In this document: positions 1 through 64,000 of the stretch, one piece after another
How positions within the stretch are numbered: the stretch's first letter is position 1
How the letters are laid out: each line of letters opens with the position of its first letter
Assembly (NCBI GenBank): GCA_964502815.1
Contig: CAZCXV010000003.1
Coordinates: forward strand, 4,694 to 68,693
Source of the DNA: an uncultured Gammaproteobacteria bacterium
GTDB lineage: Bacteria; Patescibacteriota; Microgenomatia; UBA8517
Length of the DNA stretch: 64,000 nucleotides
Direction of reading: 5' to 3'
Notes under the pieces: generated by a model
What the model saw: the letters and a program-made list of their open reading frames with translations, nothing else
Database searches by the model: none
Told to the model about the DNA's origin: nothing
Position numbers and translations under genes: made by a program

Positions 1-95
1 TGGCTAATAAAAGCGAGAAACGAGCAATCGAGGGTGATAACGCTATACAGCTCAACCTTTTTGAAACATTTAAGGAACGTAAACGACTAGAGGTA

Positions 96-578
96 ATGCG
101 AATGGAGGTAAGACTTAACAAACGACAGAAAATAGGACAGCTTTTCCGTACGCTTGGTATTACATCTGACTTGACCCTAAAAAATCTATTTAGCACAACA
201 ATCGCTCAAAAGGTCTTGCTTCATTATCTTGACGAACTTGAAAGCAAACGGTTACCCTTATTAGACTACAAACAGACAAACTCCAACTCATTGTTGACAG
301 ACCTTATAATTAATAACCCGAATATCGGTATACGAAAAACGATACAACTATTTGGATTAAAACAGGCATTTGATAGTACAACCCCTCGTGACCTTAGGAG
401 TATGTTTGGCAGATACGGTCAAAGAAGTTGGTACAGGCTGGTTGCAGAAGCCAAAACAATAAAGCTACCAAATACTAAAAGCCCTCTTGGGATAGTCCGT
501 GAACATTTGACCCGTTTTGAACCCTTAAAACTAGTTGATTTTCAACAACAAATGTTAAATAATGATAAATATAACTAA
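96..578 (+). CDS. Hypothetical protein (element-associated)
   Basis: 160-aa ORF with no recognisable motif. It is immediately upstream of, and overlaps, the Xis-like gene. Confidence 0.35.
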   Translation: MRMEVRLNKRQKIGQLFRTLGITSDLTLKNLFSTTIAQKVLLHYLDELESKRLPLLDYKQTNSNSLLTDLIINNPNIGIRKTIQLFGLKQAFDSTTPRDLRSMFGRYGQRSWYRLVAEAKTIKLPNTKSPLGIVREHLTRFEPLKLVDFQQQMLNNDKYN

Positions 579-756
579 TATGGCAGAAGAACAATACTAT
601 TCTATTGCAGAGGTCTCCAAGATATTAAAGGTCGCTTATTTGACTGTTTACCGATGGATACAGGCTAAGCACCTTGTTGCTCTGAAAGCAGGCAAACAAT
701 ATAGAATTAAAAAGGAAGATTTAGAGACATTCCTTAGAAGATATAGGCATAAATAA
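562..756 (+). CDS. Excisionase/MerR-like helix-turn-helix DNA-binding protein
   Basis: 64-aa protein. YSIAEVSKILKVAYLTVYRWIQ...KAGKQYRIKKEDLETFL matches the excisionase-family HTH pattern. Confidence 0.6.
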   Translation: MINITNMAEEQYYSIAEVSKILKVAYLTVYRWIQAKHLVALKAGKQYRIKKEDLETFLRRYRHK

Positions 757-757
757 T

Positions 758-1360
758 ATGTATTGCAATAATTGTGGAAAACATAATCCAGAGGACAGTA
801 AATTTTGTAAATACTGTGGGGCTGAAATCGTAAGCGTGTCAGCAGACCATAAAGCCGACAGTCGTGCTCAGTCAGAAGTCAAACCATCAGAAGCAGAGCC
901 TACTGGAAAGAATAAGGCAGGACTAACTGGCTGGTTGGCATTAGTTGGATTGGGCTTGATTGTTGGGGTTTTTATACAAGGATATGGGGTGTTGGAATAT
1001 TTGCCATTATTGTCTGAAGTTTACGAAATTCCAGGGTATTCAACTCTTCTTCAACTTGAGTTCCTTTGTAGCATCATATTTACTGGATTTACTGCATATC
1101 TTCTCTACTTATATCTCAAAAAAAACGAGAAGTTTCCAAAGTACTATTTCGTATTCCTAATCGCATCAATCATTTATGTAATACTTGACCATCTGTTTCT
1201 CGCTTCGTTAAGTGCCCCTACCACAGAACTGCAAAATCTTATCAACGACGGTTTATCAGAAAACATGGCAACAGTTAGTAGAACAGTCATAACTTCCATA
1301 ATTTGGGCTTTGTATATCAAAAAATCAAAACAGGTTAAAGCAACATTTACCAATAAATAA
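758..1360 (+). CDS. Zinc-ribbon domain membrane protein (paralog 1 of 5)
   Basis: N-terminal MYCNNCGKHNPEDSKFCKYCGAEI, i.e. CxxC-x10-CxxC, followed by about 4 hydrophobic helices. Confidence 0.6.
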   Translation: MYCNNCGKHNPEDSKFCKYCGAEIVSVSADHKADSRAQSEVKPSEAEPTGKNKAGLTGWLALVGLGLIVGVFIQGYGVLEYLPLLSEVYEIPGYSTLLQLEFLCSIIFTGFTAYLLYLYLKKNEKFPKYYFVFLIASIIYVILDHLFLASLSAPTTELQNLINDGLSENMATVSRTVITSIIWALYIKKSKQVKATFTNK

Positions 1361-1362
1361 AT

Positions 1363-2049
1363 ATGTACTGTAATAAATGTGGTAAACAAATTGAAGAAGA
1401 TAGCATTTTTTGTCAATTCTGTGGCAACAGGATGGCTGACAATAGCCCAGAGCCACAATCAGAAAAAGCCTCTCAGACAGAAAATGTTTCTAAAAAAACA
1501 GTTAATAAAAGTAAATCTGATTTATTGTGGGATAAATTCGCAGAGGTTTATGATGCCAAGGACGACGAGCGAGAAAAATTTAATCAATTATCCTCAGAGT
1601 ACATTTGGGATTTAATTGAACGATTGTACACAAACGCATTTGAAACGTTTATACAGGAGAAAAAAAGCGAGTTAAATTCTCAACCATATAAGGCAATCGA
1701 GGCTTTGAAAAATCTGTATTTATATTCTGTTCTTGGCGGATATAAGTTATGGATTGCAGAAGCCTTATTGAAAGATAGGCAACTAGAAAAGTTTAAGCCT
1801 TTTGACATAGATAAATTTGTAGAAGAATGGAAAGCTAATGATTTCCAAAAAGTAATGAAGAGTATTTCTGATGAAATGAGTGTTTGTATGACGAGGTATC
1901 TTGAACACAGAATAAGTAATTTTCTGGAAAACTCACCTTCAATAAAAGACATACCAAATTCCACAATGGAAGAATTGAAAAGCTCAATAACTTTTCAGAT
2001 TATAAATGGTTACATTGCAGGAGAAGTAGAAGCAAAATTTAGAAAATAA
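1363..2049 (+). CDS. Zinc-ribbon domain protein (paralog 2), soluble C-terminal domain
   Basis: N-terminal MYCNKCGKQIEEDSIFCQFCGNRM. The start is 3 nt after the previous stop. Confidence 0.6.
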   Translation: MYCNKCGKQIEEDSIFCQFCGNRMADNSPEPQSEKASQTENVSKKTVNKSKSDLLWDKFAEVYDAKDDEREKFNQLSSEYIWDLIERLYTNAFETFIQEKKSELNSQPYKAIEALKNLYLYSVLGGYKLWIAEALLKDRQLEKFKPFDIDKFVEEWKANDFQKVMKSISDEMSVCMTRYLEHRISNFLENSPSIKDIPNSTMEELKSSITFQIINGYIAGEVEAKFRK

Positions 2050-2050
2050 T

Positions 2051-2587
2051 ATGATTTGTAATAACTGCCAAACAGAAATACCAGATAACGCAAAGTTCTG
2101 TAATAAATGTGGACAAAAAACAGACGATGCGAATAGGCCTATCTCTAATCCGAAAAAGAATGGGAAATCTATACTAACGGGTGTGGTTTCTGTTATCGTA
2201 TTTTTATTGGCATTTGGTGTGGTTCGCTACCTCACCCAGGAAGTTATTTCACCTTCAGGAAGTAGTACCTCAAAGGCAGAACTTATTAGTCAGACCGTCA
2301 AAGAAGTTAAAGCCAGTATGTCATTACCAAGTCAAGTAGATGAAGCAACAACATTAGTTGATATTACGGCAGAGTTAAACGCTATTCGTTATCACTATGT
2401 TCTTTCAGGTCTTGATACGAATAACTTATCAAACGACTATTTGAAAACCTATTTAGGTACAAGTATTTGTCAAAACAAGGACACTAAAGCACTTCTTAAT
2501 CAAGATATTAATATGGAATATTCATATTCAGTCAAAAGCTCAACCAAAAAATACTTTATAAGTTTTACGAAAACAGATTGTAACTAA
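2051..2587 (+). CDS. Zinc-ribbon domain protein (paralog 3), single TM plus extracytoplasmic domain
   Basis: N-terminal MICNNCQTEIPDNAKFCNKCGQKT, with a TM segment VVSVIVFLLAFGVV. Confidence 0.6.
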   Translation: MICNNCQTEIPDNAKFCNKCGQKTDDANRPISNPKKNGKSILTGVVSVIVFLLAFGVVRYLTQEVISPSGSSTSKAELISQTVKEVKASMSLPSQVDEATTLVDITAELNAIRYHYVLSGLDTNNLSNDYLKTYLGTSICQNKDTKALLNQDINMEYSYSVKSSTKKYFISFTKTDCN

Positions 2588-2596
2588 ATAACTCTT

Positions 2597-2977
2597 ATGG
2601 ATTGTAATAATTGCCAGAACACAAACAGTAAAGATGCAAAGTTTTGCGTACATTGTGGCTCTGAACTTTCAAAAGGCAAAATTGAGGTTGAGGAAGGCTC
2701 AGTTGATAGATATTTTGCAGAACAAAAAGCAAATTTTATTGAAGAAGCTAAAAGACTCGCTGATGGTGAGATGAAACAAGGTGTTGTTTGGTTTGTTATT
2801 GCATTAGTAATAACTTTTGGAAGTTATCTTTTTGCATCCGAAGGTGGAACTTATTACGTTTTTTGGGGTGCGATGATTTACGGCATTTACAGATTAATCC
2901 GAGGCTTTTGGTACAAACTTAATCCAAAATCGCTTCTCAACAAAGCAGAGGAAGAAGCAAAAAAAGAAAAACAATAA
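2597..2977 (+). CDS. Zinc-ribbon domain protein (paralog 4), 2 TM
   Basis: N-terminal MDCNNCQNTNSKDAKFCVHCGSEL. Confidence 0.6.
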   Translation: MDCNNCQNTNSKDAKFCVHCGSELSKGKIEVEEGSVDRYFAEQKANFIEEAKRLADGEMKQGVVWFVIALVITFGSYLFASEGGTYYVFWGAMIYGIYRLIRGFWYKLNPKSLLNKAEEEAKKEKQ

Positions 2978-2978
2978 T

Positions 2979-4298
2979 ATGTATTGTAAAAAATGCGGTA
3001 AGGAAAATCCTGAAAGAAGCAAGTTCTGTCAGCATTGTGGAATACAGTTTAACGAACGAACATCTTCAGCCAATACTGCCAATGAGAGTAGTTCAGTAAA
3101 TGAATACATAGCCGTAAACAACCCTCCATATCCCTACGTTATTTCAATATGGAAACTTATAATAATGTGTGTCTTTACTTTCGGTTTTTATGAAATCTAC
3201 TGGTTTTATAGGCAATGGAAATCCTTCAATACAGTTAATAATTTGAAACACGGAAGTTCTACTCTTTGGGTTTACTCACTCTTTGCTCCTCTATCCTCAT
3301 ATTCATTATTCAAACACATTTCAGGTAAGGTTAAGGAAACAAACAACGACAAAGGGATAGAAGCAGGTGGTCTGGCAATTGTATACTTTTTTCTCACACG
3401 ATTTTGGCTGGGGTTCATACCTCTAATTTCTGTCCAAAATAAAATTAATCATTATTGGGAAAAGAAGTACGGCAATAAGCTTGTTAGGTCTAATTTTGGG
3501 GTTTGGAACTGGATTGTTGTTGTTGCGGTAGCATTAGTGCTCATTTATGCTATCTCTTCCGAAGAAACCACCACTAGCACAACATCAGATACCTCCACAA
3601 GCACATCAGTTGTCGAAAAATATAATCAAGAAGAGATTGTCTCATCTGTAGTAAATATTTTCTGTCCGAGTATTGTTGAAGGAGAAGAAGGAACTGGAGG
3701 CTCTGGAACGATAATTACCAAAGAAGGAATAATTCTTACCAATTCTCATATTATTCCTCAAGATGAGAAATATATTAACGTTGATGAAAAAGGTTGTTTA
3801 GTTATACTACCAAATTCAAGCACAGGACAACCTGAAGAAATGTATTGGGCAACTCCAATAGTTCTTCCTGAAATTAGCGACACATACGACTTAGCATATT
3901 TATCTATTTATGCCGCCTATTACGACGAGGAAAGTAAGGAATATAAAGGAAGTTATCCTCGCACCTTTCCTGCTTTTGATGACAGTAGTAGATGTGTTGA
4001 CGAAAACGTAAAACTTGGAGAAAAAGTGACCATATTCGGATACCCTTCTCTAAGTGGGGGTTATTCTTTAACTGTAACAGACGGACTTGTTAGTAGCTTC
4101 CCTGGTGAAGGTCTTATTGTTACATCTGCGAAAATTAGCGAAGGCAACTCTGGTGGTTTGGCTGTAGATGCAAAAGGTTGTATGTTGGGCATTCCTTCTA
4201 TGATTAGCTATGACGAAACTGAAAGTTTGGGTGTAATTATTTCATCAGATTTAATTGTTAAATTTTCAGATGAAGTCTCAAAATATTTAGAACAATGA
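2979..4298 (+). CDS. Zinc-ribbon / DUF4234-like TM / trypsin-like serine protease fusion (paralog 5)
   Basis: N-terminal MYCKKCGKENPERSKFCQHCGIQF. A YEIYWFYRQW TM region and an S/T-rich linker follow. The C-terminal domain carries GNSGGLAVDAKGCMLGIPS, close to the chymotrypsin-fold GDSGGP motif. Confidence 0.6.
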   Translation: MYCKKCGKENPERSKFCQHCGIQFNERTSSANTANESSSVNEYIAVNNPPYPYVISIWKLIIMCVFTFGFYEIYWFYRQWKSFNTVNNLKHGSSTLWVYSLFAPLSSYSLFKHISGKVKETNNDKGIEAGGLAIVYFFLTRFWLGFIPLISVQNKINHYWEKKYGNKLVRSNFGVWNWIVVVAVALVLIYAISSEETTTSTTSDTSTSTSVVEKYNQEEIVSSVVNIFCPSIVEGEEGTGGSGTIITKEGIILTNSHIIPQDEKYINVDEKGCLVILPNSSTGQPEEMYWATPIVLPEISDTYDLAYLSIYAAYYDEESKEYKGSYPRTFPAFDDSSRCVDENVKLGEKVTIFGYPSLSGGYSLTVTDGLVSSFPGEGLIVTSAKISEGNSGGLAVDAKGCMLGIPSMISYDETESLGVIISSDLIVKFSDEVSKYLEQ

Positions 4299-5767
4299 AA
4301 GCAATAATTTTAGCCAGAGTATCAGATAAAAAACAGGACTCCAACGAAGCTCAAATTCTTCGGGTTTCAGATTACGTTAAAAACAAACAACTAATTGTTT
4401 GGAAAACGTACGAAATAGAAGAAAGCTCAACAAAAGGTGATAGAGAAAAATTTCAAGCTGTAGTTGAAGAAATTCAACAAGCCAACGAGCCTATTGCCCT
4501 TGTTGTAGATACCGTAGATAGACTTCAAAGAAGCTTTAAGGAGTCCGTTCAACTGGACGACCTACGTAAAGCAGGCAAACTCGAAATTCATTTTTACAGA
4601 GAAAGTTTAGTCATTAACCAAAACTCGAATAGCTCTGACCTACTTCGATGGGATATGGCTGTAATGTTTGCTAGAAGTTATGTTCTTCAATTAAGCGATA
4701 ACGTCAAAAGAAAACAAGAGCAAATGCTTAGAAGTGGTATTTACCCAAGCCAACCTCCTTATGGTTACAAGCGGGTTCCTGTTGCAAAAGACAAAACCGA
4801 AATAGTTATTGACGAGTATGCTTCAAAAATTGTCCAAAAAGCCTACGAATGGTACGCAACGAGTAGTTTTTCAATGGAATTATTACGAGAGAAACTAAAA
4901 AAGGAATATGGCGTTAATTGGTCAAAAGGTTTTATAGATAAGGTACTGAAAAACGACTTTTATTACGGTCTTATGACTTGGAATAAAGGGAAATCAAACG
5001 AGAAAACATACACGCACAATTATCCTCATATAATCGAGAAACCTTTGTTCGACCAAGTACAGAAAATAAAAGCAGGATTTAACAAGAAACCTTTTAAGTA
5101 CGCAGGTAAACCTTATATCTACCGAGGATTACTGAGATGTGGTCATTGTGGACTAGCTGTGACCCCAGAAAAGCACAAAGGGCACGTCTATTACCATTGT
5201 ACTCAATACAACGGCAAACACGGGGCTGAATGGCTACGAGAAGAAACAATAACAGAACAAATAGGTAATGTATTTAAAAAGCTACAAGTCCCTGATTACA
5301 TATTAGAGCAGATAGTAACTTCCCTACAGGTTAGTCACGAAGGCAAGGCAGATTTTCGAGAAACCCAATACAAGCAACTTACAGAAGAACATGAGGTATA
5401 TACCAAAAGATTAGAAAAAATCTACATCGATAGACTGGACGGGCGTATTACTGACAATGAGTATGACAAGTTCTATCAGTCATTTCGTGACAAGATATCT
5501 GAAATTGATACCCGACTGGCAATACTCCAAGAAGCAGACGACAACTACTACATCACGGCTAGATACCTGCTAGAACTGGCAAATCGGGCTTATGAGCTTT
5601 TCAAAAGTTCAGAAGTTGAAGAAAGAAGGCGGTTAATTAAGCTCGTGCTATCGAACCTTAGAGTAGAAGACAAAATAGTGCGATTTGATGCGATAAAACC
5701 ATTCGACACAATCTTAAATTATGCCGATAGTCAACTATGGCTCCCCGAACAGGATTTGAACCTGTGA
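4295..5767 (+). CDS. Large serine recombinase (resolvase/invertase N-domain, recombinase domain, C-terminal zinc ribbon)
   Basis: MKAIILARVSDKKQ carries the catalytic Ser region. CGHCG...YYHC forms the zinc ribbon. At 490 aa it is the size of phage-type serine integrases. The ATGA start overlaps the upstream gene. Confidence 0.85.
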   Translation: MKAIILARVSDKKQDSNEAQILRVSDYVKNKQLIVWKTYEIEESSTKGDREKFQAVVEEIQQANEPIALVVDTVDRLQRSFKESVQLDDLRKAGKLEIHFYRESLVINQNSNSSDLLRWDMAVMFARSYVLQLSDNVKRKQEQMLRSGIYPSQPPYGYKRVPVAKDKTEIVIDEYASKIVQKAYEWYATSSFSMELLREKLKKEYGVNWSKGFIDKVLKNDFYYGLMTWNKGKSNEKTYTHNYPHIIEKPLFDQVQKIKAGFNKKPFKYAGKPYIYRGLLRCGHCGLAVTPEKHKGHVYYHCTQYNGKHGAEWLREETITEQIGNVFKKLQVPDYILEQIVTSLQVSHEGKADFRETQYKQLTEEHEVYTKRLEKIYIDRLDGRITDNEYDKFYQSFRDKISEIDTRLAILQEADDNYYITARYLLELANRAYELFKSSEVEERRRLIKLVLSNLRVEDKIVRFDAIKPFDTILNYADSQLWLPEQDLNL

Positions 5768-5812
5768 CCAATCGCTTAACAGGCGAGTGCTCTACCGCTG
5801 AGCTATCGGGGA
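5738..5812 (-). tRNA. tRNA-Asn (anticodon GTT), CCA encoded
   Basis: I folded the cloverleaf manually. The acceptor stem is TCCCCGA/TCGGGGA and the D-stem GCTC/GAGC. The anticodon loop is CTGTTAA and the T-arm is ACAGG-TTCAAAT-CCTGT. Confidence 0.85.
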
Positions 5813-5961
5813 TTATTGTCACCGACAAACTATGCTTATCGGGGACTGTTGATAACAGGCTTATTATAGCAAACGGGATTGTGACTTGGAAGGCTAATTG
5901 GTCTTGCAGATTGTAGGATAATTGACATAAATGTCTGTTTTTTGCTAAGCTTAGTAAAATA

Positions 5962-6498
5962 ATGAAAATAAAATCCTTTGTTTTTCTTTTAACTGTTTTT
6001 CTCCTTTCTTTTTCTGCAACCTCTGTTCTTGCTCAAGACGCAACTCCCAAGGTAGGCAAAAGACTTGGAGAGCTTAAAATGAAGGCTTGCCAGTCACACG
6101 AGGAATCTTTGCAACAAAGAATGACTAAACTAACCAATATGACGACAAATATGCAAAACAAGTTTGCAGCCCACGCTCAGAGAGTAGAAGATTATTACAC
6201 AGACAAAGTTATTTCTGCTGGCAAAACTGTTGCCAATTATGATCAGTTAGTGGCTGATGTCGAAAACAAAAACACTAAAGTTTCTGAAAGTCTGGCTCAA
6301 GCCCAAACAACCGCCAATAACTTTAGTTGTGAGGCAGAAAATCCAAAACAGGTTTTAACCTCCTTTAGAAAAGATATGCAAAGCACCAAAATGGCTCTGA
6401 AAGAATATCGAATAGCAATTAAAAATCTAATTGTTGCAGTTAGGGGAGTTGCAAAGACTTCCGAAAGTCCAACAGCAACTAGTGTGCCAGCAGAATAA
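5962..6498 (+). CDS. Secreted hypothetical protein (signal peptide, coiled-coil-like)
   Basis: MKIKSFVFLLTVFLLSFSATSVLAQ is a signal peptide. There is no catalytic motif. Confidence 0.45.
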   Translation: MKIKSFVFLLTVFLLSFSATSVLAQDATPKVGKRLGELKMKACQSHEESLQQRMTKLTNMTTNMQNKFAAHAQRVEDYYTDKVISAGKTVANYDQLVADVENKNTKVSESLAQAQTTANNFSCEAENPKQVLTSFRKDMQSTKMALKEYRIAIKNLIVAVRGVAKTSESPTATSVPAE

Positions 6499-6501
6499 AA
6501 G

Positions 6502-6720
6502 ATGAAAAATATAGCAATACTTTTACTCGTTTTTGTTTTAGGAATTTTAGTTTTTGTTGGGCTTACTCTAAATAAAAAGAATCAGGCAGTTGTCCAAAAG
6601 CCAACTGGAATTGAATCTGTTAGTGGATTGGATACGGTTTCAAAACAGCTTGATGGGGAAAACCTTAACCAAATTGATCAAGACTTGGATAGTTTGTCTT
6701 CAGATTCCACCTCTTTTTAA
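6502..6720 (+). CDS. Small membrane-anchored hypothetical protein
   Basis: A single N-terminal TM helix and an acidic tail. Confidence 0.3.
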   Translation: MKNIAILLLVFVLGILVFVGLTLNKKNQAVVQKPTGIESVSGLDTVSKQLDGENLNQIDQDLDSLSSDSTSF

Positions 6721-7094
6721 GGGAACCAGTCAATTGGGGTTTTGTCGTCTGGCTCGCCGTTGTAGTTGACTGTTATTTCTTCACCTTTTTTGATTTGTTT
6801 CAAGGCTCTATAAACCATAGTATTGTCTCTAAAGTTTTGCTTCCAGTCTGCATTTGGAAAGTGTGAATGGTTATACATTGATCCGTAGCCCCAGACTACA
6901 GCTGCACTCCTGGTACTTCTCCAGGGATAGACATATCTAAGCATTTCTGTTTTTTCAACCTGTTTTCTCTCTTTTGGTGTAAGCTTTAAAATCGGAGCCT
7001 TTTCAATTAGATCGCCTTCCTTGAAGTTTTTCATAGCAACAACCCCTTTACCCTTTTTGGGAGAAATATATTTGATTTCAACTTTGTAACGCAT
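6717..7094 (-). CDS. SET-domain protein (putative lysine methyltransferase)
   Basis: GKGVVAMKNFKEGDLI matches the N-SET GxG motif. YNHSHFPNADW matches NHSCxPN. GEEITVNY matches the ELTxDY-like C-terminal motif. The protein is 125 aa. Confidence 0.7.
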   Translation of the reverse strand: MRYKVEIKYISPKKGKGVVAMKNFKEGDLIEKAPILKLTPKERKQVEKTEMLRYVYPWRSTRSAAVVWGYGSMYNHSHFPNADWKQNFRDNTMVYRALKQIKKGEEITVNYNGEPDDKTPIDWFP

Positions 7095-7121
7095 AGGTAG
7101 AATTGGCTAACAGTATCTAGA

Positions 7122-8651
7122 TTACTGTAAATATTGTCTTTTCTCAACCGTTATTTTTCCAATTTCCATAGTTTCAAGTATTTTAGTGTTGGCAAAGTTT
7201 TTCATCCACTTTCCATATCTGTCTATATCTACAACGGGTTCTTTTATCAAGAAAAGTAGTTTGTCGCAACCAAGAGTTGGGGTGTTGTAATTAAACTCTC
7301 CTCCTGGAATATAAACATACTTGTGGGACTTTGGATACACTTCATAGTGGCAGGGAACGTGACCATATTTGTTTTTTCCTCTCCACCAAAATAGATAGTC
7401 ATAGGGATAATCAAAGAAAGAGTTGGTCATATAAATATAGGCATTAAAGCCATTTTCTTCGTTTTTTGAGTAAATCCAGTCAATAACTTGTATCTGATTA
7501 ATCAGAAGCCCAGGATCATTAGAAGGCTTTAGATACTCTATATATCTAGGGATAAAGATTAATAGTTGACTTACAAAAATAACCGCAAGTATCGGAATTG
7601 AGACGTACTTTTTAATTTGCGACAAGAGCATAAAAAGGCTAATAAGTATTAAGGTTGGCAAGAAAACTGTATGCCAGTCTTTCCAACCTTTGTTGGTGGA
7701 GAAGAAAAGATAAGAAACTATGAAAAGAAAACTAGTAAGATAAATAAAACCAACTACATAGCTGTTTTTCTTTTTTGCTCTAGTAAAAAAGAAAATTACT
7801 ATTGTTAGTATCACCAAGCTAACAACTAGGCTTTGGGGGAAAATGGAATCGGTTAGTATTTTGCCAAAATTGGTTAGGTTAGCAAAAAAGTTAGTTCCAG
7901 AAAATATGCCTCTGGCTGATTCCAGTTGATCCGAGTTTCTAAAAACTGAGATTGCCTGTTTTGCTACAATTAAACCGGTAAGCCCCGGGAGTGTATAGGT
8001 GGTAAGGAGATAATTTTTGATTGTTAACCTCTTTTCTATGGTTGACCACAAGCCAAAAGCTGCAAAGAAAATAAACAACGCTGCTGCCGAAGCTAAATCT
8101 GCATTGAAAGAAAGAATAACTGGAATAATACAAAGATAATAATATTTTTTGCTTTTTGTTTCTAAAAATAAAACCAAAAGAAACAAAAGTGTTACTGCTA
8201 GAAAAACAGTTGGAAAGGGATTAAAGGCATATCTGGAGGTGTTAAAAAATAGCCAGAAGAACTGTAAGGCGATACTTACTAGATATGCATAGGTTTTTAA
8301 AATGTGTTTATGGAAAAACAAAAAAACAATTACCATCAGGCAGGTATTTAGGAGAATTAACACAAATACTCCACCTATTGGATGGCCTTGGAAAAGAAAA
8401 TAGCCAGGGGAAAGAAAGTAATACCATAAAGGTCCTGTATAAATGCCTGCAATTGTTGTTTCAGGACCTTTTTTGATTAGTTGTTGTCTTTCGACTATTT
8501 CCCGAACGTAAACTGCGTCCCTGCCTTGATCCATAGTGAAGAAGAAATTATTTCCCAGAATTGGTATGATGCGAATAGTAAATGAAACTAAAACTAAAAA
8601 TATCAAAAACAACTTGGTTTTTGTCGGTAATTGTTTTACTTGGTTTAGCAT
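7122..8651 (-). CDS. Polytopic membrane GT-C-like glycosyltransferase family protein (paralog A)
   Basis: TM1 is followed by a DQGRD loop motif, many TM helices and a C-terminal soluble domain. It is homologous to the divergent neighbour. Confidence 0.5.
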   Translation of the reverse strand: MLNQVKQLPTKTKLFLIFLVLVSFTIRIIPILGNNFFFTMDQGRDAVYVREIVERQQLIKKGPETTIAGIYTGPLWYYFLSPGYFLFQGHPIGGVFVLILLNTCLMVIVFLFFHKHILKTYAYLVSIALQFFWLFFNTSRYAFNPFPTVFLAVTLLFLLVLFLETKSKKYYYLCIIPVILSFNADLASAAALFIFFAAFGLWSTIEKRLTIKNYLLTTYTLPGLTGLIVAKQAISVFRNSDQLESARGIFSGTNFFANLTNFGKILTDSIFPQSLVVSLVILTIVIFFFTRAKKKNSYVVGFIYLTSFLFIVSYLFFSTNKGWKDWHTVFLPTLILISLFMLLSQIKKYVSIPILAVIFVSQLLIFIPRYIEYLKPSNDPGLLINQIQVIDWIYSKNEENGFNAYIYMTNSFFDYPYDYLFWWRGKNKYGHVPCHYEVYPKSHKYVYIPGGEFNYNTPTLGCDKLLFLIKEPVVDIDRYGKWMKNFANTKILETMEIGKITVEKRQYLQ

Positions 8652-10117
8652 TTAGACTTTTAAGTATACAAGACAATAATATAATAATTGGCTTTGATCA
8701 GGCCAGAGACTTATTTTCAGCCAAAACAATTTGGACACATAAAGACTTAAAAATAATCGGACCAACTGCAGGCAATAATACTGACCTACACCATGGCATC
8801 TTGTGGAGTTATTTTATTTTGCCTCCAATTATTCTTTTCGGGGGTAACCCTTATTTTGTATCTTTTTGGAATAGCCTATTTAATTTGGGGGCTGTAGTGT
8901 CAATTTATTTCCTGGCCAAGTCGGTGTTTAAGTCAAGTAAGACAGGATTAATTTCGGCATTTTTGGCTGCAGTCTCAATATATTTCGTTGAGTATTCAAG
9001 TTGGCTGTCAAATCCCTCGCCAACACTTCTAACTGTTCCACTGTTTTTCTTTGGAGTATGGAAATATGCGAGAGAAAAACATTGGGGACTAGTGGTAGCC
9101 TTTATCTCTCTGGGATTGTCTATCCAGTTTGAGCTTTTCTTTATTTACCTTATCCCAATTTTTTTACTTTTGTGTTTTATTTTGAAGTTAAAGTTTCCTG
9201 ATTTAAAAACTTTAACATTTTCAGTTATGGGTTTTTGTATTGTGACTTCAACGATGATTGTTACCGAAATTAAATATAATTTTTCTGGAATAGCTTCAAT
9301 ATTGGGTGCAGGTAGTGATGTCGGTGGAGGAGAAGACAAGCTGGCAAATGTGCCAAAGTATGTAGACAGATTTTTGTTAACTTTTTCCCAAACTCTTTTT
9401 CCACAGAGTTTGGCTTTAGGAAGAATTGTTGGCATATTAACAGTTTTGGCATTCTTATTTTTAGTAATTAAAAATTTTAAAGACAAGAAAAAGGTAAAGC
9501 CGTATGTTTTTATTCTTGTCTATCTTCTTTCCTCTTCAATTATGCTTTTTCTTGGCTATCACGATGCGCCTTGGTTTTTAATTGGCCTGTCTCCAGCAAT
9601 TATTGTTTCAGTAGGTTTTCTGATGTCAAAGATTAATAATAATTATCTTTTGGGGTTAGTTTTATTATTAATTGGAATACTAAACTACCAAACTCTTAGT
9701 GGGACTAAAGGGGTAGGGCAGCCGCTATTGGGGCCAGACAGAGCTTCAATAATGGCAAAACAGCTGGAAACAATTGATTACACCTATCGAGCATCAGAAG
9801 GCGAATCGTTTGCAGTAAATACGCTGACCAACCCTTTGTATATTAATGCAGTTTGGGGTTATCACTATGATTGGTTTGACAAAATTTATGGCTACAAGCC
9901 TTCTTGGGGAGGAGGGGATCAGTTGTATCCATACAACACATTAGAGAGTATGACCGGCAGGGAAAAATATCTTTATTTAATATTTGATACAACACCAAGA
10001 GTTCCCTATGTGCATACACTTTTGATGCAAAAATGGGCAAATGAAAGGAGTGAACTAATTGAAGAAAAGGGATTTGGAGGAATAAAAGTGGAAAAGCGGC
10101 TTTTTACCAGTAGATGA
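8582..10117 (+). CDS. Polytopic membrane GT-C-like glycosyltransferase family protein (paralog B)
   Basis: The GFDQARDLF loop after TM1 aligns with the TMDQGRDAVY loop of paralog A, and the overall architecture is shared. Confidence 0.5.
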   Translation: MKLKLKISKTTWFLSVIVLLGLAFRLLSIQDNNIIIGFDQARDLFSAKTIWTHKDLKIIGPTAGNNTDLHHGILWSYFILPPIILFGGNPYFVSFWNSLFNLGAVVSIYFLAKSVFKSSKTGLISAFLAAVSIYFVEYSSWLSNPSPTLLTVPLFFFGVWKYAREKHWGLVVAFISLGLSIQFELFFIYLIPIFLLLCFILKLKFPDLKTLTFSVMGFCIVTSTMIVTEIKYNFSGIASILGAGSDVGGGEDKLANVPKYVDRFLLTFSQTLFPQSLALGRIVGILTVLAFLFLVIKNFKDKKKVKPYVFILVYLLSSSIMLFLGYHDAPWFLIGLSPAIIVSVGFLMSKINNNYLLGLVLLLIGILNYQTLSGTKGVGQPLLGPDRASIMAKQLETIDYTYRASEGESFAVNTLTNPLYINAVWGYHYDWFDKIYGYKPSWGGGDQLYPYNTLESMTGREKYLYLIFDTTPRVPYVHTLLMQKWANERSELIEEKGFGGIKVEKRLFTSR

Positions 10118-10179
10118 GTTGGCTTCATGTTAAAATTGACAAGTGAAAAAAGGCAACGGTTGCTATTGTTGTTATATTA

Positions 10180-10719
10180 TTGGTTACAGCTGCATTAATC
10201 GTAGGCGCTTACTATTTGGGAAAACAAAGTGACAAGATGAGTATTTCAGAAGCCAACATTTCTTCTCCAACGCCAAATCCAAGCCCATCTGCTATTTCTG
10301 TTACAGCAATTCCAAAACTAACTTCAAAATATGATTATGCTGGCTGGCAAACATATACTGACTCAAAAGCAGGATTTTCGATTGGCTACTCTCCACAAGA
10401 AAAGATATTAGACAAAAAAGAAGGAGAATTTGTCTATTTCAGTAGATACAGAGTAGTCGTCTATTCTGATTACGACGGAGGATCTAGAAGGCAGTGGTTT
10501 AATAGTAAGTTTGATACCAGCACATATCAAGTTGCCTATGAAGACTATAGTGTTTTTAGGGTAAACGCACTAATAATTAAACTAAGTGATCCAGGAAGTA
10601 TGGGTAGTACCAATGTGGTAATTCCAAGGGGGAGAGAGGTCTATCTTTATTCTGCAAGTTCAGGAAGTGAGAGTCTAGATATAACAAAACAAATTATCTC
10701 TACCTTCAAGTTTTTGTAG
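10180..10719 (+). CDS. Hypothetical membrane-anchored protein (probable non-ATG start)
   Basis: N-terminal TM helix and a Ser/Pro-rich linker. The frame is open from 10147 with no in-frame ATG until an internal Met. Confidence 0.35.
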   Translation: MVTAALIVGAYYLGKQSDKMSISEANISSPTPNPSPSAISVTAIPKLTSKYDYAGWQTYTDSKAGFSIGYSPQEKILDKKEGEFVYFSRYRVVVYSDYDGGSRRQWFNSKFDTSTYQVAYEDYSVFRVNALIIKLSDPGSMGSTNVVIPRGREVYLYSASSGSESLDITKQIISTFKFL

Positions 10720-11065
10720 GTTTAAAAAATAGGTTCAAAATAGTTCATCATATTCCTGACGTAACTCCCCTTGGTTGGATCTCTCAAGGAACTCAGTCAC
10801 AGAAATCGCTTTCTCAGGTTTACGAATTTGATTAGTTACGCTAGTTGATGTTCCCGCATCTCCATCAGTAATCCAAGGAATTGAGGTGGTATAGAATCCT
10901 TGGAAATTGGTGAGTTATTGGGATGGACAATAAATGCTGATTCAGTTTCTAGGACATCTTCACTCATGAATATTATTATAGCCTAAAATACCAAAATAGC
11001 TTTTGGCTAATATAAAGACTTTGTCCATCAAGTGGGCAGGCTATTGTGTAATTTGATTTGCCATA

Positions 11066-11905
11066 TTATGGCTTTTTCAGTAAATGCAAATCTTTAGAGT
11101 TTTTTGGAAGAATTACTTTTTTCCCTGTTGTTTGTTCAATTTCTTTTCTGGCATTTCCTGCAATTGAGCCACCCTTAATTGCAACTTTTCTGTTCTCATT
11201 AAAACTTTCTGGTTTGAGAGATTTTGATATTTCAGTAGTTGAAGTTTCAGCAAGCATATTGAGAACCAATTCAAGGTTTGTCATGTTGTCTCTTAAGTTT
11301 TCTTTTTTCAAATTTTTGTAGTTTTTGTATTCTCTAGTTTTCATTCCAGCCCAGGCAAAAGTAATATCGTCAGTAAGGATTGCAAATTCGCCTGAAGTAT
11401 TAACACCCCTTTCTTCCCATTCATCTGTCAAATCTTTTCTGATATCAATGCTTTTTAGTCTTAAATTGACCCATTCCTTGGAGTAGCCCTTCTTTAGGTA
11501 ATAGTTCATTGCTCTTTGGATGGCTTTTTCTGGATCATCTACTTCTTCGACTCTTTCATAGCCAACGCGAGCCAGCCACAACTTAAATGGTTCTGCATTA
11601 GGAGAGGGGATAGATTGAATTATTCTAAACATTGTTTCTGTGTCTGCTGCATCGGTTAGGTAATATTTACCATCTGAAGATTGCATTTTCAGTTGTACGA
11701 TTTTTTCGTACGACTGACTACCTTCATTTTTCAGTTTTGTTTTTAGATCTGACCAATATCTTTTAGGAACACTGCTTCCAGAAAGAATGCCTATAACATC
11801 AATCACAGAAAAATACCATTCTTCTTTGATATGGTCCCAATATCTTCTTATCTTGTTTCCTTCAAACAAAACAATTTTTGCCGAATCTTTATGTTTACTA
11901 TCCAT
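11066..11905 (-). CDS. Bro-N / DinD-like DNA-damage-inducible family protein (paralog 1)
   Basis: The N-terminal region FEGNKIRRYWDHIKEEWYFSVIDVIGIL is Bro-N-like. The central block FRIIQSIPSPNAEPFKLWLARVGYERVEE recurs in the 41179..42018 paralog. The C-terminal region is similar to the dinD gene at 63005. Confidence 0.65.
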   Translation of the reverse strand: MDSKHKDSAKIVLFEGNKIRRYWDHIKEEWYFSVIDVIGILSGSSVPKRYWSDLKTKLKNEGSQSYEKIVQLKMQSSDGKYYLTDAADTETMFRIIQSIPSPNAEPFKLWLARVGYERVEEVDDPEKAIQRAMNYYLKKGYSKEWVNLRLKSIDIRKDLTDEWEERGVNTSGEFAILTDDITFAWAGMKTREYKNYKNLKKENLRDNMTNLELVLNMLAETSTTEISKSLKPESFNENRKVAIKGGSIAGNARKEIEQTTGKKVILPKNSKDLHLLKKP

Positions 11906-12119
11906 ATTTTTAAAGTTGAATCTTAAGTTATTAATCTACAACATTATTTTACATTTGTCAAGCTATCGAAGATTAGTATATACTTCTCAACATTTTCTTA
12001 CTTATGTGGCAGGTTTAATTTTATTTATTTTCTTTAGATTATCATTTAAGGATAAGTAAAAATCATCTTTGGGGATGAATGATTTTCTTTTGGGAAGTAA
12101 GACACGGCGAAAAGCCTAA

Positions 12120-12563
12120 AAGACAATAATCCTCAATACACATCTTGTCGGCACGGTCGATGAAGGCGCAGGCAGGCGTGCGATTGAAGAAGTTAGCATT
12201 GCTGAAGCCAAAGAATATATTGAGGAAGTAAAGCTTTACTTGGTTACCTACGGAGGCGACCTTCTGTATGTATTTGCCCTGTATGACCATATTATTTCTT
12301 CCAAAAAACCAGTGGATATTGTTGCCGAGGGCGTATGTATGTCGGCCGGGGTGATGATCTTGCAGGTTGCAAGAAGAAGGTATGCGACTCCCACTCTTTA
12401 TTTATGGTTCACCCATCAATCAATATTGTCGAAGAGAAGTCCTACCAGAAAATGTCTTTCTGTCTATAAGGCCTGCAGATTTGGCATGTATGGCTTAATT
12501 GATGAAGTTATAAATTTTCCCACTCTTTCAAAAGATCTACCCACAAGCTTTTCAAAAAACTAA
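12120..12563 (+). pseudogene. ClpP-family serine peptidase remnant (N-terminally truncated, frameshifted)
   Basis: KLYLVTYGGDLLYVFALYDHI...VDIVAEGVCMSAGVMIL...RRRYATPTLYLWFTHQS...YGLIDEVI aligns block-wise to ClpP (IYLYINSPGG..., the Ser motif, MIHQP, GLVDSI). There is no start Met and a frame break near 12430. Local GC is elevated. Confidence 0.5.
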
Positions 12564-13398
12564 GCCCTTTTGGTTTGAGAATTTCCTTTTTATTTTTCTG
12601 GTTGGTGATTTTATTTATCGAGCTTTGTATCCAGGCCAGAGATTCTTTTTTTGTTTTGCCATCAAAAAGGTGTCCACCCATTTCATAGTCAGGCAGTTTG
12701 GTGAATTTATCTATTTTTAAGACTCTGTTCAAATTTAAGAGGGCGTATTGTCGTATTGATTTTAGCGTCCCTTCCTTTTTAAATCTCCGAAGTGAAAAGT
12801 AGTAGTAATTGTCTCTGGAAATTTTAAAATTGAAACCTTCTTTTACCGCTCTTTCGAGTAAATCTGTGTCCTCTGCAAACTTCAGATTTTCATCAAAACC
12901 TTCTATTTTTTCAAATACACTTTTTCTGATGCCAATAAAAGCTCCAACAGAAGATGGAGAGCCAAAGAAGTTTGTAAACTCAAAAATACTGTTCAGGCCA
13001 ATGGCAATTGCTTTATCGGTCTGAAGCTTTGAATCCGTCTTTATCCAAGTAGTAAGAAGGTCTGTCTTATCCTTTTCAAAAGCAGCACACACTTTCGCAA
13101 TAAATATTTTTGGGATTTTAGTATCAGCGTCAAAAAAGATTAAAATATCTCCCTTGGCATTTTTTGCTCCCAAGTTTCTTTGAAAAGAGACATTTCTTTT
13201 ATCAGCTTTCAAGGTTTTGATTTTTAACCTATTATTAAAAGATGTTGCTTTGGCTAAAGTTTTGTCTTCGCTTTGGCCGTCAACAACAATTACCTCAAAA
13301 TCCTTAAGAGTTTGCTTTTCAAGGTTAGTAAGAAGCTTGGGCAAATATTTTTCCTCGTTAAGGCAGGGGATAACTATTGAGAAATGTGGATTGGCCAT
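12508..13398 (-). CDS. Family 2 glycosyltransferase
   Basis: FSIVIPCLNEEKYL...VIVVDGQSED...FFDADT are the GT2 DxD-type motifs. Confidence 0.8.
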   Translation of the reverse strand: MANPHFSIVIPCLNEEKYLPKLLTNLEKQTLKDFEVIVVDGQSEDKTLAKATSFNNRLKIKTLKADKRNVSFQRNLGAKNAKGDILIFFDADTKIPKIFIAKVCAAFEKDKTDLLTTWIKTDSKLQTDKAIAIGLNSIFEFTNFFGSPSSVGAFIGIRKSVFEKIEGFDENLKFAEDTDLLERAVKEGFNFKISRDNYYYFSLRRFKKEGTLKSIRQYALLNLNRVLKIDKFTKLPDYEMGGHLFDGKTKKESLAWIQSSINKITNQKNKKEILKPKGLSFLKSLWVDLLKEWENL

Positions 13399-13475
13399 GA
13401 AATATATTATATAGCAAACTCAAAAAAATGACCTATTGACATATACTATGGGTAGTGCTATTTTAATGACAGTAA

Positions 13476-13964
13476 ATGGTAACAAATAGATTTGATATTA
13501 AAAACGTAAATAAAAGGGATATTTTGGCGGGTCTTTTGGTTTTGATTGTTGCAGGTATAGTTGTCTACATGTTTGTCAAACCAAATGTTCCAAAAACAAA
13601 CATCACTTTACCGACAGTAAGACCAACAGAAAAAATTGAAAACAAATTTAACTTGCAAATCCCAGACGACGTTGAAAGGATCGATTTAAACGATGTTTTA
13701 GATGGAACTGGGTCTGGCATTGCCACCAGAAATGAAATCCTAGTCGATCTTGCCGATCCAGAAACGGGAAAATTCTATCAAGCTTGGCTTGAGGACAACT
13801 CTGGAAAAAGAATTTCTTTAGGCAAGTTGGTTATTGAAAAGGGTGGCTGGCTTGTTTCCTACAATTCAAAAGCTTCTCCAGAGTACAAAAAAGTAATTGT
13901 TAGTTTGGAAACCAAGTTTGATAATATCCTAGAAACCAAGGTTCTTGAAGGAAGCTTCAAATAG
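13476..13964 (+). CDS. Hypothetical membrane-anchored protein
   Basis: N-terminal TM helix and no motif. Confidence 0.35.
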   Translation: MVTNRFDIKNVNKRDILAGLLVLIVAGIVVYMFVKPNVPKTNITLPTVRPTEKIENKFNLQIPDDVERIDLNDVLDGTGSGIATRNEILVDLADPETGKFYQAWLEDNSGKRISLGKLVIEKGGWLVSYNSKASPEYKKVIVSLETKFDNILETKVLEGSFK

Positions 13965-13990
13965 ACTCTCAAGACTGCTACAATTAACTT

Positions 13991-14704
13991 GTGAATGTTA
14001 AATTTGCTTCTTTAGTGTTTTCTCTTTTTGCTGTTGGTTTTGGTTTTCTTTTTTTTCCAACACCAACTTATGCAAGTTTGGTAAACATTAAGCCTGATGG
14101 AAAAGTTATAGTCAATATATTAGGGGCAAAAGACTCAATTGCGATGTATGTTCCAAAAAGGCAGTCATTATCGGTTAATGGTGAGAACATCGAAATCTTT
14201 AGGGATGGAGAAACCTTCAAATTAGCCCTAAATGACAGCAATCTTGATATCACGCAGTACCAAGATAATTTAATTGAGATAGAGGAAACGCCTGAAAAAG
14301 AGAGAGTCAAAATATCTTTGGTTGACGGCAAGTTTAAGATCGAGCAGGAAGGTATTGCGGTTTTGACCTCTTTTCCAATCGAAATTGATCCATCGGTTAG
14401 GCAAATTTCTGTAAAAACAGAAACTGGTAAGAAATATTTGGCAATACTTCCAAAAGAAGCCTCGGCAATTCTCCTTCGTTCAAAGTTGGTTGATAAGGTA
14501 GATGCTAATTGGAATTTGTTGGAGGAGCAGGATGGGGTTTTGGTTTACAAATTAAAGGGCAATAAAACTGTAAACATCTTCAATATTAGTAAATATTCAA
14601 GCGATATCGAAACCCAAGTATCCGCAGCCGATGGAGCGGTCATTGGATCAAATGAACCAGTTTGGTTAAAAATTCTTTCCTTTTTCCTGTCCAGCAAGGG
14701 CTAA
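13991..14704 (+). CDS. Secreted hypothetical protein
   Basis: Signal-peptide-like N-terminus FASLVFSLFAVGFGFLFF. Confidence 0.35.
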   Translation: MNVKFASLVFSLFAVGFGFLFFPTPTYASLVNIKPDGKVIVNILGAKDSIAMYVPKRQSLSVNGENIEIFRDGETFKLALNDSNLDITQYQDNLIEIEETPEKERVKISLVDGKFKIEQEGIAVLTSFPIEIDPSVRQISVKTETGKKYLAILPKEASAILLRSKLVDKVDANWNLLEEQDGVLVYKLKGNKTVNIFNISKYSSDIETQVSAADGAVIGSNEPVWLKILSFFLSSKG

Positions 14705-14713
14705 TGAAAAACT

Positions 14714-14962
14714 ATGAAAGTAACGCTTTACTCCACAGATACTTCCAAAAATAGCCAGCTTCTCAAAAACTATTTTAACGAGAAAAAAGTTCCTTTTTTA
14801 GAAAAACAAATCAATAGAAATGAATTTTTTCAAAGTGAGTTGGCAAAAATTGCCGCAGGTTTTTCAGGAGTACCCGTTGTTTTGATTCAAAAAGAGGGTG
14901 ATAGCAGTCAAATTGTGATAGGATTTGACAAAGGCAAGATAAATAGTATTCTAGGGCTATAA
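14714..14962 (+). CDS. Glutaredoxin/NrdH-like thioredoxin-fold protein lacking CxxC
   Basis: KVTLYS...GVPVVLIQKEG...IGFDKGKINSILG follows the Grx topology with its conserved VP and GGxdd-like motifs. There is no cysteine at the active-site position. Confidence 0.45.
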   Translation: MKVTLYSTDTSKNSQLLKNYFNEKKVPFLEKQINRNEFFQSELAKIAAGFSGVPVVLIQKEGDSSQIVIGFDKGKINSILGL

Positions 14963-14981
14963 TTTTAGTTATTTTGAACTA

Positions 14982-15638
14982 ATGATTTTTATTAACTTTA
15001 AAACATATCAACAAGCAACGGGAGTTAATGCAGTTTATTTAGCCCAGATATTTGAACAAGTTTCCCATGAAACCGGAACTAAAATCGTTGCCGTCGTTCA
15101 GGCCACAGACATTAAAGAAGTCTCTCAGAAGGTAAATATTGAAGTCTGGGCTCAAATTATAGATCCAGTGGAATATGGAGCCCACACAGGAGCAATTTTA
15201 CCCGAGGCCGTTTTGGAAGACGGCGCTCAGGGAGCATTTTTGAATCATTCTGAAAACAAAATGGAGATGGAAAAGATAATGCTCGCCGTAAAACGGGCAG
15301 ACGAAATTGGATTGAAGACTTTGGTCTTTGCTGGAGATATAGATGAGCTAAAACAGATAATCAAACTTTCTCCAACTTACATTTCATATGAGCCAGCAGA
15401 ACTTGTGGGTAGTGTGTCAGTTTCTGTTTCCCAGGCCAAACCAGAAGTAATAAAGGAAGCTGCCGAGGTTGCAAAAGATAAAGGAATTCCTCTAATTGTT
15501 GGCGCAGGGATTCACTCGGCGGAGGATGTTAGGAAAAGTCTTGACTTAGGAGCTTCTGGAATTGTCGTGGCGACTAACATTGTTAAGGCAGAAAATCCAA
15601 AACAGGCACTTCTGGATTTAATTGAGGGATTTAGATAA
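14982..15638 (+). CDS. tpiA: Triosephosphate isomerase (short, archaeal type)
   Basis: NFKTY, GAHTGA and NHSENK motifs in a protein of about 218 aa. Confidence 0.8.
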   Translation: MIFINFKTYQQATGVNAVYLAQIFEQVSHETGTKIVAVVQATDIKEVSQKVNIEVWAQIIDPVEYGAHTGAILPEAVLEDGAQGAFLNHSENKMEMEKIMLAVKRADEIGLKTLVFAGDIDELKQIIKLSPTYISYEPAELVGSVSVSVSQAKPEVIKEAAEVAKDKGIPLIVGAGIHSAEDVRKSLDLGASGIVVATNIVKAENPKQALLDLIEGFR

Positions 15639-17586
15639 AGTTGACATGAAATTTTCGAAACTAGTCATTAGTATTTTTCTATTGTTTGTTGTATTTCTGG
15701 CTTTCCCTAAAAACGTATCTGCAGAAAAATCATACAGTATTGATTCTGTGAATATTAATCTGAATGTTAATAAAGACGGATCGATGGACGTTGTTGAGAC
15801 AAGACAATATGACTTTAGCGGTGATTACACTTTTGCCTATCAATATTTAAACAAGTTTGGCAACCCTAAAGATTCTTCTGGCAGAAAAGAGGAATATCAA
15901 ATGAGCGGGTTTAAGATTTGCGATGAAGCTACTTGTTATAGACAAATTGCTCCTAGTGTAGGAAAAAGCTTAGATGTGGCAGAAAAAAGGATTCTTAATT
16001 CCGGGACTTACTATGTTGAGGAATTGACAGACAGGTATTATATTCACTGGTTTTACTCGGCCAAAAATATTTCTAAAATATTCAAACTTTCCTATAAAGT
16101 AAATAATGCCATCACTCTCCATAAAGATATGGCAGAGCTTTATTGGAAATTAATTGGTGATGATTGGGAAATAAGGCAGGAAAATATAACTGCCAGTGTA
16201 GTTTTTCCGCTTGACAGTGATGGAACAAATATTTTTGCTTGGGCACATGGACCACTAAACGGCGTTGTCAGCATTCCTGACAAGAAAACAATTAATTACT
16301 CTTCACCTTTTTTGCAGCCAGGAAACTTTTTTGAAGCCAGAGTTATCTATCCCAAACAAGCCTTTGTTGGTGGCTTGCAGGGTAATTTGGTTATAGAAGA
16401 CATAGTTCAGGTTGAAAATAAATTTATTGCTGATACCAAGACAAAACTTGGCTGGCAAAAAGCAAAGGCAATGGGTATTGTTTTAGTGTCACTTATCTTG
16501 CTTGTTTTTCAGTTATTCCAGTTTGTTAAAGTTGGCAAACTTTTTATCAAGCATGGCAGAGATGTAGTTTTGCCAGAAATTAATTTGTCGGGCAGACTGT
16601 GGGATCCGCCAAGCGATATTAATCCAACGCAATTGGAACAGCTTCTAAACGGCAATAAAACTTTGTCGCCTAAGGCTTTTACTGCGACAATTCTTTCTTT
16701 GGTTAGAAAGAGATTTTTGAAGATTAAAAGAAGCGACAAAAAAACAGGCTTGATATTTAAGGATTATACATATTCACTAATAAAAACTGGCAAGGGAGAA
16801 TTAGAATTGGATAGCGTTGAGAAAAAAGTATTAGACTTTGTTTTTGATAGTGTTGGAATAGGTGATGACGAAGTAAGTTTGGATGAAATTGTTAGCTACT
16901 GTAAATCTTCTAGAGTCTCCGCACACGCTTTCTTTAAAGGTCTTGAAGAACAAGCCTTCAAAAACAATCTGTCTCAGGGCTATTTTGAAACGGCTTCACA
17001 CGAGTTGGTCAAAAATGGAACCTATATTCTAAGTAATATTGTCCCATTTGTGCTACAGATTTTATTGATTAGTATTTTTGTCCCAATATTTGCAATTTCA
17101 GAAAACAGCTTATCTAGTGTGATTTTAATAGTAAGCGCCGTTTTCTCTTTTTGCCTATTTATAATATCTGTCTTCTTTACCGTTTTTGGAGAGAAAAGAA
17201 CACTTAAAGGAAGTCAAGAGACGGCTGGGTGGAAAGCTTTCAAGAAACACTTGGAAGAGTACAAAATTACCAAGATGTATCCAATTGATTCAATAATTTT
17301 GTGGGAAAAGTATTTGGTTTATGGAACCCTTCTTGGTGTATCTGCAAAAGCTTTGTCACAATTTCCGGTGAAGTTTAGTAAGGCAGATAGTTCCACAGCT
17401 GCTGTTTATTGGGGTGGAATTCAAGGGTCTAACTTTTCTAGTGGCATTACGTCAATAAATTCAGCAATTTCTTCCATCTCTACATCCGTCTCATCAAGTT
17501 ATGGAGCAAGTGGAACCGGTTCGTCAGGAGGATCCTCTGGAGGTGGTGGCGGAGGGGGAGGAGGAGGCGGTGGTGGTGCTGGATAA
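15622..17586 (+). CDS. DUF2207-family membrane protein with C-terminal poly-Gly tail
   Basis: Signal peptide, then an SIDSVNINLNVNKDGSMDVVETRQYDFSGDYTFAY domain. TM helices follow, and the C-terminus is SSGGSSGGGGGGGGGGGGGAG. Confidence 0.65.
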   Translation: MRDLDKVDMKFSKLVISIFLLFVVFLAFPKNVSAEKSYSIDSVNINLNVNKDGSMDVVETRQYDFSGDYTFAYQYLNKFGNPKDSSGRKEEYQMSGFKICDEATCYRQIAPSVGKSLDVAEKRILNSGTYYVEELTDRYYIHWFYSAKNISKIFKLSYKVNNAITLHKDMAELYWKLIGDDWEIRQENITASVVFPLDSDGTNIFAWAHGPLNGVVSIPDKKTINYSSPFLQPGNFFEARVIYPKQAFVGGLQGNLVIEDIVQVENKFIADTKTKLGWQKAKAMGIVLVSLILLVFQLFQFVKVGKLFIKHGRDVVLPEINLSGRLWDPPSDINPTQLEQLLNGNKTLSPKAFTATILSLVRKRFLKIKRSDKKTGLIFKDYTYSLIKTGKGELELDSVEKKVLDFVFDSVGIGDDEVSLDEIVSYCKSSRVSAHAFFKGLEEQAFKNNLSQGYFETASHELVKNGTYILSNIVPFVLQILLISIFVPIFAISENSLSSVILIVSAVFSFCLFIISVFFTVFGEKRTLKGSQETAGWKAFKKHLEEYKITKMYPIDSIILWEKYLVYGTLLGVSAKALSQFPVKFSKADSSTAAVYWGGIQGSNFSSGITSINSAISSISTSVSSSYGASGTGSSGGSSGGGGGGGGGGGGGAG

Positions 17587-17610
17587 TTATTAAGGAATAT
17601 ACTTAAAAAA

Positions 17611-18060
17611 ATGAAAATATACATCGGTGCAGACCACAAAGGATACAAATTAAAGGAAAAGATTAATACCTGGCTTTTTGAAAATGATTATTCATTTGAA
17701 GACTTGGGAGCTTTGAAGTTTGATCCGTATGACGACTATACTAAATATGCTTCAGATGTTGCCTCACTTGTGTCAGATAACAAAAACTCAAGAGGCATAC
17801 TTCTGTGTGGCTCTGGAGTTGGAGTTGATATTGTATCCAACAAATTCGACGGTGTGAGAGCATCGATTGGTAAAAACAGGGAACAAGTGAAAGCAGGCAG
17901 AAAGGATGATGATATGAATGTTTTAGTGATTGCCTCTGACTTTACCAAAGAAGATGAAGCCCTAGACATGGTAAAGGCGTTTTTGGATTCGGAATTTGAC
18001 CACAAAAAAAGACACAAAAGAAGGCTTGAGGAAATTGAAAAGATAGAAGCAAACAATTAA
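17611..18060 (+). CDS. rpiB: Ribose-5-phosphate isomerase B
   Basis: MKIYIGADHKGYKLK...GILLCGSGVGVDIVSNK is the RpiB/LacAB family signature. Confidence 0.85.
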   Translation: MKIYIGADHKGYKLKEKINTWLFENDYSFEDLGALKFDPYDDYTKYASDVASLVSDNKNSRGILLCGSGVGVDIVSNKFDGVRASIGKNREQVKAGRKDDDMNVLVIASDFTKEDEALDMVKAFLDSEFDHKKRHKRRLEEIEKIEANN

Positions 18061-18082
18061 CACTTCGGGGTATAATTTATAT

Positions 18083-19099
18083 ATGAATCTGCCAAAACTA
18101 ACTAGTTTAGACATCAACGGAAAGAAAGTAATAGTTAGAGTTGACTTGGACGTGGCAAAAATTGACAAAACAGATATTCGCCTTCAGGCTATGGTTCCAA
18201 CAGTAAAGTTTCTTTTGAAAGGTGGAGCTACACATATCTTTCTTGCTGGCCACATGGGTAGATATAAAGAAGGAGAAGAAGCAAAAAGTACAAAAGAATT
18301 ACTTCCTGTTCTTGAGGAACTGTTAGGTGAGGAGATTTCCTTTGGAGAAGAAATTGAGAATGGAATAAATATAAATCTACTTGAGAATTTAAGAAGCACT
18401 TCTAAAGAAGAAGATAATGATCAACAGTTTGCAAAGCATTTGGCCTCCTTAGCAGAGATATATATCAATGATGCTTTTGCTGTTTCTCACAGAAGACATG
18501 CTTCGGTTATTGCTTTACCTAAACTTTTGCCTCATGCAATAGGACTACATTTTGAAGTAGAAATTGAAAATTTAACTAAAGTTTTGGAAAATCCAGCCAG
18601 ACCATTAATTTCTCTAATAAGCGGAATTAAGGCAGACAAAATTGAAATGGTTGAAGGATTAAAATATTTCTCTGACAAAGTCCTTGTTGCAGGCCGTTTG
18701 CCTGAATATATTGATCCAGATTATGGCAAGACGGAAGGCAGGCCAGAATTTTTAAAAGACCCAAAAATCCTAGTTGCCAAGTTTATCCAAGACAGAGAAG
18801 ATATTACCATTCATTCTATTGAAATATTTGAAGAAGAAATCAAAAAAGCAAAAACAATAATATTGGCCGGCGTTATGGGCAAGTATGAAGAAGAAGGCCA
18901 CAGACAGGGGACTAAAAGAATATTTGAAGCAATTGCCAATGCTGGTGCTTTTAAAATTGCAGGTGGGGGAGATACGGAGACAGCTCTATCTATGTTTAAC
19001 TTAAAAGATAAATTTGATTGGATATCAGTAGGAGGTGGAGCGATGCTTGAGTTTTTAACCAAGAAAACTTTACCTGGCATCGAAGCGTTGCTACACTAA
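18083..19099 (+). CDS. pgk: Phosphoglycerate kinase (short form)
   Basis: RVDLDV, AGHMGR, LENLRS...NDQQFAKHLASLAEIYINDAFAVSHRRHAS and GGGDT motifs. Confidence 0.85.
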   Translation: MNLPKLTSLDINGKKVIVRVDLDVAKIDKTDIRLQAMVPTVKFLLKGGATHIFLAGHMGRYKEGEEAKSTKELLPVLEELLGEEISFGEEIENGININLLENLRSTSKEEDNDQQFAKHLASLAEIYINDAFAVSHRRHASVIALPKLLPHAIGLHFEVEIENLTKVLENPARPLISLISGIKADKIEMVEGLKYFSDKVLVAGRLPEYIDPDYGKTEGRPEFLKDPKILVAKFIQDREDITIHSIEIFEEEIKKAKTIILAGVMGKYEEEGHRQGTKRIFEAIANAGAFKIAGGGDTETALSMFNLKDKFDWISVGGGAMLEFLTKKTLPGIEALLH

Positions 19100-19103
19100 A
19101 TAG

Positions 19104-20222
19104 ATGGTAAAAGTGGGAATTAATGGTTTTGGCAGAATTGGCAGAATTGCTTTTAGGATTGCCATGCTAAAACATCTTGAAGATTTGCAAATTGCTGCAA
19201 TCAATACTTCTGGATCGATGCCTGCTTCTGGTTGGGCGCATTTAGTGAATTTTGACACCATGTACAGAAAGTTTGATCTAGAGGTTAAGGCTGAAGAAAT
19301 AAAAGACCCAAAAGATGTCACAGATGAAGATCCTTTAATAGGTTACTTGACTATTCCAAACAGAAACATTAAAGTTCCAGTTTTGGCGCAAAAGGATCCA
19401 GAAAAACTGCCTTGGGCCAAATACGGCGTAGAAGTAGTTATTGAGTCCACTGGTAGGTTTACTTCTCAGGAAGATGCAAAAAAACACGCAATTGGTGGAG
19501 CCAAAAGAGTAATTATTTCAGCTCCATCAAAGGGAGGCAATGTTGGCACCTATGTGATAGGGGTGAATGAGATTCAAGGAAGCCCAGAGGTTATCTCAAA
19601 CGCTTCTTGCACTACAAATTGTGTAGCTCCTGTTGCAGCAGTGATTCATGCTAACTTTGGAGTTGAAAAAGCAGCAATTACTACAGCCCATGGTTATACT
19701 GATGACCAAAATCTGCAGGATAATTCCCACAAAGACTTAAGACGTGCCAGAGCTGCAGCCGAAAACATTGTTCCAACTTCAACTGGAGCTGCAATTGCCG
19801 TGACTGAAACCATACCAGAATTAAAAGGCCTTTTTGATGGAACAGCCATGAGGGTGCCTGTGGCTACGGGCTCAATTACTGATTTTACATTTGTAGTTAA
19901 AAGGCCAGTAACTATTGAAGAAGTAAACCAAGCTTTCAAAAACGCTGAAAGTAATCCTATTTACAAGGGAATATTAGCAACAAGTGAGCTTCCACTTGTT
20001 TCCTCAGACATAATTGGCAGGAGCGAATCAGCTATTGTTGATTTGCCCTTAACCCAGGTAATTGCAGGCAACTTAGTGAAAGTTTTTGCCTGGTATGACA
20101 ATGAATGGGGTTATGCCAATAGACTTCTTGAACAAGTTGTCAGAGTTGGAAGAACTATTGAAACAGCAACCATTCCAACCGATCCATTAACTTTAAGTTT
20201 TAAGCCGGTAACAGTAAAATGA
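19104..20222 (+). CDS. gap: Glyceraldehyde-3-phosphate dehydrogenase
   Basis: VGINGFGRIGR and the SCTTNCVAP active site. Confidence 0.9.
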   Translation: MVKVGINGFGRIGRIAFRIAMLKHLEDLQIAAINTSGSMPASGWAHLVNFDTMYRKFDLEVKAEEIKDPKDVTDEDPLIGYLTIPNRNIKVPVLAQKDPEKLPWAKYGVEVVIESTGRFTSQEDAKKHAIGGAKRVIISAPSKGGNVGTYVIGVNEIQGSPEVISNASCTTNCVAPVAAVIHANFGVEKAAITTAHGYTDDQNLQDNSHKDLRRARAAAENIVPTSTGAAIAVTETIPELKGLFDGTAMRVPVATGSITDFTFVVKRPVTIEEVNQAFKNAESNPIYKGILATSELPLVSSDIIGRSESAIVDLPLTQVIAGNLVKVFAWYDNEWGYANRLLEQVVRVGRTIETATIPTDPLTLSFKPVTVK

Positions 20223-20863
20223 AAGTTATTCCCTCAATATTGTCAAATGATCCAAGTGAAGTAAAAGATATGCTCTATAGGTGTCAGGATGCCGGTGTTG
20301 AAAGAGTGGAGATTGACATTATTGATGGAATTTATGCCAATAATAAAACTATCGACCCCTCCGCCTTGGAAAGTATTGATGTAAGTTTGTTGATAGATAT
20401 TCAGCTAATGGTCAAAGAACCAATTCATTGGATTGAAAAAAGCATACGTGCTGGAGCTGACCGGATTATTGGCCATATTGAAATGATGAGCGACCAAAGA
20501 GAGTTTATTCAAAAAGTCCAAGGTTTTGGTTGTGATGCAGGACTGGGGATAGATTTGAAAACCCCAATTTCTGCACTCAATCCTGCAATCGTTAACGATT
20601 TAGATGTTGTCCTTGTTATGAGTGTTCCTGCGGGTTTTGGCGGTCAAGAGTTTGATTTGTCCGTTTTAGAAAAATTCAAACAGTTAAATGCAATTCGCAA
20701 AAAAGATAACACGCCATTTCTAATTCGAGACGATGGAGGTGTGACTATCCAAAACATTGACGATGTGGCAGAATTAGGAGTAGACGAAGTGTCTATCGGA
20801 AGGAGATTATTTGCAGGTGAACTTGCCCAAAATATTAAAAAATTTACTGAAGCTGCCCGCTAG
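20219..20863 (+). CDS. rpe: Ribulose-phosphate 3-epimerase
   Basis: TIM-barrel RPE pattern: VIPSILS..., ...DIIDG..., and a sugar-phosphate binding GG... loop. The start overlaps the gap stop. Confidence 0.8.
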   Translation: MKVIPSILSNDPSEVKDMLYRCQDAGVERVEIDIIDGIYANNKTIDPSALESIDVSLLIDIQLMVKEPIHWIEKSIRAGADRIIGHIEMMSDQREFIQKVQGFGCDAGLGIDLKTPISALNPAIVNDLDVVLVMSVPAGFGGQEFDLSVLEKFKQLNAIRKKDNTPFLIRDDGGVTIQNIDDVAELGVDEVSIGRRLFAGELAQNIKKFTEAAR

Positions 20864-21470
20864 TGATGGAAGGCTCATCAAGAAAATCTCCTACTTTGGC
20901 TTTGCCGATGCAGATTCCGATGACCCTCTCTATAAAGAAGCCTATGATGTTGCCAAATACTTAACTGAAAGAGGCTTTATGGCAATAAATGGTGGCGGAC
21001 CTGGAGTAATGCGAGCTGTATCTGAGGGGGCAAGAGATGCTGGAGGGGAACCATTAGCAATTACTTTCTATCCCAAAAATATAACCAACTTTGAAGGCAG
21101 GGATCCTAATAATCCTGCTAAAAAAGAAATTGTCTGCAAAAATTATTTAGAGAGAACCTTGAAACTCCTTGAGGAGGGGGACGTATATGTAATTTTTAGG
21201 GGAGGCACTGGAACAATATCTGAATTTGGCATGGCTTGGGGACTTGCAAGGCTTTATTTTGGCCACCACAAGCCTTTAATTTTGTATGGCGATTATTGGC
21301 ATGAAATTGTTACTGCTTTCATTAGGACTATGAGAATCAGACCTGAAGATTTGAAAGTCTACAAAATAGTCAATACTCCACAGGAGGTGCACGAGGCAAT
21401 TGGGGAATTTGAAGCCGCAATTCAAAGACAAATGAATGTTCACGGTGAAGAAAAAGCATTTCAATTGTAA
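20811..21470 (+). CDS. LOG-family (TIGR00730) Rossmann-fold protein; true start uncertain
   Basis: INGGGPGVMRAVSEGARDAGG and IFRGGTGTISEF match the PGGxGTxxE motif. The in-frame ATG lies 53 nt inside rpe. Confidence 0.7.
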   Translation: MQVNLPKILKNLLKLPASDGRLIKKISYFGFADADSDDPLYKEAYDVAKYLTERGFMAINGGGPGVMRAVSEGARDAGGEPLAITFYPKNITNFEGRDPNNPAKKEIVCKNYLERTLKLLEEGDVYVIFRGGTGTISEFGMAWGLARLYFGHHKPLILYGDYWHEIVTAFIRTMRIRPEDLKVYKIVNTPQEVHEAIGEFEAAIQRQMNVHGEEKAFQL

Positions 21471-22272
21471 ATATATGAACCATTCGATAGAAGAATTGAA
21501 ACAAATTGCCAAAAATATTCGCATTGATATTATTGAAATGCTCTTTGTTGCCGGAAGCGGACACACTGCAGGACCTTTGGGTTTGGCTGATATTATGACT
21601 GCCTTCTATTTTGAAATTTTAATGCCAGAAGACAAATTAATACTTTCTTGTGGCCACTATGTTCCCGTCAGATATGCTGCCATGGCAGAGAGGGGAATAA
21701 TTCCTAAGGAAGAATTAATGACTTTAAGAAAGTTTGACTCGAGGCTTCAAGGACATCCTGACAGAAGGTTTTTGCCAGAATTGGAAACAACTTCGGGGCC
21801 TTTAGGAAGTGGTTTAGCTCAAGCTGCGGGAATTGCCCTGGCTGCAAGGATGGATGATAAAAAAGAAATGAAAATTTACTGCATAACTTCTGACGGCGAG
21901 CACAATGAAGGCAATCATTGGGAAGCGGTCATGTTTGCGGCTAAATACAAGTTGGCAAATTTAATCTCAATCGTAGACAAAAATAATATTCAGATAGATG
22001 GAAAAACAACTGAAGTTATGCCAATAGATCCACTTGCTGACAAATATCGAGCTTTTAATTGGAATGTAATAGAAATAGGTGGCAATAATTTTAAAGAGAT
22101 ACTAACTGCTTTTGAAAATGCAAAAACTGAAGCTCAAAAACCAACTGTAATTATTGCTAACACTATTTCTGGAAAGGGAGTGAGTTTCATGGAAAATGAT
22201 TACACATGGCATGGAAAAGCACCAAACAAAGAAGAAGCTCAAAAAGCTTTGGAGGAATTAAATGCTAAATAA
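21436..22272 (+). CDS. Transketolase, N-terminal (TPP-binding) subunit
   Basis: AGSGHTAGPLGLADIM...GPLGSGLAQAAG...SDGEHNEGNHWE. Confidence 0.85.
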   Translation: MFTVKKKHFNCKYMNHSIEELKQIAKNIRIDIIEMLFVAGSGHTAGPLGLADIMTAFYFEILMPEDKLILSCGHYVPVRYAAMAERGIIPKEELMTLRKFDSRLQGHPDRRFLPELETTSGPLGSGLAQAAGIALAARMDDKKEMKIYCITSDGEHNEGNHWEAVMFAAKYKLANLISIVDKNNIQIDGKTTEVMPIDPLADKYRAFNWNVIEIGGNNFKEILTAFENAKTEAQKPTVIIANTISGKGVSFMENDYTWHGKAPNKEEAQKALEELNAK

Positions 22273-23257
22273 AAATCTAAAATTATCAGACAAAGTATTT
22301 AGTCAAGATGTTCAAAAGATTCCTGTAAGGGATGGTTTTGGGGAAGGACTTTTATTGGCCGGAGAGAAAAATAATAATGTAGTTGTTCTGACTGCTGACT
22401 TGAAAAATTCAACTAGGACAACTTCTTTTTCGCAAAAATTCCCTGAAAGATTTTTTGAATGTGGGGTTGCAGAGCAAGTAATGGCAACAGTTGCTTCTGG
22501 TATGGCAAACTCAGGAAAAATTCCTTTTATTTGCTCTTTTGCAGTTTTTTCTCCAGGGAGAAATTGGGAACAGATTAGAACAACAATTGCAATAAATAAC
22601 TTTCCAGTAAAGATTGGAGGACTTTTTGGAGGAGTATCTGTCGGGGCTGATGGTGTAACTCACCAAGCTTTAGAAGATGTTGCTTTAATGCGAGTACTTC
22701 CCAATATGACAATTCTTGCACCTGCTGATAGTATTGAAGCCAGAAAAGCGGTTTTAAAAGCTGTAGAGGTAGAAGGACCTGTATACCTTAGAATCCCAAG
22801 AGTTGAATCACCAATATTCACAACCAATGAAACCCCTTTTGAAATTGGCAAAGCAAATATTTTTTGGGAAGGCAGGAATCCTCAAGCAGCAATAATGGCC
22901 TATGGACCAATTGTCTATGAAGCTTTACTTGTAGCAAAACAGTTAGAAGAAAGTGGTATTGAAACACAAGTAATAAACATGTATTCACTAAAACCTGCTG
23001 ACGAAGAAATGATAATTAGTATTGCTAGAAAAATTGGAGCAATTGTAACAGTTGAAGATCATCAAATTGCAGGGGGATTGGGGTCTATAGTTTCTGAAGT
23101 AACTGCTAGAAATCAGCCAGTGCCTATTGAGTTTATTGGAGTAAAAGATCAATTTGGGCAGTCAGGCAAGCCAGATGAATTATTAACCAAGTTTGGCTTA
23201 AAAAGTCAAAATATTATTGAAGCGGTTAGGAAAGTTATCACTAGAAAGAATTATTAA
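22262..23257 (+). CDS. Transketolase, C-terminal subunit
   Basis: Pyrimidine-binding and C-terminal domains, with GADGVTHQALEDVALMRVLPNM. Confidence 0.85.
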   Translation: MLNKNLKLSDKVFSQDVQKIPVRDGFGEGLLLAGEKNNNVVVLTADLKNSTRTTSFSQKFPERFFECGVAEQVMATVASGMANSGKIPFICSFAVFSPGRNWEQIRTTIAINNFPVKIGGLFGGVSVGADGVTHQALEDVALMRVLPNMTILAPADSIEARKAVLKAVEVEGPVYLRIPRVESPIFTTNETPFEIGKANIFWEGRNPQAAIMAYGPIVYEALLVAKQLEESGIETQVINMYSLKPADEEMIISIARKIGAIVTVEDHQIAGGLGSIVSEVTARNQPVPIEFIGVKDQFGQSGKPDELLTKFGLKSQNIIEAVRKVITRKNY

Positions 23258-23541
23258 TAGGCTGCTCCTTGGAAGTTGTCACAATTTTTCTTGTACCAAT
23301 CCAATGCTTCTTTGGAACACTTCTTTCTATCTTGCCCGTTTAAAATTGGCATGCAATTTATCCAACCATTTGCTGGACATTGATATGAAGATTGTGTCTG
23401 ATTTGGATTTGTGGTTGGAGTAGGAGATGGGGTTAACTTAGAAAGTTTTTTTACTGGCCCAAATTTGAAAAAGGTGGCAAAAATAATCATTAGGGTACAA
23501 AGAGCCAAATACATCAAAAATACATCTTTTCTCACTTTCAT
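23254..23541 (-). CDS. Small secreted Cys-containing hypothetical protein
   Basis: Signal peptide, a Pro/Thr linker and 6 Cys. Confidence 0.3.
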   Translation of the reverse strand: MKVRKDVFLMYLALCTLMIIFATFFKFGPVKKLSKLTPSPTPTTNPNQTQSSYQCPANGWINCMPILNGQDRKKCSKEALDWYKKNCDNFQGAAY

Positions 23542-23609
23542 ATTTCCATTCTCGGTCAGTTTTGGCTAAATAGCAAGATACTCTTGACAAGGGTTATAAC
23601 CTGTTATAA

Positions 23610-23900
23610 TTGATGATGTTCAAACTTAAAGCTGTAAAAATTGGCAATTCTGTTGGTTTTATTATTCCAAGAGAAATTAGAGATCAATTGAATATAAAGG
23701 CTGGAGAGAATTACGAAGTTTCTTATAACAAAGATAAAAAAGTGCTTTATATTTACTTTGGAGATAAGCAATCTAAAAATTATAAGTATTCATCTGGATC
23801 TTTGGAATTTAAGAAATGGCTAAAAGAGGCAATGGTAGAAGATTCTAAAATTTTAGATTTACTTGCAGGTGAAGTTCAAAAGCGCTCTCGAAAAAAATAG
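23610..23900 (+). CDS. AbrB/MazE/SpoVT-type swapped-hairpin DNA-binding protein (orphan)
   Basis: LKAVKIGNSVGFIIPREIRDQLNIKAGE. Confidence 0.5.
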   Translation: MMMFKLKAVKIGNSVGFIIPREIRDQLNIKAGENYEVSYNKDKKVLYIYFGDKQSKNYKYSSGSLEFKKWLKEAMVEDSKILDLLAGEVQKRSRKK

Positions 23901-23925
23901 CACTTCATGCTACAGTTAGATACAT

Positions 23926-24942
23926 ATGGATGCTGCCCAACTAAGAACTGTTGCTCAAAAAATAATGACTCCAGGAAAAGGCATCCTTGCGACTGACGGC
24001 CGAAGTGAGGGTATGCAGAAGAGGTTTGAAAGTGCTGGCATCGAATATTCTGAGGAATTAGACAAGAAATTCAGAAGCCTTTTTTATACTACTGAGGGAA
24101 TTGAAAACTATATAAGCGGGGTGATTTTAAATGAGACAACAGTTGATTGGCAAACCCCGGATGGAACCAATTTTGCTAAACTTCTAGAAAATAAAGGTAT
24201 TTTGCTTGGTGTAAAAGTAGATAAGGGAGTTATTGACATTGCCAATTTTTCAGATGAAAAAGTAACTGAAGGTATGGATAATTTACGTCAAAGATTTACG
24301 GATTTATCGGCTAAGGGAATCAAGTTTGCCAAATGGCGGGCAGTTTTTTTGGCTGAGGATGGCAAACCATCACAGCCGGTTATTACCTCCAATTGTGATT
24401 TAATGGCCAGGTATGCTGCTCTTTGCCAGGAGTGTGGGTTAGTCCCAATTGTTGAGCCGGAAGTGTTAATGGACGGGAGTCACACAATAGAGCAAACAAG
24501 TGGAGCAACTGTAAAGGTTCTAAAAACTTTTTTTAACTATCTATTTGAACACAAGGTCATAATGAATACCGTTATTTTAAAAGTTAACATGGCAGTGCCT
24601 GGTAAAGAAAGTCAGATTGAAACTCCAGATGTAGTTGCAGTCAAAACTTTGGAAATGCTTCATGCAGGAGCTTCAGTTGGCTTGGCTGGGATTGTTTTTC
24701 TGTCAGGAGGACAAGATGCAATTGAGGCTACAAAAAATTTAAACGCGATAGTCAAAAAACATGATGGTAATCCCTGGGAGTTAACTTTTTCTTTTGAGAG
24801 AGCTTTAACTGAGCCGTCGATGGAAATCTGGAAAGGCAAAGAGGAAAATGTTGACGCGGCCCAAAAAGAATTTTTAAAAAGGGCAAAATTAAATTCTTTG
24901 GCAAGCTTTGGAAAATATGACGAGGGTATGGAAAATGAATAA
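23926..24942 (+). CDS. Fructose-bisphosphate aldolase, class I
   Basis: PGKGILATD, LGVKVDKGV, FAKWRAV and LVPIVEPEVL align along their length to eukaryotic-type class I FBA. Confidence 0.8.
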   Translation: MDAAQLRTVAQKIMTPGKGILATDGRSEGMQKRFESAGIEYSEELDKKFRSLFYTTEGIENYISGVILNETTVDWQTPDGTNFAKLLENKGILLGVKVDKGVIDIANFSDEKVTEGMDNLRQRFTDLSAKGIKFAKWRAVFLAEDGKPSQPVITSNCDLMARYAALCQECGLVPIVEPEVLMDGSHTIEQTSGATVKVLKTFFNYLFEHKVIMNTVILKVNMAVPGKESQIETPDVVAVKTLEMLHAGASVGLAGIVFLSGGQDAIEATKNLNAIVKKHDGNPWELTFSFERALTEPSMEIWKGKEENVDAAQKEFLKRAKLNSLASFGKYDEGMENE

Positions 24943-25924
24943 TGAATTTGACTTGTTGACCATTGGGGATGCGACAATTGACGTTTTTTTGACTCCGACC
25001 GATTCTGACCTCTTTTGCAACATGAACGATAAAACCTGTGAAGTTTGTTTTACCTATGGGGCAAAAATTCCGGTTAAAAATATGGAGTTTTCAATTGGTG
25101 GCAATGCAGCTAATAATGCAATTGGTGTAAAAAGGCTAGGTTTGAAGACTGCAATTGTGCTTTCTCTGGGTGATGACAGTGTGGGGAAAATGATTTTAGA
25201 CAGACTAACTTCTGAAGGAGTGTCAACTAAGTATGTAAATGAGCAAACCGGAGCCCATTCTAACTATTCAACGATTATTTCATATGGAGGAGAGCGGACA
25301 ATATTTACTTATCATGCGCCAAGAGTTTACGAATTACCCCAAAATCTTATTCAAACTCCTTGGCTCTATTTAACTTCTATGGGAGAAGGCTACAGACCTT
25401 TCTATGACCAAGTTATAAAGTGGCTTAGTGACAAGACAAAGCTCGCTTTTAACCCAGGCAGTTGGCAATTAAAAAATGGCTTGGAGTCAATTCATGACAT
25501 TGTTGCAAGAACTTTTGTTTTGTTTGTAAATAGAGAAGAGGCACAAATTTTGACAAACTCAAAAGAAACTCAGGGAAAAGAAAAGGAACTTTTGAAAGCT
25601 CTTTTTGATTTAGGAGTAGAAATTCCTGTGGTAACAGATGGCAACAATGGTGCTTTTGCTTTTGATGGAGAGAAATACTTGAAAGTGGGGGTACTTCCGA
25701 TTGATGCATATGAAAGGACGGGAGCAGGAGATGCTTTTGGCTCAGGATTCTTGGCAAGTTATATTAAAGATAATGATTTAAATAAAGCCCTTCTTTCTGG
25801 AACAGTAAATTCAGCTTCAGTTATTGGTTATACAGGGAGCCAAAGAGGGCTTCTTAGGGAAACTGAAATTAGTCAGTGGCTAGAAAGAGCAAAAAGCAGT
25901 GAAGTAAATGTGGTAGAGTTTTAG
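24908..25924 (+). CDS. PfkB-family carbohydrate kinase
   Basis: DLLTIGDATIDVF at the N-terminus and the GAGDAFGSGF anion-hole motif. Confidence 0.8.
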   Translation: MENMTRVWKMNNEFDLLTIGDATIDVFLTPTDSDLFCNMNDKTCEVCFTYGAKIPVKNMEFSIGGNAANNAIGVKRLGLKTAIVLSLGDDSVGKMILDRLTSEGVSTKYVNEQTGAHSNYSTIISYGGERTIFTYHAPRVYELPQNLIQTPWLYLTSMGEGYRPFYDQVIKWLSDKTKLAFNPGSWQLKNGLESIHDIVARTFVLFVNREEAQILTNSKETQGKEKELLKALFDLGVEIPVVTDGNNGAFAFDGEKYLKVGVLPIDAYERTGAGDAFGSGFLASYIKDNDLNKALLSGTVNSASVIGYTGSQRGLLRETEISQWLERAKSSEVNVVEF

Positions 25925-25939
25925 TCTTAATGTCCTTTT

Positions 25940-27658
25940 ATGACAGATAATCTTTCTGAACCAGAAACAACAAAAGAAATATCATCTCCAAAAAAACTAA
26001 CTCGGAGGGATTTTTTACAGTTTACCTCGTTGGGTGCAGTTGCTCTTGGAGGCCTTCGTATTTTTAAGGGATGGATGGATAATGTTGGTGAATCTTGGAA
26101 ACCACAAGGTAAATTATTAACTGCTGGAGAAATAGAAAATAATGGCAAAATATCTGAATTGTTTAAAGGTTCACAAATCTCTTCTTCAGAAAGAACCCTT
26201 AATTTAGAAAGAGGTGGTTTATCTGAGTGGGATCCTCTTTACAAAGCGTGGAGAAACTTTAGAGAGAAATATGGATGTTTGCCAGATATATGGGGTCAGT
26301 ATTTAGATATATTGGATCAAGTTGCTACAAAAAGTGCACAGCCTTCAGTGTTTGAAAAAGAAATCCTTGATAATCTTCAAGCCAAATGGGGAGACAAAAT
26401 AAAAGATGTGGATAGTGATGCTTTGCAACATGCCAGTATGGTGGCTATTGAATATAAACAGGGTGTAATTGCAGACAATGGCCTTGCCAGAGATTTTCTG
26501 GTAACTATTGCTAAAGCTTTTCCTATTCAATCTTTTTGCTTTAATAGAATTCAAGTGAGAGAAGGAGTTGGAGGTCATGCTGGAAGTGCAGACTATATTG
26601 AAATTGCAGACATGAGTCAAGATTGGGAAAATGCAATTATTACCACTGTCCACGAGATTGGACACGTTACCCACGATTTTCGTAGATCGCTTCCACAAAT
26701 AAGGGATTATTTAACAAAAGAGGAATTTGCAGATTATCTTTTGTCTTTTACTCAAGCAGTAGATAAAATGATGCAACTTTTTATTGACAGTAGTCCTGAG
26801 GAAGCTTCAAAACTAAAAAACGGCGAGCCAATATTGGCAGGCCCTTCACTATTTAGAACTCCTGAAATGTGGAAGATTATGAACTGGATTAATTCTGTTG
26901 ATGGGAGAATATTGTCAGATCAGGAAATTTTAAGATTTTTTGAAAACGAAGGAGGGGGAACTGATGAACAAAAAGAACTGTTATTAAAAACAAGAAAAGT
27001 CATTTTGGCAGAATTTGAGGATCTTGAGAATCGGGAAAGGCTCTTTGATATAGACGTCCCAAATGGAACAACTTACTCTGTGTCGTCGTTTCGTGACAGA
27101 TACCAGTCTGTTTATAGAAAAGCGATTAAATTTTATCTCGGAGGAGATAGTAATAATGTTAAAAAAGCAATAGAAATGTATAAATCTGTTAAACAAGAAA
27201 CGGGTTATTACGATGAAGAAAGTGTGTGGTCTGAGATCTCATTTAGAATGTTATACGGGAGAGCTGGTATGTATGAATATGGTAGTGAAATTTGGAACAG
27301 TTATATTTACAATCAACCAAAAGGAAAAGAAGAATTCATGAAATTTATTGATTTTCTAGATCAGCAAGGTCAAAAAACGAAGCAATTATGGTTTAAGGAA
27401 AAAGATTTTGAAAAATTTCAAGAAAGTCAAAAATTGGTAGAGGCCTTGGTAGGTGAGATTTCACATTACTTTATTGGTCCACCCCAAAGAAGTGGTGAAA
27501 GGGGGGGTGGACTTACAAGAGTTGTTGAGGATATCCCCCAAACAGAGATTGAACAACTAAATCACATGCTTTATGGTGTAAGATGGAGAGTGTTTGGTAA
27601 CCTAGAAGAAATTCCAAACTATTCTGAGATATTAAAAAAATTTAAAATAGAGCCTTGA
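25940..27658 (+). CDS. Tat-signal protein with HExxH motif (putative secreted zinc metallopeptidase)
   Basis: TRRDFLQFTSLGAVALGGL is a twin-arginine motif. ITTVHEIGHVTHDF carries HEIGH. Confidence 0.45.
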   Translation: MTDNLSEPETTKEISSPKKLTRRDFLQFTSLGAVALGGLRIFKGWMDNVGESWKPQGKLLTAGEIENNGKISELFKGSQISSSERTLNLERGGLSEWDPLYKAWRNFREKYGCLPDIWGQYLDILDQVATKSAQPSVFEKEILDNLQAKWGDKIKDVDSDALQHASMVAIEYKQGVIADNGLARDFLVTIAKAFPIQSFCFNRIQVREGVGGHAGSADYIEIADMSQDWENAIITTVHEIGHVTHDFRRSLPQIRDYLTKEEFADYLLSFTQAVDKMMQLFIDSSPEEASKLKNGEPILAGPSLFRTPEMWKIMNWINSVDGRILSDQEILRFFENEGGGTDEQKELLLKTRKVILAEFEDLENRERLFDIDVPNGTTYSVSSFRDRYQSVYRKAIKFYLGGDSNNVKKAIEMYKSVKQETGYYDEESVWSEISFRMLYGRAGMYEYGSEIWNSYIYNQPKGKEEFMKFIDFLDQQGQKTKQLWFKEKDFEKFQESQKLVEALVGEISHYFIGPPQRSGERGGGLTRVVEDIPQTEIEQLNHMLYGVRWRVFGNLEEIPNYSEILKKFKIEP

Positions 27659-27659
27659 G

Positions 27660-28646
27660 ATGAAAATACTTGTAACTAGAAAAATACCAGGCAATAAAAC
27701 CCAAGACTTAGTTGGTGCAGGCCATGAAGTGACAACTTCTGAATTTGACAGGCCCTTAACACCTTCTGAACTGGTTGAGAAAATAAAGGGAATGGATGCC
27801 CTTTTGTCTGTTTTAAATGACAGAATTGATGGCGAAGTAATGGACACTTCTGGCCCTCAGCTAAAAATTATTGCCAACTATGCAGTGGGTTTTGACAACA
27901 TTAATATTGAAGAGGCTACAAAGCGGGGAATAGTTGTAACCAATACTCCATCAGACATAGTGAATGAAGCAGTCGCAGAACACACCTGGGCGCTTATTCT
28001 CTCCCTTACAAGAAGAGTAGTAGAAGCAGATGAAGCAGTCAGAAGGGGGGCTTACAAAGGTTTTGACCCGGAGATATTTTTAGGCCCTACTTTAAAAGGC
28101 AAAGTATTGGGAATAATTGGTCTTGGAAGAATTGGAGCAATGGTTGCCAGGCGTGCTAAGGGTTATGAGATGAAAGTCTACTACACTAAAAGATCAAGAG
28201 ATCCAGAACTAGAACAAGAGCTCGGTGCAACTTTTTCTTCGCTTGATGAACTTCTAACAATATCAGATATTATCTCTCTGCACATTCCAGGGTCAGAAGA
28301 CACTAGGCATTTAATAAATGACACCAGTTTGCAGAAAATAAAACAAGGGTCTTACTTAATAAATACGGCTCGTGGTATGTGTGTTGATGAACATGCCTTG
28401 GTAAATCATTTAAGAAGTGGAAAATTGGCAGGAGCTGCCTTGGACGTTTTTGACAATGAGCCAAATATTAATCCAGAGTTAATTGGCATGGAAAATGTAA
28501 TCTTGACTCCACATATCGCTTCTGCCACTTTTGAAGCCAGGGCAGACATGGCAAGACTGGCAGTAGGAGGAATATTAGAAACCTTGGGAAATAAAATGCC
28601 AGCAAATATTGTCAACAAAGAAGTTTGGGAGAAAAGAAGACAATAG
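27660..28646 (+). CDS. D-isomer-specific 2-hydroxyacid dehydrogenase (glyoxylate/hydroxypyruvate reductase-like)
   Basis: GIIGLGRIGAMVARRAKG NAD-binding motif. A catalytic His lies in ILTPHIASAT. Confidence 0.85.
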   Translation: MKILVTRKIPGNKTQDLVGAGHEVTTSEFDRPLTPSELVEKIKGMDALLSVLNDRIDGEVMDTSGPQLKIIANYAVGFDNINIEEATKRGIVVTNTPSDIVNEAVAEHTWALILSLTRRVVEADEAVRRGAYKGFDPEIFLGPTLKGKVLGIIGLGRIGAMVARRAKGYEMKVYYTKRSRDPELEQELGATFSSLDELLTISDIISLHIPGSEDTRHLINDTSLQKIKQGSYLINTARGMCVDEHALVNHLRSGKLAGAALDVFDNEPNINPELIGMENVILTPHIASATFEARADMARLAVGGILETLGNKMPANIVNKEVWEKRRQ

Positions 28647-28699
28647 ATTGAAGATACTTCAAGAGCTTTAAATTTTTGTAAGTCTGCTAAAATAGAAAT

Positions 28700-29689
28700 A
28701 TGTTTGGACTTGGCAAAAAGAGAAGAGAAGAGCTGGAAGATTATCAAGAAGATATCCTGGAAAACGAAGAGAAGTTAAACCTTCCTGCAAGAAGAAAATT
28801 TCGGGATTTGAATCCTGAGAGTAGAAAAAGAAGAAAGGAGCCAATAAAGCCTTGGACAAAAAAAGAACGGTTGTTAGTTTTATCTTTACTTGCCTTGACA
28901 ATTATCTCCTCAGCTATTTTTGGCTTGTTGGCTAGAGATTGGAAGCTTCCGGGACTGCCTAAAATTAAATTTTCAGGTCTGAATTTATTTAGTGGAGAGA
29001 TAGTTTTAGTTAACAATAACAAAGTCAAAGGTCAACAATTAGCTGGTTATGAAAAAGTAACTAAAGATTTTGAAAATATAACCAATGACTTATCTGGGGT
29101 TTACGGGTTGTATGTGTATGAATTAAATAACGGTGGAGAATATGGTGTCAACCAAGACGAAATCTATGAAGCAGCATCTCTCATCAAGCTTCCTGTGATG
29201 ATTGCTTTGTACAAAAAAAAACCAGCAGGCTATAAAGAATTAGTGACTAGGATGGGTAAGAAAAGCGACAATGAAGCTTTTGGGACTGCTAGAAAAATCT
29301 TGGGAGATAAAACCATAAATACGGTAATGACAGAAATTGGCATGAACAACACTTCTTTGGAGGAGAATGAAACCAGCTTACAAGATATTGGATTGTTTTA
29401 TAGAAGACTATATAGAAATGAACTCTTGCCAGAAACTGAAACCAAGGAAATTTTAGCCAGTTTGACAGACACCATTTACGAGGAGCATCTGGTAAAGGGG
29501 ATTCCGGAAGACATTAAAGTTGCACATAAATATGGCAGAGAAGTGCATGTAGTAAATGATGCTGGTATTGTCTATGTAGATAATCCCTACATAGTAGTAA
29601 TAATGACTAAAGGAGTAATTGAATCAGAAGCGGATGAAATCTTTCCAGAATTATCAAAAATCATCTTTGACTTTGAAAGTAAAAACTAA
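28700..29689 (+). CDS. Membrane-anchored class A beta-lactamase-fold serine hydrolase (PBP-like)
   Basis: Charged cytoplasmic N-terminus and a TM helix. ASLIKLPV matches SxxK, and HKYG sits in place of the KTG motif. Confidence 0.55.
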   Translation: MFGLGKKRREELEDYQEDILENEEKLNLPARRKFRDLNPESRKRRKEPIKPWTKKERLLVLSLLALTIISSAIFGLLARDWKLPGLPKIKFSGLNLFSGEIVLVNNNKVKGQQLAGYEKVTKDFENITNDLSGVYGLYVYELNNGGEYGVNQDEIYEAASLIKLPVMIALYKKKPAGYKELVTRMGKKSDNEAFGTARKILGDKTINTVMTEIGMNNTSLEENETSLQDIGLFYRRLYRNELLPETETKEILASLTDTIYEEHLVKGIPEDIKVAHKYGREVHVVNDAGIVYVDNPYIVVIMTKGVIESEADEIFPELSKIIFDFESKN

Positions 29690-29720
29690 AAAACTTACCT
29701 TCAAGGTGTCACCCTGAAGA

Positions 29721-32090
29721 TTAAATTCCAGTACTGGCAGCTTCAGGAAGTATTTGGCCTGCCCCTATTGGTCTTATTGTTTTTTCTCTTTCTGCATTTA
29801 TCTTTTCAATAGTTTCTCTTCTACAAGCAAGTTTTGGCGCGGTTTCAATTGTAAACCATTCCGGTTTACTGCTACATCCCTGGCAAGGCAAGGTTCCTGT
29901 TAGGGGACAAATGGACAATTTTACAAGGCCTTCCGGAATTTGCCATTCTTTGCTTTCCTTGTCTACCAGAAGAGATGAGATTATTTTGTTCCAGATAGGT
30001 GAAGCTCCAGTTATTCCTGAAGCGACTCTACTCATAGGGGAATTGTCGTTGTTGCCCACCCAAACTGCCACTAAATAGTCCTGATTAAAGCCAAGGGTTA
30101 AATTATCTCTTAAGTCATTACTGGTCCCAGTTTTTACAGCAACTTCTGGATGTTTTGGAATAACCAAAGCTGAATTGGAACCAAAGGCTGGAGCTCTGGC
30201 GGAGTTATCCTTTAAAATGTCAATTAACTGAAAAGCAGTTCGTGGATCTAAAGTTTTTTTGTTTTCCGGTTTGTTTTCTTCCAAAATGTCTCCTTGGTAA
30301 TTTGTCACTTTGGTTATTTCATAAATCTTTGGAGTTTTACCGCCATTGGCAACTGTGGCAAAAACGCCCGCCAGTTCTGTCAATTTCACTTCTCCACCTC
30401 CAAGCGTTAGCGATAGACCGAATCTGGATCTATCTTTCCAACTGGTAATTCCCATTTTTTCTCCTAAATCAATCATGTTGGTGACTCCGTATGAATTTAA
30501 AATCTTGACGGCAGTAATATTTCTTGACTCTGCCAGAGAACTTCGAAGAGTTATTGCACCCCTAAACTTGCCATCGTAATTCTTGGGACTATAGGGAGTA
30601 GTTCCTGGAGTGATAAAAGTAATTGCCCTATCTTGGAGAATTGAGGCAGGGGTATATTTTCCAGAATCTAGGGCATAGGCATAGTTTAAAATCTTAATTG
30701 AGCTTCCAGGTTGTCTCAGTCGGGTGGTAACATTTACTTGGCCATCATTTTTGACGTCAAAGTAATCTTTTGAGCCAACCATGGCTAAGATCTCCCCATT
30801 TTTGGGATTGAGGACTAAACTGGCTCCATTTGTTACATGCAGTCTAGCAAGTTTGTCGACCTCGGCCTTGACGGCTTCCTCGGCTATTTTTTGAATGTTG
30901 TAATCTAAAGTTGTTTGGACTTCTAAGCCCCCTTTTTCCACCATTTCCTCGCCGTATTTTTCTACTAATTTTTCGCGGACGTGCATTACAAAGTGGGGGG
31001 CTTTGATATCGGTTCTGTTGTCTGCAAAAAGCAGTTTTTCTGCTTCCGCCTTGTCTACTTCTTCTTGGGAGAGATATTTATTTATAACCATCAGGCGAAG
31101 CACGTCTTTTTGTCTGGCAAGGGCTATTTCAGGACTTGAACCAAAAGGAGAGAATCTGGTAGGACTTTTTGGCAGTCCAGCAAGTAAAGCCGCCTCGCCA
31201 ATAGACAAGTCTTTAACTTTTTTTCCAAAATAGACTTCAGAAGCTTCTTCAATTCCGTAAGCACTGCCGCCGTAAGAAACTTCGTTTAAATACATTTCTA
31301 AAATTTCATCTTTGGAGTAGATAATTTCAGTTTCGATGGAAAGAATAATTTCACGCAGCTTTCTGATAAGTGTTTTTTCAGAAGAAAGAAGGGCATTTTT
31401 TACCAGTTGTTGGGTGATTGTTGAGCCTCCTGCCAGCTCGCCTTCGGTAGCGTTTCTGTAGATGGATCTAGTAATGCCTTTTATGGAAAACCCTGGATGG
31501 CTATAAAATTCGGCATCTTCTGCAGCCAGAGTTGCCAAGCGAACATGTATGGGGATTTCCTGAAGTTTAACTGGGGTTCTGTTTTTGTCTTTATAGATTT
31601 TATAAAGCAAAAGTCCGTTTCGGTCGTATATTTTAGTCGAGACTTCCTGCTTTCTGGTTGTCAGTTCCAGTGGAGAAGGAAGGTCTTTAAAGATAAAGAC
31701 ATAGACACCAAGAAAAATTATAAACACAAAAACAAGCGAAAAGAGAGAAAGAAAAGATAGGCGCTCTCTTTTTTTGGCTTTACGGAGTTTCTTCTTGATT
31801 TTAAATTTGGGAAGCTTTGGTAAGTGAATTTTTGGAAAAGAAGGAAGTTTAAAAATCTTCTTTTTTGTTTTCACTCTTTTTGGCAGTTTTAAGTTTTTGG
31901 CAACATTTACCCCAGAAGATATGGACCAATTAACTGCATGACCGATTTTAGAAATTAAAAGAAGGAAGCCTATAAGAGAGTATTCGATTAGCCAAAAAAA
32001 TGGTTTTCCAACAGAAATCAGTAAGCTCTGAAGAAGACTAAATAGATTTAAGTTGGTTTTGGATTTTTGTTTTCTTTTTTGCCTTGTCAT
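29721..32090 (-). CDS. Penicillin-binding protein 1A (bifunctional transglycosylase/transpeptidase), copy 1
   Basis: EDAEFYSHPGFS...GGSTITQQLVKN is the GT51 signature. QPGSSIK is the SxxK motif and there is a KTGT motif. Confidence 0.9.
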   Translation of the reverse strand: MTRQKRKQKSKTNLNLFSLLQSLLISVGKPFFWLIEYSLIGFLLLISKIGHAVNWSISSGVNVAKNLKLPKRVKTKKKIFKLPSFPKIHLPKLPKFKIKKKLRKAKKRERLSFLSLFSLVFVFIIFLGVYVFIFKDLPSPLELTTRKQEVSTKIYDRNGLLLYKIYKDKNRTPVKLQEIPIHVRLATLAAEDAEFYSHPGFSIKGITRSIYRNATEGELAGGSTITQQLVKNALLSSEKTLIRKLREIILSIETEIIYSKDEILEMYLNEVSYGGSAYGIEEASEVYFGKKVKDLSIGEAALLAGLPKSPTRFSPFGSSPEIALARQKDVLRLMVINKYLSQEEVDKAEAEKLLFADNRTDIKAPHFVMHVREKLVEKYGEEMVEKGGLEVQTTLDYNIQKIAEEAVKAEVDKLARLHVTNGASLVLNPKNGEILAMVGSKDYFDVKNDGQVNVTTRLRQPGSSIKILNYAYALDSGKYTPASILQDRAITFITPGTTPYSPKNYDGKFRGAITLRSSLAESRNITAVKILNSYGVTNMIDLGEKMGITSWKDRSRFGLSLTLGGGEVKLTELAGVFATVANGGKTPKIYEITKVTNYQGDILEENKPENKKTLDPRTAFQLIDILKDNSARAPAFGSNSALVIPKHPEVAVKTGTSNDLRDNLTLGFNQDYLVAVWVGNNDNSPMSRVASGITGASPIWNKIISSLLVDKESKEWQIPEGLVKLSICPLTGTLPCQGCSSKPEWFTIETAPKLACRRETIEKINAEREKTIRPIGAGQILPEAASTGI

Positions 32091-32175
32091 AATAACCTAT
32101 ATTGTAACCTCCAGATTTAAGAATTGGTAGAGGAAATTATGTAAAATTGCCAGGGTTTGCTAGAATCAACCAAAC

Positions 32176-33741
32176 ATGGATAAAGTGGAAGAAGTTTTGA
32201 TTAATCAAGAATATTTAAATCGGCTTGGTAAGGAACAACAAAGAATACTAGGAAATACCCCACAAGAACTTCGTGGCCAAAGAGAACAATCTATAAACAC
32301 TACATTTCAAACATTAAAAAATAGATTTTCGGATCTGGAGGAATTTGAATTTGGAGAGAGACAGCAGATTATTTTAAAGCTTAAGCTCACACGCTATTTT
32401 GAGAGGAAAGAGTCTATTGATACAGATACATTATTCGATGCTCTTATCGAAACTCCAAATTTCATAAATAAAGATAGGGGATCTCTTGATCATTTGTTTG
32501 AAGTCCACGAGCAAAAATTCCTGCAGAAAATTGCCGAGGCAAGAAAAAAGCGGGCTGAAATTGGCGATAAATCAGTTTCTAATCCTTGGGAGAATCTGTT
32601 TACTACCAAATCGGGTGATTACTATATGGCGAGACTTTTAAATATGCCTCATTTGGAAATGGAATCTGATTTTATGAAGCACTGTGTTAATACAAGTGAT
32701 TCATATATAAACCGCATGAAGCGGGGAGAAATTGAGATTCTTTCTTTTAGGCATGTGCCAACGATAAATCAAAAAACCAATAAACTTGAAGGAGATGTTC
32801 CTATTATGACAATTCAATATGACCTTAAAACTGGAGTTATTAGACAAATAAAAAAGGCTAAAAATGAATACCTTAATCCTAATGATCCTTATTTTGACGA
32901 TGTGATCGACGCTTTAAAACAATTAAGAACAACTAAAAGTGATACAGGGAAATTACGAGTGATTACAGAAATTTCCCCAAATGAATTGAAAAATGTAGAG
33001 GTTGAGGATTACTGTGTCCTAACTGAAAATGGATCAGTTCCGTTTCGCGAATTTGACCCAAATAGTGGAGTTTTTGTATTAAAAGCTGGTTCTATGAAAC
33101 TTACTCCTGATCTTTCAGAAAGTGATGTAGTAAAAATTGTTCACATATTAAAAGGAATTGATTATAAGCCTGAGGAGATAGTACAGGATTTCAAAAAAAT
33201 AATTCCTGGAACTACAAAATTATATCTTGGGCCAGTTTTTGAAGGAGTGTTTGACTTTCTATCTAAGGGAATTGATATATTTACCAGTTTCCCGGAAGGG
33301 AAATTTAGAGAAGTGGAGTTAACTGCTCAAGGAGAAGCTAATCTAAGTGATGTAGATGTTCCTGATTGGGTGAAAAATGATTTGCTTCCACAAGTTGAAT
33401 ATCCTGAAAAAGAAGTGACTCTTAGGTTGGTTATATTGACGCCTGGGCAAGTTGGATTTCCCAGTGGAACTACAGGAAAAGAATTTTTTAAAAAAGTAGA
33501 ATCATTAGGGGCTAAAAAATGCCCCGCTTTTGTAGGACCTCACTTAAGAGAGCAATATAAAGACCAGTCGGAAAGTGAATGGTTAACTATTGCTATGGAG
33601 CCAATGTCTGACGCCGACGGCGATCTATTTATGTTCTTCTTGCACCGCGAAGACCATGGCTTGTGGTTGGACTGCAATGTTGCCCATGAGATCGATCACT
33701 TGGATTCTGATAACACATTTGTCTTCTGTCTTGGCAAATAA
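32176..33741 (+). CDS. Hypothetical cytoplasmic protein (521 aa) between the two PBP1A paralogs
   Basis: No signal peptide and no recognisable motif. Confidence 0.4.
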   Translation: MDKVEEVLINQEYLNRLGKEQQRILGNTPQELRGQREQSINTTFQTLKNRFSDLEEFEFGERQQIILKLKLTRYFERKESIDTDTLFDALIETPNFINKDRGSLDHLFEVHEQKFLQKIAEARKKRAEIGDKSVSNPWENLFTTKSGDYYMARLLNMPHLEMESDFMKHCVNTSDSYINRMKRGEIEILSFRHVPTINQKTNKLEGDVPIMTIQYDLKTGVIRQIKKAKNEYLNPNDPYFDDVIDALKQLRTTKSDTGKLRVITEISPNELKNVEVEDYCVLTENGSVPFREFDPNSGVFVLKAGSMKLTPDLSESDVVKIVHILKGIDYKPEEIVQDFKKIIPGTTKLYLGPVFEGVFDFLSKGIDIFTSFPEGKFREVELTAQGEANLSDVDVPDWVKNDLLPQVEYPEKEVTLRLVILTPGQVGFPSGTTGKEFFKKVESLGAKKCPAFVGPHLREQYKDQSESEWLTIAMEPMSDADGDLFMFFLHREDHGLWLDCNVAHEIDHLDSDNTFVFCLGK

Positions 33742-33827
33742 TTTTGGTACTTTGTCCTTTTGATCCTTAGTTTTTTGCTAACACTGATGTTAGTTTGGTT
33801 TTGTTGTGTTTTTGATCGAGAAAATAT

Positions 33828-36059
33828 TTACTGTTGTTTTTGAATTTGCAGAGGATATCTAATGGTTGCCGATTCGGAAGCGATTGGACAATCTATACAA
33901 TATGTTGTTCCAAGCGGGTCTATATATACTAGGTGGTTTTCCAGATCATATTGCTCGGGGACTGCATTGGGGTTTCGAACTTGGGCTCTAGTATCTTTGT
34001 AGACTTTAATATCCTGATATTCAGTTCTTGCTCCAGTTCCTACTGTTCCTTCAATGAAATATTCAAATCTGGTAGGACAACCTGGGTTATCTTGCGCTCC
34101 TGATGGAGGAAGGCCAGTGGTGGCGCAAATTGTCGCCCCAACAACATTATCTGGCTGTGTTGGCCAGGCGTGACCTTCTTTTTCATACTTTGTCAGTGTT
34201 TCCTTGATTACTTTGTTCCAAATAGGGGAAGCGCCAGACACCCCAGAGACCGCACCGCTCATTGCCGAGCCGTCATTGTTTCCTACCCAAACTACTACTA
34301 CAGCATTTTTGGTAAAGCCTATTGTCCAATTGTCTTTTCGGTCATTTGTGGTACCGGTTTTGACGGCTACCTCAGGGTGGCCGATTACATTTAATTGTGA
34401 AGTTGTGCCAAATGCGGCCGATCTGGCATTATTGTCTAAAAGTATATGGGAAATTAAAAATGTTACCGATGAATCCAGAATTCTCTCTCCAGATAGATCA
34501 GTAATTTTATTTTCTTCAAGTACTTTTCCAGTATAGTCTTCAACTTTCAAGATTGCTTTTAGGGGTTGTTTTATACCGCCGTTGGCAAAAACTCCGAAAG
34601 CTTGAGCCATGTCAATTGGCCTGACCTCCCCGCCGCCTAAAGTTAGAGACAGGCCATATTTTGAGGGGTCTTCAAATGTGGTAATTCCCATTTGTCTTGA
34701 AAACTCAATAAAATTTTCCAAACCATTTAGGGCTAGAATTCTGACTGCCGGAATATTGTAGGAATTGCCTAAGGCAAATCTGGCTTGGGTAAGGCCGTGA
34801 AAACTGCCGTCATAGTTTACCGGGCAGTAAGCTGCTTGACCGCCGACTAAAAAGCAGGTAGGAATGTCTGCCAGAGCAGTTGCTAAGGTTATTTTTTCAT
34901 CTCTGATGGCAAGGGCATAGTTTAAAGGCTTAATTGAGCTTCCTGGTTGCCTTTTGGCTAGAGTGACATTTACCTTGCCATCTTCATCTTTAGCAAAATA
35001 ATCTTTTGAGCCAACCATGGCTAGAATTTCTCCAGTATCTGGCTTAGTAACAAGCGCAGCTCCGTTGCCTACTTTTTGCTTTTTTAATTTTCCGACTTCG
35101 GTAGCTACTGCATCCTGAGCGAAGTTTTGTAAATCAAGGTCCAGTGTGGTGGTTACACGTAGGCCCCCTTGCTCGACTAATCTTTCACCATATTTATCTG
35201 CCAACTGGTCTTTAATCCAAAGAGCAAAGTGGGGGGCTTGAGGAGCTTTTTGTTGGGCAAACTTCAAGCTTTCTTCTTTTGCCTTTTGGGCATCTTCTTT
35301 ATTTAAATACTCTTCTTCAACCATCCGATCTAAAACAAATTCCTGCCTTTTTTTGGCCAGTTCTGGATGGGCGCCAAAAGGGGAATAAGTGGATGGCCTT
35401 TGGGGGAGTCCTGCCAGGAAAGCTGCTTCGGCTAAGGAGAGATTCTTGGCATTTTTATTAAAGTAGAGTTCGCTTGCAGATTCCACACCGTAAGATGTTC
35501 CGCCATAGGGAATTTGATTTAGATAGTATTCAAGTATCTGATCTTTAGAGTAGATTGATTCAACTATCATAGAAAGAAAAAATTCCTGGATTTTTCTTTT
35601 GGGAGTCCTTTCTGGAGACAGAAGAGAATTTTTGACCAGTTGTTGGGTAATTGTTGAGCCACCTTCTAATTTTTTTTCAAAAACTATTTTATAGGCAGCT
35701 CTGGTTATGCCTGCAGGAGAAAAGCCGTGGTGTTTGTAAAAATCCTTGTCCTCAACGGCGATAGTCGCCTTTTTTACATTCTCTGGAATTTCATTAATTT
35801 TTAGAGGTGTACTTCTTTTGTCAACATAAATTTCATAGATCAGTTTGCCATTTCTATCAAAGAGCTTGGTTGAAACTGGTTGCCTATTTGAGATTTGAGT
35901 AGGAAGAGGCACTCCCCAAAAAAGCCAGATAAAAATTAGTAAAATTGGTCCCCAATAAATAAGCCTCTTAACAGACTTAGGATTTTTAACATCCAGCCCA
36001 GACTTGACTCTGTCCAAAAGCTTTCTTTTTCGGATTTTTGTTTCCTCTAGTGTTCCCAT
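33828..36059 (-). CDS. Penicillin-binding protein 1A, copy 2
   Basis: EDKDFYKHHGFS...GGSTITQQLVKN, QPGSSIK and KTGTTND. Confidence 0.9.
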   Translation of the reverse strand: MGTLEETKIRKRKLLDRVKSGLDVKNPKSVKRLIYWGPILLIFIWLFWGVPLPTQISNRQPVSTKLFDRNGKLIYEIYVDKRSTPLKINEIPENVKKATIAVEDKDFYKHHGFSPAGITRAAYKIVFEKKLEGGSTITQQLVKNSLLSPERTPKRKIQEFFLSMIVESIYSKDQILEYYLNQIPYGGTSYGVESASELYFNKNAKNLSLAEAAFLAGLPQRPSTYSPFGAHPELAKKRQEFVLDRMVEEEYLNKEDAQKAKEESLKFAQQKAPQAPHFALWIKDQLADKYGERLVEQGGLRVTTTLDLDLQNFAQDAVATEVGKLKKQKVGNGAALVTKPDTGEILAMVGSKDYFAKDEDGKVNVTLAKRQPGSSIKPLNYALAIRDEKITLATALADIPTCFLVGGQAAYCPVNYDGSFHGLTQARFALGNSYNIPAVRILALNGLENFIEFSRQMGITTFEDPSKYGLSLTLGGGEVRPIDMAQAFGVFANGGIKQPLKAILKVEDYTGKVLEENKITDLSGERILDSSVTFLISHILLDNNARSAAFGTTSQLNVIGHPEVAVKTGTTNDRKDNWTIGFTKNAVVVVWVGNNDGSAMSGAVSGVSGASPIWNKVIKETLTKYEKEGHAWPTQPDNVVGATICATTGLPPSGAQDNPGCPTRFEYFIEGTVGTGARTEYQDIKVYKDTRAQVRNPNAVPEQYDLENHLVYIDPLGTTYCIDCPIASESATIRYPLQIQKQQ

Positions 36060-36088
36060 GAATCTCTAAATTATACTATACTTATATT

Positions 36089-36577
36089 ATGACTTCTAAA
36101 AAGAAATTAAGGGGGAACAAAAATATGTTTCTGGTCTTTGTTTGTCTAGTGACTATTCTTGTTATTTTTGTTGGCTATTTTAGTTTTGTTAAAACTTATA
36201 ACAGGAAAAAAACAAACACACCCATTCCTATAGATGATCTGACTGCAAGCCAGGTCCAATTTGTCGACAAAGATCTACCTTCAGGACTTCCAACGGACTT
36301 TCCAATTTATCCAAATTCTACAGTGGATTCTTCGTGGGGTAGTGAAACTAAACAAACAAGAGGAATTTCATTCCTGCTTAAAACTGCAGATTCAGTAGAA
36401 AGTGTTAGCTCTTATTATAGGAAAAATCTGTTGGCTAATGGCTATAGAATTGACTCTGAATTTGAAAATAACGGGTCTTTGACTATTTCTTTTTCTAAAG
36501 AAAAAATAGTTGGCTTTATTGGGGTGACAAAGGCAGGTGAAACTAATATTTCCGTCACCCTGGGAGTTGAAATATGA
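36089..36577 (+). CDS. Hypothetical membrane-anchored protein
   Basis: N-terminal TM helix. Confidence 0.3.
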   Translation: MTSKKKLRGNKNMFLVFVCLVTILVIFVGYFSFVKTYNRKKTNTPIPIDDLTASQVQFVDKDLPSGLPTDFPIYPNSTVDSSWGSETKQTRGISFLLKTADSVESVSSYYRKNLLANGYRIDSEFENNGSLTISFSKEKIVGFIGVTKAGETNISVTLGVEI

Positions 36578-37245
36578 CAAAAGCTCTGCCAAAAACAAAA
36601 GAGATTTCTTTAAAGTATGTCGTCTCCTACTTTGCTTTTCTTCTTATTGTCTGGGGATTTTACAGGCAGCTTTTTCAACTTCCGGAAGAGATTGAAGAGG
36701 GTGTAATAAAACCAATCATTTGGCTCCTGCCGCTTTTTTGGGTTATCTTGCAAAAAGAAAAGAATAACTTAGCAAGTTTGGGAATAACTTTTAAAAATTT
36801 TTTCCCTTCAATCTATCTATCGTTAGGTTTGGGGGCAGTCTTTGTCATGGAGGCTGTTTTGATCCATTTTTTTAAATACGGGAGTTTAAATTTAAGCTCT
36901 ACAATTAGTTCGTCGGGCAAGCCTTTATTGTTTGCCTTAGGGTTATCTTTTTTAACGGCAGTCTCAGAAGAATTGGCGTTTAGAGGCTATATTTTTAGCC
37001 GGTTGGCAAATACTTTGAAAAGTGAGTTAGTGGCAAACACCCTTTCAAGTGGACTTTGGACTATCATTCATATTCCAATTGCAATTTTTGTTCTAAAATT
37101 GGATGTATGGTCGGCTTTTATTTACCTGGCACTGGTGATGATTTTTGGAGTAGGAGCAAGCTTTGTCTTTGCCAGGACCAAAAATATTTTCTCAGCAATA
37201 TTTTTGCATGTTCTCTGGCAATGGCCCTTGATTCTTTTTAAATAG
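36574..37245 (+). CDS. CPBP-family (CAAX/Abi) intramembrane metalloprotease
   Basis: VSEELAFRG matches EExxxR. An IIHIP His motif and an FLHVLW His motif are present. The protein is polytopic. Confidence 0.6.
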   Translation: MTKALPKTKEISLKYVVSYFAFLLIVWGFYRQLFQLPEEIEEGVIKPIIWLLPLFWVILQKEKNNLASLGITFKNFFPSIYLSLGLGAVFVMEAVLIHFFKYGSLNLSSTISSSGKPLLFALGLSFLTAVSEELAFRGYIFSRLANTLKSELVANTLSSGLWTIIHIPIAIFVLKLDVWSAFIYLALVMIFGVGASFVFARTKNIFSAIFLHVLWQWPLILFK

Positions 37246-37286
37246 TGATTTTTAAGGAGTTTGTATTTCCTCTGGGTTGACTGTAA

Positions 37287-37970
37287 GTGATCTATTTAGT
37301 ATCATTGCTCTGCCCCATGAATAAGCAAAGCTTGGCATTGTTGACTCACAAAGCAAAAGAACTTATAAAGATTGCGGTTCCTCTGACAGTTGGGGTGTTT
37401 ATTTTGGCAATTTCAATTTTTTCTTCATCTAAAGTAAAGTATGTTTTTGGTCAATCTACCACTCCAGCCCCAATTTTAGGACAAAAAGCCGAAGTTAACT
37501 ATCAGCTTCCCTTTGCGGGAAAAATAGAGCCAGACAGTTTTCTTTGGCCAGTAAAAGCGACCCGTGACAAAGTTTGGGTAATTGTGAGTATTGATCCTGT
37601 TAAGAAAGCGCGGGTATTGATTCTTTTGGCCAATAAAAGAATAGTTTTTGCCCAAAACTTAATGAATAGGGATAAATCAGAACTTTCGGTGTCAACTTTA
37701 ACAAAAGCAGAAAAGTATTTGGAAGAAGCAGTAAGCCTCGAGAAAGATGCCAGAAAGAAGGGAAGTGACACAAAGGCACTCCTGCCAGAAATTGCCATGT
37801 CTATCCTAAAGCACAGACAGCTTTTGGAGGAAATACTTCTTGCAGCTCCCGAGAATGCGAAACCAGTTATAGTAAAGACACTTGATGTCAACAAAAGACT
37901 TTTTAGTGATATAAAGATGTCCCTAAACTCCCAGGGCCTTGAAACTCCAGCTAGCCCGTTTGAAGAGTGA
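37287..37970 (+). CDS. Hypothetical secreted/membrane-anchored protein
   Basis: N-terminal hydrophobic segment. Confidence 0.3.
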   Translation: MIYLVSLLCPMNKQSLALLTHKAKELIKIAVPLTVGVFILAISIFSSSKVKYVFGQSTTPAPILGQKAEVNYQLPFAGKIEPDSFLWPVKATRDKVWVIVSIDPVKKARVLILLANKRIVFAQNLMNRDKSELSVSTLTKAEKYLEEAVSLEKDARKKGSDTKALLPEIAMSILKHRQLLEEILLAAPENAKPVIVKTLDVNKRLFSDIKMSLNSQGLETPASPFEE

Positions 37971-38187
37971 TTCTTTTATGTTTGTACAAATTTTATATCC
38001 TGACAAACTGACAAGTTTTGTTTCTGATTTGTATTGCAGTAAAAACCTTAAAGTTATACTCATATTATTTCCTCAAAAATTGCAACTATTGTGAAAACAT
38101 TGAGCCTGAGCTACCCGTGAAAGAAGATAATTTGATATAGTTTTTAGCACTTGACGCCCCAGATTTAGTGTTGCATTATGACTTCGT

Positions 38188-38203
38188 ACACTAATCCTAG
38201 TGT
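38188..38203 (+). promoter_or_regulatory. Candidate NrdR box (ACACTAATCCTAGTGT)
   Basis: 16-bp palindrome matching the acaCwAtATaTwGtgt-type NrdR operator. It lies 17 nt upstream of the nrdR ATG at 38220. A half-site TAGTGT lies 22 nt further upstream. Confidence 0.45.
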
Positions 38204-38219
38204 TTTTTGTTTTCATATT

Positions 38220-38678
38220 ATGAAATGTCCATTTTGTGCAGATGAAGAAAGCCAGGTTTTAGAGTCAAGGATAGTAGCTGATGGACACGAGATCAGAAGA
38301 CGAAGGCAATGCACTAAGTGCGAGAAGAGGTTTACAACTTATGAAGCAGTTAGAAATAATGCTTTGTGGGTTGTTAAAAAAGATGGCAAAAGAGAACCTT
38401 TTGACAGAGAAAAATTAAAACGAGGGATCTTAAGGTCCATCCAAAAGCGTCCAGTGTCTTTAGAGCTAGTTGAAGACATCGTCTTAGAGGTTGAAAGAGA
38501 ACTCTTGAGAAAAGAACATGAAGAGGTGGCCACTAAAACCATTGGCAATGCGGTTTTAAGAAGGCTCAAAAAGATCGACCGGGTGGCCTGGTTAAGGTTT
38601 GCCAGTGTTTACTTTGAATTTGAAGATTTGAGTGATTTTGAAAAACTTATTGAGGAAAATATAAAAATAAAAGATTAA
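38220..38678 (+). CDS. nrdR: Transcriptional repressor NrdR (start corrected from 38178)
   Basis: MKCPFCADEESQVLESR...RRRQCTKCEKRF zinc ribbon and an ATP-cone. The longer ORF start sits inside the NrdR box. Confidence 0.85.
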   Translation: MKCPFCADEESQVLESRIVADGHEIRRRRQCTKCEKRFTTYEAVRNNALWVVKKDGKREPFDREKLKRGILRSIQKRPVSLELVEDIVLEVERELLRKEHEEVATKTIGNAVLRRLKKIDRVAWLRFASVYFEFEDLSDFEKLIEENIKIKD

Positions 38679-38683
38679 CTAAA

Positions 38684-41182
38684 ATGGAAATCCTACAAAT
38701 TACCAAAACAAATAGGAAACTAGCCAAAGGAAAATTAAAAAATGGCAATGGCCACTTAGATCCTAAAAAGGTTAATTGGGACGGGCTTGACTATGAACAA
38801 ATGATTTCTTTAGTAGGTAAACTAAGCGGACCAACACCCGCTCTTCCAGGGGATTTGCCTAAATATGACTGGACACCTCAAGCCTTGCGAGTACTGGCTG
38901 AAAGATATTTTTTGAAAGATGAAGACGGCAATATTTTAGAAGATACGGCTCAAATGTGTTGGCGCGTAGCTTGGGAACTAGCCAGAGCAGAAGTTAAATA
39001 CGGCAAAACTAGGGAAGAAATAGTTGCCTACGCCAAAGATTATTACAATCTAATGATCAAAAGGTGGTTTTTGCCAAATTCTCCAACCCTAATGAATGCT
39101 GGCAAAGGAAATGGTTTGCAATATAGTGCTTGCTATGTTCTTCCGGTGGAAGACTCTCTGCCTGGAATTTTTGACGGCATTAAATATCAGGCCATTGTCC
39201 ACCAAAGCGGTGGCGGAACGGGGTTTTCTTTTTCTAGACTTCGACCAGCAGGCGCCCGGGTCAAGTCGACAAGAGGAGTGGCTTCGGGGCCAGTTTCTTT
39301 TATGCGTATCTACAATGAAGCCACCCAACAAATAAAACAAGGGGGAATGAGGCGGGGAGCAAACATGGGAATATTGCGGGTAGACCATCCGGATGTTTTG
39401 GAATTTATCCATGCCAAGGATGATGGCGCAAGCGTCACAAACTTTAATATTTCGGTGACAGTGACAGACAAATTTATGGAAGCTCTGGCAAAAGGTGAGG
39501 ATTATGAACTTATTGCTCCGCATACTGGTGAAGTAACAGGCAAACTTTCTGCAAAAATGGTTTGGGATGAAATTGCCAAAGGGGCCTGGAAGACGGGAGA
39601 TCCGGGAGTAATCTTCATTGATAGAATAAATCAAGGACCAGGAAACCCAATCAGAAAAGAAGGTTGGCTGGTTGAAAGCACTAATCCTTGTGGTGAGCAA
39701 GAATTATATCCATTTGATGCATGTAACTTAGGAAGTATCTTCTTAACGTATTACGTAAAAGATGGGAAAGTAGATTGGGACAAACTAAAAGAAACCATCC
39801 ATATAGCAGTAAGGTTTTTAGACTCCGTTATTGAAATGAATCCTTTCCCTCTGTCGCAAATTGCCGACACTGTTAAAAAAATTAGAAGGATAGGTTTAGG
39901 TGTTGGCGGCTGGGCAGATATGTTGGTACAAATGGGAATTCCATATGATTCCGAAGAGGCATTAACCTTGGCTGGAAAAATTATGAAGTTTATTAATCAA
40001 GAAGGACACAAAGCAAGTCAGGATTTGGCCCGCGAAAGGGGTCCTTTCCCAATGTATAAAGATAGCATCTACAAAAACACTCCCATGAGAAACTGTACAG
40101 TTACCACAATTGCCCCAACTGGTTCAATAGGAATATTGGCAGGAGCATCGGGAGGGGTAGAACCAAAGTTTGCCATTGCCTATCAGCACATTGTTAAATC
40201 TGAAAATAGAACACTTACCTTTGTCGATGAACTTTTCGAGAGCATGGCCAAAGAAAAGGGGATTTGGAATGAAGATTTGAAGAAAAAGCTTGCAGAACAT
40301 GGAACAGTCCATGATATTGCTGAAGTTCCAGAGAATATAAAGCGGGTCTGGGTGACCGCCCATGAAATCCATCCTGATTGGCATGTAAAGATGCAAGCAG
40401 CGTTTCAAAAATACACCGATAATTCTGTAAGTAAAACTATTAATATGTCAAATAGCGCGACAGTTGAAGACATTCAAAAAGCCTATATGTTGGCTTGGGA
40501 GACTGGTTGTGATGGAATCACTGTTTTTAGAGATGGCTGCAAAAATGAGCAAGTGTTAAATGTTGGTACTAAAAGTGAAGAGTTGTCTACAGCAAAGAAA
40601 AAAGAAGAGGAAAAACTTCAGATGCTCACTGAACCAGTAAAAGAAAGGCCAATGAGGGTAACGGGGGCAACCTACAGGGTAGATACGCCAGTAGGTATTG
40701 CTTTCATTACTGTTAATGAAGATGAAAATGGCCATCCTTTGGAACTATTCGTAAACGTAGGAAAAGCAGGAAGCGATGTGACTGCTATGGCTGAAGCCTT
40801 GGGAAGAACTATTTCTACTTCACTTAGATTTAGAGGAGGACTTTCTGCAAAGGATAGAATTGAAGAAATTGCCAGACAGCTTGCAGGTATTGGGGGAAGA
40901 AGATCGGTAGGTTTTGGCCCTAATAGAATTCTCTCTCTTCCAGATGCTGTTGCCTATGCGCTCTCGGTTCATTTTGGATTCTTAATCAATGGTTGGAACA
41001 AGCAGTCAAAAAACCAACAATTGGCAATTGATGGCGTAAGTGTTTCAACCGACAAGGTAGTTACCTCAAGCGTAGCTCCTGCAAAAAAATTAGGAGACAT
41101 TTGTCCAAAATGTGGTGAGGCAGCCTTTATTTTTGAAGAAGGTTGCAAAAAATGCTACTCCTGTGGACATAGTGAATGCTAA
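38684..41182 (+). CDS. nrdJ: Class II adenosylcobalamin-dependent ribonucleotide reductase with C-terminal zinc ribbon
   Basis: NSPTLMNAGK...SACYVL and NPCGEQEL motifs. The C-terminus is CPKCG...CKKCYSCGH. Confidence 0.9.
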   Translation: MEILQITKTNRKLAKGKLKNGNGHLDPKKVNWDGLDYEQMISLVGKLSGPTPALPGDLPKYDWTPQALRVLAERYFLKDEDGNILEDTAQMCWRVAWELARAEVKYGKTREEIVAYAKDYYNLMIKRWFLPNSPTLMNAGKGNGLQYSACYVLPVEDSLPGIFDGIKYQAIVHQSGGGTGFSFSRLRPAGARVKSTRGVASGPVSFMRIYNEATQQIKQGGMRRGANMGILRVDHPDVLEFIHAKDDGASVTNFNISVTVTDKFMEALAKGEDYELIAPHTGEVTGKLSAKMVWDEIAKGAWKTGDPGVIFIDRINQGPGNPIRKEGWLVESTNPCGEQELYPFDACNLGSIFLTYYVKDGKVDWDKLKETIHIAVRFLDSVIEMNPFPLSQIADTVKKIRRIGLGVGGWADMLVQMGIPYDSEEALTLAGKIMKFINQEGHKASQDLARERGPFPMYKDSIYKNTPMRNCTVTTIAPTGSIGILAGASGGVEPKFAIAYQHIVKSENRTLTFVDELFESMAKEKGIWNEDLKKKLAEHGTVHDIAEVPENIKRVWVTAHEIHPDWHVKMQAAFQKYTDNSVSKTINMSNSATVEDIQKAYMLAWETGCDGITVFRDGCKNEQVLNVGTKSEELSTAKKKEEEKLQMLTEPVKERPMRVTGATYRVDTPVGIAFITVNEDENGHPLELFVNVGKAGSDVTAMAEALGRTISTSLRFRGGLSAKDRIEEIARQLAGIGGRRSVGFGPNRILSLPDAVAYALSVHFGFLINGWNKQSKNQQLAIDGVSVSTDKVVTSSVAPAKKLGDICPKCGEAAFIFEEGCKKCYSCGHSEC

Positions 41183-42018
41183 CCTTTGATTAGTTTTTTA
41201 TCTTCAGGCTCTTTCAAATAGTTATGGCTGGTTGAAACTTTTTTGCCGCTTTTTACTTCGAGCTCTCGTCTAGCGTTTCCGGCAACATCTCCACCTTCTT
41301 TGGCTGCTTTTTTGTTTTCAACAAAACCTTGCACATCTTTGCCTTTGGCAATTTCAGTAGTTGAAGCTTCTCCAAGCATGGAAAAGATTAGTTCGAGTTC
41401 ATTCATGTGATCTCTCAAGTTTTGCCTTTTTAAACCTTTAAAACCTTTGTATTCACTTGGAGTCATGCCGAAAGTTGCATTTGATATCTCTGCAGTAAGG
41501 ATGGCGTATTCCTTCTCTCCTCCGACGTCTCTATTTTTCCATTCTCCAGTTAGTGTTTCTCTAACTTGTATTCCTCGTAATCTTTTGTCAATCCAAGAAT
41601 CAGAATAGCCTTTGGCTTTGTAGAGAGCCCACATTCTTTTTGATGCCAGTTCAGGATCTTCAATTTCCTGTACTCTTTCATAGCCTACTTTAGCCAGCCA
41701 TCTTTTAAATGGTTCTGCTTTTGGAGAGGGAATTGATTGGATTATTCTAAAGATGTTCTCTGTATTAGCACAATTTACTTTTTGAATTCCACCTGGAGTT
41801 AATATTGAAAGGGGGGTGGCAATTTGCCTCCACCCTTTAGAAAGTTGTTCATCTCGTCTACGCATATCCTTAATATAACCTTCAGGTTGTATTGAATCTG
41901 TAAGTGCTAAAACAACATCTGCAATTACAAACCACCATTCGTTGTTATGAATTATTTTTCTAATTTCTTTATCTCTAAAAATTGCTAATTTTGTCTGCAT
42001 TTCTAAATCTTCATTCAT
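41179..42018 (-). CDS. Bro-N / DinD-like family protein (paralog 2)
   Basis: FRIIQSIPSPKAEPFKRWLAKVGYERVQE aligns with the 11066..11905 protein. The 4-nt overlap with the nrdJ stop shows a tight insertion. Confidence 0.65.
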   Translation of the reverse strand: MNEDLEMQTKLAIFRDKEIRKIIHNNEWWFVIADVVLALTDSIQPEGYIKDMRRRDEQLSKGWRQIATPLSILTPGGIQKVNCANTENIFRIIQSIPSPKAEPFKRWLAKVGYERVQEIEDPELASKRMWALYKAKGYSDSWIDKRLRGIQVRETLTGEWKNRDVGGEKEYAILTAEISNATFGMTPSEYKGFKGLKRQNLRDHMNELELIFSMLGEASTTEIAKGKDVQGFVENKKAAKEGGDVAGNARRELEVKSGKKVSTSHNYLKEPEDKKLIKG

Positions 42019-42040
42019 ATTATTCTATCTATACTAGATT

Positions 42041-42652
42041 ATGAAAAGTACATTGTCAAAAAGTGGGGATGTCCGTTTTTATGATATATTTCCTTTAGTG
42101 TCAGTATATACAAAAACAGGTGACAAAGGAGAGACTGGACTTGTAAGTTCGGATCCTAAAAAACCCGTTAGGGTCTTAAAGTCGTCTGAAAAGATAGAGG
42201 TAATAGGAACAATCGATGAACTAAATAGTTTTCTTGGAATTGTTGTAAGTAACTTAGAAGACAAGAAATTGCATACAATTTTAAAAGAAATCCAAAGAAA
42301 TTTATTTACTATTGGAGCAATTATTGCAGGGTCTAAATTAAAGTTTTTGGCAAGTAAAACAAAAAAACTCGAAAAACAAATAGATGAATGGGAAAGAAGT
42401 CTCCCGATTCTCAACAATTTTATTTTATCAGGAGGGTCAAAAGAGGGAGCCTTAGTTTTTTACGCTAGAGCACTTACTCGAAAATCAGAAAGAAGACTGG
42501 TTTTACTTTCTAAAACCGAAAAAGTGAATCCAGAAGTTCTTAAGTATTTTAATAGATTATCTGATTATTTATTTGTTTTGGTAAGATTTATAAACAGTTC
42601 GAAAAAGACTGCTGAAGATATTTGGAAGCCTCTCAAATCCTCTAAAAGATGA
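42041..42652 (+). CDS. ATP:cob(I)alamin adenosyltransferase, PduO/MMAB type
   Basis: VYTKTGDKGETGL matches the YTRTGDKGTT signature. The protein is about 200 aa. Confidence 0.8.
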   Translation: MKSTLSKSGDVRFYDIFPLVSVYTKTGDKGETGLVSSDPKKPVRVLKSSEKIEVIGTIDELNSFLGIVVSNLEDKKLHTILKEIQRNLFTIGAIIAGSKLKFLASKTKKLEKQIDEWERSLPILNNFILSGGSKEGALVFYARALTRKSERRLVLLSKTEKVNPEVLKYFNRLSDYLFVLVRFINSSKKTAEDIWKPLKSSKR

Positions 42653-42665
42653 TACAATCTTAGGT

Positions 42666-43013
42666 ATGTTCTCTGAGAGAGAAAAGAAGCCAAGTGTGCC
42701 TGAAGGAGTTAGAGAAGTGCCTCAAGATTTATCTTTACCTGAAAATATCGAGGCTAAAGATAATGGCATTCAATCTGTCCCTTCTCAGTTTTCTGCGCAA
42801 GTAATGGATGGAGGTCAACCTTTAATTCAAACATCTCAAAATCAAACTGTAACTATAACTCTGCCTGCAGATCCGCAAACCATTGCCGACAATGCTAAAA
42901 AAGGCAATATAGTTGATGCGGCAACCTGGTTTTTTGCCTTTTGGGCGAGAGCTTTTAAAAAGGCAATACATTTTGGTTGGCAAATTATAGCTAAACCGGA
43001 AACCGGAAATTAA
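42666..43013 (+). CDS. Hypothetical small protein
   Basis: No motif. It sits in the same operon-like string as the ATPase. Confidence 0.3.
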   Translation: MFSEREKKPSVPEGVREVPQDLSLPENIEAKDNGIQSVPSQFSAQVMDGGQPLIQTSQNQTVTITLPADPQTIADNAKKGNIVDAATWFFAFWARAFKKAIHFGWQIIAKPETGN

Positions 43014-43019
43014 AAAAAT

Positions 43020-45365
43020 ATGTATCAGGAAAGTACAGACGTTAATTTTTCAGCAATATTAATTGGCCTAATATTATTGGGTTTTTTGGTAGTTGCAATT
43101 GCCCTTTTGGGCTATGTTGCCTATATCTTTTATAAAAACAGAAAAAGGGAAGACCGGTCAATTGATTCAGTACTTCTACAGGTTGCAGTTCAGCGGTCTA
43201 ATGAAATAAAGATTGATGCCATGGAACAAATCTTTGCCGTTGTTTCTTCCCTGAAAAAAAGTGGTTGGAAACAAAAGTTTGATATCCAGCCAACAGTATC
43301 GTTTGAACTGGTGGCCCAGAAAGAAGACATTAGGTTTTTTGTCTGGATACCCAAAAAGTTTCAGGACCTGATTGAAAAAACAATTCACGGCGCTTATCCG
43401 GACGCCGAAATATTGGAAATTCCGGAATATAATATCTTTACCGAAGAAGGGAAAGTTGCCTACAAATCTCTGCAATTAAAGAAAGACAACTTCTATCCAA
43501 TCAGAGTTTACAAAGATATGCCGATTGATCCAATGAGCGCCATTACTTCAGCTTTGGCCAAAATGGGTGAGGGAGAAGCTGCTAGTATTCAATTTATTCT
43601 CTCTCCGACCCAAATTTCTTGGCAGAAAGCAGGTAAGGATTTTATTTCTTCGACTAAAAAGAGTGAATCGGATCCCGAAAAAGCCAAATTTTCAACTCCC
43701 GCGAAAACTTTAGAATCAGTTGAGCAAAAAATATCAAAACCCGGTTTTGAAGTTTCCATTAGAATGGTTGTAGTAGCAGGAAGTGAAGATGTTGCTAAAG
43801 CCCATTTAACCAATATCTCTGCCTCTTTTGAACAGTTTAATGGTGACTTAAACGGTTTTGGAGGAAGAACAGTTAAAAATAAAGGGGCTTTTATTGAAGA
43901 CTTTCTCTATAGGTATCAGCCAATGTTTAATTTCCAAAAAAATCACCCATCAGTTTTAAATATTGAAGAGTTGGCAACTGTTTTTCATTTTCCAAACAAA
44001 CAAATTTCCACCCCACACATTTTTTGGCTTAACGCCAAGAGTGCCCCTGCCCCGGCTGAAATCCCCAACGAAGGCCTATATTTGGGAATGAGTGACTTTA
44101 GGGGGATTCGAAGGCCAGTTTATATTACCGATGAAGATAGATTGAGGCATATGTATATCATTGGAAAAACAGGTGTTGGCAAAAGTGAACTTTTAACCGA
44201 CATGATGATGCAGGATATCAAAGCCGGCAAGGGAATTTGTTTTATCGATCCTCACGGCGATGCTGCCGAAAAACTCTTGGAACTGATTCCTCCCCAAAGA
44301 GCCGAAGATGTGATTTATTTTGATCCAGGAGACAGTGACAGGCCAATGGGAATAAATCTATTGGAAGCAAAAACTGAAGATCAAAAGCATTTTGTGGCAA
44401 CATCAATCATTAATCTGATGTATAAGCTTTTTGACCCTTATAAGACTGGCATTGTCGGTCCGCGTTTTGAGCATGGAGTTAGAAATGCAATTCTAACGGC
44501 TCTTGCAGTTCCTGGGAGTACTTTTATTGAAGTTATGAAACTACTGCAAAACCCTGGAGGGCCATATTTGCAAAGATATCTGGATGCTTTGGACGACCAG
44601 ATGGTTAGAGAATATTGGACAGAGCAGATTGCCCATACGTCAGAATTTCACAAGTCAGAAACGCTTGACTATACAGTTTCCAAGTTTGGCCGATTTGTGA
44701 CCAATAAAATGATTAGAAATATTATCGGCCAAACCCAATCGGCATTTAATTTTAGAGAGGTTATGGACAATCAAAAAATCTTAATTGTTAATTTGGCTAA
44801 AGGAAAATTGGGTGAGGAAAACTCCAACTTTCTAGGCCTAATATTAATTCCAAGAATCTTGATGGCAGCCCTTAGTAGGCAAGATACCCCAGAAAACGAA
44901 AGAAAAGATTTTTATTTATATGTTGATGAGTTCCAGAATTTTGCCACTCCAGATTTTGCCGTTATTCTTTCAGAAGCCAGAAAATATCATTTGGGCTTAA
45001 TTGTAGCCAATCAGTTTATAGGGCAAGTTGAAGAGGAAGTAAAAAATGCCATTTTTGGCAATGTGGGAACAAAAATGTCTTTTAGAATTGGCGTCTCTGA
45101 TGCAAGCTACATGGCCCATGAATTTGCCCCAACTTTTGCTGAGGATGATCTATTAAATATTGATAAATATCATGTTTATATTAATACCATTGTTAAAAAT
45201 GAACCCGTGCCATCTTTTTCGATGGATGTTACCAAAGATATGGAAGCTGAAAAAAAGCTTAGAAACCCTAGGGTGGGAGAAATAATTAAAGAAATGAGCC
45301 GGCTTAAATATGGCAAAGATGTCAGACTAGTGGACGCTGAAATCTCCAGAAGAAGTGGCTATTAA
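43020..45365 (+). CDS. Membrane-anchored FtsK/HerA/VirD4 (TraG/TraD)-superfamily P-loop ATPase
   Basis: N-terminal TM helix with KNRKRE on the inside. Walker A is IIGKTGVGKSE, with a Walker B-like FYLYVDEFQNF. ARKYHLGLIVANQFIGQ is an arginine-finger/sensor block typical of this superfamily. Confidence 0.55.
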   Translation: MYQESTDVNFSAILIGLILLGFLVVAIALLGYVAYIFYKNRKREDRSIDSVLLQVAVQRSNEIKIDAMEQIFAVVSSLKKSGWKQKFDIQPTVSFELVAQKEDIRFFVWIPKKFQDLIEKTIHGAYPDAEILEIPEYNIFTEEGKVAYKSLQLKKDNFYPIRVYKDMPIDPMSAITSALAKMGEGEAASIQFILSPTQISWQKAGKDFISSTKKSESDPEKAKFSTPAKTLESVEQKISKPGFEVSIRMVVVAGSEDVAKAHLTNISASFEQFNGDLNGFGGRTVKNKGAFIEDFLYRYQPMFNFQKNHPSVLNIEELATVFHFPNKQISTPHIFWLNAKSAPAPAEIPNEGLYLGMSDFRGIRRPVYITDEDRLRHMYIIGKTGVGKSELLTDMMMQDIKAGKGICFIDPHGDAAEKLLELIPPQRAEDVIYFDPGDSDRPMGINLLEAKTEDQKHFVATSIINLMYKLFDPYKTGIVGPRFEHGVRNAILTALAVPGSTFIEVMKLLQNPGGPYLQRYLDALDDQMVREYWTEQIAHTSEFHKSETLDYTVSKFGRFVTNKMIRNIIGQTQSAFNFREVMDNQKILIVNLAKGKLGEENSNFLGLILIPRILMAALSRQDTPENERKDFYLYVDEFQNFATPDFAVILSEARKYHLGLIVANQFIGQVEEEVKNAIFGNVGTKMSFRIGVSDASYMAHEFAPTFAEDDLLNIDKYHVYINTIVKNEPVPSFSMDVTKDMEAEKKLRNPRVGEIIKEMSRLKYGKDVRLVDAEISRRSGY

Positions 45366-48300
45366 AAATATGACAGAACAAACTGCCCCAAAGGAAGAAA
45401 CTGCATTTATTAGCGATAATTTAAATAACTTTAATCGGCTAGCACAAACTTATACGTCCTTGCGGGATGTTGAGAAGGTCGACGGAGATCAAGTAAATGA
45501 AGTGTTGAGTGGACATCGTCGCCTTAAATATTACTTAGAAGCTGCGGATTTAGTTGACGGTGAAGGCAATATAGGAAAGAAATTATTTTTACCAATCGGT
45601 CAAAGTAGACATTTAGATGATGTTTTATGGGAAATAAAACATCCTTTATTAGAAAGAATTGACAGAGAGCTATATATGTTTGATGAAGAGGAAACCTTTG
45701 TTAATTCTTACGAACAAGCACTTGAAGAATACAAAACAGTAAGAACAATTAGGGTATATATTGAAGAAAACGCCAGGGATTCAGAACAAAAACGCCAAAT
45801 TTTAGCAAGTTTAGATGTGGCCGAGCGGGTTACTCAACTTGCAACTGTTGAGAAACTCCTTAATTGTGCCGACAAAGCCTTTATGCTTGATGCTGTTGCG
45901 AATTCTGATGTGCCATTGGTTGACAGGGAACTTGATATGTCAAAATGGGATGATCTTACTCAAGAAGAGAAACATGCTGGTGGCCTTTTAGTAAATTTGT
46001 ATACCATTGCAACTCTCAAAGCCGGAGTCAATATTAGACAAGCTTATGAAAATGCAACCCATCAACTGAAACAAGATGAACAAAAAGCAGCTGGTGTATT
46101 GGAGGAAAAACCTTTGGGTGATTATGAATTATATAAAGATTCTCAAGAAATTTTACCGAGACACTTTCATCAAAGACACCATAGAGATGAAGATGAAGAG
46201 TTTGAACATGGGTATGTAAGAAAAATTGCACATGATTATGAGTTTAATCAACAAGCGGTAGATTATGAATTTAAACATATTGCAATGGCCATTAGTGAAG
46301 GATTAGTGTCTTTAGATCCAACTGTTGGTGAGGTACAAAGGTTATATGATTTAGTTTTGCCTTATCTGTTTAGCGAAAACAGTTGGTATATCTCTATAAA
46401 TGCCTTAAGTACAATGCGCGATCCACGAGCCCTCTTTGTACTTTTAGACCAATTGCAACAAAGCCAGGAGTTAATGGGCGGCGAAAAACATGCAGAAGCG
46501 ATCGTCAATATAGCGAATAATCCTTTGTCTCCCAAGATTATGGATCAATATCTACAAACAGCCTCCGATGAGCAAAAATTTGCAGTAGAAATGGCTAACA
46601 ATCCGTTAGTTAGACAAATAGTTATGAAAGATAATTCCTCATCCCCCAATAGACTTTGGAATAGAAATGTCAGAGTTTTACCTGAACTACTTTTAGGTTC
46701 ACCAAAAAGGTTGGCAAATTTGAAGTTTATAGAAATTTATATAGATTATGCAAAACAAAAAGGCATCTCAGTTGATAAAAATGAATACTCAGATATGTTG
46801 AATACGCTAAATATGTATTCTGGAGAAGCGGCAATTAAGTTGTTTACAGCTAACCTAGATGAAATAGTACCTCTTTTAGCAAAGAAAGCTCATGAAATTG
46901 GCTTTGCCGATTGGGAAAACAATATGCCTGAGTTGTATAAAGCAGTTGTTGGATATAAGGATGGCACCGGTTTTGTTCTTGAATTAGCCCTGGCAATTGG
47001 TATTAGTACTGAGGCAGTTTCTAAATTAGAAGCACTATATCTATCAAAAGATTTAAGAGGGGGTGAACACTCCAAAAAAGAAATACTAAATGGCATAATT
47101 GTTTTTTTAGGTAAAAATGGTTCAAGTGAAACACTCGAAACAATTGTCTCAAAAATAAGTGGAACTAAAGAAGACCCAAAAAGAGTGAGAAGAATATTTA
47201 GAATGTTAACAACCTTAAATGATCTAGGTAGACTTGACTTATCTCACAGTGAAATGTTTGACGGAGGTTCTTTGGATGAAATTGCCAACACTATTCAAAA
47301 TAAATTGGCTGAGGTTGTTAAAGAGAAACTAAATTTAACTACTGAAAGCATTTCTCCAGAAAGATGGGATAAACTCTTTAGTGAGGGGTCTTTGGACATG
47401 GTCATGTCCTTATATGCTCAATATACTGAAAAAAGCAAAGACTCTGCTGCCTCACTAATTCTTGAAATTGGTAAACATATTGTTATCGGGGATTTTGCCG
47501 AGTGGAGAAATACTAATCCATTTTCAAAAGAAATTTTAGAATATTATCTACCTAACCCCAATCAGCAAATTGCCTGGCTTACTCCAATAGAACCTATTAA
47601 AAGATTATTCAAATTAAGTAGGGAAGAACAAATATTGGGTGTGGTTGGAGAAATTAACAGAATTGCAAGTGAAGCTAAATCTCATGCTGAAAAAATATTA
47701 AATGTTGGAGAAAAACCACTGAACTTTTTTTCAGAAGAAAATTTAACTCAGCTTGAAAAAAGAAGACAAATTGTAGAAACCCAAATTAAAAATTTTGAGG
47801 AGGGTGGAGGAATTTCCCTTAAAAACTTAAGACGAACGAAGGATCAATTAGACGACCAGTTACGAATTATAAATGGAATTCAGTATTTGTTGAATTTGTC
47901 AATTGAAGACTTTAATCAAGGCGGGATAAGAGATACGCTTAAGAAAACAATTAGTACCTTGATTCGAATGCAAAATCTACAACAATCTGCTGCTGATCTT
48001 CAGCAGATTGAAAAAACAATCTTGCCTACATTAAATAAAATTGTTACCGAAGTAGAAGTTACTGGCCAAGATACTGATGACTATATGTCTCTTTTTAAAG
48101 CTGGTATGGAGCCCAGAGAGACATGTCAGAGTGTCCGAAATGGTTCACATAATTATTGTCTACCAACAACTATTGCCACGCCAGATATTAGATTGGATAA
48201 TTCTAGAATTGGTTCTGTTGTAGAAAACAGAGCCTTATCAAAATTGAAAAAGATGAGTACAGAGTTAGTCTCAGACCAAACTGTTATTATGTTGGAACCA

Positions 48301-48636
48301 CCTTATGGTTTGTCAGAAACTCATCCAGGATATGTGGTTACTTTAGAAATTGCAATTAAAAAAGCTGAAAACGTAGGAGTACCGTTAGTTATTGCTCAAC
48401 CCATTGATATGGCTACTGGTGCTGATCACGCTACAACTATCTCACTTCTTGATATGGTTGCAAGAAACAATGGTGCTCGCGTAACTAGAGTAGGGAATGT
48501 AAACTTACATGGTAAAAAAGGCATTGGAGAATATGAATATAGTGATACTTTGGGTGAAACCATTGACTTTGATGTGCCAGTGGCAATGGAGGAAGTATAT
48601 GTTGTCTATCCACAAAACGTAGCCATGGTATTCTAA
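45355..48636 (+). CDS. Large (1093 aa) cytoplasmic hypothetical protein, translationally coupled to the ATPase
   Basis: The start overlaps the ATPase stop by 11 nt. There is no TM helix and no catalytic motif. Internal repeats (ANNPLSPKIM / ANNPLVRQIVM) suggest an alpha-solenoid. Confidence 0.5.
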   Translation: MAIKNMTEQTAPKEETAFISDNLNNFNRLAQTYTSLRDVEKVDGDQVNEVLSGHRRLKYYLEAADLVDGEGNIGKKLFLPIGQSRHLDDVLWEIKHPLLERIDRELYMFDEEETFVNSYEQALEEYKTVRTIRVYIEENARDSEQKRQILASLDVAERVTQLATVEKLLNCADKAFMLDAVANSDVPLVDRELDMSKWDDLTQEEKHAGGLLVNLYTIATLKAGVNIRQAYENATHQLKQDEQKAAGVLEEKPLGDYELYKDSQEILPRHFHQRHHRDEDEEFEHGYVRKIAHDYEFNQQAVDYEFKHIAMAISEGLVSLDPTVGEVQRLYDLVLPYLFSENSWYISINALSTMRDPRALFVLLDQLQQSQELMGGEKHAEAIVNIANNPLSPKIMDQYLQTASDEQKFAVEMANNPLVRQIVMKDNSSSPNRLWNRNVRVLPELLLGSPKRLANLKFIEIYIDYAKQKGISVDKNEYSDMLNTLNMYSGEAAIKLFTANLDEIVPLLAKKAHEIGFADWENNMPELYKAVVGYKDGTGFVLELALAIGISTEAVSKLEALYLSKDLRGGEHSKKEILNGIIVFLGKNGSSETLETIVSKISGTKEDPKRVRRIFRMLTTLNDLGRLDLSHSEMFDGGSLDEIANTIQNKLAEVVKEKLNLTTESISPERWDKLFSEGSLDMVMSLYAQYTEKSKDSAASLILEIGKHIVIGDFAEWRNTNPFSKEILEYYLPNPNQQIAWLTPIEPIKRLFKLSREEQILGVVGEINRIASEAKSHAEKILNVGEKPLNFFSEENLTQLEKRRQIVETQIKNFEEGGGISLKNLRRTKDQLDDQLRIINGIQYLLNLSIEDFNQGGIRDTLKKTISTLIRMQNLQQSAADLQQIEKTILPTLNKIVTEVEVTGQDTDDYMSLFKAGMEPRETCQSVRNGSHNYCLPTTIATPDIRLDNSRIGSVVENRALSKLKKMSTELVSDQTVIMLEPPYGLSETHPGYVVTLEIAIKKAENVGVPLVIAQPIDMATGADHATTISLLDMVARNNGARVTRVGNVNLHGKKGIGEYEYSDTLGETIDFDVPVAMEEVYVVYPQNVAMVF

Positions 48637-48680
48637 ATTACTTTTTTTATCAAATCTCCAGAGAAAAACAAAAGTGAGTT

Positions 48681-48689
48681 TGCTATAAT
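48681..48689 (+). promoter_or_regulatory. Extended -10 (TGcTATAAT) upstream of the UAU tRNA
   Basis: TGnTATAAT lies 13 nt upstream of the tRNA 5' end. The same tttgctataat string occurs upstream of tRNA-Asn on the minus strand (5863..5873). Confidence 0.4.
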
Positions 48690-48702
48690 AGCTTCAGAAC
48701 TT

Positions 48703-48774
48703 GGGCCTGTCGTTCAACGGTTAGGACGGGTCTCTTATAAAGACCAAACGATAGTTCGACTCTATCCAGGCCCA
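48703..48774 (+). tRNA. tRNA with anticodon UAU (nominally Ile, reading AUA)
   Basis: Manual cloverleaf: acceptor GGGCCTG/CAGGCCC, D-stem GTTC/GGAC, anticodon stem GGTCT/AGACC, loop CTTATAA, T-arm GATAG-TTCGACT-CTATC, 4-nt variable loop. Confidence 0.7.
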
Positions 48775-48808
48775 CAGATTTGAAAAAAAAGGATTGTCGG
48801 GGATGGCA

Positions 48809-48834
48809 CTCGCCGCGCCCGCCCCCTCGGCGAG
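48809..48834. other. GC-rich hairpin (7-bp CTCGCCG/CGGCGAG stem, 12-nt loop) in an otherwise AT-rich spacer
   Basis: A perfect inverted repeat. On the minus strand a T8 run follows about 19 nt later, so it is a possible terminator for the 48891..49772 gene, though not canonical. Confidence 0.35.
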
Positions 48835-48890
48835 CGCTGCAAAGCTCTGTTTATATACTCAAAAAAGCCGCCGATTATTTTACTAAAATT

Positions 48891-49772
48891 CTACTCCGAT
48901 ATTGTTAAGGTTTCAGATTCTACAATTGACTGTGCTCCGAGTGTAAATCTATCTCTTTTTTCAAGTGAATAATAAAATTTAATTTTGTAGTTGCCTGGAA
49001 CCATCTTAGAAAAAGTTTTTTCTGGTATTACATTTGTTATATTTTTATTCGGCAGTAGAGTCTCAACGGACGGTGCAAGCATACAGACTTTTTGATCACC
49101 CTGTAAAGGGGTTGAATTATTGTCTGGAATGATAAAAACCTGTACTAAACTAGATGCGCAAGTTTCTGGGAAATAGTAGACGTTATTTTGCGTGTTATTT
49201 GTAATTGTAAAAACAATTGGTTCACTCGCTCTATATGTGGTTTTTTCAAGCTGTATAGCAACTCCAGTTTTCTGTTTCTGGGCATCTGATGGTTGGATAT
49301 TCGTTTGGCTCGAAAATTGGCACTTGCCACTGGAGCAAATAGGTTTCTCTGATAGTTCGCATGGTTTACAAGCAACGTTTCCCCCACAAGATTTTAATTG
49401 TTGAGATGAATAGTCTTTCCCAAATTCGTATTGTTCCCAATTCTTTGTTCTAATTAATTCTTTGTTTATAGCTTTTGGACAGCTGCAGCAGGAAGTTGCC
49501 TGTATTCCTATGATGCAATCATTATCTTGGGAACAGGCTAATTCACTTGGTAACGACGGTAGCGTTGGTATTATATTTGAACTCGATCGGTTGCTTTGAT
49601 ATATAGAAAATGCATACAAACCCAAAATTCCAAAAAAAAGGATGGCCAAAATAAACGTAGATATCATCCAGTAATTTATCTTTGGTTTTACTGAAATTTG
49701 CATAAGTTGATCGACGGAATTTTGTCCGATTTGTTGAGTATTTTGATCCCCAACATTTACTTGATTTTCCAT
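48891..49772 (-). CDS. Membrane-anchored Cys-rich extracytoplasmic protein
   Basis: Single TM helix followed by multiple CxxC/CC pairs (SCCSCP, CKPC). Confidence 0.4.
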   Translation of the reverse strand: MENQVNVGDQNTQQIGQNSVDQLMQISVKPKINYWMISTFILAILFFGILGLYAFSIYQSNRSSSNIIPTLPSLPSELACSQDNDCIIGIQATSCCSCPKAINKELIRTKNWEQYEFGKDYSSQQLKSCGGNVACKPCELSEKPICSSGKCQFSSQTNIQPSDAQKQKTGVAIQLEKTTYRASEPIVFTITNNTQNNVYYFPETCASSLVQVFIIPDNNSTPLQGDQKVCMLAPSVETLLPNKNITNVIPEKTFSKMVPGNYKIKFYYSLEKRDRFTLGAQSIVESETLTISE

Positions 49773-49948
49773 ATATATCTCCAGAAAATGATATCATATT
49801 CTCGAGTTTCAAGTAAGCTAAACTGAATCTAAGTTCCTTAAAATTTTTGCGTTTTTCTTTTGAAATCATTTCCTTGTAAGAAATGATTTGTCCGAGCCAT
49901 CTTTGAAAATCAGTCTGTATTTTTTCGTAAAGAGTCCACAGTTGAAGT

Positions 49949-50809
49949 CTAAAGCTCTTCTAACTTTTGTTTCTTTCCTGGGTCAGTAATACCTGCAAGT
50001 TCCAGATATCTTTCTGTAGTTGACAGTCTTTTGTGACCTACTGCTTGGCAAATTGTAACTAGGTCTACTCCTCTTTTAAGATTTTCCACAATAAATGTTG
50101 TCCTTAAGTCATTTACCGAATACTGGGGAATTTCTGCTTTTTGCATATACCTGTCTATTGCTGCCCTAATATTTCTGACTGCCAAGGGCTTGCCATTTTT
50201 ACTTACAAAGACATATACAGAATCTGTTTTCGGCCTTTGAGAAAGATAGTTATTTAAAGAAGTTTTTGCCGGGCCATTAAAGCCAATTTGTCTTTCTGGT
50301 TGGGTGGCATATTTTTCAATTATGATGGTGTCTGATTTCACATTTTCATTTTTTAGGCTGGCAACTTCTGATATTCTCATTCCAGTTTGCAAAATAAGCT
50401 CAACTATGGCGGCAATTCTGTTGTCTGTTTTAACTATGTCTCTTAAAGCTCGGTATTCAAGAGGAGAAAGAAACTTTGGCGAAGAGGAATCAATTTGAGG
50501 GTGTGAGACATCCTTAGAGGGGTCGAAGTTGCCCAATCCTTCAGACATCAACCACCTAAAAAAAGTTTTGACTGCGTTTAGTTTCCTGGAGGCTGACTTA
50601 GGAGTATATTTTTGCTGCAAGAGAGCGTCCCTAAAGGCCTCAATATCTTCGTGCCTGACATCGTCTGAAACAACCTTACTTCTTTTTTGTAAAAAAACGG
50701 TCAACTGTTCAAGATCTGCTCTGTAGGCTAGAATGGTTGAGGGAGACCTATTTTTGTCATTTAAGTCCTGGATAAATTTTGGCAGAAGTATCTTTAAAGG
50801 TTCTTGCAT
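49949..50809 (-). CDS. Tyrosine site-specific recombinase, XerC/XerD-like
   Basis: AYRADLEQLTVFL, RISEVASL, GHKRLSTTERYLEL, with catalytic R, H-x-x-R and Y. At 286 aa it is the size of Xer. Confidence 0.85.
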   Translation of the reverse strand: MQEPLKILLPKFIQDLNDKNRSPSTILAYRADLEQLTVFLQKRSKVVSDDVRHEDIEAFRDALLQQKYTPKSASRKLNAVKTFFRWLMSEGLGNFDPSKDVSHPQIDSSSPKFLSPLEYRALRDIVKTDNRIAAIVELILQTGMRISEVASLKNENVKSDTIIIEKYATQPERQIGFNGPAKTSLNNYLSQRPKTDSVYVFVSKNGKPLAVRNIRAAIDRYMQKAEIPQYSVNDLRTTFIVENLKRGVDLVTICQAVGHKRLSTTERYLELAGITDPGKKQKLEEL

Positions 50810-50871
50810 ATTTATAATTGATATTATCTTACCACAAAATTAAGGTTAATCAATAATTACTACAGGATACT

Positions 50872-51261
50872 ATGAAGGAAAAACAAATAAAGAAAATAAG
50901 CCTGAATTTAGATCTTTTCTACCGTTTGGGGGCAGTAATTGTCGGAATAATGCTGTCAATAACCTTAACCAGAAATATTCTTATAATATCTACGGCAAAT
51001 AAAAAAATTGCCAAAGTAAAAGATGAAATTATCTCCCTAAAAGAAAAAAATGAAACCTTAAAGAAACAAATCCAAGAATCTCAAACAGATGAATTTACCG
51101 AGAGGCAAGCCAGAAATAGATTGGGACTTGTTAGAGAAGGGGAAGTAGTTGTAGTTTTGCCTGAAGAGGAAATCTTAAAAAAATTCTCACCAAATATAAA
51201 AGAACAGGAAGATCAACTCCCAGATCCAAATTGGAAAAAGTGGCTGAAGTTATTTATGTGA
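50872..51261 (+). CDS. FtsB/DivIC-like septum formation initiator
   Basis: N-terminal TM helix, a coiled coil (LKEKNETLKKQIQE), and RQARNRLGLVREGEVV. Confidence 0.55.
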   Translation: MKEKQIKKISLNLDLFYRLGAVIVGIMLSITLTRNILIISTANKKIAKVKDEIISLKEKNETLKKQIQESQTDEFTERQARNRLGLVREGEVVVVLPEEEILKKFSPNIKEQEDQLPDPNWKKWLKLFM

Positions 51262-51291
51262 TAACTTAAACTCCACTTATTTAGTTTTGTG

Positions 51292-51361
51292 TTGCGGGGC
51301 TGGGAGTTGAACCCAGCCTGAAAGATTATGAGCCTTTCGTGCAGCCGTACACTACCCCGCA
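51292..51361 (-). tRNA. tRNA anticodon CAU (elongator Met or Ile2-lysidine type; not initiator-like)
   Basis: Acceptor TGCGGGG/CCCCGCA (fully paired). Anticodon stem AAAGG/TCTTT with loop CTCATAA. T-arm CTGGG-TTCAACT-CCCAG. Confidence 0.7.
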
Positions 51362-51440
51362 TGTAGGAATTTGCAAAGCAAATTCATAGCATCTATCTTT
51401 CGTTTTTTGTAAATGAACAGCCTCATTATAACATAAGATC

Positions 51441-51469
51441 TTGAGGCTGAGAAGGTATTAAGGTAAAAT
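51441..51469 (+). promoter_or_regulatory. Sigma70-like promoter: -35 TTGAGG, 17-nt spacer, -10 TAAAAT
   Basis: The -10 ends 9 nt upstream of the tRNA 5' end at 51479. Confidence 0.45.
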
Positions 51470-51478
51470 AGAAGTCAA

Positions 51479-51550
51479 GCCAGGGTAGCTCAATGGTGGA
51501 GCAGCAGATTCATAAACTGCAGGTTAAGAGTTCGATCCTCTTCCCTGGTA
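51479..51550 (+). tRNA. tRNA anticodon CAU (Met; G1-U72 wobble at the acceptor end)
   Basis: Acceptor GCCAGGG/CCCTGGT, D-stem GCTC/GAGC, anticodon loop TTCATAA, T-arm AAGAG-TTCGATC-CTCTT. Confidence 0.7.
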
Positions 51551-51601
51551 CTTAAAGATTAATTCCTTTCTTTTTAGCTTCGAAAGACTTAGAATACAAA
51601 T

Positions 51602-52582
51602 ATGACAAAACGCGTACTTGCTGGAATGAGGGCAACCGGCAGACTGCACTTGGGAAATTACTTAGGTGGGGCTAAAGGAATGCTTGAACTTCAAGACAAT
51701 CCTGAATATGAAACTCTTTACATGGTTGCAGATATGCATGGGGTTACTACTCCCTATGATGTTGAAAATCTGACCAAAAACAGACGGGAAATGATTTTAG
51801 ATTATTTAGCAATTGGGTTAGATCCGGAAAAAAGTATTATCTTTGCCCAATCAGAGATTGGTTTGCACGGGGAGTTGGCATTTTATTTATCCAGTATCGT
51901 CACTGTTGCTAGGATGCAGCACTTACCTACCTATAAAGACAAAAAAGCCCAATACCCAGATCATGTAACAATGGCACTTTTGAATTATCCAGTTTTAATG
52001 GCTGCAGATATTCTTTTATATAAAGCAAGTCTTGTCCCAGTGGGAATTGACCAAGAACCTCATCTGGAAGTAGCAAGAGAAATTACCAGAAAGATGAATG
52101 CTGAATACGGACTGGATTTTCCCGAACCCCAAAGATTTAAAACCAAAGGAGAATATGTGCCATCGCTTACAGGTGAAGGGAAAATGAGCAAGTCAGTTGA
52201 AGGAAGCTATATTTCTTTAACTGATAACTTGGAAACTATAAGAGCAAAAATTGCCAAGGTTCCAACTGCGACAAAATCTGGGGGTGAGATGTCTGATGGA
52301 GTTAAACTATTATTCAAGCTGATTGACCTTTTTATTCCAAACGATTCACGTGCAAAAGAATTAGAGAATATGTTTAGTAATGGGACTCTGAAATTTAGTG
52401 ATCTTAAAAACTATGTCTCCGAAATTGTATTTGCAGAACTTAAATCCATTCAAGAGAGAAGAAAAGACTTGGAAGCAAAGCCAGAATATATTGATGAAGT
52501 ATTAAAAAATGGTGCCCAAAAAGCCAGAAAAATTGCCCAGGAAACAATAGATGAAGTGAAACAGAAAATGGGACTTCAATAA
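51602..52582 (+). CDS. trpS: Tryptophanyl-tRNA synthetase
   Basis: TGRLHLGNYLG (the HIGH region) and KMSKS. Confidence 0.9.
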   Translation: MTKRVLAGMRATGRLHLGNYLGGAKGMLELQDNPEYETLYMVADMHGVTTPYDVENLTKNRREMILDYLAIGLDPEKSIIFAQSEIGLHGELAFYLSSIVTVARMQHLPTYKDKKAQYPDHVTMALLNYPVLMAADILLYKASLVPVGIDQEPHLEVAREITRKMNAEYGLDFPEPQRFKTKGEYVPSLTGEGKMSKSVEGSYISLTDNLETIRAKIAKVPTATKSGGEMSDGVKLLFKLIDLFIPNDSRAKELENMFSNGTLKFSDLKNYVSEIVFAELKSIQERRKDLEAKPEYIDEVLKNGAQKARKIAQETIDEVKQKMGLQ

Positions 52583-52583
52583 T

Positions 52584-52934
52584 ATGGATCAAATTTCTTT
52601 TTCAGACTTTCAAAAAGTTGATATCAGAATTGGAACAGTTATAGAGGCAGAGATTCCTGAGTGGAGTCACTGGGTAATGAGATTAAGGGTTGATTTGGGT
52701 CCAAAAATTGGCATTAAAACCGCTTTCTCAGGAATAATGAAGTTTCACAAGTCAGAGGAGCTTGTAGGCAAGCAATTTCCATTTGTTGTCAACTTAGAGC
52801 CAAAAAAGACAGGACCTGCCCGCGAACTATCTGAAGTAATGATGATAATGGCAGTCCCTAAAGAAGATGAAGAAACTGCCCCGATTTTATTTGCTCAACA
52901 AGACTCTGTGGCCAATGGGACAAAAGTGCGCTAA
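52584..52934 (+). CDS. tRNA-binding domain protein (CsaA/Trbp111-like)
   Basis: DFQKVDIRIGTVIEAEIPE...VVNLEPKKTGPARELSEVMMI matches the Myf/tRNA_bind OB-fold pattern. Confidence 0.7.
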   Translation: MDQISFSDFQKVDIRIGTVIEAEIPEWSHWVMRLRVDLGPKIGIKTAFSGIMKFHKSEELVGKQFPFVVNLEPKKTGPARELSEVMMIMAVPKEDEETAPILFAQQDSVANGTKVR

Positions 52935-52945
52935 AATAGCTTCTG

Positions 52946-55900
52946 ATGACCGATAATACAAAAAACGGCAATGGCCACAAAAATGGCAAAAACGGAAAAC
53001 CTACTAAAATTGTTAAAGTAGATTTTAATATTTGGAAAATAGCTCTAACAGTTTTAACCTTTCTTTTTATGGCGCCACTGTTTTTGTCTGTTTTTAAAGA
53101 CAAGTTAGATCAAAACAAAATTGAGCTTTCGCAGGCTTTAGCAGACATCAAAGAACAAAAAATTGAAAAGGTAGTTGTTGAAGAAAATAAGCTTCTTTTG
53201 ACTTATAAAGATGGCACAAATAAAGTTACATCTAAAGAAAACAGCATCTCGTTTCCAGAACTTATGGATAGATCTGGTATAAACTTAGCTGACGTTAAGT
53301 ATGACACTAATGACCAATCTCTCCTCAAGGCTTTTGCAGATTTAGTTAGTGTAGTTTTACCCATTGGTCTAATGGCAGTTCTTCTTTATTACTTTCTAAG
53401 GGCTCAGAATAAAGGTGCTTCAGATATTTTTTCCTTTGGCAGGAGCAAAGCCAAGTTGTTTGCTAAAGGTAAGCAAGATGTCAAGTTTGAAGACGTTGCA
53501 GGAATTGATGAAGCCAAAAGAGAACTAACCGAAATCGTTGATTTTTTGAAAAATCCTGCAAAGTACAAAAAAATTGGCGCCAGAACACCAAAAGGAGTTT
53601 TATTGGTTGGTCCCAGTGGAACTGGAAAGTGTATAACTGGAGAATCTATGGTGTGGACAAATAAGGGATTAATGGAGATCAAAGATATACCAAGATACTA
53701 TTATGTAGACAAAAATAATAATCGTACTTATGGCGCTTCGCTAGCAGGCTTTGATTTAGATAAGATCAAAAATAAAAATAGTTTTGCTTCTCATTGGTAT
53801 GATCTTGGTATTCAAAAAACAATAAAAATAAGATCTTCACAAGGTTACAACCTAGAAGGAACTCCCGAACATCCTGTTATATCTATGACTAATGATGGTG
53901 TTTTAAAATATAAAAAATTAAGCGAAGTTGAAAAAGGAGATTATTTAGCAATTCAATATGGAAGAAATATTTTTGGTGATTTAAATATGGTTGACCAAGA
54001 TACAGCCTATTTAATGGGACTTTTAACTGGTGATGGCAACATGAGTATTTCAAGTAGAGTTGGAATAACAAGTATTGACCCCGAAATAGTTAAATTTTTT
54101 AGAACTTATGTAAATAAACGATATCCTGATTCTGCAATTACCCCTAATGGTCAAAGTTATTTAATCTCAAACTGGGAATTTAAGAAATATTTGTACCAAT
54201 TGGGAATGAGCTATTTGCTTTCTTTTGATAAGGTTGTTCCTCCAACTATACTGCAGTCCCCAAAAAATATTCAAGTAGCTTTCTTACAAGGATTATTTGA
54301 CACCGATGCTTCAATTGAAAAAAGACATGGAGCCTTCGAATATGCCACGGTTAGCGAAAAGATGGCAAAGCAGGTGCAAATGATGATGCTTAATTTGGGA
54401 ATAATTGCTAGCTTGAATCAAAAAGGAAAGGTGGAAGATGGACATTACAGACCAGTTTATAGAATTACGATGACTGGAAGTGGACTTACTGCTTTTGCAA
54501 AAGAAGTTGGTTTCAAATTAACTAGAAAGAAAGAATTATTGTCTAAAAATGTTTCTAAAATGGGGCGTGTCAATACTAATATCGATGTAATTCCTGGTGT
54601 TGGTCGTCTAATTGAAGAGTCATGGAGGGAATTATCTAATAAAAAATTAAGTACAGAAAAATTGTCTAGAACAATAGATAAAGTTAGAAAAAGAAATAGG
54701 ATTTCTAGACAAACCCTCTCGGATTATTTGATTTATTCAAAATCTGTAAGTGACAATGTATTACATTATGAATTTATATATAGTCTGCTGAAATCTAATT
54801 TGTTCTTTTCTGAAGTTGTAGAAAAAACAAATAGTGAGAATCGTGTTTATGATTTCACAGTTCCAAAAACTCATTCCTTTATTTCAAATGGTTTTATTTC
54901 TCACAATACATTGCTTGCAAGAGCACTAGCCGGAGAAGCAGGTGTACCATTCTTTTCCATGGCAGGGAGTGAATTTATGGAGGTACTTGTAGGTGTGGGT
55001 GCATCCCGCGTGAGGGATTTATTTTCCCAAGCAAAAGCTTCGGCACCTTCGATTATTTTTATAGATGAGATTGATGCTATAGGTAGGCAGCGTGGTGGAA
55101 GAAATTTCATGGGAGGACATGACGAAAGAGAACAGACTTTAAACCAAATATTAGTTGAGCTGGATGGTTTTACGCCAAATGATCAAGTTCTAGTTCTTGC
55201 TAGCACTAACCGTGGAGATGTTTTGGATCCGGCACTACTTCGCCCTGGTAGATTTGATCGAAGAGTTATGCTTGATATGCCAGACAAAGAAGGTAGAGGA
55301 GAAATCTTAAAAATCCACGCTAGGGGCAAGAAATTTTCCGACAGTGTTAATTGGGGAAGAATTGCCGATAGGACAGTAGGTTTTTCTGGAGCTGATCTTG
55401 AAAATATGCTTAACGAAGCAGCAATTGCAGCAGCTAGACACGACAAAGAAGCAATTGAAATGAATGATATTGAAGAGGCGGCAACTAAAGTAAAACTAGG
55501 GCCAGCCAGAAAAAGACTCCAGAGCAAGGAAGACAGAACGATAACAGCAGCCCATGAAGCGGGTCATGCCATTGTCACCCATTTCCTTCCCAAGATGGAT
55601 CCGGTTCACAGAATCTCAATTGTTGCTAGGGGAATGAGTTTAGGACATACTTTAATTCCTCCTGCTGCAGACAGGTCTCATGAAACTAGGGAGAGATTTA
55701 TCCAACAGCTTGCAGCTATGCTTGGAGGAAGGGCTGCAGAAGAAGTGGTCTTTAATGAGATGACCTCTGGAGCCTCTAATGATATTGAATTGGCAACTAG
55801 GCTAGTCAGAGCAATGGTTGAAGAATATGGTATGAGTTCTCTGGGACCTATTAATTGGGGATTACAATCAAGCTATGGTGATTTTGGAAATGTTAACTAT

Positions 55901-56101
55901 ACGGAAAGTTCAAACATTTCCCAGAAAATGCAGGAAAAAGTTGATCTGGAAGTGGCCAAATTAATGGAAACTGCGCACCAAAAAGCTTTGACACTTGTCA
56001 AAAAGAACAGAAAACTTTTAGACAAAGTAACAGCTGCTTTATTAGAAAAAGAAACCATAGACCGAGACGAGTTTGAAAAAATTGTGGGGAAGAAAAAATA
56101 A
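52946..56101 (+). CDS. ftsH: ATP-dependent zinc metalloprotease FtsH, interrupted by an in-frame intein in the Walker A loop
   Basis: N-terminal TM helices. GPSGTGK| is followed by the intein, and the extein resumes |TLLARALAGEAGVPFF. The second region of homology, the HEAGH zinc site and the C-terminal helical domain are present. The extein is about 625 aa. Confidence 0.9.
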   Translation: MTDNTKNGNGHKNGKNGKPTKIVKVDFNIWKIALTVLTFLFMAPLFLSVFKDKLDQNKIELSQALADIKEQKIEKVVVEENKLLLTYKDGTNKVTSKENSISFPELMDRSGINLADVKYDTNDQSLLKAFADLVSVVLPIGLMAVLLYYFLRAQNKGASDIFSFGRSKAKLFAKGKQDVKFEDVAGIDEAKRELTEIVDFLKNPAKYKKIGARTPKGVLLVGPSGTGKCITGESMVWTNKGLMEIKDIPRYYYVDKNNNRTYGASLAGFDLDKIKNKNSFASHWYDLGIQKTIKIRSSQGYNLEGTPEHPVISMTNDGVLKYKKLSEVEKGDYLAIQYGRNIFGDLNMVDQDTAYLMGLLTGDGNMSISSRVGITSIDPEIVKFFRTYVNKRYPDSAITPNGQSYLISNWEFKKYLYQLGMSYLLSFDKVVPPTILQSPKNIQVAFLQGLFDTDASIEKRHGAFEYATVSEKMAKQVQMMMLNLGIIASLNQKGKVEDGHYRPVYRITMTGSGLTAFAKEVGFKLTRKKELLSKNVSKMGRVNTNIDVIPGVGRLIEESWRELSNKKLSTEKLSRTIDKVRKRNRISRQTLSDYLIYSKSVSDNVLHYEFIYSLLKSNLFFSEVVEKTNSENRVYDFTVPKTHSFISNGFISHNTLLARALAGEAGVPFFSMAGSEFMEVLVGVGASRVRDLFSQAKASAPSIIFIDEIDAIGRQRGGRNFMGGHDEREQTLNQILVELDGFTPNDQVLVLASTNRGDVLDPALLRPGRFDRRVMLDMPDKEGRGEILKIHARGKKFSDSVNWGRIADRTVGFSGADLENMLNEAAIAAARHDKEAIEMNDIEEAATKVKLGPARKRLQSKEDRTITAAHEAGHAIVTHFLPKMDPVHRISIVARGMSLGHTLIPPAADRSHETRERFIQQLAAMLGGRAAEEVVFNEMTSGASNDIELATRLVRAMVEEYGMSSLGPINWGLQSSYGDFGNVNYTESSNISQKMQEKVDLEVAKLMETAHQKALTLVKKNRKLLDKVTAALLEKETIDRDEFEKIVGKKK
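53630..54907 (+). other. Intein (426 aa) with LAGLIDADG homing-endonuclease domain
   Basis: Block A CITGESMVWT with Cys1. Block B GTPEHPV. The two LAGLIDADG motifs are YLMGLLTGDGNM and FLQGLFDTDAS. The terminal block is VYDFTV...FISHN followed by a +1 Thr. Confidence 0.8.
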
Positions 56102-56128
56102 ACTGCAGTTTTTGATAGAATACAAGTT

Positions 56129-57022
56129 GTGACTAGGTTAATTCTAATAGACGGCAATGCAATAATGCACCGCTCTTTCCATGCCCTTCCTCCACTTACT
56201 ACATTGACTAATGAACCTATCAATGCAGTTTATGGCTTTGTTTCCATGCTCATAAGAATCATCCACGACCTAAAGCCAAGCCATATTACGGTTTGCTTTG
56301 ATAGACCTGAAGCCACATTTAGGAAAAAAGAATTTGCAGGATATCAAGCCAAAAGACCTGAAATGGACACAAGCCTTTCTTCTCAGTTTGAAAAAATGTC
56401 TGAAGTACTGAGTGCTATGAATATTCCAGTTTACTCAAAAGCCGGCTTTGAGGCAGATGATGTTATTGGGACTATTTCAAAACAAGCTAAAGTTGATGAA
56501 GTAGTAATTGTAACCGGGGATAGAGATATTTTGCAGTTAGTAGACAAAAAAACTAAAGTCTATCTTCCTACTAAAGGACTATCTGAAGGAAAAATTTTTG
56601 ATTCAAGCAATGTTAAGGAAAAGATGGGAGTAACACCTATTCAAATAATTGACTTAAAAGCTTTAACTGGAGACTCGTCAGACAACTATCCTGGAGTTCC
56701 GGGAATTGGTCCAAAAACTGCAGTGATCTTAATTGAAAAATATGGGACATTAGAAAACATCTATGACCACTTAAAAGATATTAAAGAGTCAACTGCTAAA
56801 AAGCTTGAGGCGGGAAGAGACTTAGGCTTTCTTTGTAAAAAGCTGGCAACAATTGTAACTAGTGTAGAAACTGATTTTGATTTAGACAAGACAAAGAAAT
56901 GGAAAGTAGATGACCCAAACTTAATAGATCTTTTTCATACTTTTGGTTTTAAAACCCTAACAAGAAGAATTCAAGATTTGGGAAAAACTATTCAAGCAGA
57001 AAATCAAATGACTTTACTTTGA
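56129..57022 (+). CDS. Standalone 5'-3' exonuclease (Pol I N-terminal/FEN-like)
   Basis: LILIDGNAIMHRSFHA...FEADDVIGT...GVPGIGPKTA. Confidence 0.85.
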   Translation: MTRLILIDGNAIMHRSFHALPPLTTLTNEPINAVYGFVSMLIRIIHDLKPSHITVCFDRPEATFRKKEFAGYQAKRPEMDTSLSSQFEKMSEVLSAMNIPVYSKAGFEADDVIGTISKQAKVDEVVIVTGDRDILQLVDKKTKVYLPTKGLSEGKIFDSSNVKEKMGVTPIQIIDLKALTGDSSDNYPGVPGIGPKTAVILIEKYGTLENIYDHLKDIKESTAKKLEAGRDLGFLCKKLATIVTSVETDFDLDKTKKWKVDDPNLIDLFHTFGFKTLTRRIQDLGKTIQAENQMTLL

Positions 57023-58134
57023 AGATGAAAATAGCGCTAGTACACGACTACATTAGAGATTTTGGAGGAGCAGAAAGAGTTTTGAAGACTCTGACTGAAA
57101 TATATCCTGATGCCCCAATTTATACAGCTTTCTATGTTAAAAATTCCACAGCATACCGGGAATTCAAAGACAAAAAGATAGTAGAAAGCGCTTGGGCTCC
57201 ATTAGTCAAACATTTCAATTTATACAGCCCTTTAAGATTTTTGCTTCCAGCCATTTGGGGAAGCTTGGACTTGTCTGACTATGATTTAGTAATTACTTCC
57301 TGCTCAAACTATGTAGCCCGTGGATTTAAAGTGGGAAAGAAAACCAAAGTTGTAGCTTACTGTCATACACCGCCTAGATTTTTGTATGGCTATCAGACAG
57401 GGGACTTAACGCGAATTTGGCCAATTAAAATATATGCAGATATTCTTGCCCATTTCTTAAGACAGTTTGATTTTAATACAGCGAATACAATAGATCACTG
57501 GATTGCAAATTCCAAAAATGTTCAACAAAGAATTGCCAAGTTTTATAAAAAAAGCTCAATGGTAATCTACCCTCCTGTAGACTTTGAAAAATTCAGTAAC
57601 TTAAACTTGCCTAAAGAAAACTTCTACTTAATAGTTTCAAGAATTGTGGGAACAAAAGGTATAATGGAGGCAGTAGAAGCTGCAAGCAAATTAAACATCA
57701 ACTTAAAAATTGTAGGCGAGGGAGCTGGAATACTTTCTGTCGAAAATAAATTAAATAGATATCTAGGCAAAAATATCGAACTTTTGGGGCGAGTTAGTGA
57801 TGAAGAATTGACAAAACTATATTCAAGAGCAAAAGGTTTTATTGCTCTTGCCCGTGATGAAGACTTTGGCATGACGGTTGTTGAAGCCCAGTCGGCAGGA
57901 ACTCCAGTGATTGCTTTTAGAGGGGGAGGTTTTAAAGAATCGATTATTAAAAACAAAAGTGGTATATTTGTTGACAGTCTGGAAATAGAGAGCTTAAAAG
58001 AGGCTTTTGAAAAGTTTAAAAAGACAAAATGGAACAAGAAAATAATTCAAGAAAATGCCAAAAAGTTTGCAAAACAAAAATTTATTGCTAAAATGGGCAG
58101 CTTTATAAAAGCGCTTAAATTAAATGCTTATTGA
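57019..58134 (+). CDS. Family 4 glycosyltransferase
   Basis: EDFGMTVVEAQSAGTPVIAF matches the EX7E motif. Confidence 0.8.
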   Translation: MKMKIALVHDYIRDFGGAERVLKTLTEIYPDAPIYTAFYVKNSTAYREFKDKKIVESAWAPLVKHFNLYSPLRFLLPAIWGSLDLSDYDLVITSCSNYVARGFKVGKKTKVVAYCHTPPRFLYGYQTGDLTRIWPIKIYADILAHFLRQFDFNTANTIDHWIANSKNVQQRIAKFYKKSSMVIYPPVDFEKFSNLNLPKENFYLIVSRIVGTKGIMEAVEAASKLNINLKIVGEGAGILSVENKLNRYLGKNIELLGRVSDEELTKLYSRAKGFIALARDEDFGMTVVEAQSAGTPVIAFRGGGFKESIIKNKSGIFVDSLEIESLKEAFEKFKKTKWNKKIIQENAKKFAKQKFIAKMGSFIKALKLNAY

Positions 58135-58906
58135 GGCAGGTTCTGATTCTATTTCTACTGCCAATAGAGAAAATTGTGATGCTTTCATTTGTGCTCCTCA
58201 GTTTGGTTTATTTCTAGTTTGTGACGGAGTTGGTTCTGATGGTGGAATCGCAGCCAGGATGGTTGGTAAAAAACTATTTAACATGGCAAGAATTGGTAGA
58301 TTGCATGTTAACAATTTAAGAGAGTCTGTTGAACGTGTGGATGAACTACTAACCAGATGGAACAAAATTCATAAAGAAAGAGGTAACAAGAGGTCTTTGA
58401 CTACCTTGTCAGTTTTAGTAATTAACGAACAAGGGATTGGTAGGTGGGCAAATATCGGGGATAGCAGAATTGGTTTACGTAGAGGTGGAGAACTAATATT
58501 TCTTTCAATTGAGGATCTTTCAGTACTATCGGGTCTTTCAGATGAAGAAAAAATAGTTTACTTAAATGCATTTGATAATGTAGACAAATTAGCTGATTTA
58601 GATCAGTCTCAAAGAAAATGCTGGGACTACAGAAACCATATAGACAACAATCTAGGGTCTGGTGATGTAAGGATTAACGAAGGAGAAGTTGTGATAATGC
58701 GTGGAGATGTATTTTTTCTTGCAACTGACGGATTAGATAATCTGACTATTGGACAAAAGACAAAAATAATAAATGAAAATGGAAACTCAGCCGATCAAAT
58801 AGCCAAACATTTAGCTGGTCGGGCCGCAACTGTTTCCTGTTCTAATTCTGAAAGGAAACATAGAGACGATATAACAGATGTTGTTGTTATTGTTAAGAGA
58901 AGTTAA
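58124..58906 (+). CDS. PP2C-family Ser/Thr phosphatase-like protein
   Basis: LVCDGVGSDGGIAA and FFLATDGLDNL are metal-binding Asp motifs. Confidence 0.55.
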   Translation: MLIEAGSDSISTANRENCDAFICAPQFGLFLVCDGVGSDGGIAARMVGKKLFNMARIGRLHVNNLRESVERVDELLTRWNKIHKERGNKRSLTTLSVLVINEQGIGRWANIGDSRIGLRRGGELIFLSIEDLSVLSGLSDEEKIVYLNAFDNVDKLADLDQSQRKCWDYRNHIDNNLGSGDVRINEGEVVIMRGDVFFLATDGLDNLTIGQKTKIINENGNSADQIAKHLAGRAATVSCSNSERKHRDDITDVVVIVKRS

Positions 58907-58915
58907 GATATAACC

Positions 58916-59761
58916 ATGCCGGAATTACCAGAAGTTGAAGCTATTAAAAATCAGTTGGTTAAATATCTTCAAAACCATACTCTTGAAAAGATACAAGTTA
59001 GGAATCGAAAAATCTTTCAAGGAGAAGAAAAAAATTTAATTGGGGCAAAGTTTATAGGAGTTAGAAGATTTGGAAAAGTAACTTCTATGGATTTTAACAA
59101 TGGTTATTCAGTTGTAACCCATGTCAAAATGACTGGTCAATTTATTTATAGAGGGCCAAACCTAAAAAATCCCCAACCGCTTTCGCCAAAAGTAATTGGT
59201 GGAGTACCTGGATCACACACGCATGTTATTTTTTATTTTGACAAAGGAGGCATACTTTACTATAACGATTTGAGGAGATTCTCGTGGATGAAAGTTGTCT
59301 CTACCAAGGAAGTAGAAAACTTAGACTTCATTAATAAATTAGGACCAGAACCATTCAAGGATTTAACTCTGGAGATTTTTAAAGAAATCTTACAGAAAAA
59401 CAAAAGATCTGTAAAAGTTGTTTTGATGGATCAATCCAAAATAGGGGGTATTGGCAACATTTACGCAAATGATGCCCTAAACCTTGCAAAAATCTTGCCA
59501 GACAGAAAATCAAATTCCCTAACAGATGAAGAAATTGAAAAGCTCTATGGTGCAATTATTAAGGTATTGGAAACGGGCATTAAAACAGGAGGAGCAAGCG
59601 AGAATGCTTTTGTAACTCCCGATGGGACGGAAGGCAACTATCAAGATCATAGTTTAGTATATGCCAGGGCTGGACAAAGGTGTCCCAACTGTGGAAATAA
59701 AATAATCAAGAAAATGTTAGGCGGCAGAGGTACTTTTTACTGTGATAATTGCCAAAAATAG
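58916..59761 (+). CDS. mutM: Formamidopyrimidine-DNA glycosylase
   Basis: MPELPEVE N-terminus and a C-terminal CPNCG...CDNC zinc finger. Confidence 0.85.
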   Translation: MPELPEVEAIKNQLVKYLQNHTLEKIQVRNRKIFQGEEKNLIGAKFIGVRRFGKVTSMDFNNGYSVVTHVKMTGQFIYRGPNLKNPQPLSPKVIGGVPGSHTHVIFYFDKGGILYYNDLRRFSWMKVVSTKEVENLDFINKLGPEPFKDLTLEIFKEILQKNKRSVKVVLMDQSKIGGIGNIYANDALNLAKILPDRKSNSLTDEEIEKLYGAIIKVLETGIKTGGASENAFVTPDGTEGNYQDHSLVYARAGQRCPNCGNKIIKKMLGGRGTFYCDNCQK

Positions 59762-59786
59762 TTTAACAACATGGTAAACTTCTGAT

Positions 59787-60836
59787 GTGCCAATTACAAA
59801 AATCCATTTAACTGACTTTAGGAGTTTTACAGACAAGCTTTTGTCTTTTTCTTCCAAAACAACTGTTATTGTTGGCCCTAATGCCATTGGTAAGACAAAT
59901 ATTTTGGAAAGCATTTTTCTTCTTTCAACAGGCAAGAGTTTCCGAGCTAGAATTGAAGAAGAAATGATTAACTATGGACAAGAATTGGCAAGAGTGAAGG
60001 GACTTATTGGGGAAAACAAATTGGAAGTACTTTTAACTAGAGGAGAGATCAAGATAACTAATACCTCAGTTTCTAAAGTTTCAAAGAAAAGACTTCTGGT
60101 CAACGGGATACCTAAAAGACTTGTAGACTTTGCCAAAAATTTCCACGTTGTTTTATTTGCACCCCAGGATATGGATCTAGTTACTGAGTCACCAAGCCTA
60201 AGAAGAAGATTTTTAGATATATTACTTTCCCAAGCCGATTATGAGTACCGCAGATGTCTTCTGTCCTATGACAAAGGCTTAAGGCAAAGAAACAGGCTGC
60301 TTATCAAAATAAGAGAAGAGGGAGTCTCAAGAAGCCAGCTATATTTTTGGAATAACTTACTGGTTAAAAATGGGGACTATCTTGCTAAAAAAAGAGAAGA
60401 GTTTATTGGCTTTGTAAATCAAACACCCAGTTTCAACAGTAAATCATATGAACTTAAATATGACAAAAGTTCAATTTCGCAAATGAGACTGGATCAATAC
60501 AAAGAAGAAGAAGTAATGGCAGGGACAACACTTGTTGGGCCACATAGGGACGATTTTGTTTTTTTTGAAAGCCAAAGAGATTTGTCTTCATATGGCTCAA
60601 GGGGGGAGCAAAGAATGGCAGTTTTATGGCTCAAACTTGCAGAGCTTTCTTATCTTGAAAAAAGCTTACAAGAAAAACCAACTCTACTTCTGGACGATAT
60701 CTTTTCTGAATTAGACCATGAACACCGAGACATAGTAACAGAAATGACCAAAGGGCAACAAACAATAATAACTACCGCAGACCCGCATTTTATTACCGAA
60801 ATTTCAGGTCTTGAAAAGATAGACTTAGAAGAGTAA
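59787..60836 (+). CDS. recF: DNA replication and repair protein RecF
   Basis: LTDFRSF...IVGPNAIGKTNILESI Walker A and an LLLDDIFSELD Walker B region. Confidence 0.85.
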   Translation: MPITKIHLTDFRSFTDKLLSFSSKTTVIVGPNAIGKTNILESIFLLSTGKSFRARIEEEMINYGQELARVKGLIGENKLEVLLTRGEIKITNTSVSKVSKKRLLVNGIPKRLVDFAKNFHVVLFAPQDMDLVTESPSLRRRFLDILLSQADYEYRRCLLSYDKGLRQRNRLLIKIREEGVSRSQLYFWNNLLVKNGDYLAKKREEFIGFVNQTPSFNSKSYELKYDKSSISQMRLDQYKEEEVMAGTTLVGPHRDDFVFFESQRDLSSYGSRGEQRMAVLWLKLAELSYLEKSLQEKPTLLLDDIFSELDHEHRDIVTEMTKGQQTIITTADPHFITEISGLEKIDLEE

Positions 60837-60845
60837 ATTGTTTTC

Positions 60846-61043
60846 GTGGGTGAAAGACGCAGAGGCACACTGAGGGTTCCAGAAAACCAATATAGATTTG
60901 ATATTGTAGATGGTGTGTTAAGAATTTTACCAATGAAAAATATACCAGCTCCTAAACCTCAACTTCCAGATCCTGAATATTTTAACGATCTTCATGAAGA
61001 TGCTGACCAAAACCACAAAGTTAGATTAGGTTCTCTTAATTAA
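60846..61043 (+). CDS. Small hypothetical protein
   Basis: 65 aa with no motif. Confidence 0.2.
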   Translation: MGERRRGTLRVPENQYRFDIVDGVLRILPMKNIPAPKPQLPDPEYFNDLHEDADQNHKVRLGSLN

Positions 61044-61102
61044 TTTCATTTTAGAATGATCACTCTTGTTTTCCGCTAATTATGCGGTAAAATAATGAAG
61101 TA

Positions 61103-62170
61103 ATGTATTCTCCAAAGTATTTGATTACGAATTCTATTCTTAAGGCCGTTGGCCAAGTAGAGGCTGCCAAAGAGGTTATTGAAAATGCTCCTTTGGTTCC
61201 AACCTATGAAAAACAGTTTGTAAACGATGCCATAGTAAGGACTATTTATCATGGAACCCATATTGAGGGTAATGATTTAACTTTAACTGAAACCAAAAAA
61301 GTTCTTGAAGGATTTGAAGTGTATGCCAGGCCAAGAGATGTCCAGGAAATAATTAATTACCGAAATGCAGTCAAGCTGATAGATGACATAAAAATTCAAG
61401 ATACACCTTACACTATTGATCTTCTAAAAAAAATTCATTCCTTAACTGTCTATAGAATTGTGGCAGAAGAAAAGACAGGGGTACTTCGAAGTACCCAAGT
61501 AGTCATTAAAGAAGAAGGAACCGGTAAGGTGATTTTGGCTCCACCTGCCTATATTGAAGTTCCATTTTTACTAGATGAATTTTTTAACTGGCTAAACTCT
61601 CCTGAGGCCAAACAAATCCACCCAATATTGAGGGCTGGCATCGCTCATTATGTCCTGGTCGCCATTCATCCCTTTGTAGAAGGCAATGGCCGGACTACCA
61701 GAGCCCTTGCAATGCTTATCTTACTTCGTGAAGGCTATGACATTAAAAGATTCTTTGCTCTTGAAGAGCATTTTGATACCGATCTAGCAGCTTACTATGA
61801 AGCCTTTTTTAAAGTAGACACTCAAGCTACTAATATTGCCCAAAGAGATTTGACTCCTTGGCTTGAGTATTTTACTGAAGTTGTGGCAGTTGAGCTTACT
61901 AGAATAAAAGAAAAAATTAGAAGATTGTCAGTGGATTCAAGATTAAAAATGAAAATTGGGACCCAAATTGCCTTAACAGAAAGACAGATGAAATTGATGG
62001 AGTTTTTTTCTGACCAGGGAGAAGGAACGATGAAGGAATTTAGGTCAGTACTACCTATGATTTCAGATGATACAGTTCTAAGAGACTTAACAGACCTAAT
62101 TAAAAAAGGCGTTATTAAAAAGGAAGGAAGCACAAAAGCAGCCAAGTACAAACTAATTGGAACAAAATGA
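61103..62170 (+). CDS. Fic/Fido-domain protein
   Basis: HPFVEGNGRTTRALAMLIL is the canonical HPFx[DE]GNGR Fic motif. A C-terminal wHTH-like region is present. Confidence 0.85.
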   Translation: MYSPKYLITNSILKAVGQVEAAKEVIENAPLVPTYEKQFVNDAIVRTIYHGTHIEGNDLTLTETKKVLEGFEVYARPRDVQEIINYRNAVKLIDDIKIQDTPYTIDLLKKIHSLTVYRIVAEEKTGVLRSTQVVIKEEGTGKVILAPPAYIEVPFLLDEFFNWLNSPEAKQIHPILRAGIAHYVLVAIHPFVEGNGRTTRALAMLILLREGYDIKRFFALEEHFDTDLAAYYEAFFKVDTQATNIAQRDLTPWLEYFTEVVAVELTRIKEKIRRLSVDSRLKMKIGTQIALTERQMKLMEFFSDQGEGTMKEFRSVLPMISDDTVLRDLTDLIKKGVIKKEGSTKAAKYKLIGTK

Positions 62171-62370
62171 ATTTAGCCAACCCACAATTTTTGTATGTAA
62201 TTTTAGTTCTTCCAGGGCTTTTTGGCCTAACACTAACAGGAGAAGGATTATATCGGTGTGTGCATGAGGAATACAGCGGAATAATAAGTATTATCTTTGG
62301 AGTTATATTTTTAGTAGGAGTGATCTTTGCCTATCTTTTCTTTTCCACTTATTTAGGAACTAAGGTTTGA
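62167..62370 (+). CDS. Small membrane protein
   Basis: Two hydrophobic helices. The start overlaps the fic stop. Confidence 0.3.
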   Translation: MNLANPQFLYVILVLPGLFGLTLTGEGLYRCVHEEYSGIISIIFGVIFLVGVIFAYLFFSTYLGTKV

Positions 62371-62427
62371 GAAGGTTTTACCTCTATTCTACTCACAACT
62401 GCACCAGGTAGGAACTAAACACTTCCT

Positions 62428-62613
62428 GTGGTGATCTATATTTTAAGGGGTACCTGTCATTATGACACTGAAACAGACTCGCTTTCTGTTAGTGTTAAAA
62501 ATCTACCAAAAAGTACTAGACTCCGTTATGTTAATGATGAAATTGCTGTTTATCTTACCCCTAGCTACGAGGTAAAAGGTATATTTATAGAATCTTCCAG
62601 GCTAACTTTTTAA
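62428..62613 (+). CDS. DUF2283-like small protein
   Basis: YDTETDSLSVSV...NDEIAVYLTPSYEVKGIFIESS resembles the YDxExDalYI...GIEIL pattern. Confidence 0.35.
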   Translation: MVIYILRGTCHYDTETDSLSVSVKNLPKSTRLRYVNDEIAVYLTPSYEVKGIFIESSRLTF

Positions 62614-62698
62614 GTATTTCAACTATTTCAGGAAAGTAAAAATTCGGTATTCCTTTTAAGTATTTCAACTATTTCAGGAAAGTAAAAATTTGGTATTC
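62607..62698. repeat. Tandem direct repeat, 2 x 46 bp (2 mismatches)
   Basis: AAGTATTTCAACTATTTCAGGAAAGTAAAAATT[C/T]GGTATTCC occurs at 62612 and again at 62658. Confidence 0.8.
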
Positions 62699-62843
62699 CT
62701 TGAACTCTTCTTTTTCCATCTATAAAAAGTGCTAAGGTTTCTTGGTAGGGAATGTTAATCACAAATGCGGTTGATGCAACTGCGCACCCCAACCCGTCTT
62801 CTTGAGCTACAGGCTTTCGCGATTCTGAATGAACCGTTTTCAT
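62628..62843 (-). CDS. Hypothetical protein whose C-terminus is encoded by the 46-bp tandem repeat
   Basis: GLGCAVASTAFVINIPYQ suggests a possible Cys-peptidase-like start. The 3' end runs through both repeat copies, so the ORF may be disrupted. Confidence 0.3.
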   Translation of the reverse strand: MKTVHSESRKPVAQEDGLGCAVASTAFVINIPYQETLALFIDGKRRVQGIPNFYFPEIVEILKRNTEFLLS

Positions 62844-62884
62844 GCTTTGATTATATATCTATTGTTAACCAATTAGATTAAAAA

Positions 62885-62940
62885 ACAAGTTCTACAATCG
62901 AAGAAAGTGAGAGTGCCAAGCTTCGCTTATCAGGTGGAGC
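62885..62940. repeat. Direct repeat copy 1 (45 bp perfect plus an 11-bp TCAGGTGGAGC tail)
   Basis: ACAAGTTCTACAATCGAAGAAAGTGAGAGTGCCAAGCTTCGCTTA is identical to 63895..63939. Confidence 0.85.
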
Positions 62941-63004
62941 TTGATAAACAACTAATATTTGAAAAAATTGTCTTCAATTTATCCTCGCAGTACCATTTTC
63001 GGTA

Positions 63005-63895
63005 TTGTTAATATGGTACACTCGTTGTATTATCTTTATTATGCAAAATAACTCAACTGAGCTTCAAGGAAGTTTGGAATTAATTAAGAAAACAATAGAA
63101 AGTTTGGAATATTGGTCTGCTAGAGACTTGATGTCTCATCTAGGCTATTCAACATGGGAAAGTTTTAGAACAGCTATTACTCGTGCACAGGAATCTTGCC
63201 AGCAAGCAGGACAATTAGTTGAGGACCATTTTCGTGACGTCACGAAAATGGTTGTATTAGGTTCAGGTAGTCAACGAGCAATAGAAGATTTACTTTTAAC
63301 TCGATATGCATGTTATTTGATTGCACAAAACGGTGATCCCCGTAAACCGCAGATTGCGGCTGCTCAAAATTATTTTGCAATCCAAACACGAAGACAGGAA
63401 ATATGGGAACAAAGAACTGTTGAAAACAAGCGCTTGGAAGAAAGAGATAAGCTACGAGATACAGAAAAGAAAATCGAAAGGACAGTCTATCAACGAGGAA
63501 TAACCCAAAGCATCGAGTTTGCAACTTTCAAAAATAGACATATAGAAGCTCTTTATGGTGGTATTAATACACCTGACCTAAAAAGAAAGCGGGGAATTCC
63601 AAAAGGTAGAGCTCTAGCCGATTTTGATACAGATGTAGAACTTAAAGCAAAGAATTTTGCTCTAGGGATGACAGATCATAACATTCGAACAAACAACTTG
63701 GTTGGAAGAGATAGACTTGAAAGAGAGGTTGTTGCCAACAGTTCTGCCACTAGAGATGCATTGCTGGCGCGTGGCATTATTCCAGAGAAATTGAAACCTG
63801 AGGAAGATGTCAAAAAGATAGAAAGACGCCGCGCAAAAGAGCAAAAGGCAATAGAGGCTGATCTAAATCAAGCCTTAAATAAACTCGCAAAATAA
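63005..63895 (+). CDS. dinD: DNA-damage-inducible protein D homolog
   Basis: YWSARDLMSHLGY and RYACYLIAQNGDPRKPQIAAAQNYFAIQTRRQE are near-identical to the blocks in E. coli DinD as I recall them. Confidence 0.85.
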   Translation: MLIWYTRCIIFIMQNNSTELQGSLELIKKTIESLEYWSARDLMSHLGYSTWESFRTAITRAQESCQQAGQLVEDHFRDVTKMVVLGSGSQRAIEDLLLTRYACYLIAQNGDPRKPQIAAAQNYFAIQTRRQEIWEQRTVENKRLEERDKLRDTEKKIERTVYQRGITQSIEFATFKNRHIEALYGGINTPDLKRKRGIPKGRALADFDTDVELKAKNFALGMTDHNIRTNNLVGRDRLEREVVANSSATRDALLARGIIPEKLKPEEDVKKIERRRAKEQKAIEADLNQALNKLAK

Positions 63896-63960
63896 CAAGT
63901 TCTACAATCGAAGAAAGTGAGAGTGCCAAGCTTCGCTTAACTTTGTCCATCAGGTGGAGC
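63895..63960. repeat. Direct repeat copy 2 (45 bp, then a 10-bp insert ACTTTGTCCA, then TCAGGTGGAGC)
   Basis: It begins at the dinD stop codon and matches 62885..62940. Confidence 0.85.
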
Positions 63961-64000
63961 ACAAAATGATGGTAGGGTATAATTGCTCAAGAATATGAAA

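Follow-up and report, generated by a model that had tools for sequence, protein, structure and literature searches.

A total of 5,713 VirD4-type coupling protein (T4CP) homologues have been reported in 2,918 of 3,035 Patescibacteria genomes; they are mostly distant from virB4, and they were non-essential in S. epibionticum (Quinonero-Coronel et al. 2025, PMC12102498). The essential type IV secretion system (T4SS) of Saccharibacteria is encoded by a locus without a recognisable coupling protein (PMC10633639). The 781-aa ATPase characterized here, encoded in the 64,000-nt stretch of DNA that we analysed (the window), has the architecture of the chromosomal homologues of the former study, in which a P-loop ATPase with TraG-D_C is combined with DUF8128 and a transmembrane (TM) anchor, and its gene also lies away from any virB4 locus as far as the window shows. 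No substantive difference was found between the ATPase and these homologues, of which it is a member. New relative to the two reports are the small upstream gene, the tRNA-Ile(UAU) landmark and the cargo slot of the ATPase locus.

Directly downstream of the ATPase gene lies a gene for a large protein, and a preliminary description of the window had proposed that the two form a novel translocation or defence module. As a conserved system, this module is not supported: the pairing is not conserved, the ATPase is a backbone gene and the large protein is encoded elsewhere at 9 of 12 informative loci. We judge the pair to be a juxtaposition, possibly with a facultative link, and not a conserved module. 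The features of the locus are given in Table 1.

Table 1. Features of the ATPase locus and its surroundings, in window coordinates.
Feature	Position	Strand	Remarks
Bro-N domain protein, PADLOC candidate PDC-S13	41179..42018	-	separate variable slot, NrdJ/PduO
Small protein, 115 aa	42666..43013	+	conserved neighbour upstream of ATPase
ATPase ORF, 781 aa	43020..45365	+	membrane-anchored; DUF8128 and VirD4/TrwB-like (T4CP-like) P-loop ATPase
ATPase N-terminal hydrophobic membrane anchor, residues 5-40	43032..43139	+	Kyte-Doolittle
ATPase Walker A GKTGVGKS, residues 382-389	44163..44186	+	translation
ATPase Walker B YVDEFQNF (residues 634-641) and ARKYHLGLIVANQ block (653-665)	44919..45014	+	translation
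Large protein, 1088 aa from ATG 45370	45370..48636	+	cytoplasmic; predicted alpha-solenoid and C-terminal GNAT-fold domain
Helical solenoid, residues ~315-890	46312..48039	+	family-conserved; phmmer alignments, DSSP of AF2 model
HEAT/alphaRep-like unit around MRDPRALFVLLDQL	46414-46455	+	within large-protein solenoid
C-terminal alpha/beta domain, residues 894-1088	48049..48633	+	predicted GNAT topology
tRNA-Ile (anticodon UAU)	48703..48775	+	ARAGORN; Rfam 61.4 bits
293-aa protein, one hydrophobic segment	48891..49772	-	second lineage-specific cargo, between tRNA-Ile and Xer
Xer-type tyrosine recombinase	49949..50809	-	Pfam Phage_integrase and SAM-like domains

The ATPase is a core-like member of the DUF8128 family

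Both open reading frames (ORFs) of the preliminary description are real (43020-45365, + strand, 781 aa; 45355-48636, + strand, 1093 aa when counted from a GTG). The placement of the first product in the FtsK/HerA/VirD4 ASCE superfamily with a membrane anchor was correct, as judged from Pfam and the TM segment. Specifically, TrwB_AAD_bind (32.5 bits), DUF87 (26.5 bits) and TraG-D_C (22.8 bits) all exceeded their gathering cut-offs, each match spanning part of the model, and the single N-terminal TM helix that had been claimed corresponds to the sole hydrophobic segment of the protein, with a hydropathy maximum of 3.18 in a 19-residue window. Walker A, Walker B and the ARKYHLGLIVANQ block were likewise all present in the translation, and the stretch carrying the latter two is 69% identical to the C-terminal ATPase fragment of another locus, L030. 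PF26449 (DUF8128) is annotated on an identical protein of contig L004 and on all 120 listed homologues, and it is from these records that the assignment is taken. With PF26449, a TrwB/DUF87-type P-loop domain and a membrane anchor, the ATPase belongs to the DUF8128 family. Among 5,331 matches, the best 120 were 68-85% identical over 95-100% of the length, and homologues are named [quoted passage not shown] in Woesebacteria, Microgenomates and Patescibacteria. The ATPase is a Patescibacteria-wide, core-like and already reported backbone gene.

As in the canonical T4CPs (TrwB of R388, VirD4, TraD and DotL/IcmO, the last being the best PDB sequence match at E 1.8e-6), an N-terminal anchor is combined with a RecA-like ASCE ATPase bearing Walker A and B. 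Unlike them, the protein carries an extra DUF8128 domain of ~300 residues, its matches cover 60-90 residues at the P-loop plus a short C-terminal piece, and there are no relaxase or T4SS genes near it within the window. No full-length match to curated T4CP models was found in NCBIfam, whose T4CP equivalogs gave scores of 15-40 bits against cut-offs of 250-800 (SXT_TraD, 40.5 bits, cut-off 366; CD1115 family, 32.1 bits, cut-off 250). These matches mostly comprised ~60-90 residues at the P-loop, and only that to CD1115 spanned residues 372-691. VirB4, relaxase and other T4SS Pfam matches were absent from the 48 window ORFs scanned, which included all those of at least 500 aa and left out ~16 smaller ones; a PcfJ-like ORF at 32176-33741 scored below threshold. 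A canonical FtsK/SpoIIIE translocase was also considered and rejected, as neither the motor domain (FtsK_SpoIIIE) nor the gamma, KOPS-binding domain (FtsK_gamma) was matched at E ≤0.01 in Pfam or NCBIfam.

A variable slot within a conserved gene order

The ATPase gene is embedded in a housekeeping block consisting of NrdR, NrdJ, PduO, the small protein, the ATPase, tRNA-Ile(UAU), Xer and DivIC, and the more extended order PBP...NrdR-NrdJ-PduO-small protein-ATPase-tRNA-Ile-Xer-DivIC-tRNA-Met-TrpRS/TyrRS-FtsH is common to the related loci L001, L002 and L003. The small protein ends in an aromatic/hydrophobic motif, ATWFFAFW-RAFKKA, and matched nothing in Pfam, NCBIfam, PADLOC or PHROG. In L001, L002 and L003 a homologue of it (59%, 41% and 42% identity, respectively; alignment A4) immediately precedes the ATPase, and a 119-aa ORF takes its position in L012. 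On the 3' side of the ATPase, tRNA-Ile(UAU) was found at 12 loci (L001-L003, L012, L016, L017, L019-L021, L023, L025 and L029), at spacings from 26 to 4,617 nt.

The interval between the ATPase and this tRNA is a variable slot that the large gene fills exactly: blastn homology to L001 ends at 45368 and restarts at 48701. In relatives the slot either carries cargo, including toxin-antitoxin (TA) pairs, or is empty: it contains Gp49/HTH in L001, a minus-strand AAT gene in L003 and two small ORFs in L023, and nothing (26-103 nt) in L002, L017, L019-21, L025 and L029. The location of the large gene in such a slot indicates that it and the ATPase are not a fixed two-gene system, and the entry of unrelated cargo such as TA modules supports an insertion hot spot as the explanation.

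Other parts of the neighbourhood vary as well. Positions 48777-49955 showed no homology to L001, and the 293-aa protein encoded there shows a TM-like segment (residues 31-60) and sub-threshold Pfam matches only. The slot between NrdJ and PduO, which in the window holds the Bro-N gene (Pfam Bro-N, E 2.6e-12; PADLOC PDC-S13, E 1.7e-110), contains an APH kinase in L001 and an unrelated 320-aa ORF in L003 and is empty in L002. The recombinase gave its best NCBIfam matches to XerC, XerA and XerD, and its place next to DivIC is shared by L001-L003; as part of the conserved backbone, we rejected the gene as the integrase of an inserted element. The accessory context proposed earlier applies to the ATPase-tRNA interval, which is variable, and not to its surroundings, where Xer/DivIC synteny is conserved and all relatives examined have tRNA-Ile(UAU) after the ATPase. 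GC content was unremarkable across the region.

The large protein combines a predicted solenoid with a divergent GNAT fold

The two genes had been described as overlapping at stop and start, a reading that hinges on the GTG at 45355 with which the mechanical ORF begins. A start at ATG 45370 instead, 4 nt past the TAA of the ATPase, is favoured both by the gene as called in the database (P0001, 1088 aa) and by the conservation of M1, P7 and L18 among aligned family members. The corresponding gap in homologous pairs is 3 nt (L012) and 2 nt (L030); note that gaps of such shortness are the norm between co-directional genes across the whole window. As the preliminary description had it, the product is cytoplasmic, with no TM segment or signal detected, and lies outside any recognisable family, no match being obtained in Pfam, NCBIfam, PADLOC or PHROG. 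A word-indexed search returned only the protein itself, and an exhaustive phmmer search of 1.84 billion cluster representatives found 71, the closest of 33% identity. Phage or plasmid copies were searched for and not found, and the GC3 of the gene (0.25) is similar to that of adjacent genes. The large protein belongs to a rare, fast-evolving and uncharacterised family.

Phmmer alignments to homologues begin at about residue 319, the N-terminal ~310 residues being lineage-specific. An alignment of 70 sequences yielded an AF2 model (pLDDT 84.7, pTM 0.73) with a solenoid composed entirely of helices by DSSP. The solenoid-like internal repeats of the preliminary description were thus only partly borne out: self-BLAST revealed no internal repeats, while the predicted all-alpha solenoid contains one HEAT/alphaRep-like unit that is weakly detectable. 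Specifically, the A2 profile matched alphaRep/HEAT designs at a full-sequence E of 5e-5, with single repeats scoring weakly, and the Pfam models HEAT_2 and HEAT_PBS gave weak matches in only one or two of 14 family members. The protein would thereby resemble HEAT/ARM-type scaffolds (alphaRep designs, PBS-lyase HEAT repeats) in its modelled all-helical solenoid of ~890 residues and in one unit with a HEAT_PBS-like "DPRA(I/L)P-L" signature; it differs from them in that sequence comparison picks out just one or two units.

A catalytic signature had been denied to the protein. However, its last 195 residues form a domain with predicted GNAT fold topology and near-invariant residues, namely D903, G912, P915, C919, Q920, S921, G925 and N928, followed by R954, E976, Y979, K998, Y1057, S1058 and D1059. 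The closest structures are NatD/Naa40 (4u9w), Eis-like 2hv2, AANAT-like 4fd7 and PaiA (1tiq), at identities of 4-9%. Pfam GNAT models (Acetyltransf_*) gave no match at E ≤1 in 14 close family members, and neither did GNAT entries in a PDB profile search with the family. The acetyl-CoA motif Q/R-x-x-G-x-G/A at beta4-alpha3 is absent from the alignment as read by eye; this region reads EPPYGLSETHPGY in the window protein, with LLEPxYTTSE / EPxYTTSExxxIY as the family consensus. In its place the family has an invariant set of its own (C919, E976, Y979, Y1057-S1058-D1059). The near-invariant Cys919, Glu976, Tyr979, Lys998 and Tyr-Ser-Asp 1057-1059 suggest an acyl-/group-transfer site or ligand pocket that would be non-canonical for acetyl-CoA.

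The two genes are mostly found apart

We counted adjacency from either side in a small sample of 12 informative loci per side, and found the two genes next to each other at three. In L012 (Microgenomates bacterium Gr01-1014_5) and L030, the large gene follows the ATPase with the order, orientation and 2-4-nt spacing seen in the window. At nine of the 12 ATPase loci there is no large gene, and the nine remaining large-protein loci lie elsewhere among housekeeping genes, for example between SecE-NusG-L11-L1/ASCH and PBP (L006), between DnaX and SHMT (L007), after MreB and before DHODH (L008) and within a pentose-phosphate cluster (L031); L009, L010, L014 and L015 present other contexts. In a neighbour-joining tree, the window protein forms a deep long branch that is not sister to the L012/P0126 pair, indicating that the adjacency either arose early and was lost several times or arose on two occasions. 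Either history exceeds random expectation, barring a strong hot spot for insertions at the slot, and the recurrence in a second, non-sister lineage (L012/L030) makes a facultative functional link possible. The outcome that the preliminary description had named as refuting its module was thus observed by half: the ATPase is core-like and the large protein mostly unlinked to it; on the other hand, the former is no canonical FtsK and the latter is not a core gene.

Discussion

We consider it probable that the locus holds two functionally separate genes lying side by side in a compact Patescibacteria chromosome of the Microgenomates type. The ATPase would be the lineage's conserved DUF8128/VirD4-like "orphan coupling protein", held in the membrane by its N-terminal helix and, by analogy with the TrwB/VirD4/FtsK/HerA superfamily, presumably assembled into a ring, in which ATP hydrolysis at Walker A/B may drive the movement of a polymer, either DNA or protein, at the membrane. 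The small protein encoded just upstream would be its conserved partner, with no T4SS locus linked here. As for the large protein, whose gene occupies the variable stretch from the ATPase stop codon to tRNA-Ile(UAU), the most likely role of the modelled HEAT-like solenoid is to bind a partner macromolecule, which would be presented to the C-terminal GNAT-fold domain. The two genes are probably co-transcribed without forming an obligate module.

A closer relationship between the products, which we regard as unlikely, would have the solenoid/GNAT-like protein serve the ATPase as a client, as an adaptor or as a partner that modifies substrates in some Microgenomates, the genes being translationally coupled where adjacent and acting in trans where apart. 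Genes for substrates or adaptors often lie beside those of coupling proteins, which recruit substrates; long helical-repeat proteins are typical interaction scaffolds, and the large protein has this build. The three adjacent loci fall on two non-sister branches with the same orientation and gaps of 2-4 nt, for which we estimate that chance placement directly downstream on the same strand would occur about once in 2,000 per event (~1,000 genes). However, such a partnership has to be set against the 9 of 12 loci without adjacency on either side, against an ATPase ~70% conserved over thousands of genomes when the large protein counts 71 cluster representatives, against the unrelated cargo, such as TA modules, received by the same slot, and against the lack of a signal or TM segment in the large protein. 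Less probable again, and in our judgement doubtful, is that the solenoid plus GNAT-fold family constitutes an undescribed Microgenomates class of enzyme or adaptor working with the orphan T4CP-like ATPase. If this were true, the large protein might tag a substrate for translocation by the ATPase, or deliver it, the tight gene order would be the surviving trace of the partnership, and a first functional handle would be gained on a near-universal Patescibacteria coupling-protein homologue.

Anti-phage defence of the HerA-ATPase-plus-large-effector type is highly improbable and, because co-occurrence of the ATPase and the large protein is not conserved, largely refuted. The locus does resemble HerA/FtsK defence pairs (HerA-Sir2, HerA-DUF4297, NurA-HerA) in that a gene for an ASCE ATPase of their superfamily is directly followed by a large gene in the same orientation; in addition, the PDC-S13 Bro-N gene lies 1 kb upstream, TA modules enter the same slot in relatives, and the ATPase weakly matches PADLOC mad8 (E 4e-16, P-loop region only) and HerA models (E 2.6e-5, 21 bits, ~40 residues). 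Unlike in those pairs, the ATPase has a membrane anchor and is encoded by a near-universal backbone gene within housekeeping synteny rather than by an island gene, the pairing is not conserved, and the partner, of which no phage or plasmid copies were found, has no PADLOC match and no nuclease, NADase, Sir2, TIR or protease domain. It is just as hard to credit a conjugative or integrative element in which the ATPase would be a true coupling protein and the large protein its cargo, integrated at the tRNA via the neighbouring tyrosine recombinase. The T4CP-type Pfam matches, the tRNA and recombinase downstream and the sub-threshold PcfJ-like ORF are in line with such an element; nevertheless, the order ATPase, tRNA-Ile, Xer, DivIC is identical in all relatives, which marks it as backbone and not insertion, the recombinase scores best as XerC/XerA/XerD, and the Pfam scan of 48 window ORFs and the GC content point the same way. 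Neither att-type direct repeats flanking the ATPase block nor relatives without the whole block were seen, and no defence, conjugation or phage signature was found at the locus.

With the two genes read as separate, the locus reveals no new system and mostly shows how gene compaction in tiny genomes mimics operon-like modules. Through the large protein, the "dark matter" proteome gains a rare family whose structure is well predicted and combines an alpha-solenoid with a divergent GNAT fold. The ATPase family is among the most conserved Patescibacteria families of unassigned function, a coupling-protein homologue without an adjacent secretion system, and the contrast between its stable neighbours (the small upstream protein, tRNA-Ile(UAU), Xer and DivIC) and its unstable cargo slot narrows the search for its function.

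Setting and Family of the ATPase

The window encodes NrdR, a B12-dependent NrdJ, a PduO-type adenosyltransferase, a Xer-type recombinase, DivIC, TrpRS/TyrRS, FtsH, two PBPs, glycolytic and pentose-phosphate enzymes and RecF, at an overall G+C content of 33-42%. This gene content, together with the source names of the ATPase homologues (Woesebacteria, Microgenomates and Patescibacteria), indicates that the window comes from the chromosome of a Patescibacteria (CPR) bacterium. We compared it with the loci of three relatives, L001-L003, whose ATPases are 85%, 73% and 71% identical. The conserved order on the upstream side is PBP, AF_1845, Rce1-like, DUF5667, NrdR, NrdJ, PduO, small ORF and ATPase, followed downstream by tRNA-Ile(UAU), Xer, DivIC, tRNA-Met, aaRS, tRNA_bind and FtsH. 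The product of the small ORF, which has a conserved aromatic C-terminal motif and was present upstream of the ATPase in all four genomes compared, is the only conserved protein-coding neighbour of the ATPase, and matched no known family in Pfam, NCBIfam, PADLOC or PHROG. In L012, another relative's locus, this position is taken by a 119-aa ORF, and tRNA-Ile(UAU) lies downstream of the ATPase in every locus having downstream sequence.

Features of the window
Feature	Position	Strand	Remarks
Region with serine recombinase and tRNA-Asn	758-5812		several zinc-ribbon membrane proteins and Trypsin_2 protein ahead of the recombinase
Large serine recombinase	4295-5767		adjoins tRNA-Asn
tRNA-Asn	5738-5812	-
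521-aa ORF	32176-33741	+	sub-threshold PcfJ-like match, 24.3 bits vs 25 cut-off
Bro-N protein	41179-42018	-	PADLOC candidate defence family PDC-S13, E 1.7e-110; PHROG 15286 match
Small protein	42666-43013	+	115 aa; homologous ORF directly upstream of ATPase in L001-L003 (59%, 41%, 42% identity)
ATPase	43020-45365	+	781 aa
Large protein	45370-48636	+	1088 aa from ATG (1093 aa from GTG 45355)
tRNA-Ile(UAU)	48703-48775	+
G+C-rich hairpin-like stretch	48800-48850		after tRNA; folding no better than shuffled (z = -0.15), no Rfam match
tRNA-Met(CAU), two	51291-51361, 51479-51551	divergent	flank DivIC/aaRS junction
FtsH	52946-56101	+	1051 aa; intein with LAGLIDADG homing endonuclease inside AAA domain
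Fic/DOC family protein	61103-62170	+	adjoins RecF
Second Bro-N ORF	63005-63895	+	near window end

Several other features of the window were recorded. The region 758-5812 possibly represents an element that integrated at a tRNA, and one of the two CAU tRNAs could serve as initiator or as a tRNA-Ile of the lysidine type. FtsH is intein-free (~618 aa) in L002 and L003, and inteins were found elsewhere in NrdJ of L002 and in UDP-glucose dehydrogenase of L012.

Both open reading frames of the preliminary description were recovered, and its reading of the ATPase sequence held: a single hydrophobic segment at residues 5-40 provides the N-terminal membrane anchor, and Walker A GKTGVGKS, Walker B YVDEFQNF and ARKYHLGLIVANQ lie at residues 382-389, 634-641 and 653-665, respectively. 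Pfam matches to TrwB_AAD_bind (32.5 bits), DUF87 (26.5 bits) and TraG-D_C (22.8 bits) were all above cut-off, each partial on the model, and matches to the NCBIfam T4CP equivalogs were far under their cut-offs. PF26449 (DUF8128) is present in the precomputed annotation of the identical protein and of all relatives. Canonical FtsK identity was rejected, since neither Pfam nor NCBIfam gave an FtsK_SpoIIIE or gamma-domain match in the ATPase. The proximity of the Xer and DivIC genes had also raised an FtsK-like function in resolving chromosome dimers, which was rejected; this proximity carries no specific signal because the whole ~25-kb block is syntenic.

The homologue search returned 5,331 matches, and the best 120 of these were 68-85% identical over the full length, a conservation typical of a core gene. 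The ATPase also strongly matched PHROG 5156, in accord with the occurrence, in large Bacillus phages and deep-sea phage D6E, of remote full-length homologues sharing the DUF8128 plus ATPase architecture (74-88% of the query aligned at 20-25% identity; e.g., Bacillus phage G gp156, JN638751.1 91000-93081). A survey of Patescibacteria reported 5,713 VirD4-type T4CP homologues in 2,918 of 3,035 genomes, just 148 of the homologues being near virB4; the T4CP homologue was dispensable in S. epibionticum, and exaptation was held possible (PMC12102498). Furthermore, the essential T4SS locus of Saccharibacteria is without a recognisable coupling protein (PMC10633639). The ATPase belongs to a known family that has been reported before. 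By analogy with its superfamily, it would form a membrane-anchored ring in which ATP hydrolysis is coupled to DNA or protein movement.

The Large Protein Belongs to a Rare, Undescribed Family

We next consider the large protein. Its start had been taken to overlap the ATPase stop, but this overlap is probably unreal: the database gene call (P0001, 1088 aa) starts at ATG 45370, and M1, P7 and L18 are conserved in the family alignment when counted from this codon. The junction reads TAT TAA aaat ATG, leaving a gap of 4 nt. Note that co-directional genes in the window are generally spaced by -17 to +30 nt, so that the closeness of the two genes is not distinctive. Scanning 42-50 kb for promoters and terminators gave background levels, which are therefore uninformative on co-transcription.

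The large protein had no match in Pfam, NCBIfam, PADLOC or PHROGs and no TM segment, and the internal repeats previously ascribed to it were not found by self-BLAST. Its codon-position G+C resembles that of its neighbours. Word-indexed homologue searches, with the single sequence or a 46-sequence profile, returned the large protein alone, and the family was detected by exhaustive phmmer only, which gave 71 cluster representatives among 1.84 billion, the closest at 33% identity. These homologues are mostly 1,000-1,500 aa long and aligned to query residues ~320-1085; the members that carry names originate from Daviesbacteria and Uhrbacteria. Strict search patterns for the large protein matched 5 of 185,579 species-representative genomes, and no family copies were found in phage, plasmid and IMG/VR collections.

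The single-sequence AlphaFold model was unusable (pLDDT 36.7), and the AlphaFold2 model from a 70-sequence alignment (pLDDT 84.7, pTM 0.73) was used. It shows helices from residue 16 to ~890, with low confidence at 56-103 and 248-281, and a HEAT/alphaRep-like unit gave a weak signal around residues 340-420. Residues 894-1088 are predicted to form a beta/alpha domain with the GNAT order of elements. A BFVD fold search gave weak GNAT-type and non-specific helical matches, and the remaining fold-search matches were generic helical bundles. D903, G912, P915, C919, Q920, S921, G925, N928, R954, E976, Y979, K998, Y1057, S1058 and D1059 are near-invariant in the C-terminal domain, and the canonical acetyl-CoA motif is absent from its beta4-alpha3 region. 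The protein in the window is divergent, with consensus residues W922, D937, N939, K940, S1051 and N1053 all replaced. In P0187, a distant homologue of 2,037 aa, the shared C-terminal domain is followed by a fused, genuine Pfam GNAT domain in which the R-x-x-G-x-G motif is intact, a tandem GNAT-like arrangement. An hhalign match between the C-terminal domain profile and this GNAT region was discarded as artefactual, since P0187 was within the profile.

These results indicate that the large protein represents an undescribed, rare family with a catalytic-looking domain of known fold. The solenoid would likely bind a macromolecule, and the pocket of the predicted GNAT fold (Cys, Glu, Tyr and Ser-Asp) would likely modify or bind a ligand, probably without the canonical acetyl-CoA binding mode.

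The ATPase-tRNA-Ile Interval Behaves as a Cargo Hot Spot

In blastn of the window against L001, homology ended at 45368 and resumed at 48701, indicating that the large gene exactly fills the slot between the ATPase stop and tRNA-Ile, which spans 45366-48702 of the window. The slot was empty in five lineages and elsewhere held toxin-antitoxin pairs (Gp49/HTH; MazE/PIN), an acyl-CoA:6-aminopenicillanic acid acyl-transferase (Pfam AAT)-family gene or small ORFs. The interval behaves as a cargo hot spot. A second variable slot lies between NrdJ and PduO, and here holds the Bro-N/PDC-S13 gene.

Length and content of the ATPase-tRNA-Ile slot
Locus	ATPase stop to tRNA-Ile (nt)	Content
L002, L017, L019-21, L025, L029	26-103	empty
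L016	318
L001	756	Gp49/HTH toxin-antitoxin pair
L003	1,056	AAT gene, opposite strand
L023	1,138	two small ORFs
Window	3,337	large protein
L012	4,617	large protein, MazE/PIN, 226-aa ORF

Relationship between the ATPase and the Large Protein

The preliminary description had proposed the two genes as a translocation or defence module.

Contexts of large-protein homologues whose flanks are informative
Locus	Context
L006/L013	between SecE-NusG-L11-L1/ASCH and PBP
L007/L011	between DnaX and SHMT
L008	after MreB, before DHODH
L031	inside pentose-phosphate cluster
L009, L010	other contexts
L014, L015	ATPase not found within flanks
L005	the 55 nt before the gene contain stop codons in all three frames
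L012 (Microgenomates bacterium Gr01-1014_5)	PduO, 119-aa ORF, ATPase 2875-5220, large protein 5224-8277, MazE, PIN, 226-aa ORF, tRNA-Ile
L030	ATPase C-terminal fragment ends 445, large protein starts 448, then PIN pair

The large protein was ATPase-adjacent in three of the 12 loci with informative flanks, window included, and the pair is therefore not a conserved entity. Among 12 distinct loci counted from the ATPase side, the large gene was present in three and other cargo in 3-4, and the slot was empty in five. A defence reading was rejected, as the PADLOC matches of the ATPase (mad8, HerA) are confined to its P-loop region and the ATPase lies in conserved synteny; its place in the backbone shared with L001-L003 also led us to reject a conjugative-element reading. 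The best reading is a juxtaposition of a core-like orphan T4CP-type ATPase with a rare solenoid/GNAT-fold protein in a cargo slot, the stable partners of the ATPase being the small protein encoded before it and the tRNA-Ile landmark after it.

The arrangement in the window is nevertheless repeated in two loci, L012 and L030, and this recurrence exceeds random placement, estimated at ~1 in 2,000 per event. The large proteins of L012 and L030 are 63-65% identical and nested in the core clade, and that of the window forms a deep long branch, so that adjacency occurs on two non-sister branches. If the slot is a hot spot for insertion, this can account for the recurrence, as can an ancient arrangement with repeated losses. 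A facultative functional link between the two proteins would also account for it, and we consider this unlikely given how many of the informative loci hold the large gene apart from the ATPase. More improbable still is a facultative partnership in which the large protein serves the ATPase as adaptor or enzyme. If true, however, such a partnership would illuminate the orphan T4CP.

Follow-up and report, generated by a model that had tools for sequence, protein, structure and literature searches.

The window, by which we mean the whole stretch of 64,000 nucleotides that was analysed, contains a gene for a tRNA with the anticodon UAU (Table 1). Our data favour the view that this is a functional, single-copy tRNA-Ile(UAU) and most likely the only decoder of AUA, the TilS/tRNA-Ile2(CAU) pathway having been lost in a Levybacteria-like lineage of CPR bacteria, and we consider this explanation as a whole to be probable. 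The window is a piece of the chromosome of such a Levybacteria-like CPR bacterium (Microgenomates). Since sequence comparisons mark the tRNA gene as real and as conserved at one site across these bacteria, the lineage probably reads AUA directly and not via a lysidine-modified tRNA. We infer that tRNA-Ile2 is absent genome-wide and also, with fair confidence, that tilS has been lost from the genome.

ARAGORN called a tRNA-Ile(tat) at 48703..48775 on the plus strand, and Rfam RF00005 matched 48703..48774 over the full model with 61.4 bits (gathering score 29, E 7e-11). The cloverleaf is the minimum free energy (MFE) structure, accounts for 77% of the ensemble at −28.6 kcal/mol and has a z value of −4.37; none of 200 shuffled sequences folded as well. 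Parsing by hand gave the acceptor stem GGGCCUG/CAGGCCC, the D stem GUUC/GGAC, the anticodon stem GGUCU/AGACC, a variable loop of 4 nt and the T arm GAUAG-UUCGACU-CUAUC; U8, the GG of the D loop, U33 and the TTCGA of the T loop are all found in the sequence. The anticodon loop at 48734-48740 reads CTTATAA, corresponding to C32-U33-U34-A35-U36-A37-A38. The clean cloverleaf with a UAU anticodon that an earlier note had described from the letters of this DNA is thus confirmed by ARAGORN, Rfam and the MFE fold, and the scan with ARAGORN that it had proposed returned the UAU register, with an Rfam score well over the gathering threshold. With its cloverleaf and a score above that threshold the locus belongs to RF00005 and is, by its sequence and predicted fold, a genuine, probably independently transcribed tRNA gene with the anticodon UAU and features of the isoleucine type. 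By itself it is an ordinary, well-behaved tRNA of a type that has already been described.

Table 1. Positions of the tRNA genes and of neighbouring features in the window.
Feature	Position	Strand	Remarks
VirD4/TraG-like coupling ATPase, 781 aa	43020..45365	+	Pfam TrwB_AAD_bind, DUF87, TraG-D_C
1093-aa ORF	45355..48636	+	inserted between VirD4-like gene and tRNA(UAU)
Extended −10, TGCTATAAT	48681..48689	+	ends 13 nt 5′ of tRNA(UAU); −35 weak
tRNA-Ile(UAU) gene	48703..48774	+	anticodon TAT 48736-48738; A73 at 48774; CCA not encoded
GC patch	48791..48850	+	72% G+C; single copy; hairpin CTCGCCG-N12-CGGCGAG
Xer-type tyrosine recombinase	49949..50809	-	Pfam Phage_integrase and SAM-like N domain
DivIC/FtsB-like septum protein	50872..51261	+	Pfam DivIC 5e-17; between Xer and fMet/Met tRNAs
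Initiator tRNA-fMet(CAU), atypical	51291..51361	-	ARAGORN; Rfam 49.2 bits
Extended −10 for tRNA-fMet, TGTTATAAT	51425..51433	-	TTCTCA 17 nt upstream
Elongator tRNA-Met(CAU)	51479..51551	+	ARAGORN; Rfam 62.8 bits

Related genomes and metagenomes yielded 47 orthologous tRNA(UAU) genes, 44 of them distinct, with a mean pairwise identity of 0.66 and a minimum of 0.43. Several pair types occur at nearly every stem pair, 9 of 924 stem cells are non-standard, and compensatory changes maintain all four stems. Neither the loop CTTATA(A/C/T) nor A73 varies, and a CAT anticodon was never found among the orthologues at the syntenic site. The register of the anticodon is unambiguous, since this 7-nt loop is present in all 44 distinct orthologues, and the loop that the earlier note had read in the window is matched across the whole family. 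Conservation, compensatory stem changes and an invariant anticodon together indicate that the gene is under selection.

The order VirD4-like gene, tRNA(UAU), Xer, DivIC, tRNA-fMet/tRNA-Met, TrpRS is conserved. Its anchor is the VirD4-like gene, the conserved upstream neighbour, whose product shares 59-71% identity with those of Levybacteria, where tRNA(UAU) likewise follows directly on the 3′ side. Of the 17 loci in which VirD4 identity reaches 60% and the flank is long enough, 16 contain tRNA(UAU). Among the metagenome loci, 40 have a tRNA 3′ of the VirD4-like gene, and in 37 of these the first one is tRNA(UAU). Xer, the conserved downstream neighbour, is at its position in 12 of the 36 first loci and in 29 of 80 metagenome loci, and the DivIC/FtsB-like gene is syntenic in relatives. 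Even among distant relatives, the core-genome order of RNR, CobAT, VirD4-like, Xer, DivIC, TrpRS and FtsH is stable. By these comparisons tRNA(UAU) is conserved at one chromosomal spot across Levybacteria-like CPR bacteria; the rarity that had been ascribed to UAU tRNA-Ile genes holds for cultured bacteria, whereas this lineage has the gene as a standard feature. The 1093-aa ORF of the window had no match in Pfam/NCBIfam and no tblastn match in 116 related loci and is, judged by these searches, genome-specific and outside the conserved unit.

Some features of the neighbourhood would fit a pseudo-tRNA, the remnant of an integration site or the cargo of a mobile element. The gene is flanked by a tyrosine recombinase and a homologue of T4SS coupling proteins, genome-specific ORFs are inserted on either side of it in the window, its orientation flips among relatives, and partial copies of the 5′ half of the tRNA lie just upstream in three relatives. 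However, the flanking genes belong to the stable core-genome order, and the tRNA itself is a full-length, high-scoring cloverleaf under strong purifying selection, with compensatory changes and its own conserved promoter, while the window is free of partial copies or att-like repeats of it. An origin of this kind is scarcely credible, and we keep to a functional chromosomal gene. Inverted repeats flank tRNA(UAU) in the window (14/15 matches, significant). They were rejected as a general mechanism of inversion, being significant in the window only and not in relatives. A phage origin was also dismissed: megablast of the region at 44-54 kb against phage genomes gave no match, and the gene content is that of a CPR chromosome. 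Copies of some of the window proteins occur in a groundwater metagenome.

The extended −10 promoter that had been reported next to the tRNA is present as TGCTATAAT. A pattern search for extended −10 elements found four sites in the window, three of which are located just 5′ of tRNA genes. A scan for two-hexamer promoters did not return the promoter of tRNA(UAU), because the −35 region is poor. A −10-like hexamer is conserved 8-20 nt 5′ of tRNA(UAU) in 29 of 47 relatives, compared with 4.6% of random positions, and in 19 of the 47 it has the TG extension. The putative promoter of tRNA-fMet, TGTTATAAT, scored 10/12 with TG in the promoter scan and was also found by the pattern search. On the other side of tRNA(UAU), the GC patch is located between its 3′ end and the stop of a convergent 293-aa ORF. 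In the 64 kb just four 50-nt stretches reach 68% GC, and the patch, which has no other copy, is among them; its hairpin folds no better than shuffles, and no canonical intrinsic terminator was called 3′ of the tRNA. The patch may act as a barrier to transcription or processing.

To assess tRNA likeness we compared the sequences directly with E. coli ileX, ileV, metT and metZ over 57 positions. The window tRNA(UAU) shares 35/57 positions with ileV and 33/57 with ileX, compared with 29 for metT and 24 for metZ, and a tRNA-Ile is the best E. coli match for 40 of the 47 family members. Features of the Ile type are A73, A37, A38, G3-C70, C4-G69 and C5-G68, while two elements recognized by E. coli IleRS are unmatched in the window copy, which has U12.G23 instead of U12-A23 and U29-A41 instead of C29-G41. 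Acceptor stems of tRNA-Ile2 and tRNA-Met can be discriminated by pair 3-70, which is not C-G in tRNA-Ile2 (G3/A3, C70/U70), and by the frequent C4-G69 and C5-G68 (Silva et al. 2006, PMC1635315). In the 44 distinct tRNA(UAU) sequences pair 3-70 is G-C in 35, A-U in 5, U-A in 4 and never C-G, and C4-G69 is present in 27. By these pairs the acceptor stem is of the Ile type, and no member of the family has one of the Met type.

Two CAU tRNAs had been noted downstream, and both ARAGORN and Rfam locate them about 2.5-2.8 kb from tRNA(UAU). If one of these were a TilS-dependent tRNA-Ile2, tRNA(UAU) would not be needed for AUA. Their proximity is compatible with this, and the longer one is only marginally nearer to metT (31/57) than to ileX (28/57). 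The identity elements point elsewhere. The shorter CAU tRNA has an initiator acceptor stem, C1xA72 or U1-A72 followed by GCGGGG/CCCCGC as in metZ; over its whole length, (C/U)GCGGGG/CCCCGCA-A, the stem differs from that of E. coli metZ only by the U1 of the window copy. The U1-A72 pair of the window copy is weak, and C1xA72 is found in 9 of 15 distinct forms. Its anticodon stem is A29-U41 / G30-C40 / G31.U39 and not three G-C pairs, and its D stem has U11-A24, compared with A11-U24 in the bacterial initiator criterion. We nevertheless call it an initiator because of its acceptor stem, its best similarity, which is to metZ (39/57 positions), and its pairing with an elongator tRNA-Met.

The longer CAU tRNA has C3-G70, A4-U69, G5-C68 and A73, together with G1.U72 and an A31.A39 mismatch, and lacks the tRNA-Ile2 features given by Silva et al. 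(2006). Together with its orthologues (26 distinct non-initiator CAU tRNAs) it is of the Met type, with C3-G70 in 24, U3-A70 in 2 and G3-C70 in none; G3/A3-C70/U70, C4-G69 or C5-G68 never occur. Its assignment to tRNA-Ile2 would also leave the cluster without an elongator tRNA-Met. All 41 distinct CAU tRNAs in the related loci, as well as both in the window, are either initiator-type or Met-type. Two families of CAU tRNAs, 'a' (GCCAGGG...) and 'b' (GGCGGCG...), were considered as a pair of Met and Ile2, and this was rejected, since both have C3-G70 and occupy one position in different genomes, with chimeric intermediates (L024, L061). A tRNA-Ile2 in this pair of genes is very improbable. The comparison of identity elements suggested in the earlier note, with a metZ-type acceptor stem in one tRNA and C3-G70 in the other, thus identifies the two, as far as such elements can tell, as an atypical initiator tRNA-fMet and an elongator tRNA-Met and not as tRNA-Ile2.

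AUA accounts for 408 of 19,339 codons in the window (21.1 per 1000) and for 27% of the Ile codons, is used in all 55 ORFs and is commoner there than AUC or AUG; a count of this codon had likewise been proposed. Residues of homologous proteins aligned to AUA positions of the window, with the homologues' own ATA codons excluded, are Ile in 36%, Leu in 18%, Val in 17% and Met in 6%. This profile matches that of AUU positions and differs from that of AUG positions. Judged from the alignments, AUA is common here and means Ile.

In other bacteria tilS is often located upstream of ftsH, in tilS-hpt-ftsH operons. Neither the window nor about 9 kb of additional flank nor 122 related loci (1.13 Mb), the region upstream of ftsH included, contained a TilS/PP-loop ORF. 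The search for tilS proposed in the earlier note thus shows the gene to be absent from the window and the related loci; for this genome the search for TilS and tRNA-Ile2 covered about 73 kb. In relatives, an ORF with the PP-loop-like sequence 'GGGKDS' adjoins the tRNA pair; it was considered as a TilS analogue and rejected, as it encodes a UDP-MurNAc-L-Ala-L-Glu epimerase of the MurL type (NF041275, 1e-105). No gene for IleRS was found in the window or the related loci, where a KMSKS scan returned TrpRS only, and no genes for U34 modification (MnmE/G/A, Cmo) or rRNA were found in the window.

It is possible, although we consider it unlikely, that TilS and a tRNA-Ile2(CAU) are encoded elsewhere in the genome and that tRNA(UAU) is an extra isoacceptor for abundant AUA, a role that was proposed for tRNA-Ile(TAT) of Lactobacillus casei/plantarum, Cyanothece and Ferrimonas (PMC3575796). 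TilS is regarded as essential, bacteria-specific and ~98% conserved, with tilS reported in ~98% of annotated bacterial genomes (PMC12514573), and some bacteria are documented to have tilS together with a tRNA-Ile(TAT) gene (PMC3575796). Moreover, AUA is frequent in the window, and the DNA inspected amounts to less than one tenth of a typical CPR genome. However, the documented co-occurring TAT genes are sporadic, while that of our lineage is fixed at a single syntenic site, in sequences that are 43-66% identical. Reversion of U34 to C34 is never seen, although a genome with TilS should tolerate it, and neither an Ile2-like tRNA among the 26 distinct non-initiator CAU tRNAs (about 120 loci) nor TilS in the 1.13 Mb was detected. 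Bacteria without tilS carry tRNA-Ile(UAU) instead (PMC3575796; PMC8450103), and tRNA(UAU) as the AUA decoder of a lineage that lost the TilS pathway remains our preferred explanation. The alternative solution for AUA that had been suspected from the rare anticodon is supported by tRNA(UAU) itself, the Met-type CAU tRNAs and the common AUA codons; independence of TilS is well supported rather than demonstrated.

According to our model, tRNA(UAU) would be transcribed alone from the extended −10 promoter with a leader of about 5-7 nt, which would then be trimmed, and CCA would be added post-transcriptionally. IleRS would charge the tRNA with isoleucine, and the tRNA would read AUA on the ribosome by Watson-Crick pairing of U34 with A, and U34 would probably carry little or no modification. 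UAU tRNAs are poor substrates for IleRS of the E. coli type, and their anticodon also reads AUG on ribosomes of E. coli (PMC3575796), so that lineage-specific adaptations would be required; none was seen in the DNA inspected. Misreading of AUG may be avoided by competition with tRNA-Met and/or by adaptation of the ribosome or IleRS. A single conserved core-genome cluster would then hold every decoder of the AUR half-box, namely tRNA-Ile(UAU), the initiator tRNA-fMet and the elongator tRNA-Met.

The explanation may extend further. We lean slightly towards the view that Levybacteria and neighbouring Microgenomates, i.e., a whole major CPR lineage, have lost TilS and tRNA-Ile2 and read AUA (~2% of codons) by tRNA-Ile(UAU), clustered with a remodelled initiator and a tRNA-Met with a 31-39 mismatch. 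If this is true, IleRS and/or the decoding centre should show co-evolved changes across the AUN box, and no bacterial group known to lack lysidine would come near the lineage in size. Only a handful of genera are so far known to replace TilS with a UAU tRNA, and with clade-wide occurrence the exception would no longer be confined to scattered species but would take in a large radiation of uncultivated bacteria. It would also explain where some, at least, of the unassigned metagenome tDNA-Ile(TAT), which number in the hundreds, come from, and would provide dozens of natural variants for studying how IleRS and the ribosome accept UAU and reject AUG. Annotation pipelines should expect Ile(TAT), and no 'missing Ile2' flag, in Levybacteria-like genomes. 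We found no literature on CPR, Patescibacteria or Microgenomates in connection with tilS, lysidine or AUA.

Direct reading of AUA by a tRNA-Ile(UAU) is already known from a few other bacteria, and a survey with tRNAscan-SE 2.0 lists such a tRNA in 17 bacterial genomes (PMC8450103); in the CPR lineage its occurrence appears to be clade-wide. The genome of Mycoplasma mobile is likewise reduced and AT-rich and uses AUA often; its tRNA-Ile2(UAU), encoded by a TAT gene, reads AUA directly and shares A73 as well as A37, the site of t6A (Taniguchi et al. 2013, PMC3575796). Experiments with this organism showed unmodified U34, the Arg865 substitution in IleRS, rejection of AUG by the ribosome and the loss of tilS (PMC3575796). 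M. mobile is, however, one species of a tilS-positive genus, while in our case a conserved locus of a deep CPR clade has the gene as a fixed component. Lactobacillus casei/plantarum, Cyanothece PCC 7424 and Ferrimonas balearica share the genomic TAT gene, which they have in addition to tilS (PMC3575796); it is sporadic by strain or species in these bacteria, and in our lineage it is syntenic, with 44 distinct sequences and an invariant U34. The tRNA-Ile(UAU) of Nanoarchaeum equitans and Korarchaeum cryptofilum resembles ours in that UAU replaces the C34-modification pathway in an ultra-small or reduced genome (cited in PMC8450103). These organisms belong to another domain, and the missing enzyme is TiaS, compared with TilS in bacteria. 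Eukaryotic tRNA-Ile(UAU) has pseudouridine at positions 34 and 36 and needs an intron to guide this pseudouridylation, unlike the intronless tRNA(UAU) described here.

In Bacillus subtilis a suppressor tRNA-Ile(UAU) sustains AUA decoding in a ΔtilS strain (Fabret 2011; Kohrer 2014, PMC3919564). It arose in the laboratory by a G34-to-U mutation of a tRNA-Ile1 copy, whereas the gene in the CPR lineage is naturally fixed, with its own promoter and locus. An IleRS adapted to UAU would be recognizable by Arg/Lys in place of Trp905 (E. coli numbering) or by being of the eukaryote type. Bifidobacterium and Neorickettsia have tRNA-Ile(UAU) ('Ile3') together with an IleRS of the eukaryote/archaea type and no tilS (PMC3575796). 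They belong to unrelated lineages (Actinobacteria and Alphaproteobacteria), and the loss of tilS, which we infer for the CPR lineage, is documented there; with tRNA-Ile2(CAU) replaced throughout a genus or clade, they are the best analogue for a stable, lineage-wide solution.

The tRNA(UAU) gene is a promoter-equipped, selected gene with Ile-type features, in a genome that is rich in AUA codons for isoleucine. ARAGORN called it as tRNA-Ile(tat) among four tRNA genes in the window, and the Rfam tRNA model matched 48703-48774 over its full length with 61.4 bits (gathering score 29). The cloverleaf is also the fold of lowest energy, with -28.6 kcal/mol, 77% of the ensemble and z = -4.37; 0 of 200 shuffled sequences folded as well. 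The earlier note had read a clean cloverleaf with a UAU anticodon here and had proposed tRNA scanners as a check; the Ile(tat) call, an Rfam score above the gathering threshold and the minimum-energy fold bear this reading out. Partial copies of the gene were not found in the window.

Table. Features of the window and parts of tRNA(UAU)
Feature	Position	Strand	Details	Source
tRNA-Ile(tat)	48703-48775	+		ARAGORN
tRNA(UAU) acceptor stem			GGGCCUG/CAGGCCC	parsed by hand
tRNA(UAU) positions 8, 9, 26			U8, C9, G26	parsed by hand
tRNA(UAU) D arm			GUUC-AACGGUUA-GGAC	parsed by hand
tRNA(UAU) anticodon stem			GGUCU/AGACC	parsed by hand
tRNA(UAU) anticodon loop	48736-48738 (anticodon)		C32 U33 U34 A35 U36 A37 A38	parsed by hand
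tRNA(UAU) variable loop			4 nt	parsed by hand
tRNA(UAU) T arm			GAUAG-UUCGACU-CUAUC	parsed by hand
tRNA(UAU) 3' end			A73; CCA not encoded	parsed by hand
Extended -10 TGCTATAAT	48681-48689	+	ends 13 nt before the tRNA(UAU) 5' end	
Inverted repeat	48643-48657 / 48776-48790		15 nt	
GC-rich patch	48791-48850		16-75 nt downstream of tRNA(UAU)	
Flanking ORF	45355-48636	+	1093 aa	
Flanking ORF	48891-49772	-	293 aa	
Predicted initiator tRNA-fMet(CAU)	51291-51361	-	acceptor UGCGGGG/CCCCGCA-A; best match metZ 39/57	
Predicted elongator tRNA-Met(CAU)	51479-51551	+	C3-G70, A4-U69, G5-C68	
FtsH	52946-56101	+	intein ~424 aa, residues about 231-654	
Zinc-ribbon membrane proteins	758-4298		run of five	
Large serine recombinase	4295-5767			
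tRNA-Asn(GUU)	5738-5812	-		
Probable integrated element	1-5812		at tRNA-Asn	
BRO-N protein	11066-11905	-	279 aa	
BRO-N protein	41179-42018	-	279 aa	
BRO-N protein	63005-63895	+	296 aa	

The extended -10 element that had been noticed beside the gene is indeed present. TGNTATAAT sites occurred four times in the 64 kb, which is chance level (3.4 expected; pattern search), and three of the four, at the Asn, Ile-UAU and fMet tRNA genes, lie directly upstream of the tRNA. Of the 47 relatives, 29 have a TAnWAT hexamer whose end lies 8-20 nt before tRNA(UAU), versus 4.6% when random positions of the same loci are taken, and 19 of these 29 carry the TG extension; the -35 region of tRNA(UAU) is poor. 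Since it has its own conserved -10 element, the gene makes up an independent transcription unit of one cistron, and its leader is short. A canonical terminator was not found after it. The single-copy patch downstream has 72% G+C (genome: 37%) and contains a 7-bp hairpin (CTCGCCG/CGGCGAG); only four such GC-rich 50-mers occur in the 64 kb, and the predicted fold of the patch was not significant.

The inverted repeat brackets exactly the cassette of promoter and tRNA(UAU). Its arms are complementary at 14 of 15 positions (shuffle maximum 9), and comparable repeats were not seen in relatives. The orientation of tRNA(UAU) relative to fixed neighbours flips among related loci, for example between L018 (+) and L025 (-), whose tRNA sequences are identical. 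In L022, L069 and L090, partial copies of the tRNA 5' half lie at most 60 nt upstream of the intact gene; those in L069 and L090 end in the anticodon loop, and in L022 a small hairpin insert interrupts the copy. Recombination at this site may have left these copies as scars.

In nine related genomes the distance between tRNA(UAU) and two divergently oriented CAU tRNAs is 1.4-3.5 kb. A metagenome scan with an alignment of the upstream neighbour, a VirD4/TraG-like ATPase, yielded 80 more loci (38-74% identity). Of the 40 loci with any tRNA downstream of the VirD4-like gene, 37 have tRNA(UAU) first, and by identity of that neighbour it was present in 16/17 loci with enough flank at >=60%, 9/15 at 52-59% and 2/13 at 38-51%. 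The family counts 47 genes, 44 of them distinct in sequence; pairwise identity averages 0.66, with a minimum of 0.43. Non-standard pairs fill 9 of 924 stem cells, several pair types occur at nearly every pair, and A73 is invariant. The anticodon loop reads CTTATAA (33), CTTATAC (10) or CTTATAT (1), and a CAT anticodon never occurred at this site across the family. The alignments thus firmly indicate a conserved gene under selection.

The order RNR, CobAT, 115-aa ORF, VirD4-like gene, a variable segment, tRNA(UAU), Xer, DivIC, tRNA-fMet/tRNA-Met, TrpRS, FtsH and 5'-3' exonuclease was kept over the whole identity range of the relatives, which makes the recombinase and the VirD4-like gene neighbours from the core genome. 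A mobile element carrying tRNA(UAU), as flanks of this kind could suggest, was rejected because they belong to this conserved order. The interval from VirD4-like gene to Xer is a variable insertion spot of 9 bp to 3.3 kb across genomes. The two ORFs that flank tRNA(UAU) in the window had no protein-family matches, and no counterparts in 116 related loci except one weak match to the 293-aa ORF. In the Levybacteria relatives L014 (2464-2549, -) and L029 (1659-1744, -) a class II tRNA with anticodon ACU lies beside Xer, where others have tRNA-Ile(UAU). It is a tRNA-Ser with A34 and G73; the usual anticodon for such a tRNA is GCU, and in bacteria A34 is uncommon except in tRNA-Arg(ACG).

According to Silva et al. 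(PMC1635315), tRNA-Met and tRNA-fMet have C3-G70, and tRNA-Ile is marked by G3/A3 or C70/U70 and frequently has C4-G69 and C5-G68. The window tRNA(UAU) has G3-C70, C4-G69 and C5-G68, and pair 3-70 in the family is G-C in 35, A-U in 5, U-A in 4 and C-G in none. Compared with annotated E. coli K-12 tRNA genes at 57 structural positions outside the anticodon, it matched ileV at 35, ileX at 33, metT at 29 and metZ at 24, and the best E. coli match was an Ile tRNA for 40 of 47 family members. At two identity pairs of E. coli IleRS, U12-A23 and C29-G41, the window copy differs, which leaves the case for isoleucine identity, as read from sequence, strong but not complete.

The codon count that the earlier note had proposed, run on the window genes, showed AUA to be common: 408 in 19,339 codons (55 ORFs), or 21.1 per 1000 and 27% of Ile codons, ahead of AUG (17.9 per 1000) and AUC (12.4). 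All 55 ORFs contain it, and its level is high usage by the categories of PMC12514573. For the meaning of AUA, its positions in seven conserved window proteins were compared with homologue residues not encoded by ATA. The aligned residues were Ile in 36%, Leu in 18%, Val in 17% and Met in 6%; AUU positions gave the same profile (Ile 41%, Met 7%), whereas AUG positions differed (Met 39%). By this comparison AUA is isoleucine here, and every gene needs a competent AUA decoder.

The two CAU tRNAs about 2.6 kb downstream might include a tRNA-Ile2, and the comparison of their identity elements with Ile2 and Met suggested earlier was carried out. An Ile2 identity was rejected for both, since the short one has an initiator acceptor stem and the long one C3-G70, as expected of initiator and elongator tRNA-Met. 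The region therefore clusters three decoders of AUA and AUG: tRNA-Ile(UAU), tRNA-fMet and tRNA-Met.

To judge from its features, the short CAU tRNA is an atypical initiator. A CGCGGGG acceptor in 9 of 15 distinct forms gives C1xA72 exactly as in E. coli metZ; most relatives have C1xA72, and the window, L014, L029, L044, L046, L077 and L110 have U1-A72 instead. Three G-C pairs in the anticodon stem and A11-U24 are expected of an initiator tRNA, but the window copy has A29-U41, G30-C40 and G31.U39, and U11-A24 in the D stem. The D loop is shortened in the lineage (tRNA 70-71 nt), and the initiator of L105, a relative at greater distance, is closer to the canonical form. The long CAU tRNA is best read as elongator tRNA-Met, with C3-G70 in 24 and U3-A70 in 2 of 26 distinct orthologues. 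Its two apparent subfamilies were not accepted as separate tRNAs, since they grade into each other at the same position. Its pair 1-72 is a G1.U72 wobble, and the anticodon stem is closed by an A31.A39 mismatch (A.C in many relatives); the wobble and the 31-39 mismatch recur across many orthologues. A MurL-type UDP-MurNAc-L-Ala-L-Glu epimerase (NF041275, 1e-105; PP-loop-like GGGKDS motif; no Pfam hit) is encoded beside or near the fMet/Met pair in L012 (2441-3688), L017 (2837-4051), L032 (827-2188) and L026 (3-890), and is absent from the window.

No TilS or PP-loop domain was found among the window ORFs. Neither an SGGxDS-type motif nor an E. coli TilS match (tblastn/phmmer) was found in the window, ~9 kb of extra upstream flank and 122 related loci (1.13 Mb), a scope that covers the region upstream of ftsH. 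We consider it fairly probable that tilS was lost in the lineage, on an indirect case in which the genome seen is the window and the ~9 kb flank. Loss is argued because the UAU gene holds a fixed syntenic position across deep divergence, because C34, which TilS would rescue, never occurs at its site, and because no Ile2-like CAU tRNA was seen in the window and related loci. In addition, the well-studied clade-wide cases of tRNA-Ile(UAU), Bifidobacterium and Neorickettsia, lack tilS, whereas its co-occurrence with this tRNA is sporadic (PMC3575796; PMC8450103). The reported conservation of tilS in about 98% of annotated bacterial genomes (PMC12514573) counts against loss here.

The window has 35-39% G+C throughout and encodes glycolysis and non-oxidative pentose-phosphate enzymes, class I aldolase, NrdR, B12-type ribonucleotide reductase, cobalamin adenosyltransferase, two PBP1s, FtsH, TrpRS, DivIC, Fpg and RecF. 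A gene set of this kind belongs to a Candidate Phyla Radiation (CPR) bacterium with a small genome. In a set of 185,579 species-representative genomes, all of the closest TrpRS genes belong to Levybacteria (Candidatus Levyibacteriota, Microgenomates group); the best identity is 73%, so this set lacks the species itself. Window proteins are also recorded in groundwater metagenomes, and megablast of 44-54 kb against phage genomes gave no resemblance. Many MAGs titled 'uncultured Gammaproteobacteria' or 'uncultured Pseudomonadales' (among L002-L034) have Levybacteria-type gene order and tRNA set, and appear to be mislabelled. The AAA domain of the window FtsH holds an intein with a LAGLIDADG homing endonuclease; FtsH in the related loci inspected is continuous across this point. 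The tRNA-Asn gene is overlapped by the 3' end of the serine recombinase gene, inside which an independent metagenome assembly breaks. The zinc-ribbon membrane proteins precede this gene, the last of them with a trypsin-like protease domain too, and the whole is probably an integrated element. The three BRO-N domain proteins are scattered paralogues, the first two 44% identical.

From established knowledge, tRNA(UAU) would be transcribed from the extended -10, processed by RNase P and 3' trimming and, because CCA is not encoded, completed by CCA addition. A37 would carry t6A as in ANN-reading tRNAs, IleRS would charge the tRNA, and U34 would pair with A at AUA; competition by tRNA-Met, encoded in the same cluster, would help to limit AUG misreading by U34.G. 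In M. mobile, U34 of tRNA-Ile(UAU) is unmodified, IleRS has Arg at the position of E. coli Trp905, and AUG is rejected by the cognate ribosome but not by the E. coli ribosome (PMC3575796). We lean slightly towards a joint reading in which the clade as a whole lives without TilS and its initiator and AUN-box decoding are remodelled. Among the papers searched, none connected tilS, lysidine or AUA decoding with CPR, Patescibacteria or Microgenomates, which is no proof of novelty. tRNA-Ile(UAU), or 'Ile3', is already known from M. mobile, M. haemofelis, M. suis, Bifidobacterium and Neorickettsia, and also from some tilS-positive bacteria, Nanoarchaeum and Korarchaeum; 371 unassigned sequences of tDNA-Ile(TAT) are on record from metagenomes (Taniguchi et al., PMC3575796). 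To this known kind of tRNA, our comparison would add its clade-wide presence, in synteny, in a CPR lineage.

Follow-up and report, generated by a model that had tools for sequence, protein, structure and literature searches.

At the right-hand end of the window (the whole 64-kb stretch of DNA that was analysed), a dinD gene lies between two long direct repeats, R and R', in a variable islet upstream of an ATP-dependent DNA ligase gene. R and R' contain a short motif, E, one form of which is termed E2. Contigs and loci used for comparison carry L numbers. The features are as follows.

11018..11035, + strand: degenerate copy of the right half of E2, ACTTTGTCCATCAAGTGG (17/18 positions, 0 expected)
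62608..62699, + strand: 46-nt tandem duplication with one mismatch at the left rearrangement junction of the islet (repeat search, contig comparison)
62628..62843, - strand: truncated 71-aa copy of a 141-aa gene in the same islet (full-length 141-aa gene in strain L003)
62880..62940, + strand: left repeat R (exact-repeat search and alignment with the E copies of relatives)
62941..63040, + strand: 5' region of the putative dinD module (consensus promoter scan)
63041..63895, + strand: dinD, DNA damage-inducible protein D, 284 aa with an N-terminal Bro-N domain (NF008573, PF02498, phrog_8036)
63225..63252, no strand assigned: perfect 28-bp palindrome in the dinD coding sequence, ACCATTTTCGTGAC followed by GTCACGAAAATGGT (inverted-repeat search)
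63890..63960, + strand: right repeat R' (the first 50 nt match R, then ACTTTGTCCA at 63940-63949 and TCAGGTGGAGC at 63950-63960)
63995..64000, + strand: start of the ATP-dependent DNA ligase gene, the conserved right flank (gene 1228-2946 of L001/L016)

The gene between the repeats is a true dinD, as the first-pass annotation had proposed: its product was scored at 309 bits by the NCBIfam equivalog model NF008573 (residues 7-275; cut-off 242) and also matched Bro-N (PF02498, 3e-09) and phrog_8036 (1.4e-76). Homologues of dinD were found in phage/viral contigs, often near the contig ends; no solved relative of DinD in the PDB was detectable by sequence. A promoter-like site was located upstream by the consensus scan, consisting of TTGTTA (63005-63010), a 17-nt spacer and TATTAT (63028-63033). 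The -35 hexamer is framed by conserved inverted arms, GTACCAT (62990-62996) and ATGGTAC (63013-63019), and ACCATTTTCGGTATTGNTAATATGGT is kept upstream of dinD in five lineages. A reverse-strand sigma-54 promoter (TGGCAC...) was rejected on inspection of the sequence, the spacing and the -12 element being a misfit, and no intrinsic terminator was predicted in 62300-64000. As for the internal palindrome, perfect arms of 14-16 nt are present in four of eight other CPR/phage dinD copies (L030, L035, L044 and L047). It is retained even in phage copies only 44-50% identical in protein and is degraded in L033 and L046.

The 45-mer noted in the first-pass annotation is exact at 62885-62929 and 63895-63939 on the + strand (0 expected in 100 shuffles). 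The real repeat is 50 nt long, at 62880-62929 and 63890-63939, with one mismatch (98% identity) and a distance of 1010 bp between the copies. The sole mismatch is A62883 versus T63893; T63893 creates the dinD stop codon TAA at 63893-63895, at which the second copy of the 45-mer had been described as starting. The 11-nt TCAGGTGGAGC said to follow both copies was likewise confirmed, the 10-nt insert in copy 2 being ACTTTGTCCA (63940-63949).

R is composite. It consists of AAAAAAC, AAGTTCTA (62887-62894), a 25-nt insert CAATCGAAGAAAGTGAGAGTGCCAA (62895-62919), the 10-mer GCTTCGCTTA (62920-62929) and TCAGGTGGAGC (62930-62940). The basic E motif, of about 32 nt, is formed by AAGTTCTA, the 10-mer and TCAGGTGGAGC, with the palindrome TCCAYC-W-GRTGGA; the 25-nt insert found here is hairpin-forming and pairs with the 10-mer. 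R' can be read from its sequence as a hybrid of R and the E2 form. As + strand RNA, R folds at -19.5 kcal/mol (z = -2.98) with the use of G-U pairs, and the minus strand folds poorly. A hairpin in single-stranded DNA is made unlikely by z values of -0.98 for R and +0.20 for R'; the 10-nt ends of R, CAAGTTCTAC and GTGGAGCTTG, pair at 8 of 10 positions as DNA.

The same R-dinD-R' arrangement is present in contigs of five different assemblies or samples (L001-L005). Since the repeat (45-50 nt) is within the k-mer range of assemblers and the k=31 Logan contig L005 has both its ends within the repeats, the possibility was considered that assembly or scaffolding had produced them, for instance through an unmerged k-mer overlap or a collapsed tandem array. 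Such an artefact is extremely improbable, because five independent metagenome assemblies agree and both copies are traversed, into unique flanks, by four longer contigs that come from different samples and assemblers: L001 (megahit k127), L002 (SPAdes NODE contig), L003 (IDBA-style scaffold) and L004 (JGI contig).

The 45-mer occurs twice in the window and is absent from a further 10 kb of the same contig (about 75 kb of the genome in total). In about 210 kb of related sequence, convincing copies of E are located at the dinD flanks, next to the 141-aa gene, next to a second Bro-N gene and in the corresponding variable region of L012. An nhmmer profile of E retrieved no additional convincing copies there, and the only exception to this distribution is one weak E-like match in L043. 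In relatives, E adjoins dinD or sits in the same variable region. The motif beside the second Bro-N gene (11066-11905, minus strand), which lies 3' of that gene, had been placed at 11012-11029 next to another DinD/Bro-N paralogue in the first-pass annotation. It is real (17/18 positions) but its coordinates are 11018-11035, and the neighbouring gene does have a Bro-N domain, but its DinD match of 24.5 bits is far below the cut-off of 242.

The 22-mer core of the repeat, AAGTGAGAGTGCCAAGCTTCGC, was found at one locus in 185,579 GTDB species representatives and at one in the JGI metagenome collection. Scans of IMG/VR with E, with repeat patterns and with the 22-mer core gave no matches. In a search for a phage or plasmid attP, IMG/VR yielded none, and 13 matches to an 18-mer core had unrelated flanks, their number being close to the estimated chance level. 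The recurrence of E in several intergenic regions and in both orientations would be expected of a generic high-copy intergenic repeat of the REP, BIME or MITE-like kind, with the flanking of dinD a coincidence. Such a repeat would have many copies at unrelated intergenic sites, and the first-pass annotation had named dozens of loci as the pattern that would speak against a cassette; instead, two copies were found in about 75 kb, and the profile and the genome, metagenome and viral scans added next to nothing. We consider this explanation highly unlikely.

The sole other place of AAGTGAGAGTGCCAAGCTTCGC in the GTDB and JGI scans is the divergent lexA-uvrB spacer of Candidatus Woesebacteria GW2011_GWA1_39_8, where about 38 nt are homologous to the window copy (24 nt identical) and three AGTSSCAAGCTTYGCTYW units lie directly upstream of uvrB. 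The core GCSAAGCTTYGC is a near-palindrome and is found upstream of dinD, of the ligase gene and, in GWA1_39_8, of the uvrB next to lexA; a third, weaker copy at 37322-37339 is upstream of nrdR and an RNR gene. These observations, together with the stable fold of R as + strand RNA and the poor folds of the minus strand and of DNA, favour the main rival explanation. According to this, the repeats are a duplicated cis-regulatory element upstream of dinD and ligase, either an operator for LexA or another damage regulator or a + strand RNA hairpin, and the copies are alike through recent copying or gene conversion. Conceivable binding sites of such a regulator are the GCCAAGCTTCGC core units (lexA-uvrB spacer, R and R') and the ACCATTTTCG...ATGGT sites. 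We regard this explanation as possible but rather unlikely: an operator would need far fewer than 50 identical bases, the copies are placed 25-85 nt ahead of the -35 regions and not over the promoters, and a conserved, operator-like inverted repeat is already present at the dinD promoter itself in five lineages. Moreover, the ligases of L012 and L015 lack the element, and none of the E copies in L003, in L012 or at 11018 precedes a repair gene. Regulation could hold for a 25-35-nt unit and yet leave the duplication unexplained.

The islet is the stretch between a 67-aa gene and the ligase gene, which in L001/L016 encodes DNA_ligase_A_N/M/C domains and is syntenic in L012 and L015. The presence-or-absence comparison between relatives that the first-pass annotation proposed showed a difference in the syntenic relative L012: recF-Fic-67aa ... 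ligase-452aa-MamF-Pth is kept, but four other genes precede the ligase, and dinD is missing there. In L015, dinD and R are also absent upstream of the ligase, and the region is otherwise different in both L012 and L015. Between strains L001 and L003, a single SNP was counted over about 1190 nt covering R, dinD and R', and about 16% of positions differ from 63962 on, 2 nt past the end of R'. The block identical between the strains extends left of R to at least 62654, into the neighbouring gene; the unit shared recently thus exceeds the repeat-bounded segment, which is one module in a bigger islet. L002 and L004 both break at 62864, 16 nt left of R, which suggests that an alternative left flank exists at this point. 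The order in the L003 islet is E2, 141-aa gene, R, dinD, R', and relatives of the 141-aa gene adjoin Replic_Relax and TraG-like genes.

No integrase, transposase, relaxase or recombinase was detected within about 10 kb (Pfam; about 7 kb on the left and 10 kb on the right), and the segment itself contains only dinD. A clean empty site, with a single repeat copy beside the ligase, was not recovered: approached through the ligase, the relatives L012 and L015 are too diverged to serve, and approached through the 141-aa protein, the homologues lie in other contexts (L042 and L043).

In GCA_964356685.1, the same relative assembly as that of L012, dinD is located elsewhere (L030), between the RF-1 and zf_Tbcl_2 genes. 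This copy is 90% identical to the window dinD in DNA and 94% in protein, compared with 69-79% and 70-88%, respectively, for six syntenic core genes. Directly after its stop codon stands AATAAGTTCTAGCTTTGCTTATTAGGTGGAGC, which is R minus the 25-nt insert. The homology with the window extends from near TTAAAC/TTGATAAAC at its left limit to GGAGC at its right limit, which delimits a unit of about 1 kb. A tblastn search with the L030 neighbour genes against the window and the loci, in which the control worked, gave no orthologous site of the L030 dinD in this genome. In L033 the dinD segment is flanked by E-like direct repeats of 43 nt (86% identity, 1545 bp apart), and in L035 by repeats of about 75 nt (about 80% identity, 1800 bp apart) that correspond to the 3' end and terminator of the upstream gene, an orphan copy being left downstream. 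Apart from R/R' and these two dinD-flanking pairs, the roughly 140 kb surveyed contain no dispersed direct repeats outside coding sequence that reach 40 nt and 78% identity. No long direct repeats were found at dinD in L030 and L041. Remnants of tRNA 3' ends, distinct from the repeat, adjoin the dinD unit of L030 and, in L012, the ligase promoter.

A purely local duplication, with no mobility, was weighed against these data. R would then have remained, after a deletion, from a tandem copy of the dinD 3' end or from a different gene that carried this 3' element, or else R and R' would have been homogenised by gene conversion. The 46-nt tandem duplication at another junction of the same islet (62608-62699), which is spanned by the independent megahit k127 contig L008, indicates that slippage or duplication does occur here, and the repeat starts within 3-5 nt of the dinD stop codon. 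The similarity of R and R', however, ends sharply at 62880 / 63890, no remnant of the dinD coding sequence is seen to the left of R, and neither the outlier conservation of dinD at different loci nor the direct repeats of different, local sequence around it in two other lineages would be explained. Local duplication is accordingly judged improbable.

The repeats were also compared with known classes. ARAGORN and Rfam identified no tRNA or tmRNA at or near them; Rfam 15 gave no match at the gathering threshold, and a permissive search gave only chance-level matches (E at least 2). A tRNA origin of E was rejected, as against five tRNAs 131-146 of 500 shuffles scored as well, and only the L012 and L030 remnants are tRNA-like. 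Direct repeats are present at the segment ends as in att-flanked islands (50 nt at 98% plus 11 nt, 1010 bp apart). In the window the repeat is not the 3' end of a tRNA or host gene, and no tyrosine or serine recombinase lies in or beside the segment over the ranges given above. Nor were the 2-15 bp target-site duplication, terminal inverted repeats and transposase of a transposon or IS found at the segment: the insert ends, TTGATAAAC... and ...CTCGCAAAAT, are not inverted repeats, and at 50-61 nt the repeat is too long, which makes the target-site duplication offered in the first-pass annotation unlikely. Integron attC core sites are absent, the left end being GTTCTAC and the right end GGAGCTTG; the sole RYYYAAC match, GCTTAAC (63934-63940), has no GTTRRRY partner downstream, and no integron integrase (IntI) or attI was found in the annotated flanks.

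We give a probability of roughly one half to the explanation that R and R' are the left and right junction copies (att-like) of a boundary element that limits a mobile dinD module of about 1 kb, inserted by recombination at an E site. It is supported by the non-random and reproducible repeat, the variable locus, the relocation of dinD in a relative with outlier conservation, the rarity of E, the repeats flanking independent dinD loci, the onset of strain divergence at the end of R' and the break common to L002 and L004 just left of R. A mobile-element flavour is added by the phrog_8036 match, the homologues in phage contigs, the relaxase and TraG-like neighbours of the 141-aa homologues and the tRNA-3'-end remnants. 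Against it stand the lack of a recombinase within about 10 kb and of a clean empty site, a shared block larger than the repeat-bounded segment, the absence of long direct repeats in L030 and L041, and an E that is not significantly tRNA-like and departs from the attC core consensus. The cassette-like insertion of the first-pass annotation thus stands as regards the variable islet, the dinD relocated at 90% DNA identity and the repeats in L033 and L035, and lacks a recombinase and a clean empty site; the repeats are not a plain duplicated target, R being a composite of boundary motif and hairpin-forming insert, and they bracket one module inside a larger islet.

The module would consist of its own promoter, dinD and a 3' element E starting at the stop codon, and would have entered, or been rearranged within, the variable islet directly upstream of the ligase gene. 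We infer a recombination event between the E of the module and one that was already present at the site, a circular intermediate and an enzyme; the reaction may have been a site-specific one with catalysis in trans, or else a circular copy may have integrated by a Campbell-type crossover over short homology. The outcome would be E-derived direct repeats on either side, like attL and attR. The form of R is that expected of a circle junction, E followed by the module 5' end TTGATAAAC, and R' would be a hybrid of R and the chromosomal E2 form. The predicted empty-site junction is ...CCAATTAGATTAAAAAACAAGTTCTACAATCGAAGAAAGTGAGAGTGCCAAGCTTCGCTTAACTTTGTCCATCAGGTGGAGCACAAAATGATGG... and the predicted circle junction ...AACTCGCAAAATAACAAGTTCTACAATCGAAGAAAGTGAGAGTGCCAAGCTTCGCTTATCAGGTGGAGCTTGATAAACAAC.... 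A single reciprocal crossover between plain E1 and plain E2 fails to give R', with its 25-nt insert and both 10-mers; either the parents already shared the 45-nt core or gene conversion homogenised the copies.

A wider and distinctly speculative extension is an integrase-less cassette system in Microgenomates/Woesebacteria, in which one-gene modules bounded by a structured E of about 32-60 nt from the stop codon would leave as circles and be inserted again at other E sites through a trans-acting recombinase or host recombination. Such a system would parallel integron cassettes or pdif modules in function while using an unrelated site. Candidate modules may include dinD, the 141-aa plasmid-linked gene and perhaps other Bro-N genes. 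The hairpin-forming 25-nt insert, which the lexA-uvrB spacer also contains, could in addition link the expression or mobility of the module to DNA damage.

To our knowledge, few mobile-element systems have been described in the tiny genomes of Patescibacteria, and the gain and loss of accessory genes is poorly documented. The present locus, from uncultured groundwater Patescibacteria, offers a concrete case in which a dinD module of about 1 kb appears to have moved between sites in related organisms; its conservation far exceeds that of the core genome, and it lies repeatedly between long direct repeats with no recombinase nearby. Should E turn out to be a recombination site, it would mark a new cassette boundary with which other mobile genes of these lineages could be sought; should the repeat core shared with lexA-uvrB instead act as an operator or RNA element in the damage response, it would point to part of a Woesebacteria SOS-type regulon. 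Under either reading, this is a real but modest example of accessory-gene swapping in tiny genomes, of specialist interest and without surprise.

In integrase-type islets and prophages, attL and attR duplicate the 3' end of a tRNA or other gene (e14 and phage 21 in icd; tRNA-linked islands). The locus resembles these in the direct repeats of tens of bases that flank an accessory segment, in the other genes at the orthologous locus of a relative, in the L035 repeat derived from the 3' end and terminator of an upstream gene and in the tRNA-3'-like remnants of L030 and L012. It differs in having no integrase in or near it, in its size of about 1 kb with one gene, in a repeat that is not significantly tRNA-like and in the start of the window repeat at the stop codon of the cargo gene instead of that of a host gene.

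Integron attC cassettes share the one-gene module with a structured imperfect palindrome of about 60 nt from the stop codon; as in these, same-orientation elements separate accessory genes in L003, and a circular intermediate is predicted by the module model. Unlike them, E ends without RYYYAAC/GTTRRRY, IntI and attI were not found, dinD is served by a promoter of its own, the cassette next to it is in inverted orientation and the repeats are identical over 50 nt, compared with the 7-bp core common to attC sites. The pdif (Xer) modules of Acinetobacter plasmids are similarly small, with no recombinase of their own, short recombination sites and host enzymes acting in trans, whereas E lacks the 11-6-11 XerC/XerD architecture and its dinD-flanking copies are direct, not inverted. 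With phage morons and Bro-N/DinD accessory genes the window dinD shares the phrog_8036 family, homologues in viral contigs and autonomy under its own promoter, but its setting is a chromosomal islet otherwise free of phage genes, and long direct repeats surround it.

Escherichia coli dinD is a LexA-regulated SOS gene and a RecA filament modulator. Unlike the gene studied here, it is preceded by a CTGT-N8-ACAG LexA box and shows no flanking repeats of the E type over the stretch examined, and its internal palindrome is only partly kept; it belongs to the same family, as judged by the NF008573 equivalog score, and shares stretches of nucleotide identity with the window gene (23 nt identical).

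The repeats enclose a true dinD gene, which scores 309 bits with NCBIfam NF008573 (cut-off 242) and has an N-terminal Bro-N domain. The DinD protein matches the phage protein family phrog_8036 at 1.4e-76, IMG/VR contigs hold homologues of 44-55% identity, and an identical protein is encoded on contigs of five assemblies or samples (L001-L005). The perfect 45-bp direct repeats that the first-pass annotation had described around dinD were confirmed: two exact copies of the 45-mer ACAAGTTCTACAATCGAAGAAAGTGAGAGTGCCAAGCTTCGCTTA, and no more, are present in the window, both on the + strand, at 62885-62929 and 63895-63939 (0 expected in shuffles). A repeat finder lengthened the match to 62880-62929 and 63890-63939, 50 nt with a single mismatch, A62883 versus T63893, of which the T makes the dinD stop codon TAA (63893-63895). 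The shared sequence reported after both copies (TCAGGTGGAGC) and the 10-nt insert in copy 2 (ACTTTGTCCA, ahead of TCAGGTGGAGC) were likewise borne out. The features of the locus are as follows.

62608-62699, tandem duplication of 46 nt with one mismatch, exactly at the rearrangement junction
62628-62843, minus strand, truncated gene of 71 aa
62880-62940, + strand, R, the left full repeat unit
63041-63895, + strand, dinD (284 aa), between R and R'
63890-63960, + strand, R', the right full repeat unit
63995, start of the ligase gene, right flank after R'

Four contigs (L001, L002, L003 and L004) traverse both repeat copies into unique flanks, and the k=31 Logan contig L005 is the only one of the five that breaks inside the repeats. 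An assembly artefact fits these data less well and has a negligible probability. In the window and a further 10 kb of its contig, the 45-mer was present in these two copies only. Its 22-mer core gave one locus per scan in 185,579 species represented by one genome each (L006) and in the JGI metagenome collection (L007), both being the same place in Candidatus Woesebacteria GW2011_GWA1_39_8; the IMG/VR scan gave no match. Within the sequence covered, this is far from the dozens of copies at unrelated loci that the annotation had held against a cassette boundary, and a generic repeat family, as the poorer fit, is very improbable.

From left to right, the neighbourhood reads recF, a Fic gene, a 67-aa gene, a 61-aa ORF, the duplication junction, the truncated gene, R, dinD, R' and the ATP-dependent DNA ligase, the best-named relatives of which are from Microgenomates and Woesebacteria. 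In L003 the same minus-strand gene is intact (141 aa) and the sequence to its left is unlike that of the window. The window matches L003 to the right of the 46-nt duplication and is unrelated to the left, the 141-aa gene being cut to 71 aa. The junction, tandem duplication included, also lies on an independent megahit k127 contig (L008). Homologues of the 141-aa gene adjoin Replic_Relax and TraG/DUF87-type genes (L042), so that the islet resembles what is left of a larger mobile element. A mini-ORF of ten codons (MMVGYNCSRI, 63966-63998) follows the SD-like AGGTGGAG of R', and its stop codon TGA and the ligase start codon at 63995 overlap as ATGA. The ORF may encode a coupled leader peptide or reflect chance.

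Alignment of R, R' and the flanks in relatives gave a common element of ~32 nt, E, consisting of AAGTTCTA, a 10-mer and TYAGGTGGAGC. Its forms E1 and E2 differ in the 10-mer, which is ACTTTGTCCA in E2. In L030, the dinD locus of the related assembly GCA_964356685.1, E stands directly after the dinD stop codon (AATAAGTTCTA-GCTTTGCTTA-TTAGGTGGAGC). R is this L030-type E with a 25-nt insert CAATCGAAGAAAGTGAGAGTGCCAA (62895-62919) after AAGTTCTA. R' is identical to R through GCTTCGCTTA and continues as the right half of E2; it is therefore a hybrid. E2 was located at three further places.

L003 163-191, intact, left of the 141-aa gene
L012 2054-2084, minus strand, intact, within the same variable region
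Window 11018-11035, degenerate copy

An E-like copy also lies ~500 nt from a homologue of the 141-aa gene (L043), and an nhmmer profile of E gave no further convincing copies in the ~210 kb searched. E itself showed no tRNA likeness in a shuffle comparison. The degenerate copy is the related motif noted earlier near a second Bro-N gene; the motif is real (17/18 positions, 0 expected), its position being a few bases off that first given. This Bro-N gene (11066-11905, minus strand, phrog_15286 at 4e-117) has the E2-like half-site at its 3' side, and the gene-poor stretch around it (10720-12510) is possibly another small islet. No direct repeats were found flanking the gene.

The locus was compared in relatives for presence or absence of the cassette. 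L012 (GCA_964356685.1) is syntenic on both sides, with recF-Fic-67aa on the left and ligase-452aa-MamF-Pth on the right, and carries four other genes (109-aa, S51 peptidase, 323-aa and radical-SAM/His_Phos) from the 67-aa gene to the ligase. It has no dinD at that locus, and R is absent upstream of the ligase in both L012 and the second syntenic relative, L015. The dinD of the same assembly is on another contig (L030), between RF-1-type and zf_Tbcl_2 genes. The window and L030 dinD genes share 90% DNA identity and 94% protein identity, compared with 69-79% and 70-88%, respectively, for six syntenic core genes of the same two genomes. From this comparison, the high conservation and different location give dinD the look of a recently transferred or mobile gene. 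Its neighbours in more distant lineages are listed below.

L033, Fic and APH-like gene
L035-L039, DUF5679 and PNP_UDP_1
L040, peptide deformylase
L041, restriction-modification methylase with HTH gene

Homology between the window and L030 dinD regions is ungapped over 62971-63904 (89%) and, with gaps, runs from about TTGATAAAC (62941) to the GGAGC ending E. These limits indicate a ~1-kb unit of promoter, dinD and E. In the window the end of R directly precedes the left end of this unit, the arrangement that would be expected had both unit ends been joined in a circle. tRNA-3'-end-like remnants were observed directly left of the dinD unit in L030 (about 4868-4895; 1/500 shuffles as good) and, resembling tRNA-Asn, abutting the ligase promoter upstream in L012 (about 5940-5975, minus strand; 0/500 shuffles as good). 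No intact tRNA is present at either remnant.

Over the ~1190 nt that begin 273 nt before the ATG and stop where R' ends, a single SNP separates L001 from L003/L004, and from 63962 on, two bases beyond R', ~16% of positions differ; L002 is a mosaic of the two types. The right end of R' is thus the edge of a recently shared block. To the left of R, strain identity runs to at least 62654, so that the block exceeds the repeat-bounded segment and takes in the 141-aa gene fragment. The L002 and L004 assemblies both begin at 62864, 16 nt left of R, which hints at an alternative left flank in these samples.

We read R and R' as att-like junction copies of E, with a probability of about 0.5. A dinD module carrying E would have recombined with E at the islet beside the ligase, yielding R and R', either by the action of a site-specific enzyme whose gene lies elsewhere or by a single crossover of a circular copy at short homology. 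The cassette-like insertion proposed in the first-pass annotation is thus supported in part, by the variability of the locus, by a dinD that is both displaced and unusually well conserved, by the association of E with dinD and islet boundaries, and by the sharp onset of strain divergence at R'. Against it, the gene lists (~7 kb to the left and 10 kb to the right) contain no recombinase, transposase or relaxase domains, no clean empty site was found and the shared block reaches left of R. Moreover, a plain E1 × E2 crossover gives R' only with the 45-nt core already in both partners, or with later homogenisation. Local duplication without mobility is the poorer fit to the data and is unlikely.

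Direct repeats within 3 kb of each other (>=40 nt, >=78% identity) were surveyed in the 64-kb window and eight loci (~140 kb), and three dinD-flanking pairs were the only dispersed non-coding pairs at these thresholds. In L033, 43-nt repeats (86% identity, 1545 bp apart, E-like left half AAGTTCGAACATCGTCCAC) enclose dinD and the convergent APH-like gene. In L035 (Collierbacteria), repeats of ~75 nt (~80% identity, 1800 bp apart) enclose dinD and PNP_UDP_1; each is made up of the 3'-terminal 18 nt of the DUF5679 gene upstream and its terminator hairpin, the stems of which differ in sequence between copies with pairing kept in both. In 3/3 cases (window, L033 and L035), 66-100 nt separate the end of the left copy from the dinD ATG downstream. 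L030 and L041 have no such repeats, and the L040 sequence ends too near dinD to show any. L033 also has a 48-nt near-tandem repeat (3352-3457, 58-nt spacing, 92% identity), in which CTAGTAG/TTAGTAG is frequent, directly upstream of the Fic gene preceding dinD and ~450 nt downstream of a tRNA-Ser.

As the main alternative, the repeat may be a damage-response operator or RNA element. In Woesebacteria GWA1_39_8, the spacer between the divergent lexA and uvrB genes holds three AGTSSCAAGCTTYGCTYW units immediately ahead of the ribosome-binding site of uvrB (L006 3700-3790, L007 7755-7845), the middle unit sharing 24 identical and about 38 homologous bases with the window repeat. This non-random match, with the window copies upstream of dinD and DNA ligase, suggests a damage-response element. 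As + strand RNA, R folds well (-19.5 kcal/mol, z = -2.98) with several G-U pairs, which are mismatches on the opposite strand; its minus-strand and single-stranded DNA folds are unremarkable. As a cause of the duplication, however, such a function is opposed by copies that lie upstream of the -35 without covering it, by related ligase genes without the element and by 50 identical bases, more than any operator. A separate, well conserved inverted repeat, (GT)ACCAT...ATGGT(AC) (consensus ACCATTTTCGGTATTGNTAATATGGT), moreover lies on both sides of the dinD -35 hexamer in five lineages (window 62990-63033, L030, L033, L040 and L041) and is a better candidate than the 45-mer for a damage-response operator of dinD. 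The insertion and regulatory readings are compatible: a 25-35-nt unit may be regulatory and the duplication a record of recombination.

A third copy of the 18-mer core, AATGCCAAGCTTTGCTTA, was observed at 37322-37339 on the minus strand (2 mismatches, 0.04 expected by chance), at the 5' end of an ORF (37287-37970) and ~850 nt upstream of nrdR and a class II ribonucleotide reductase gene; on the + strand it is followed by TTGACT and TATAAA, 17 nt apart. Within the dinD coding sequence lies a perfect 28-bp palindrome, ACCATTTTCGTGAC|GTCACGAAAATGGT (63225-63252, coding for DHFRDVTKMV), the half-site ACCATTTTCG of which appears again at the promoter of dinD. With arms of 14-16 nt, the palindrome persists in the DNA of CPR dinD copies and of phage-borne copies only 44-50% identical in protein. 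The comparison takes in L030, L035, L044, L047 and L051 besides the window. E. coli dinD keeps the outer arms and has 23 identical bases in common just downstream. This conservation suggests a candidate DNA or RNA site within the protein-coding stretch.

Elsewhere in the window, the FtsH gene (52946-56101, 1051 aa) contains an intein with a LAGLIDADG homing endonuclease domain (Pfam, from the identical gene on L008). At 752-3040, a paralogous 68-nt N-terminal segment, 68-75% identical, with many TGT/TGC codons and Zn-ribbon-like, opens four consecutive genes.

Among known mobile structures, transposon target-site duplication, suggested in the first-pass annotation, does not fit the repeat length and the lack of terminal inverted repeats and of a transposase, and REP-like repeats do not fit the copy number. 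By function, the locus comes closest to small att-bounded islets and to integron cassettes. Unlike the former, the locus has no integrase and its repeat is not tRNA-like; unlike the latter, it has neither an integrase nor attC core sites. The locus is therefore classed as an accessory-gene module bounded by repeats, with a boundary motif not described before.
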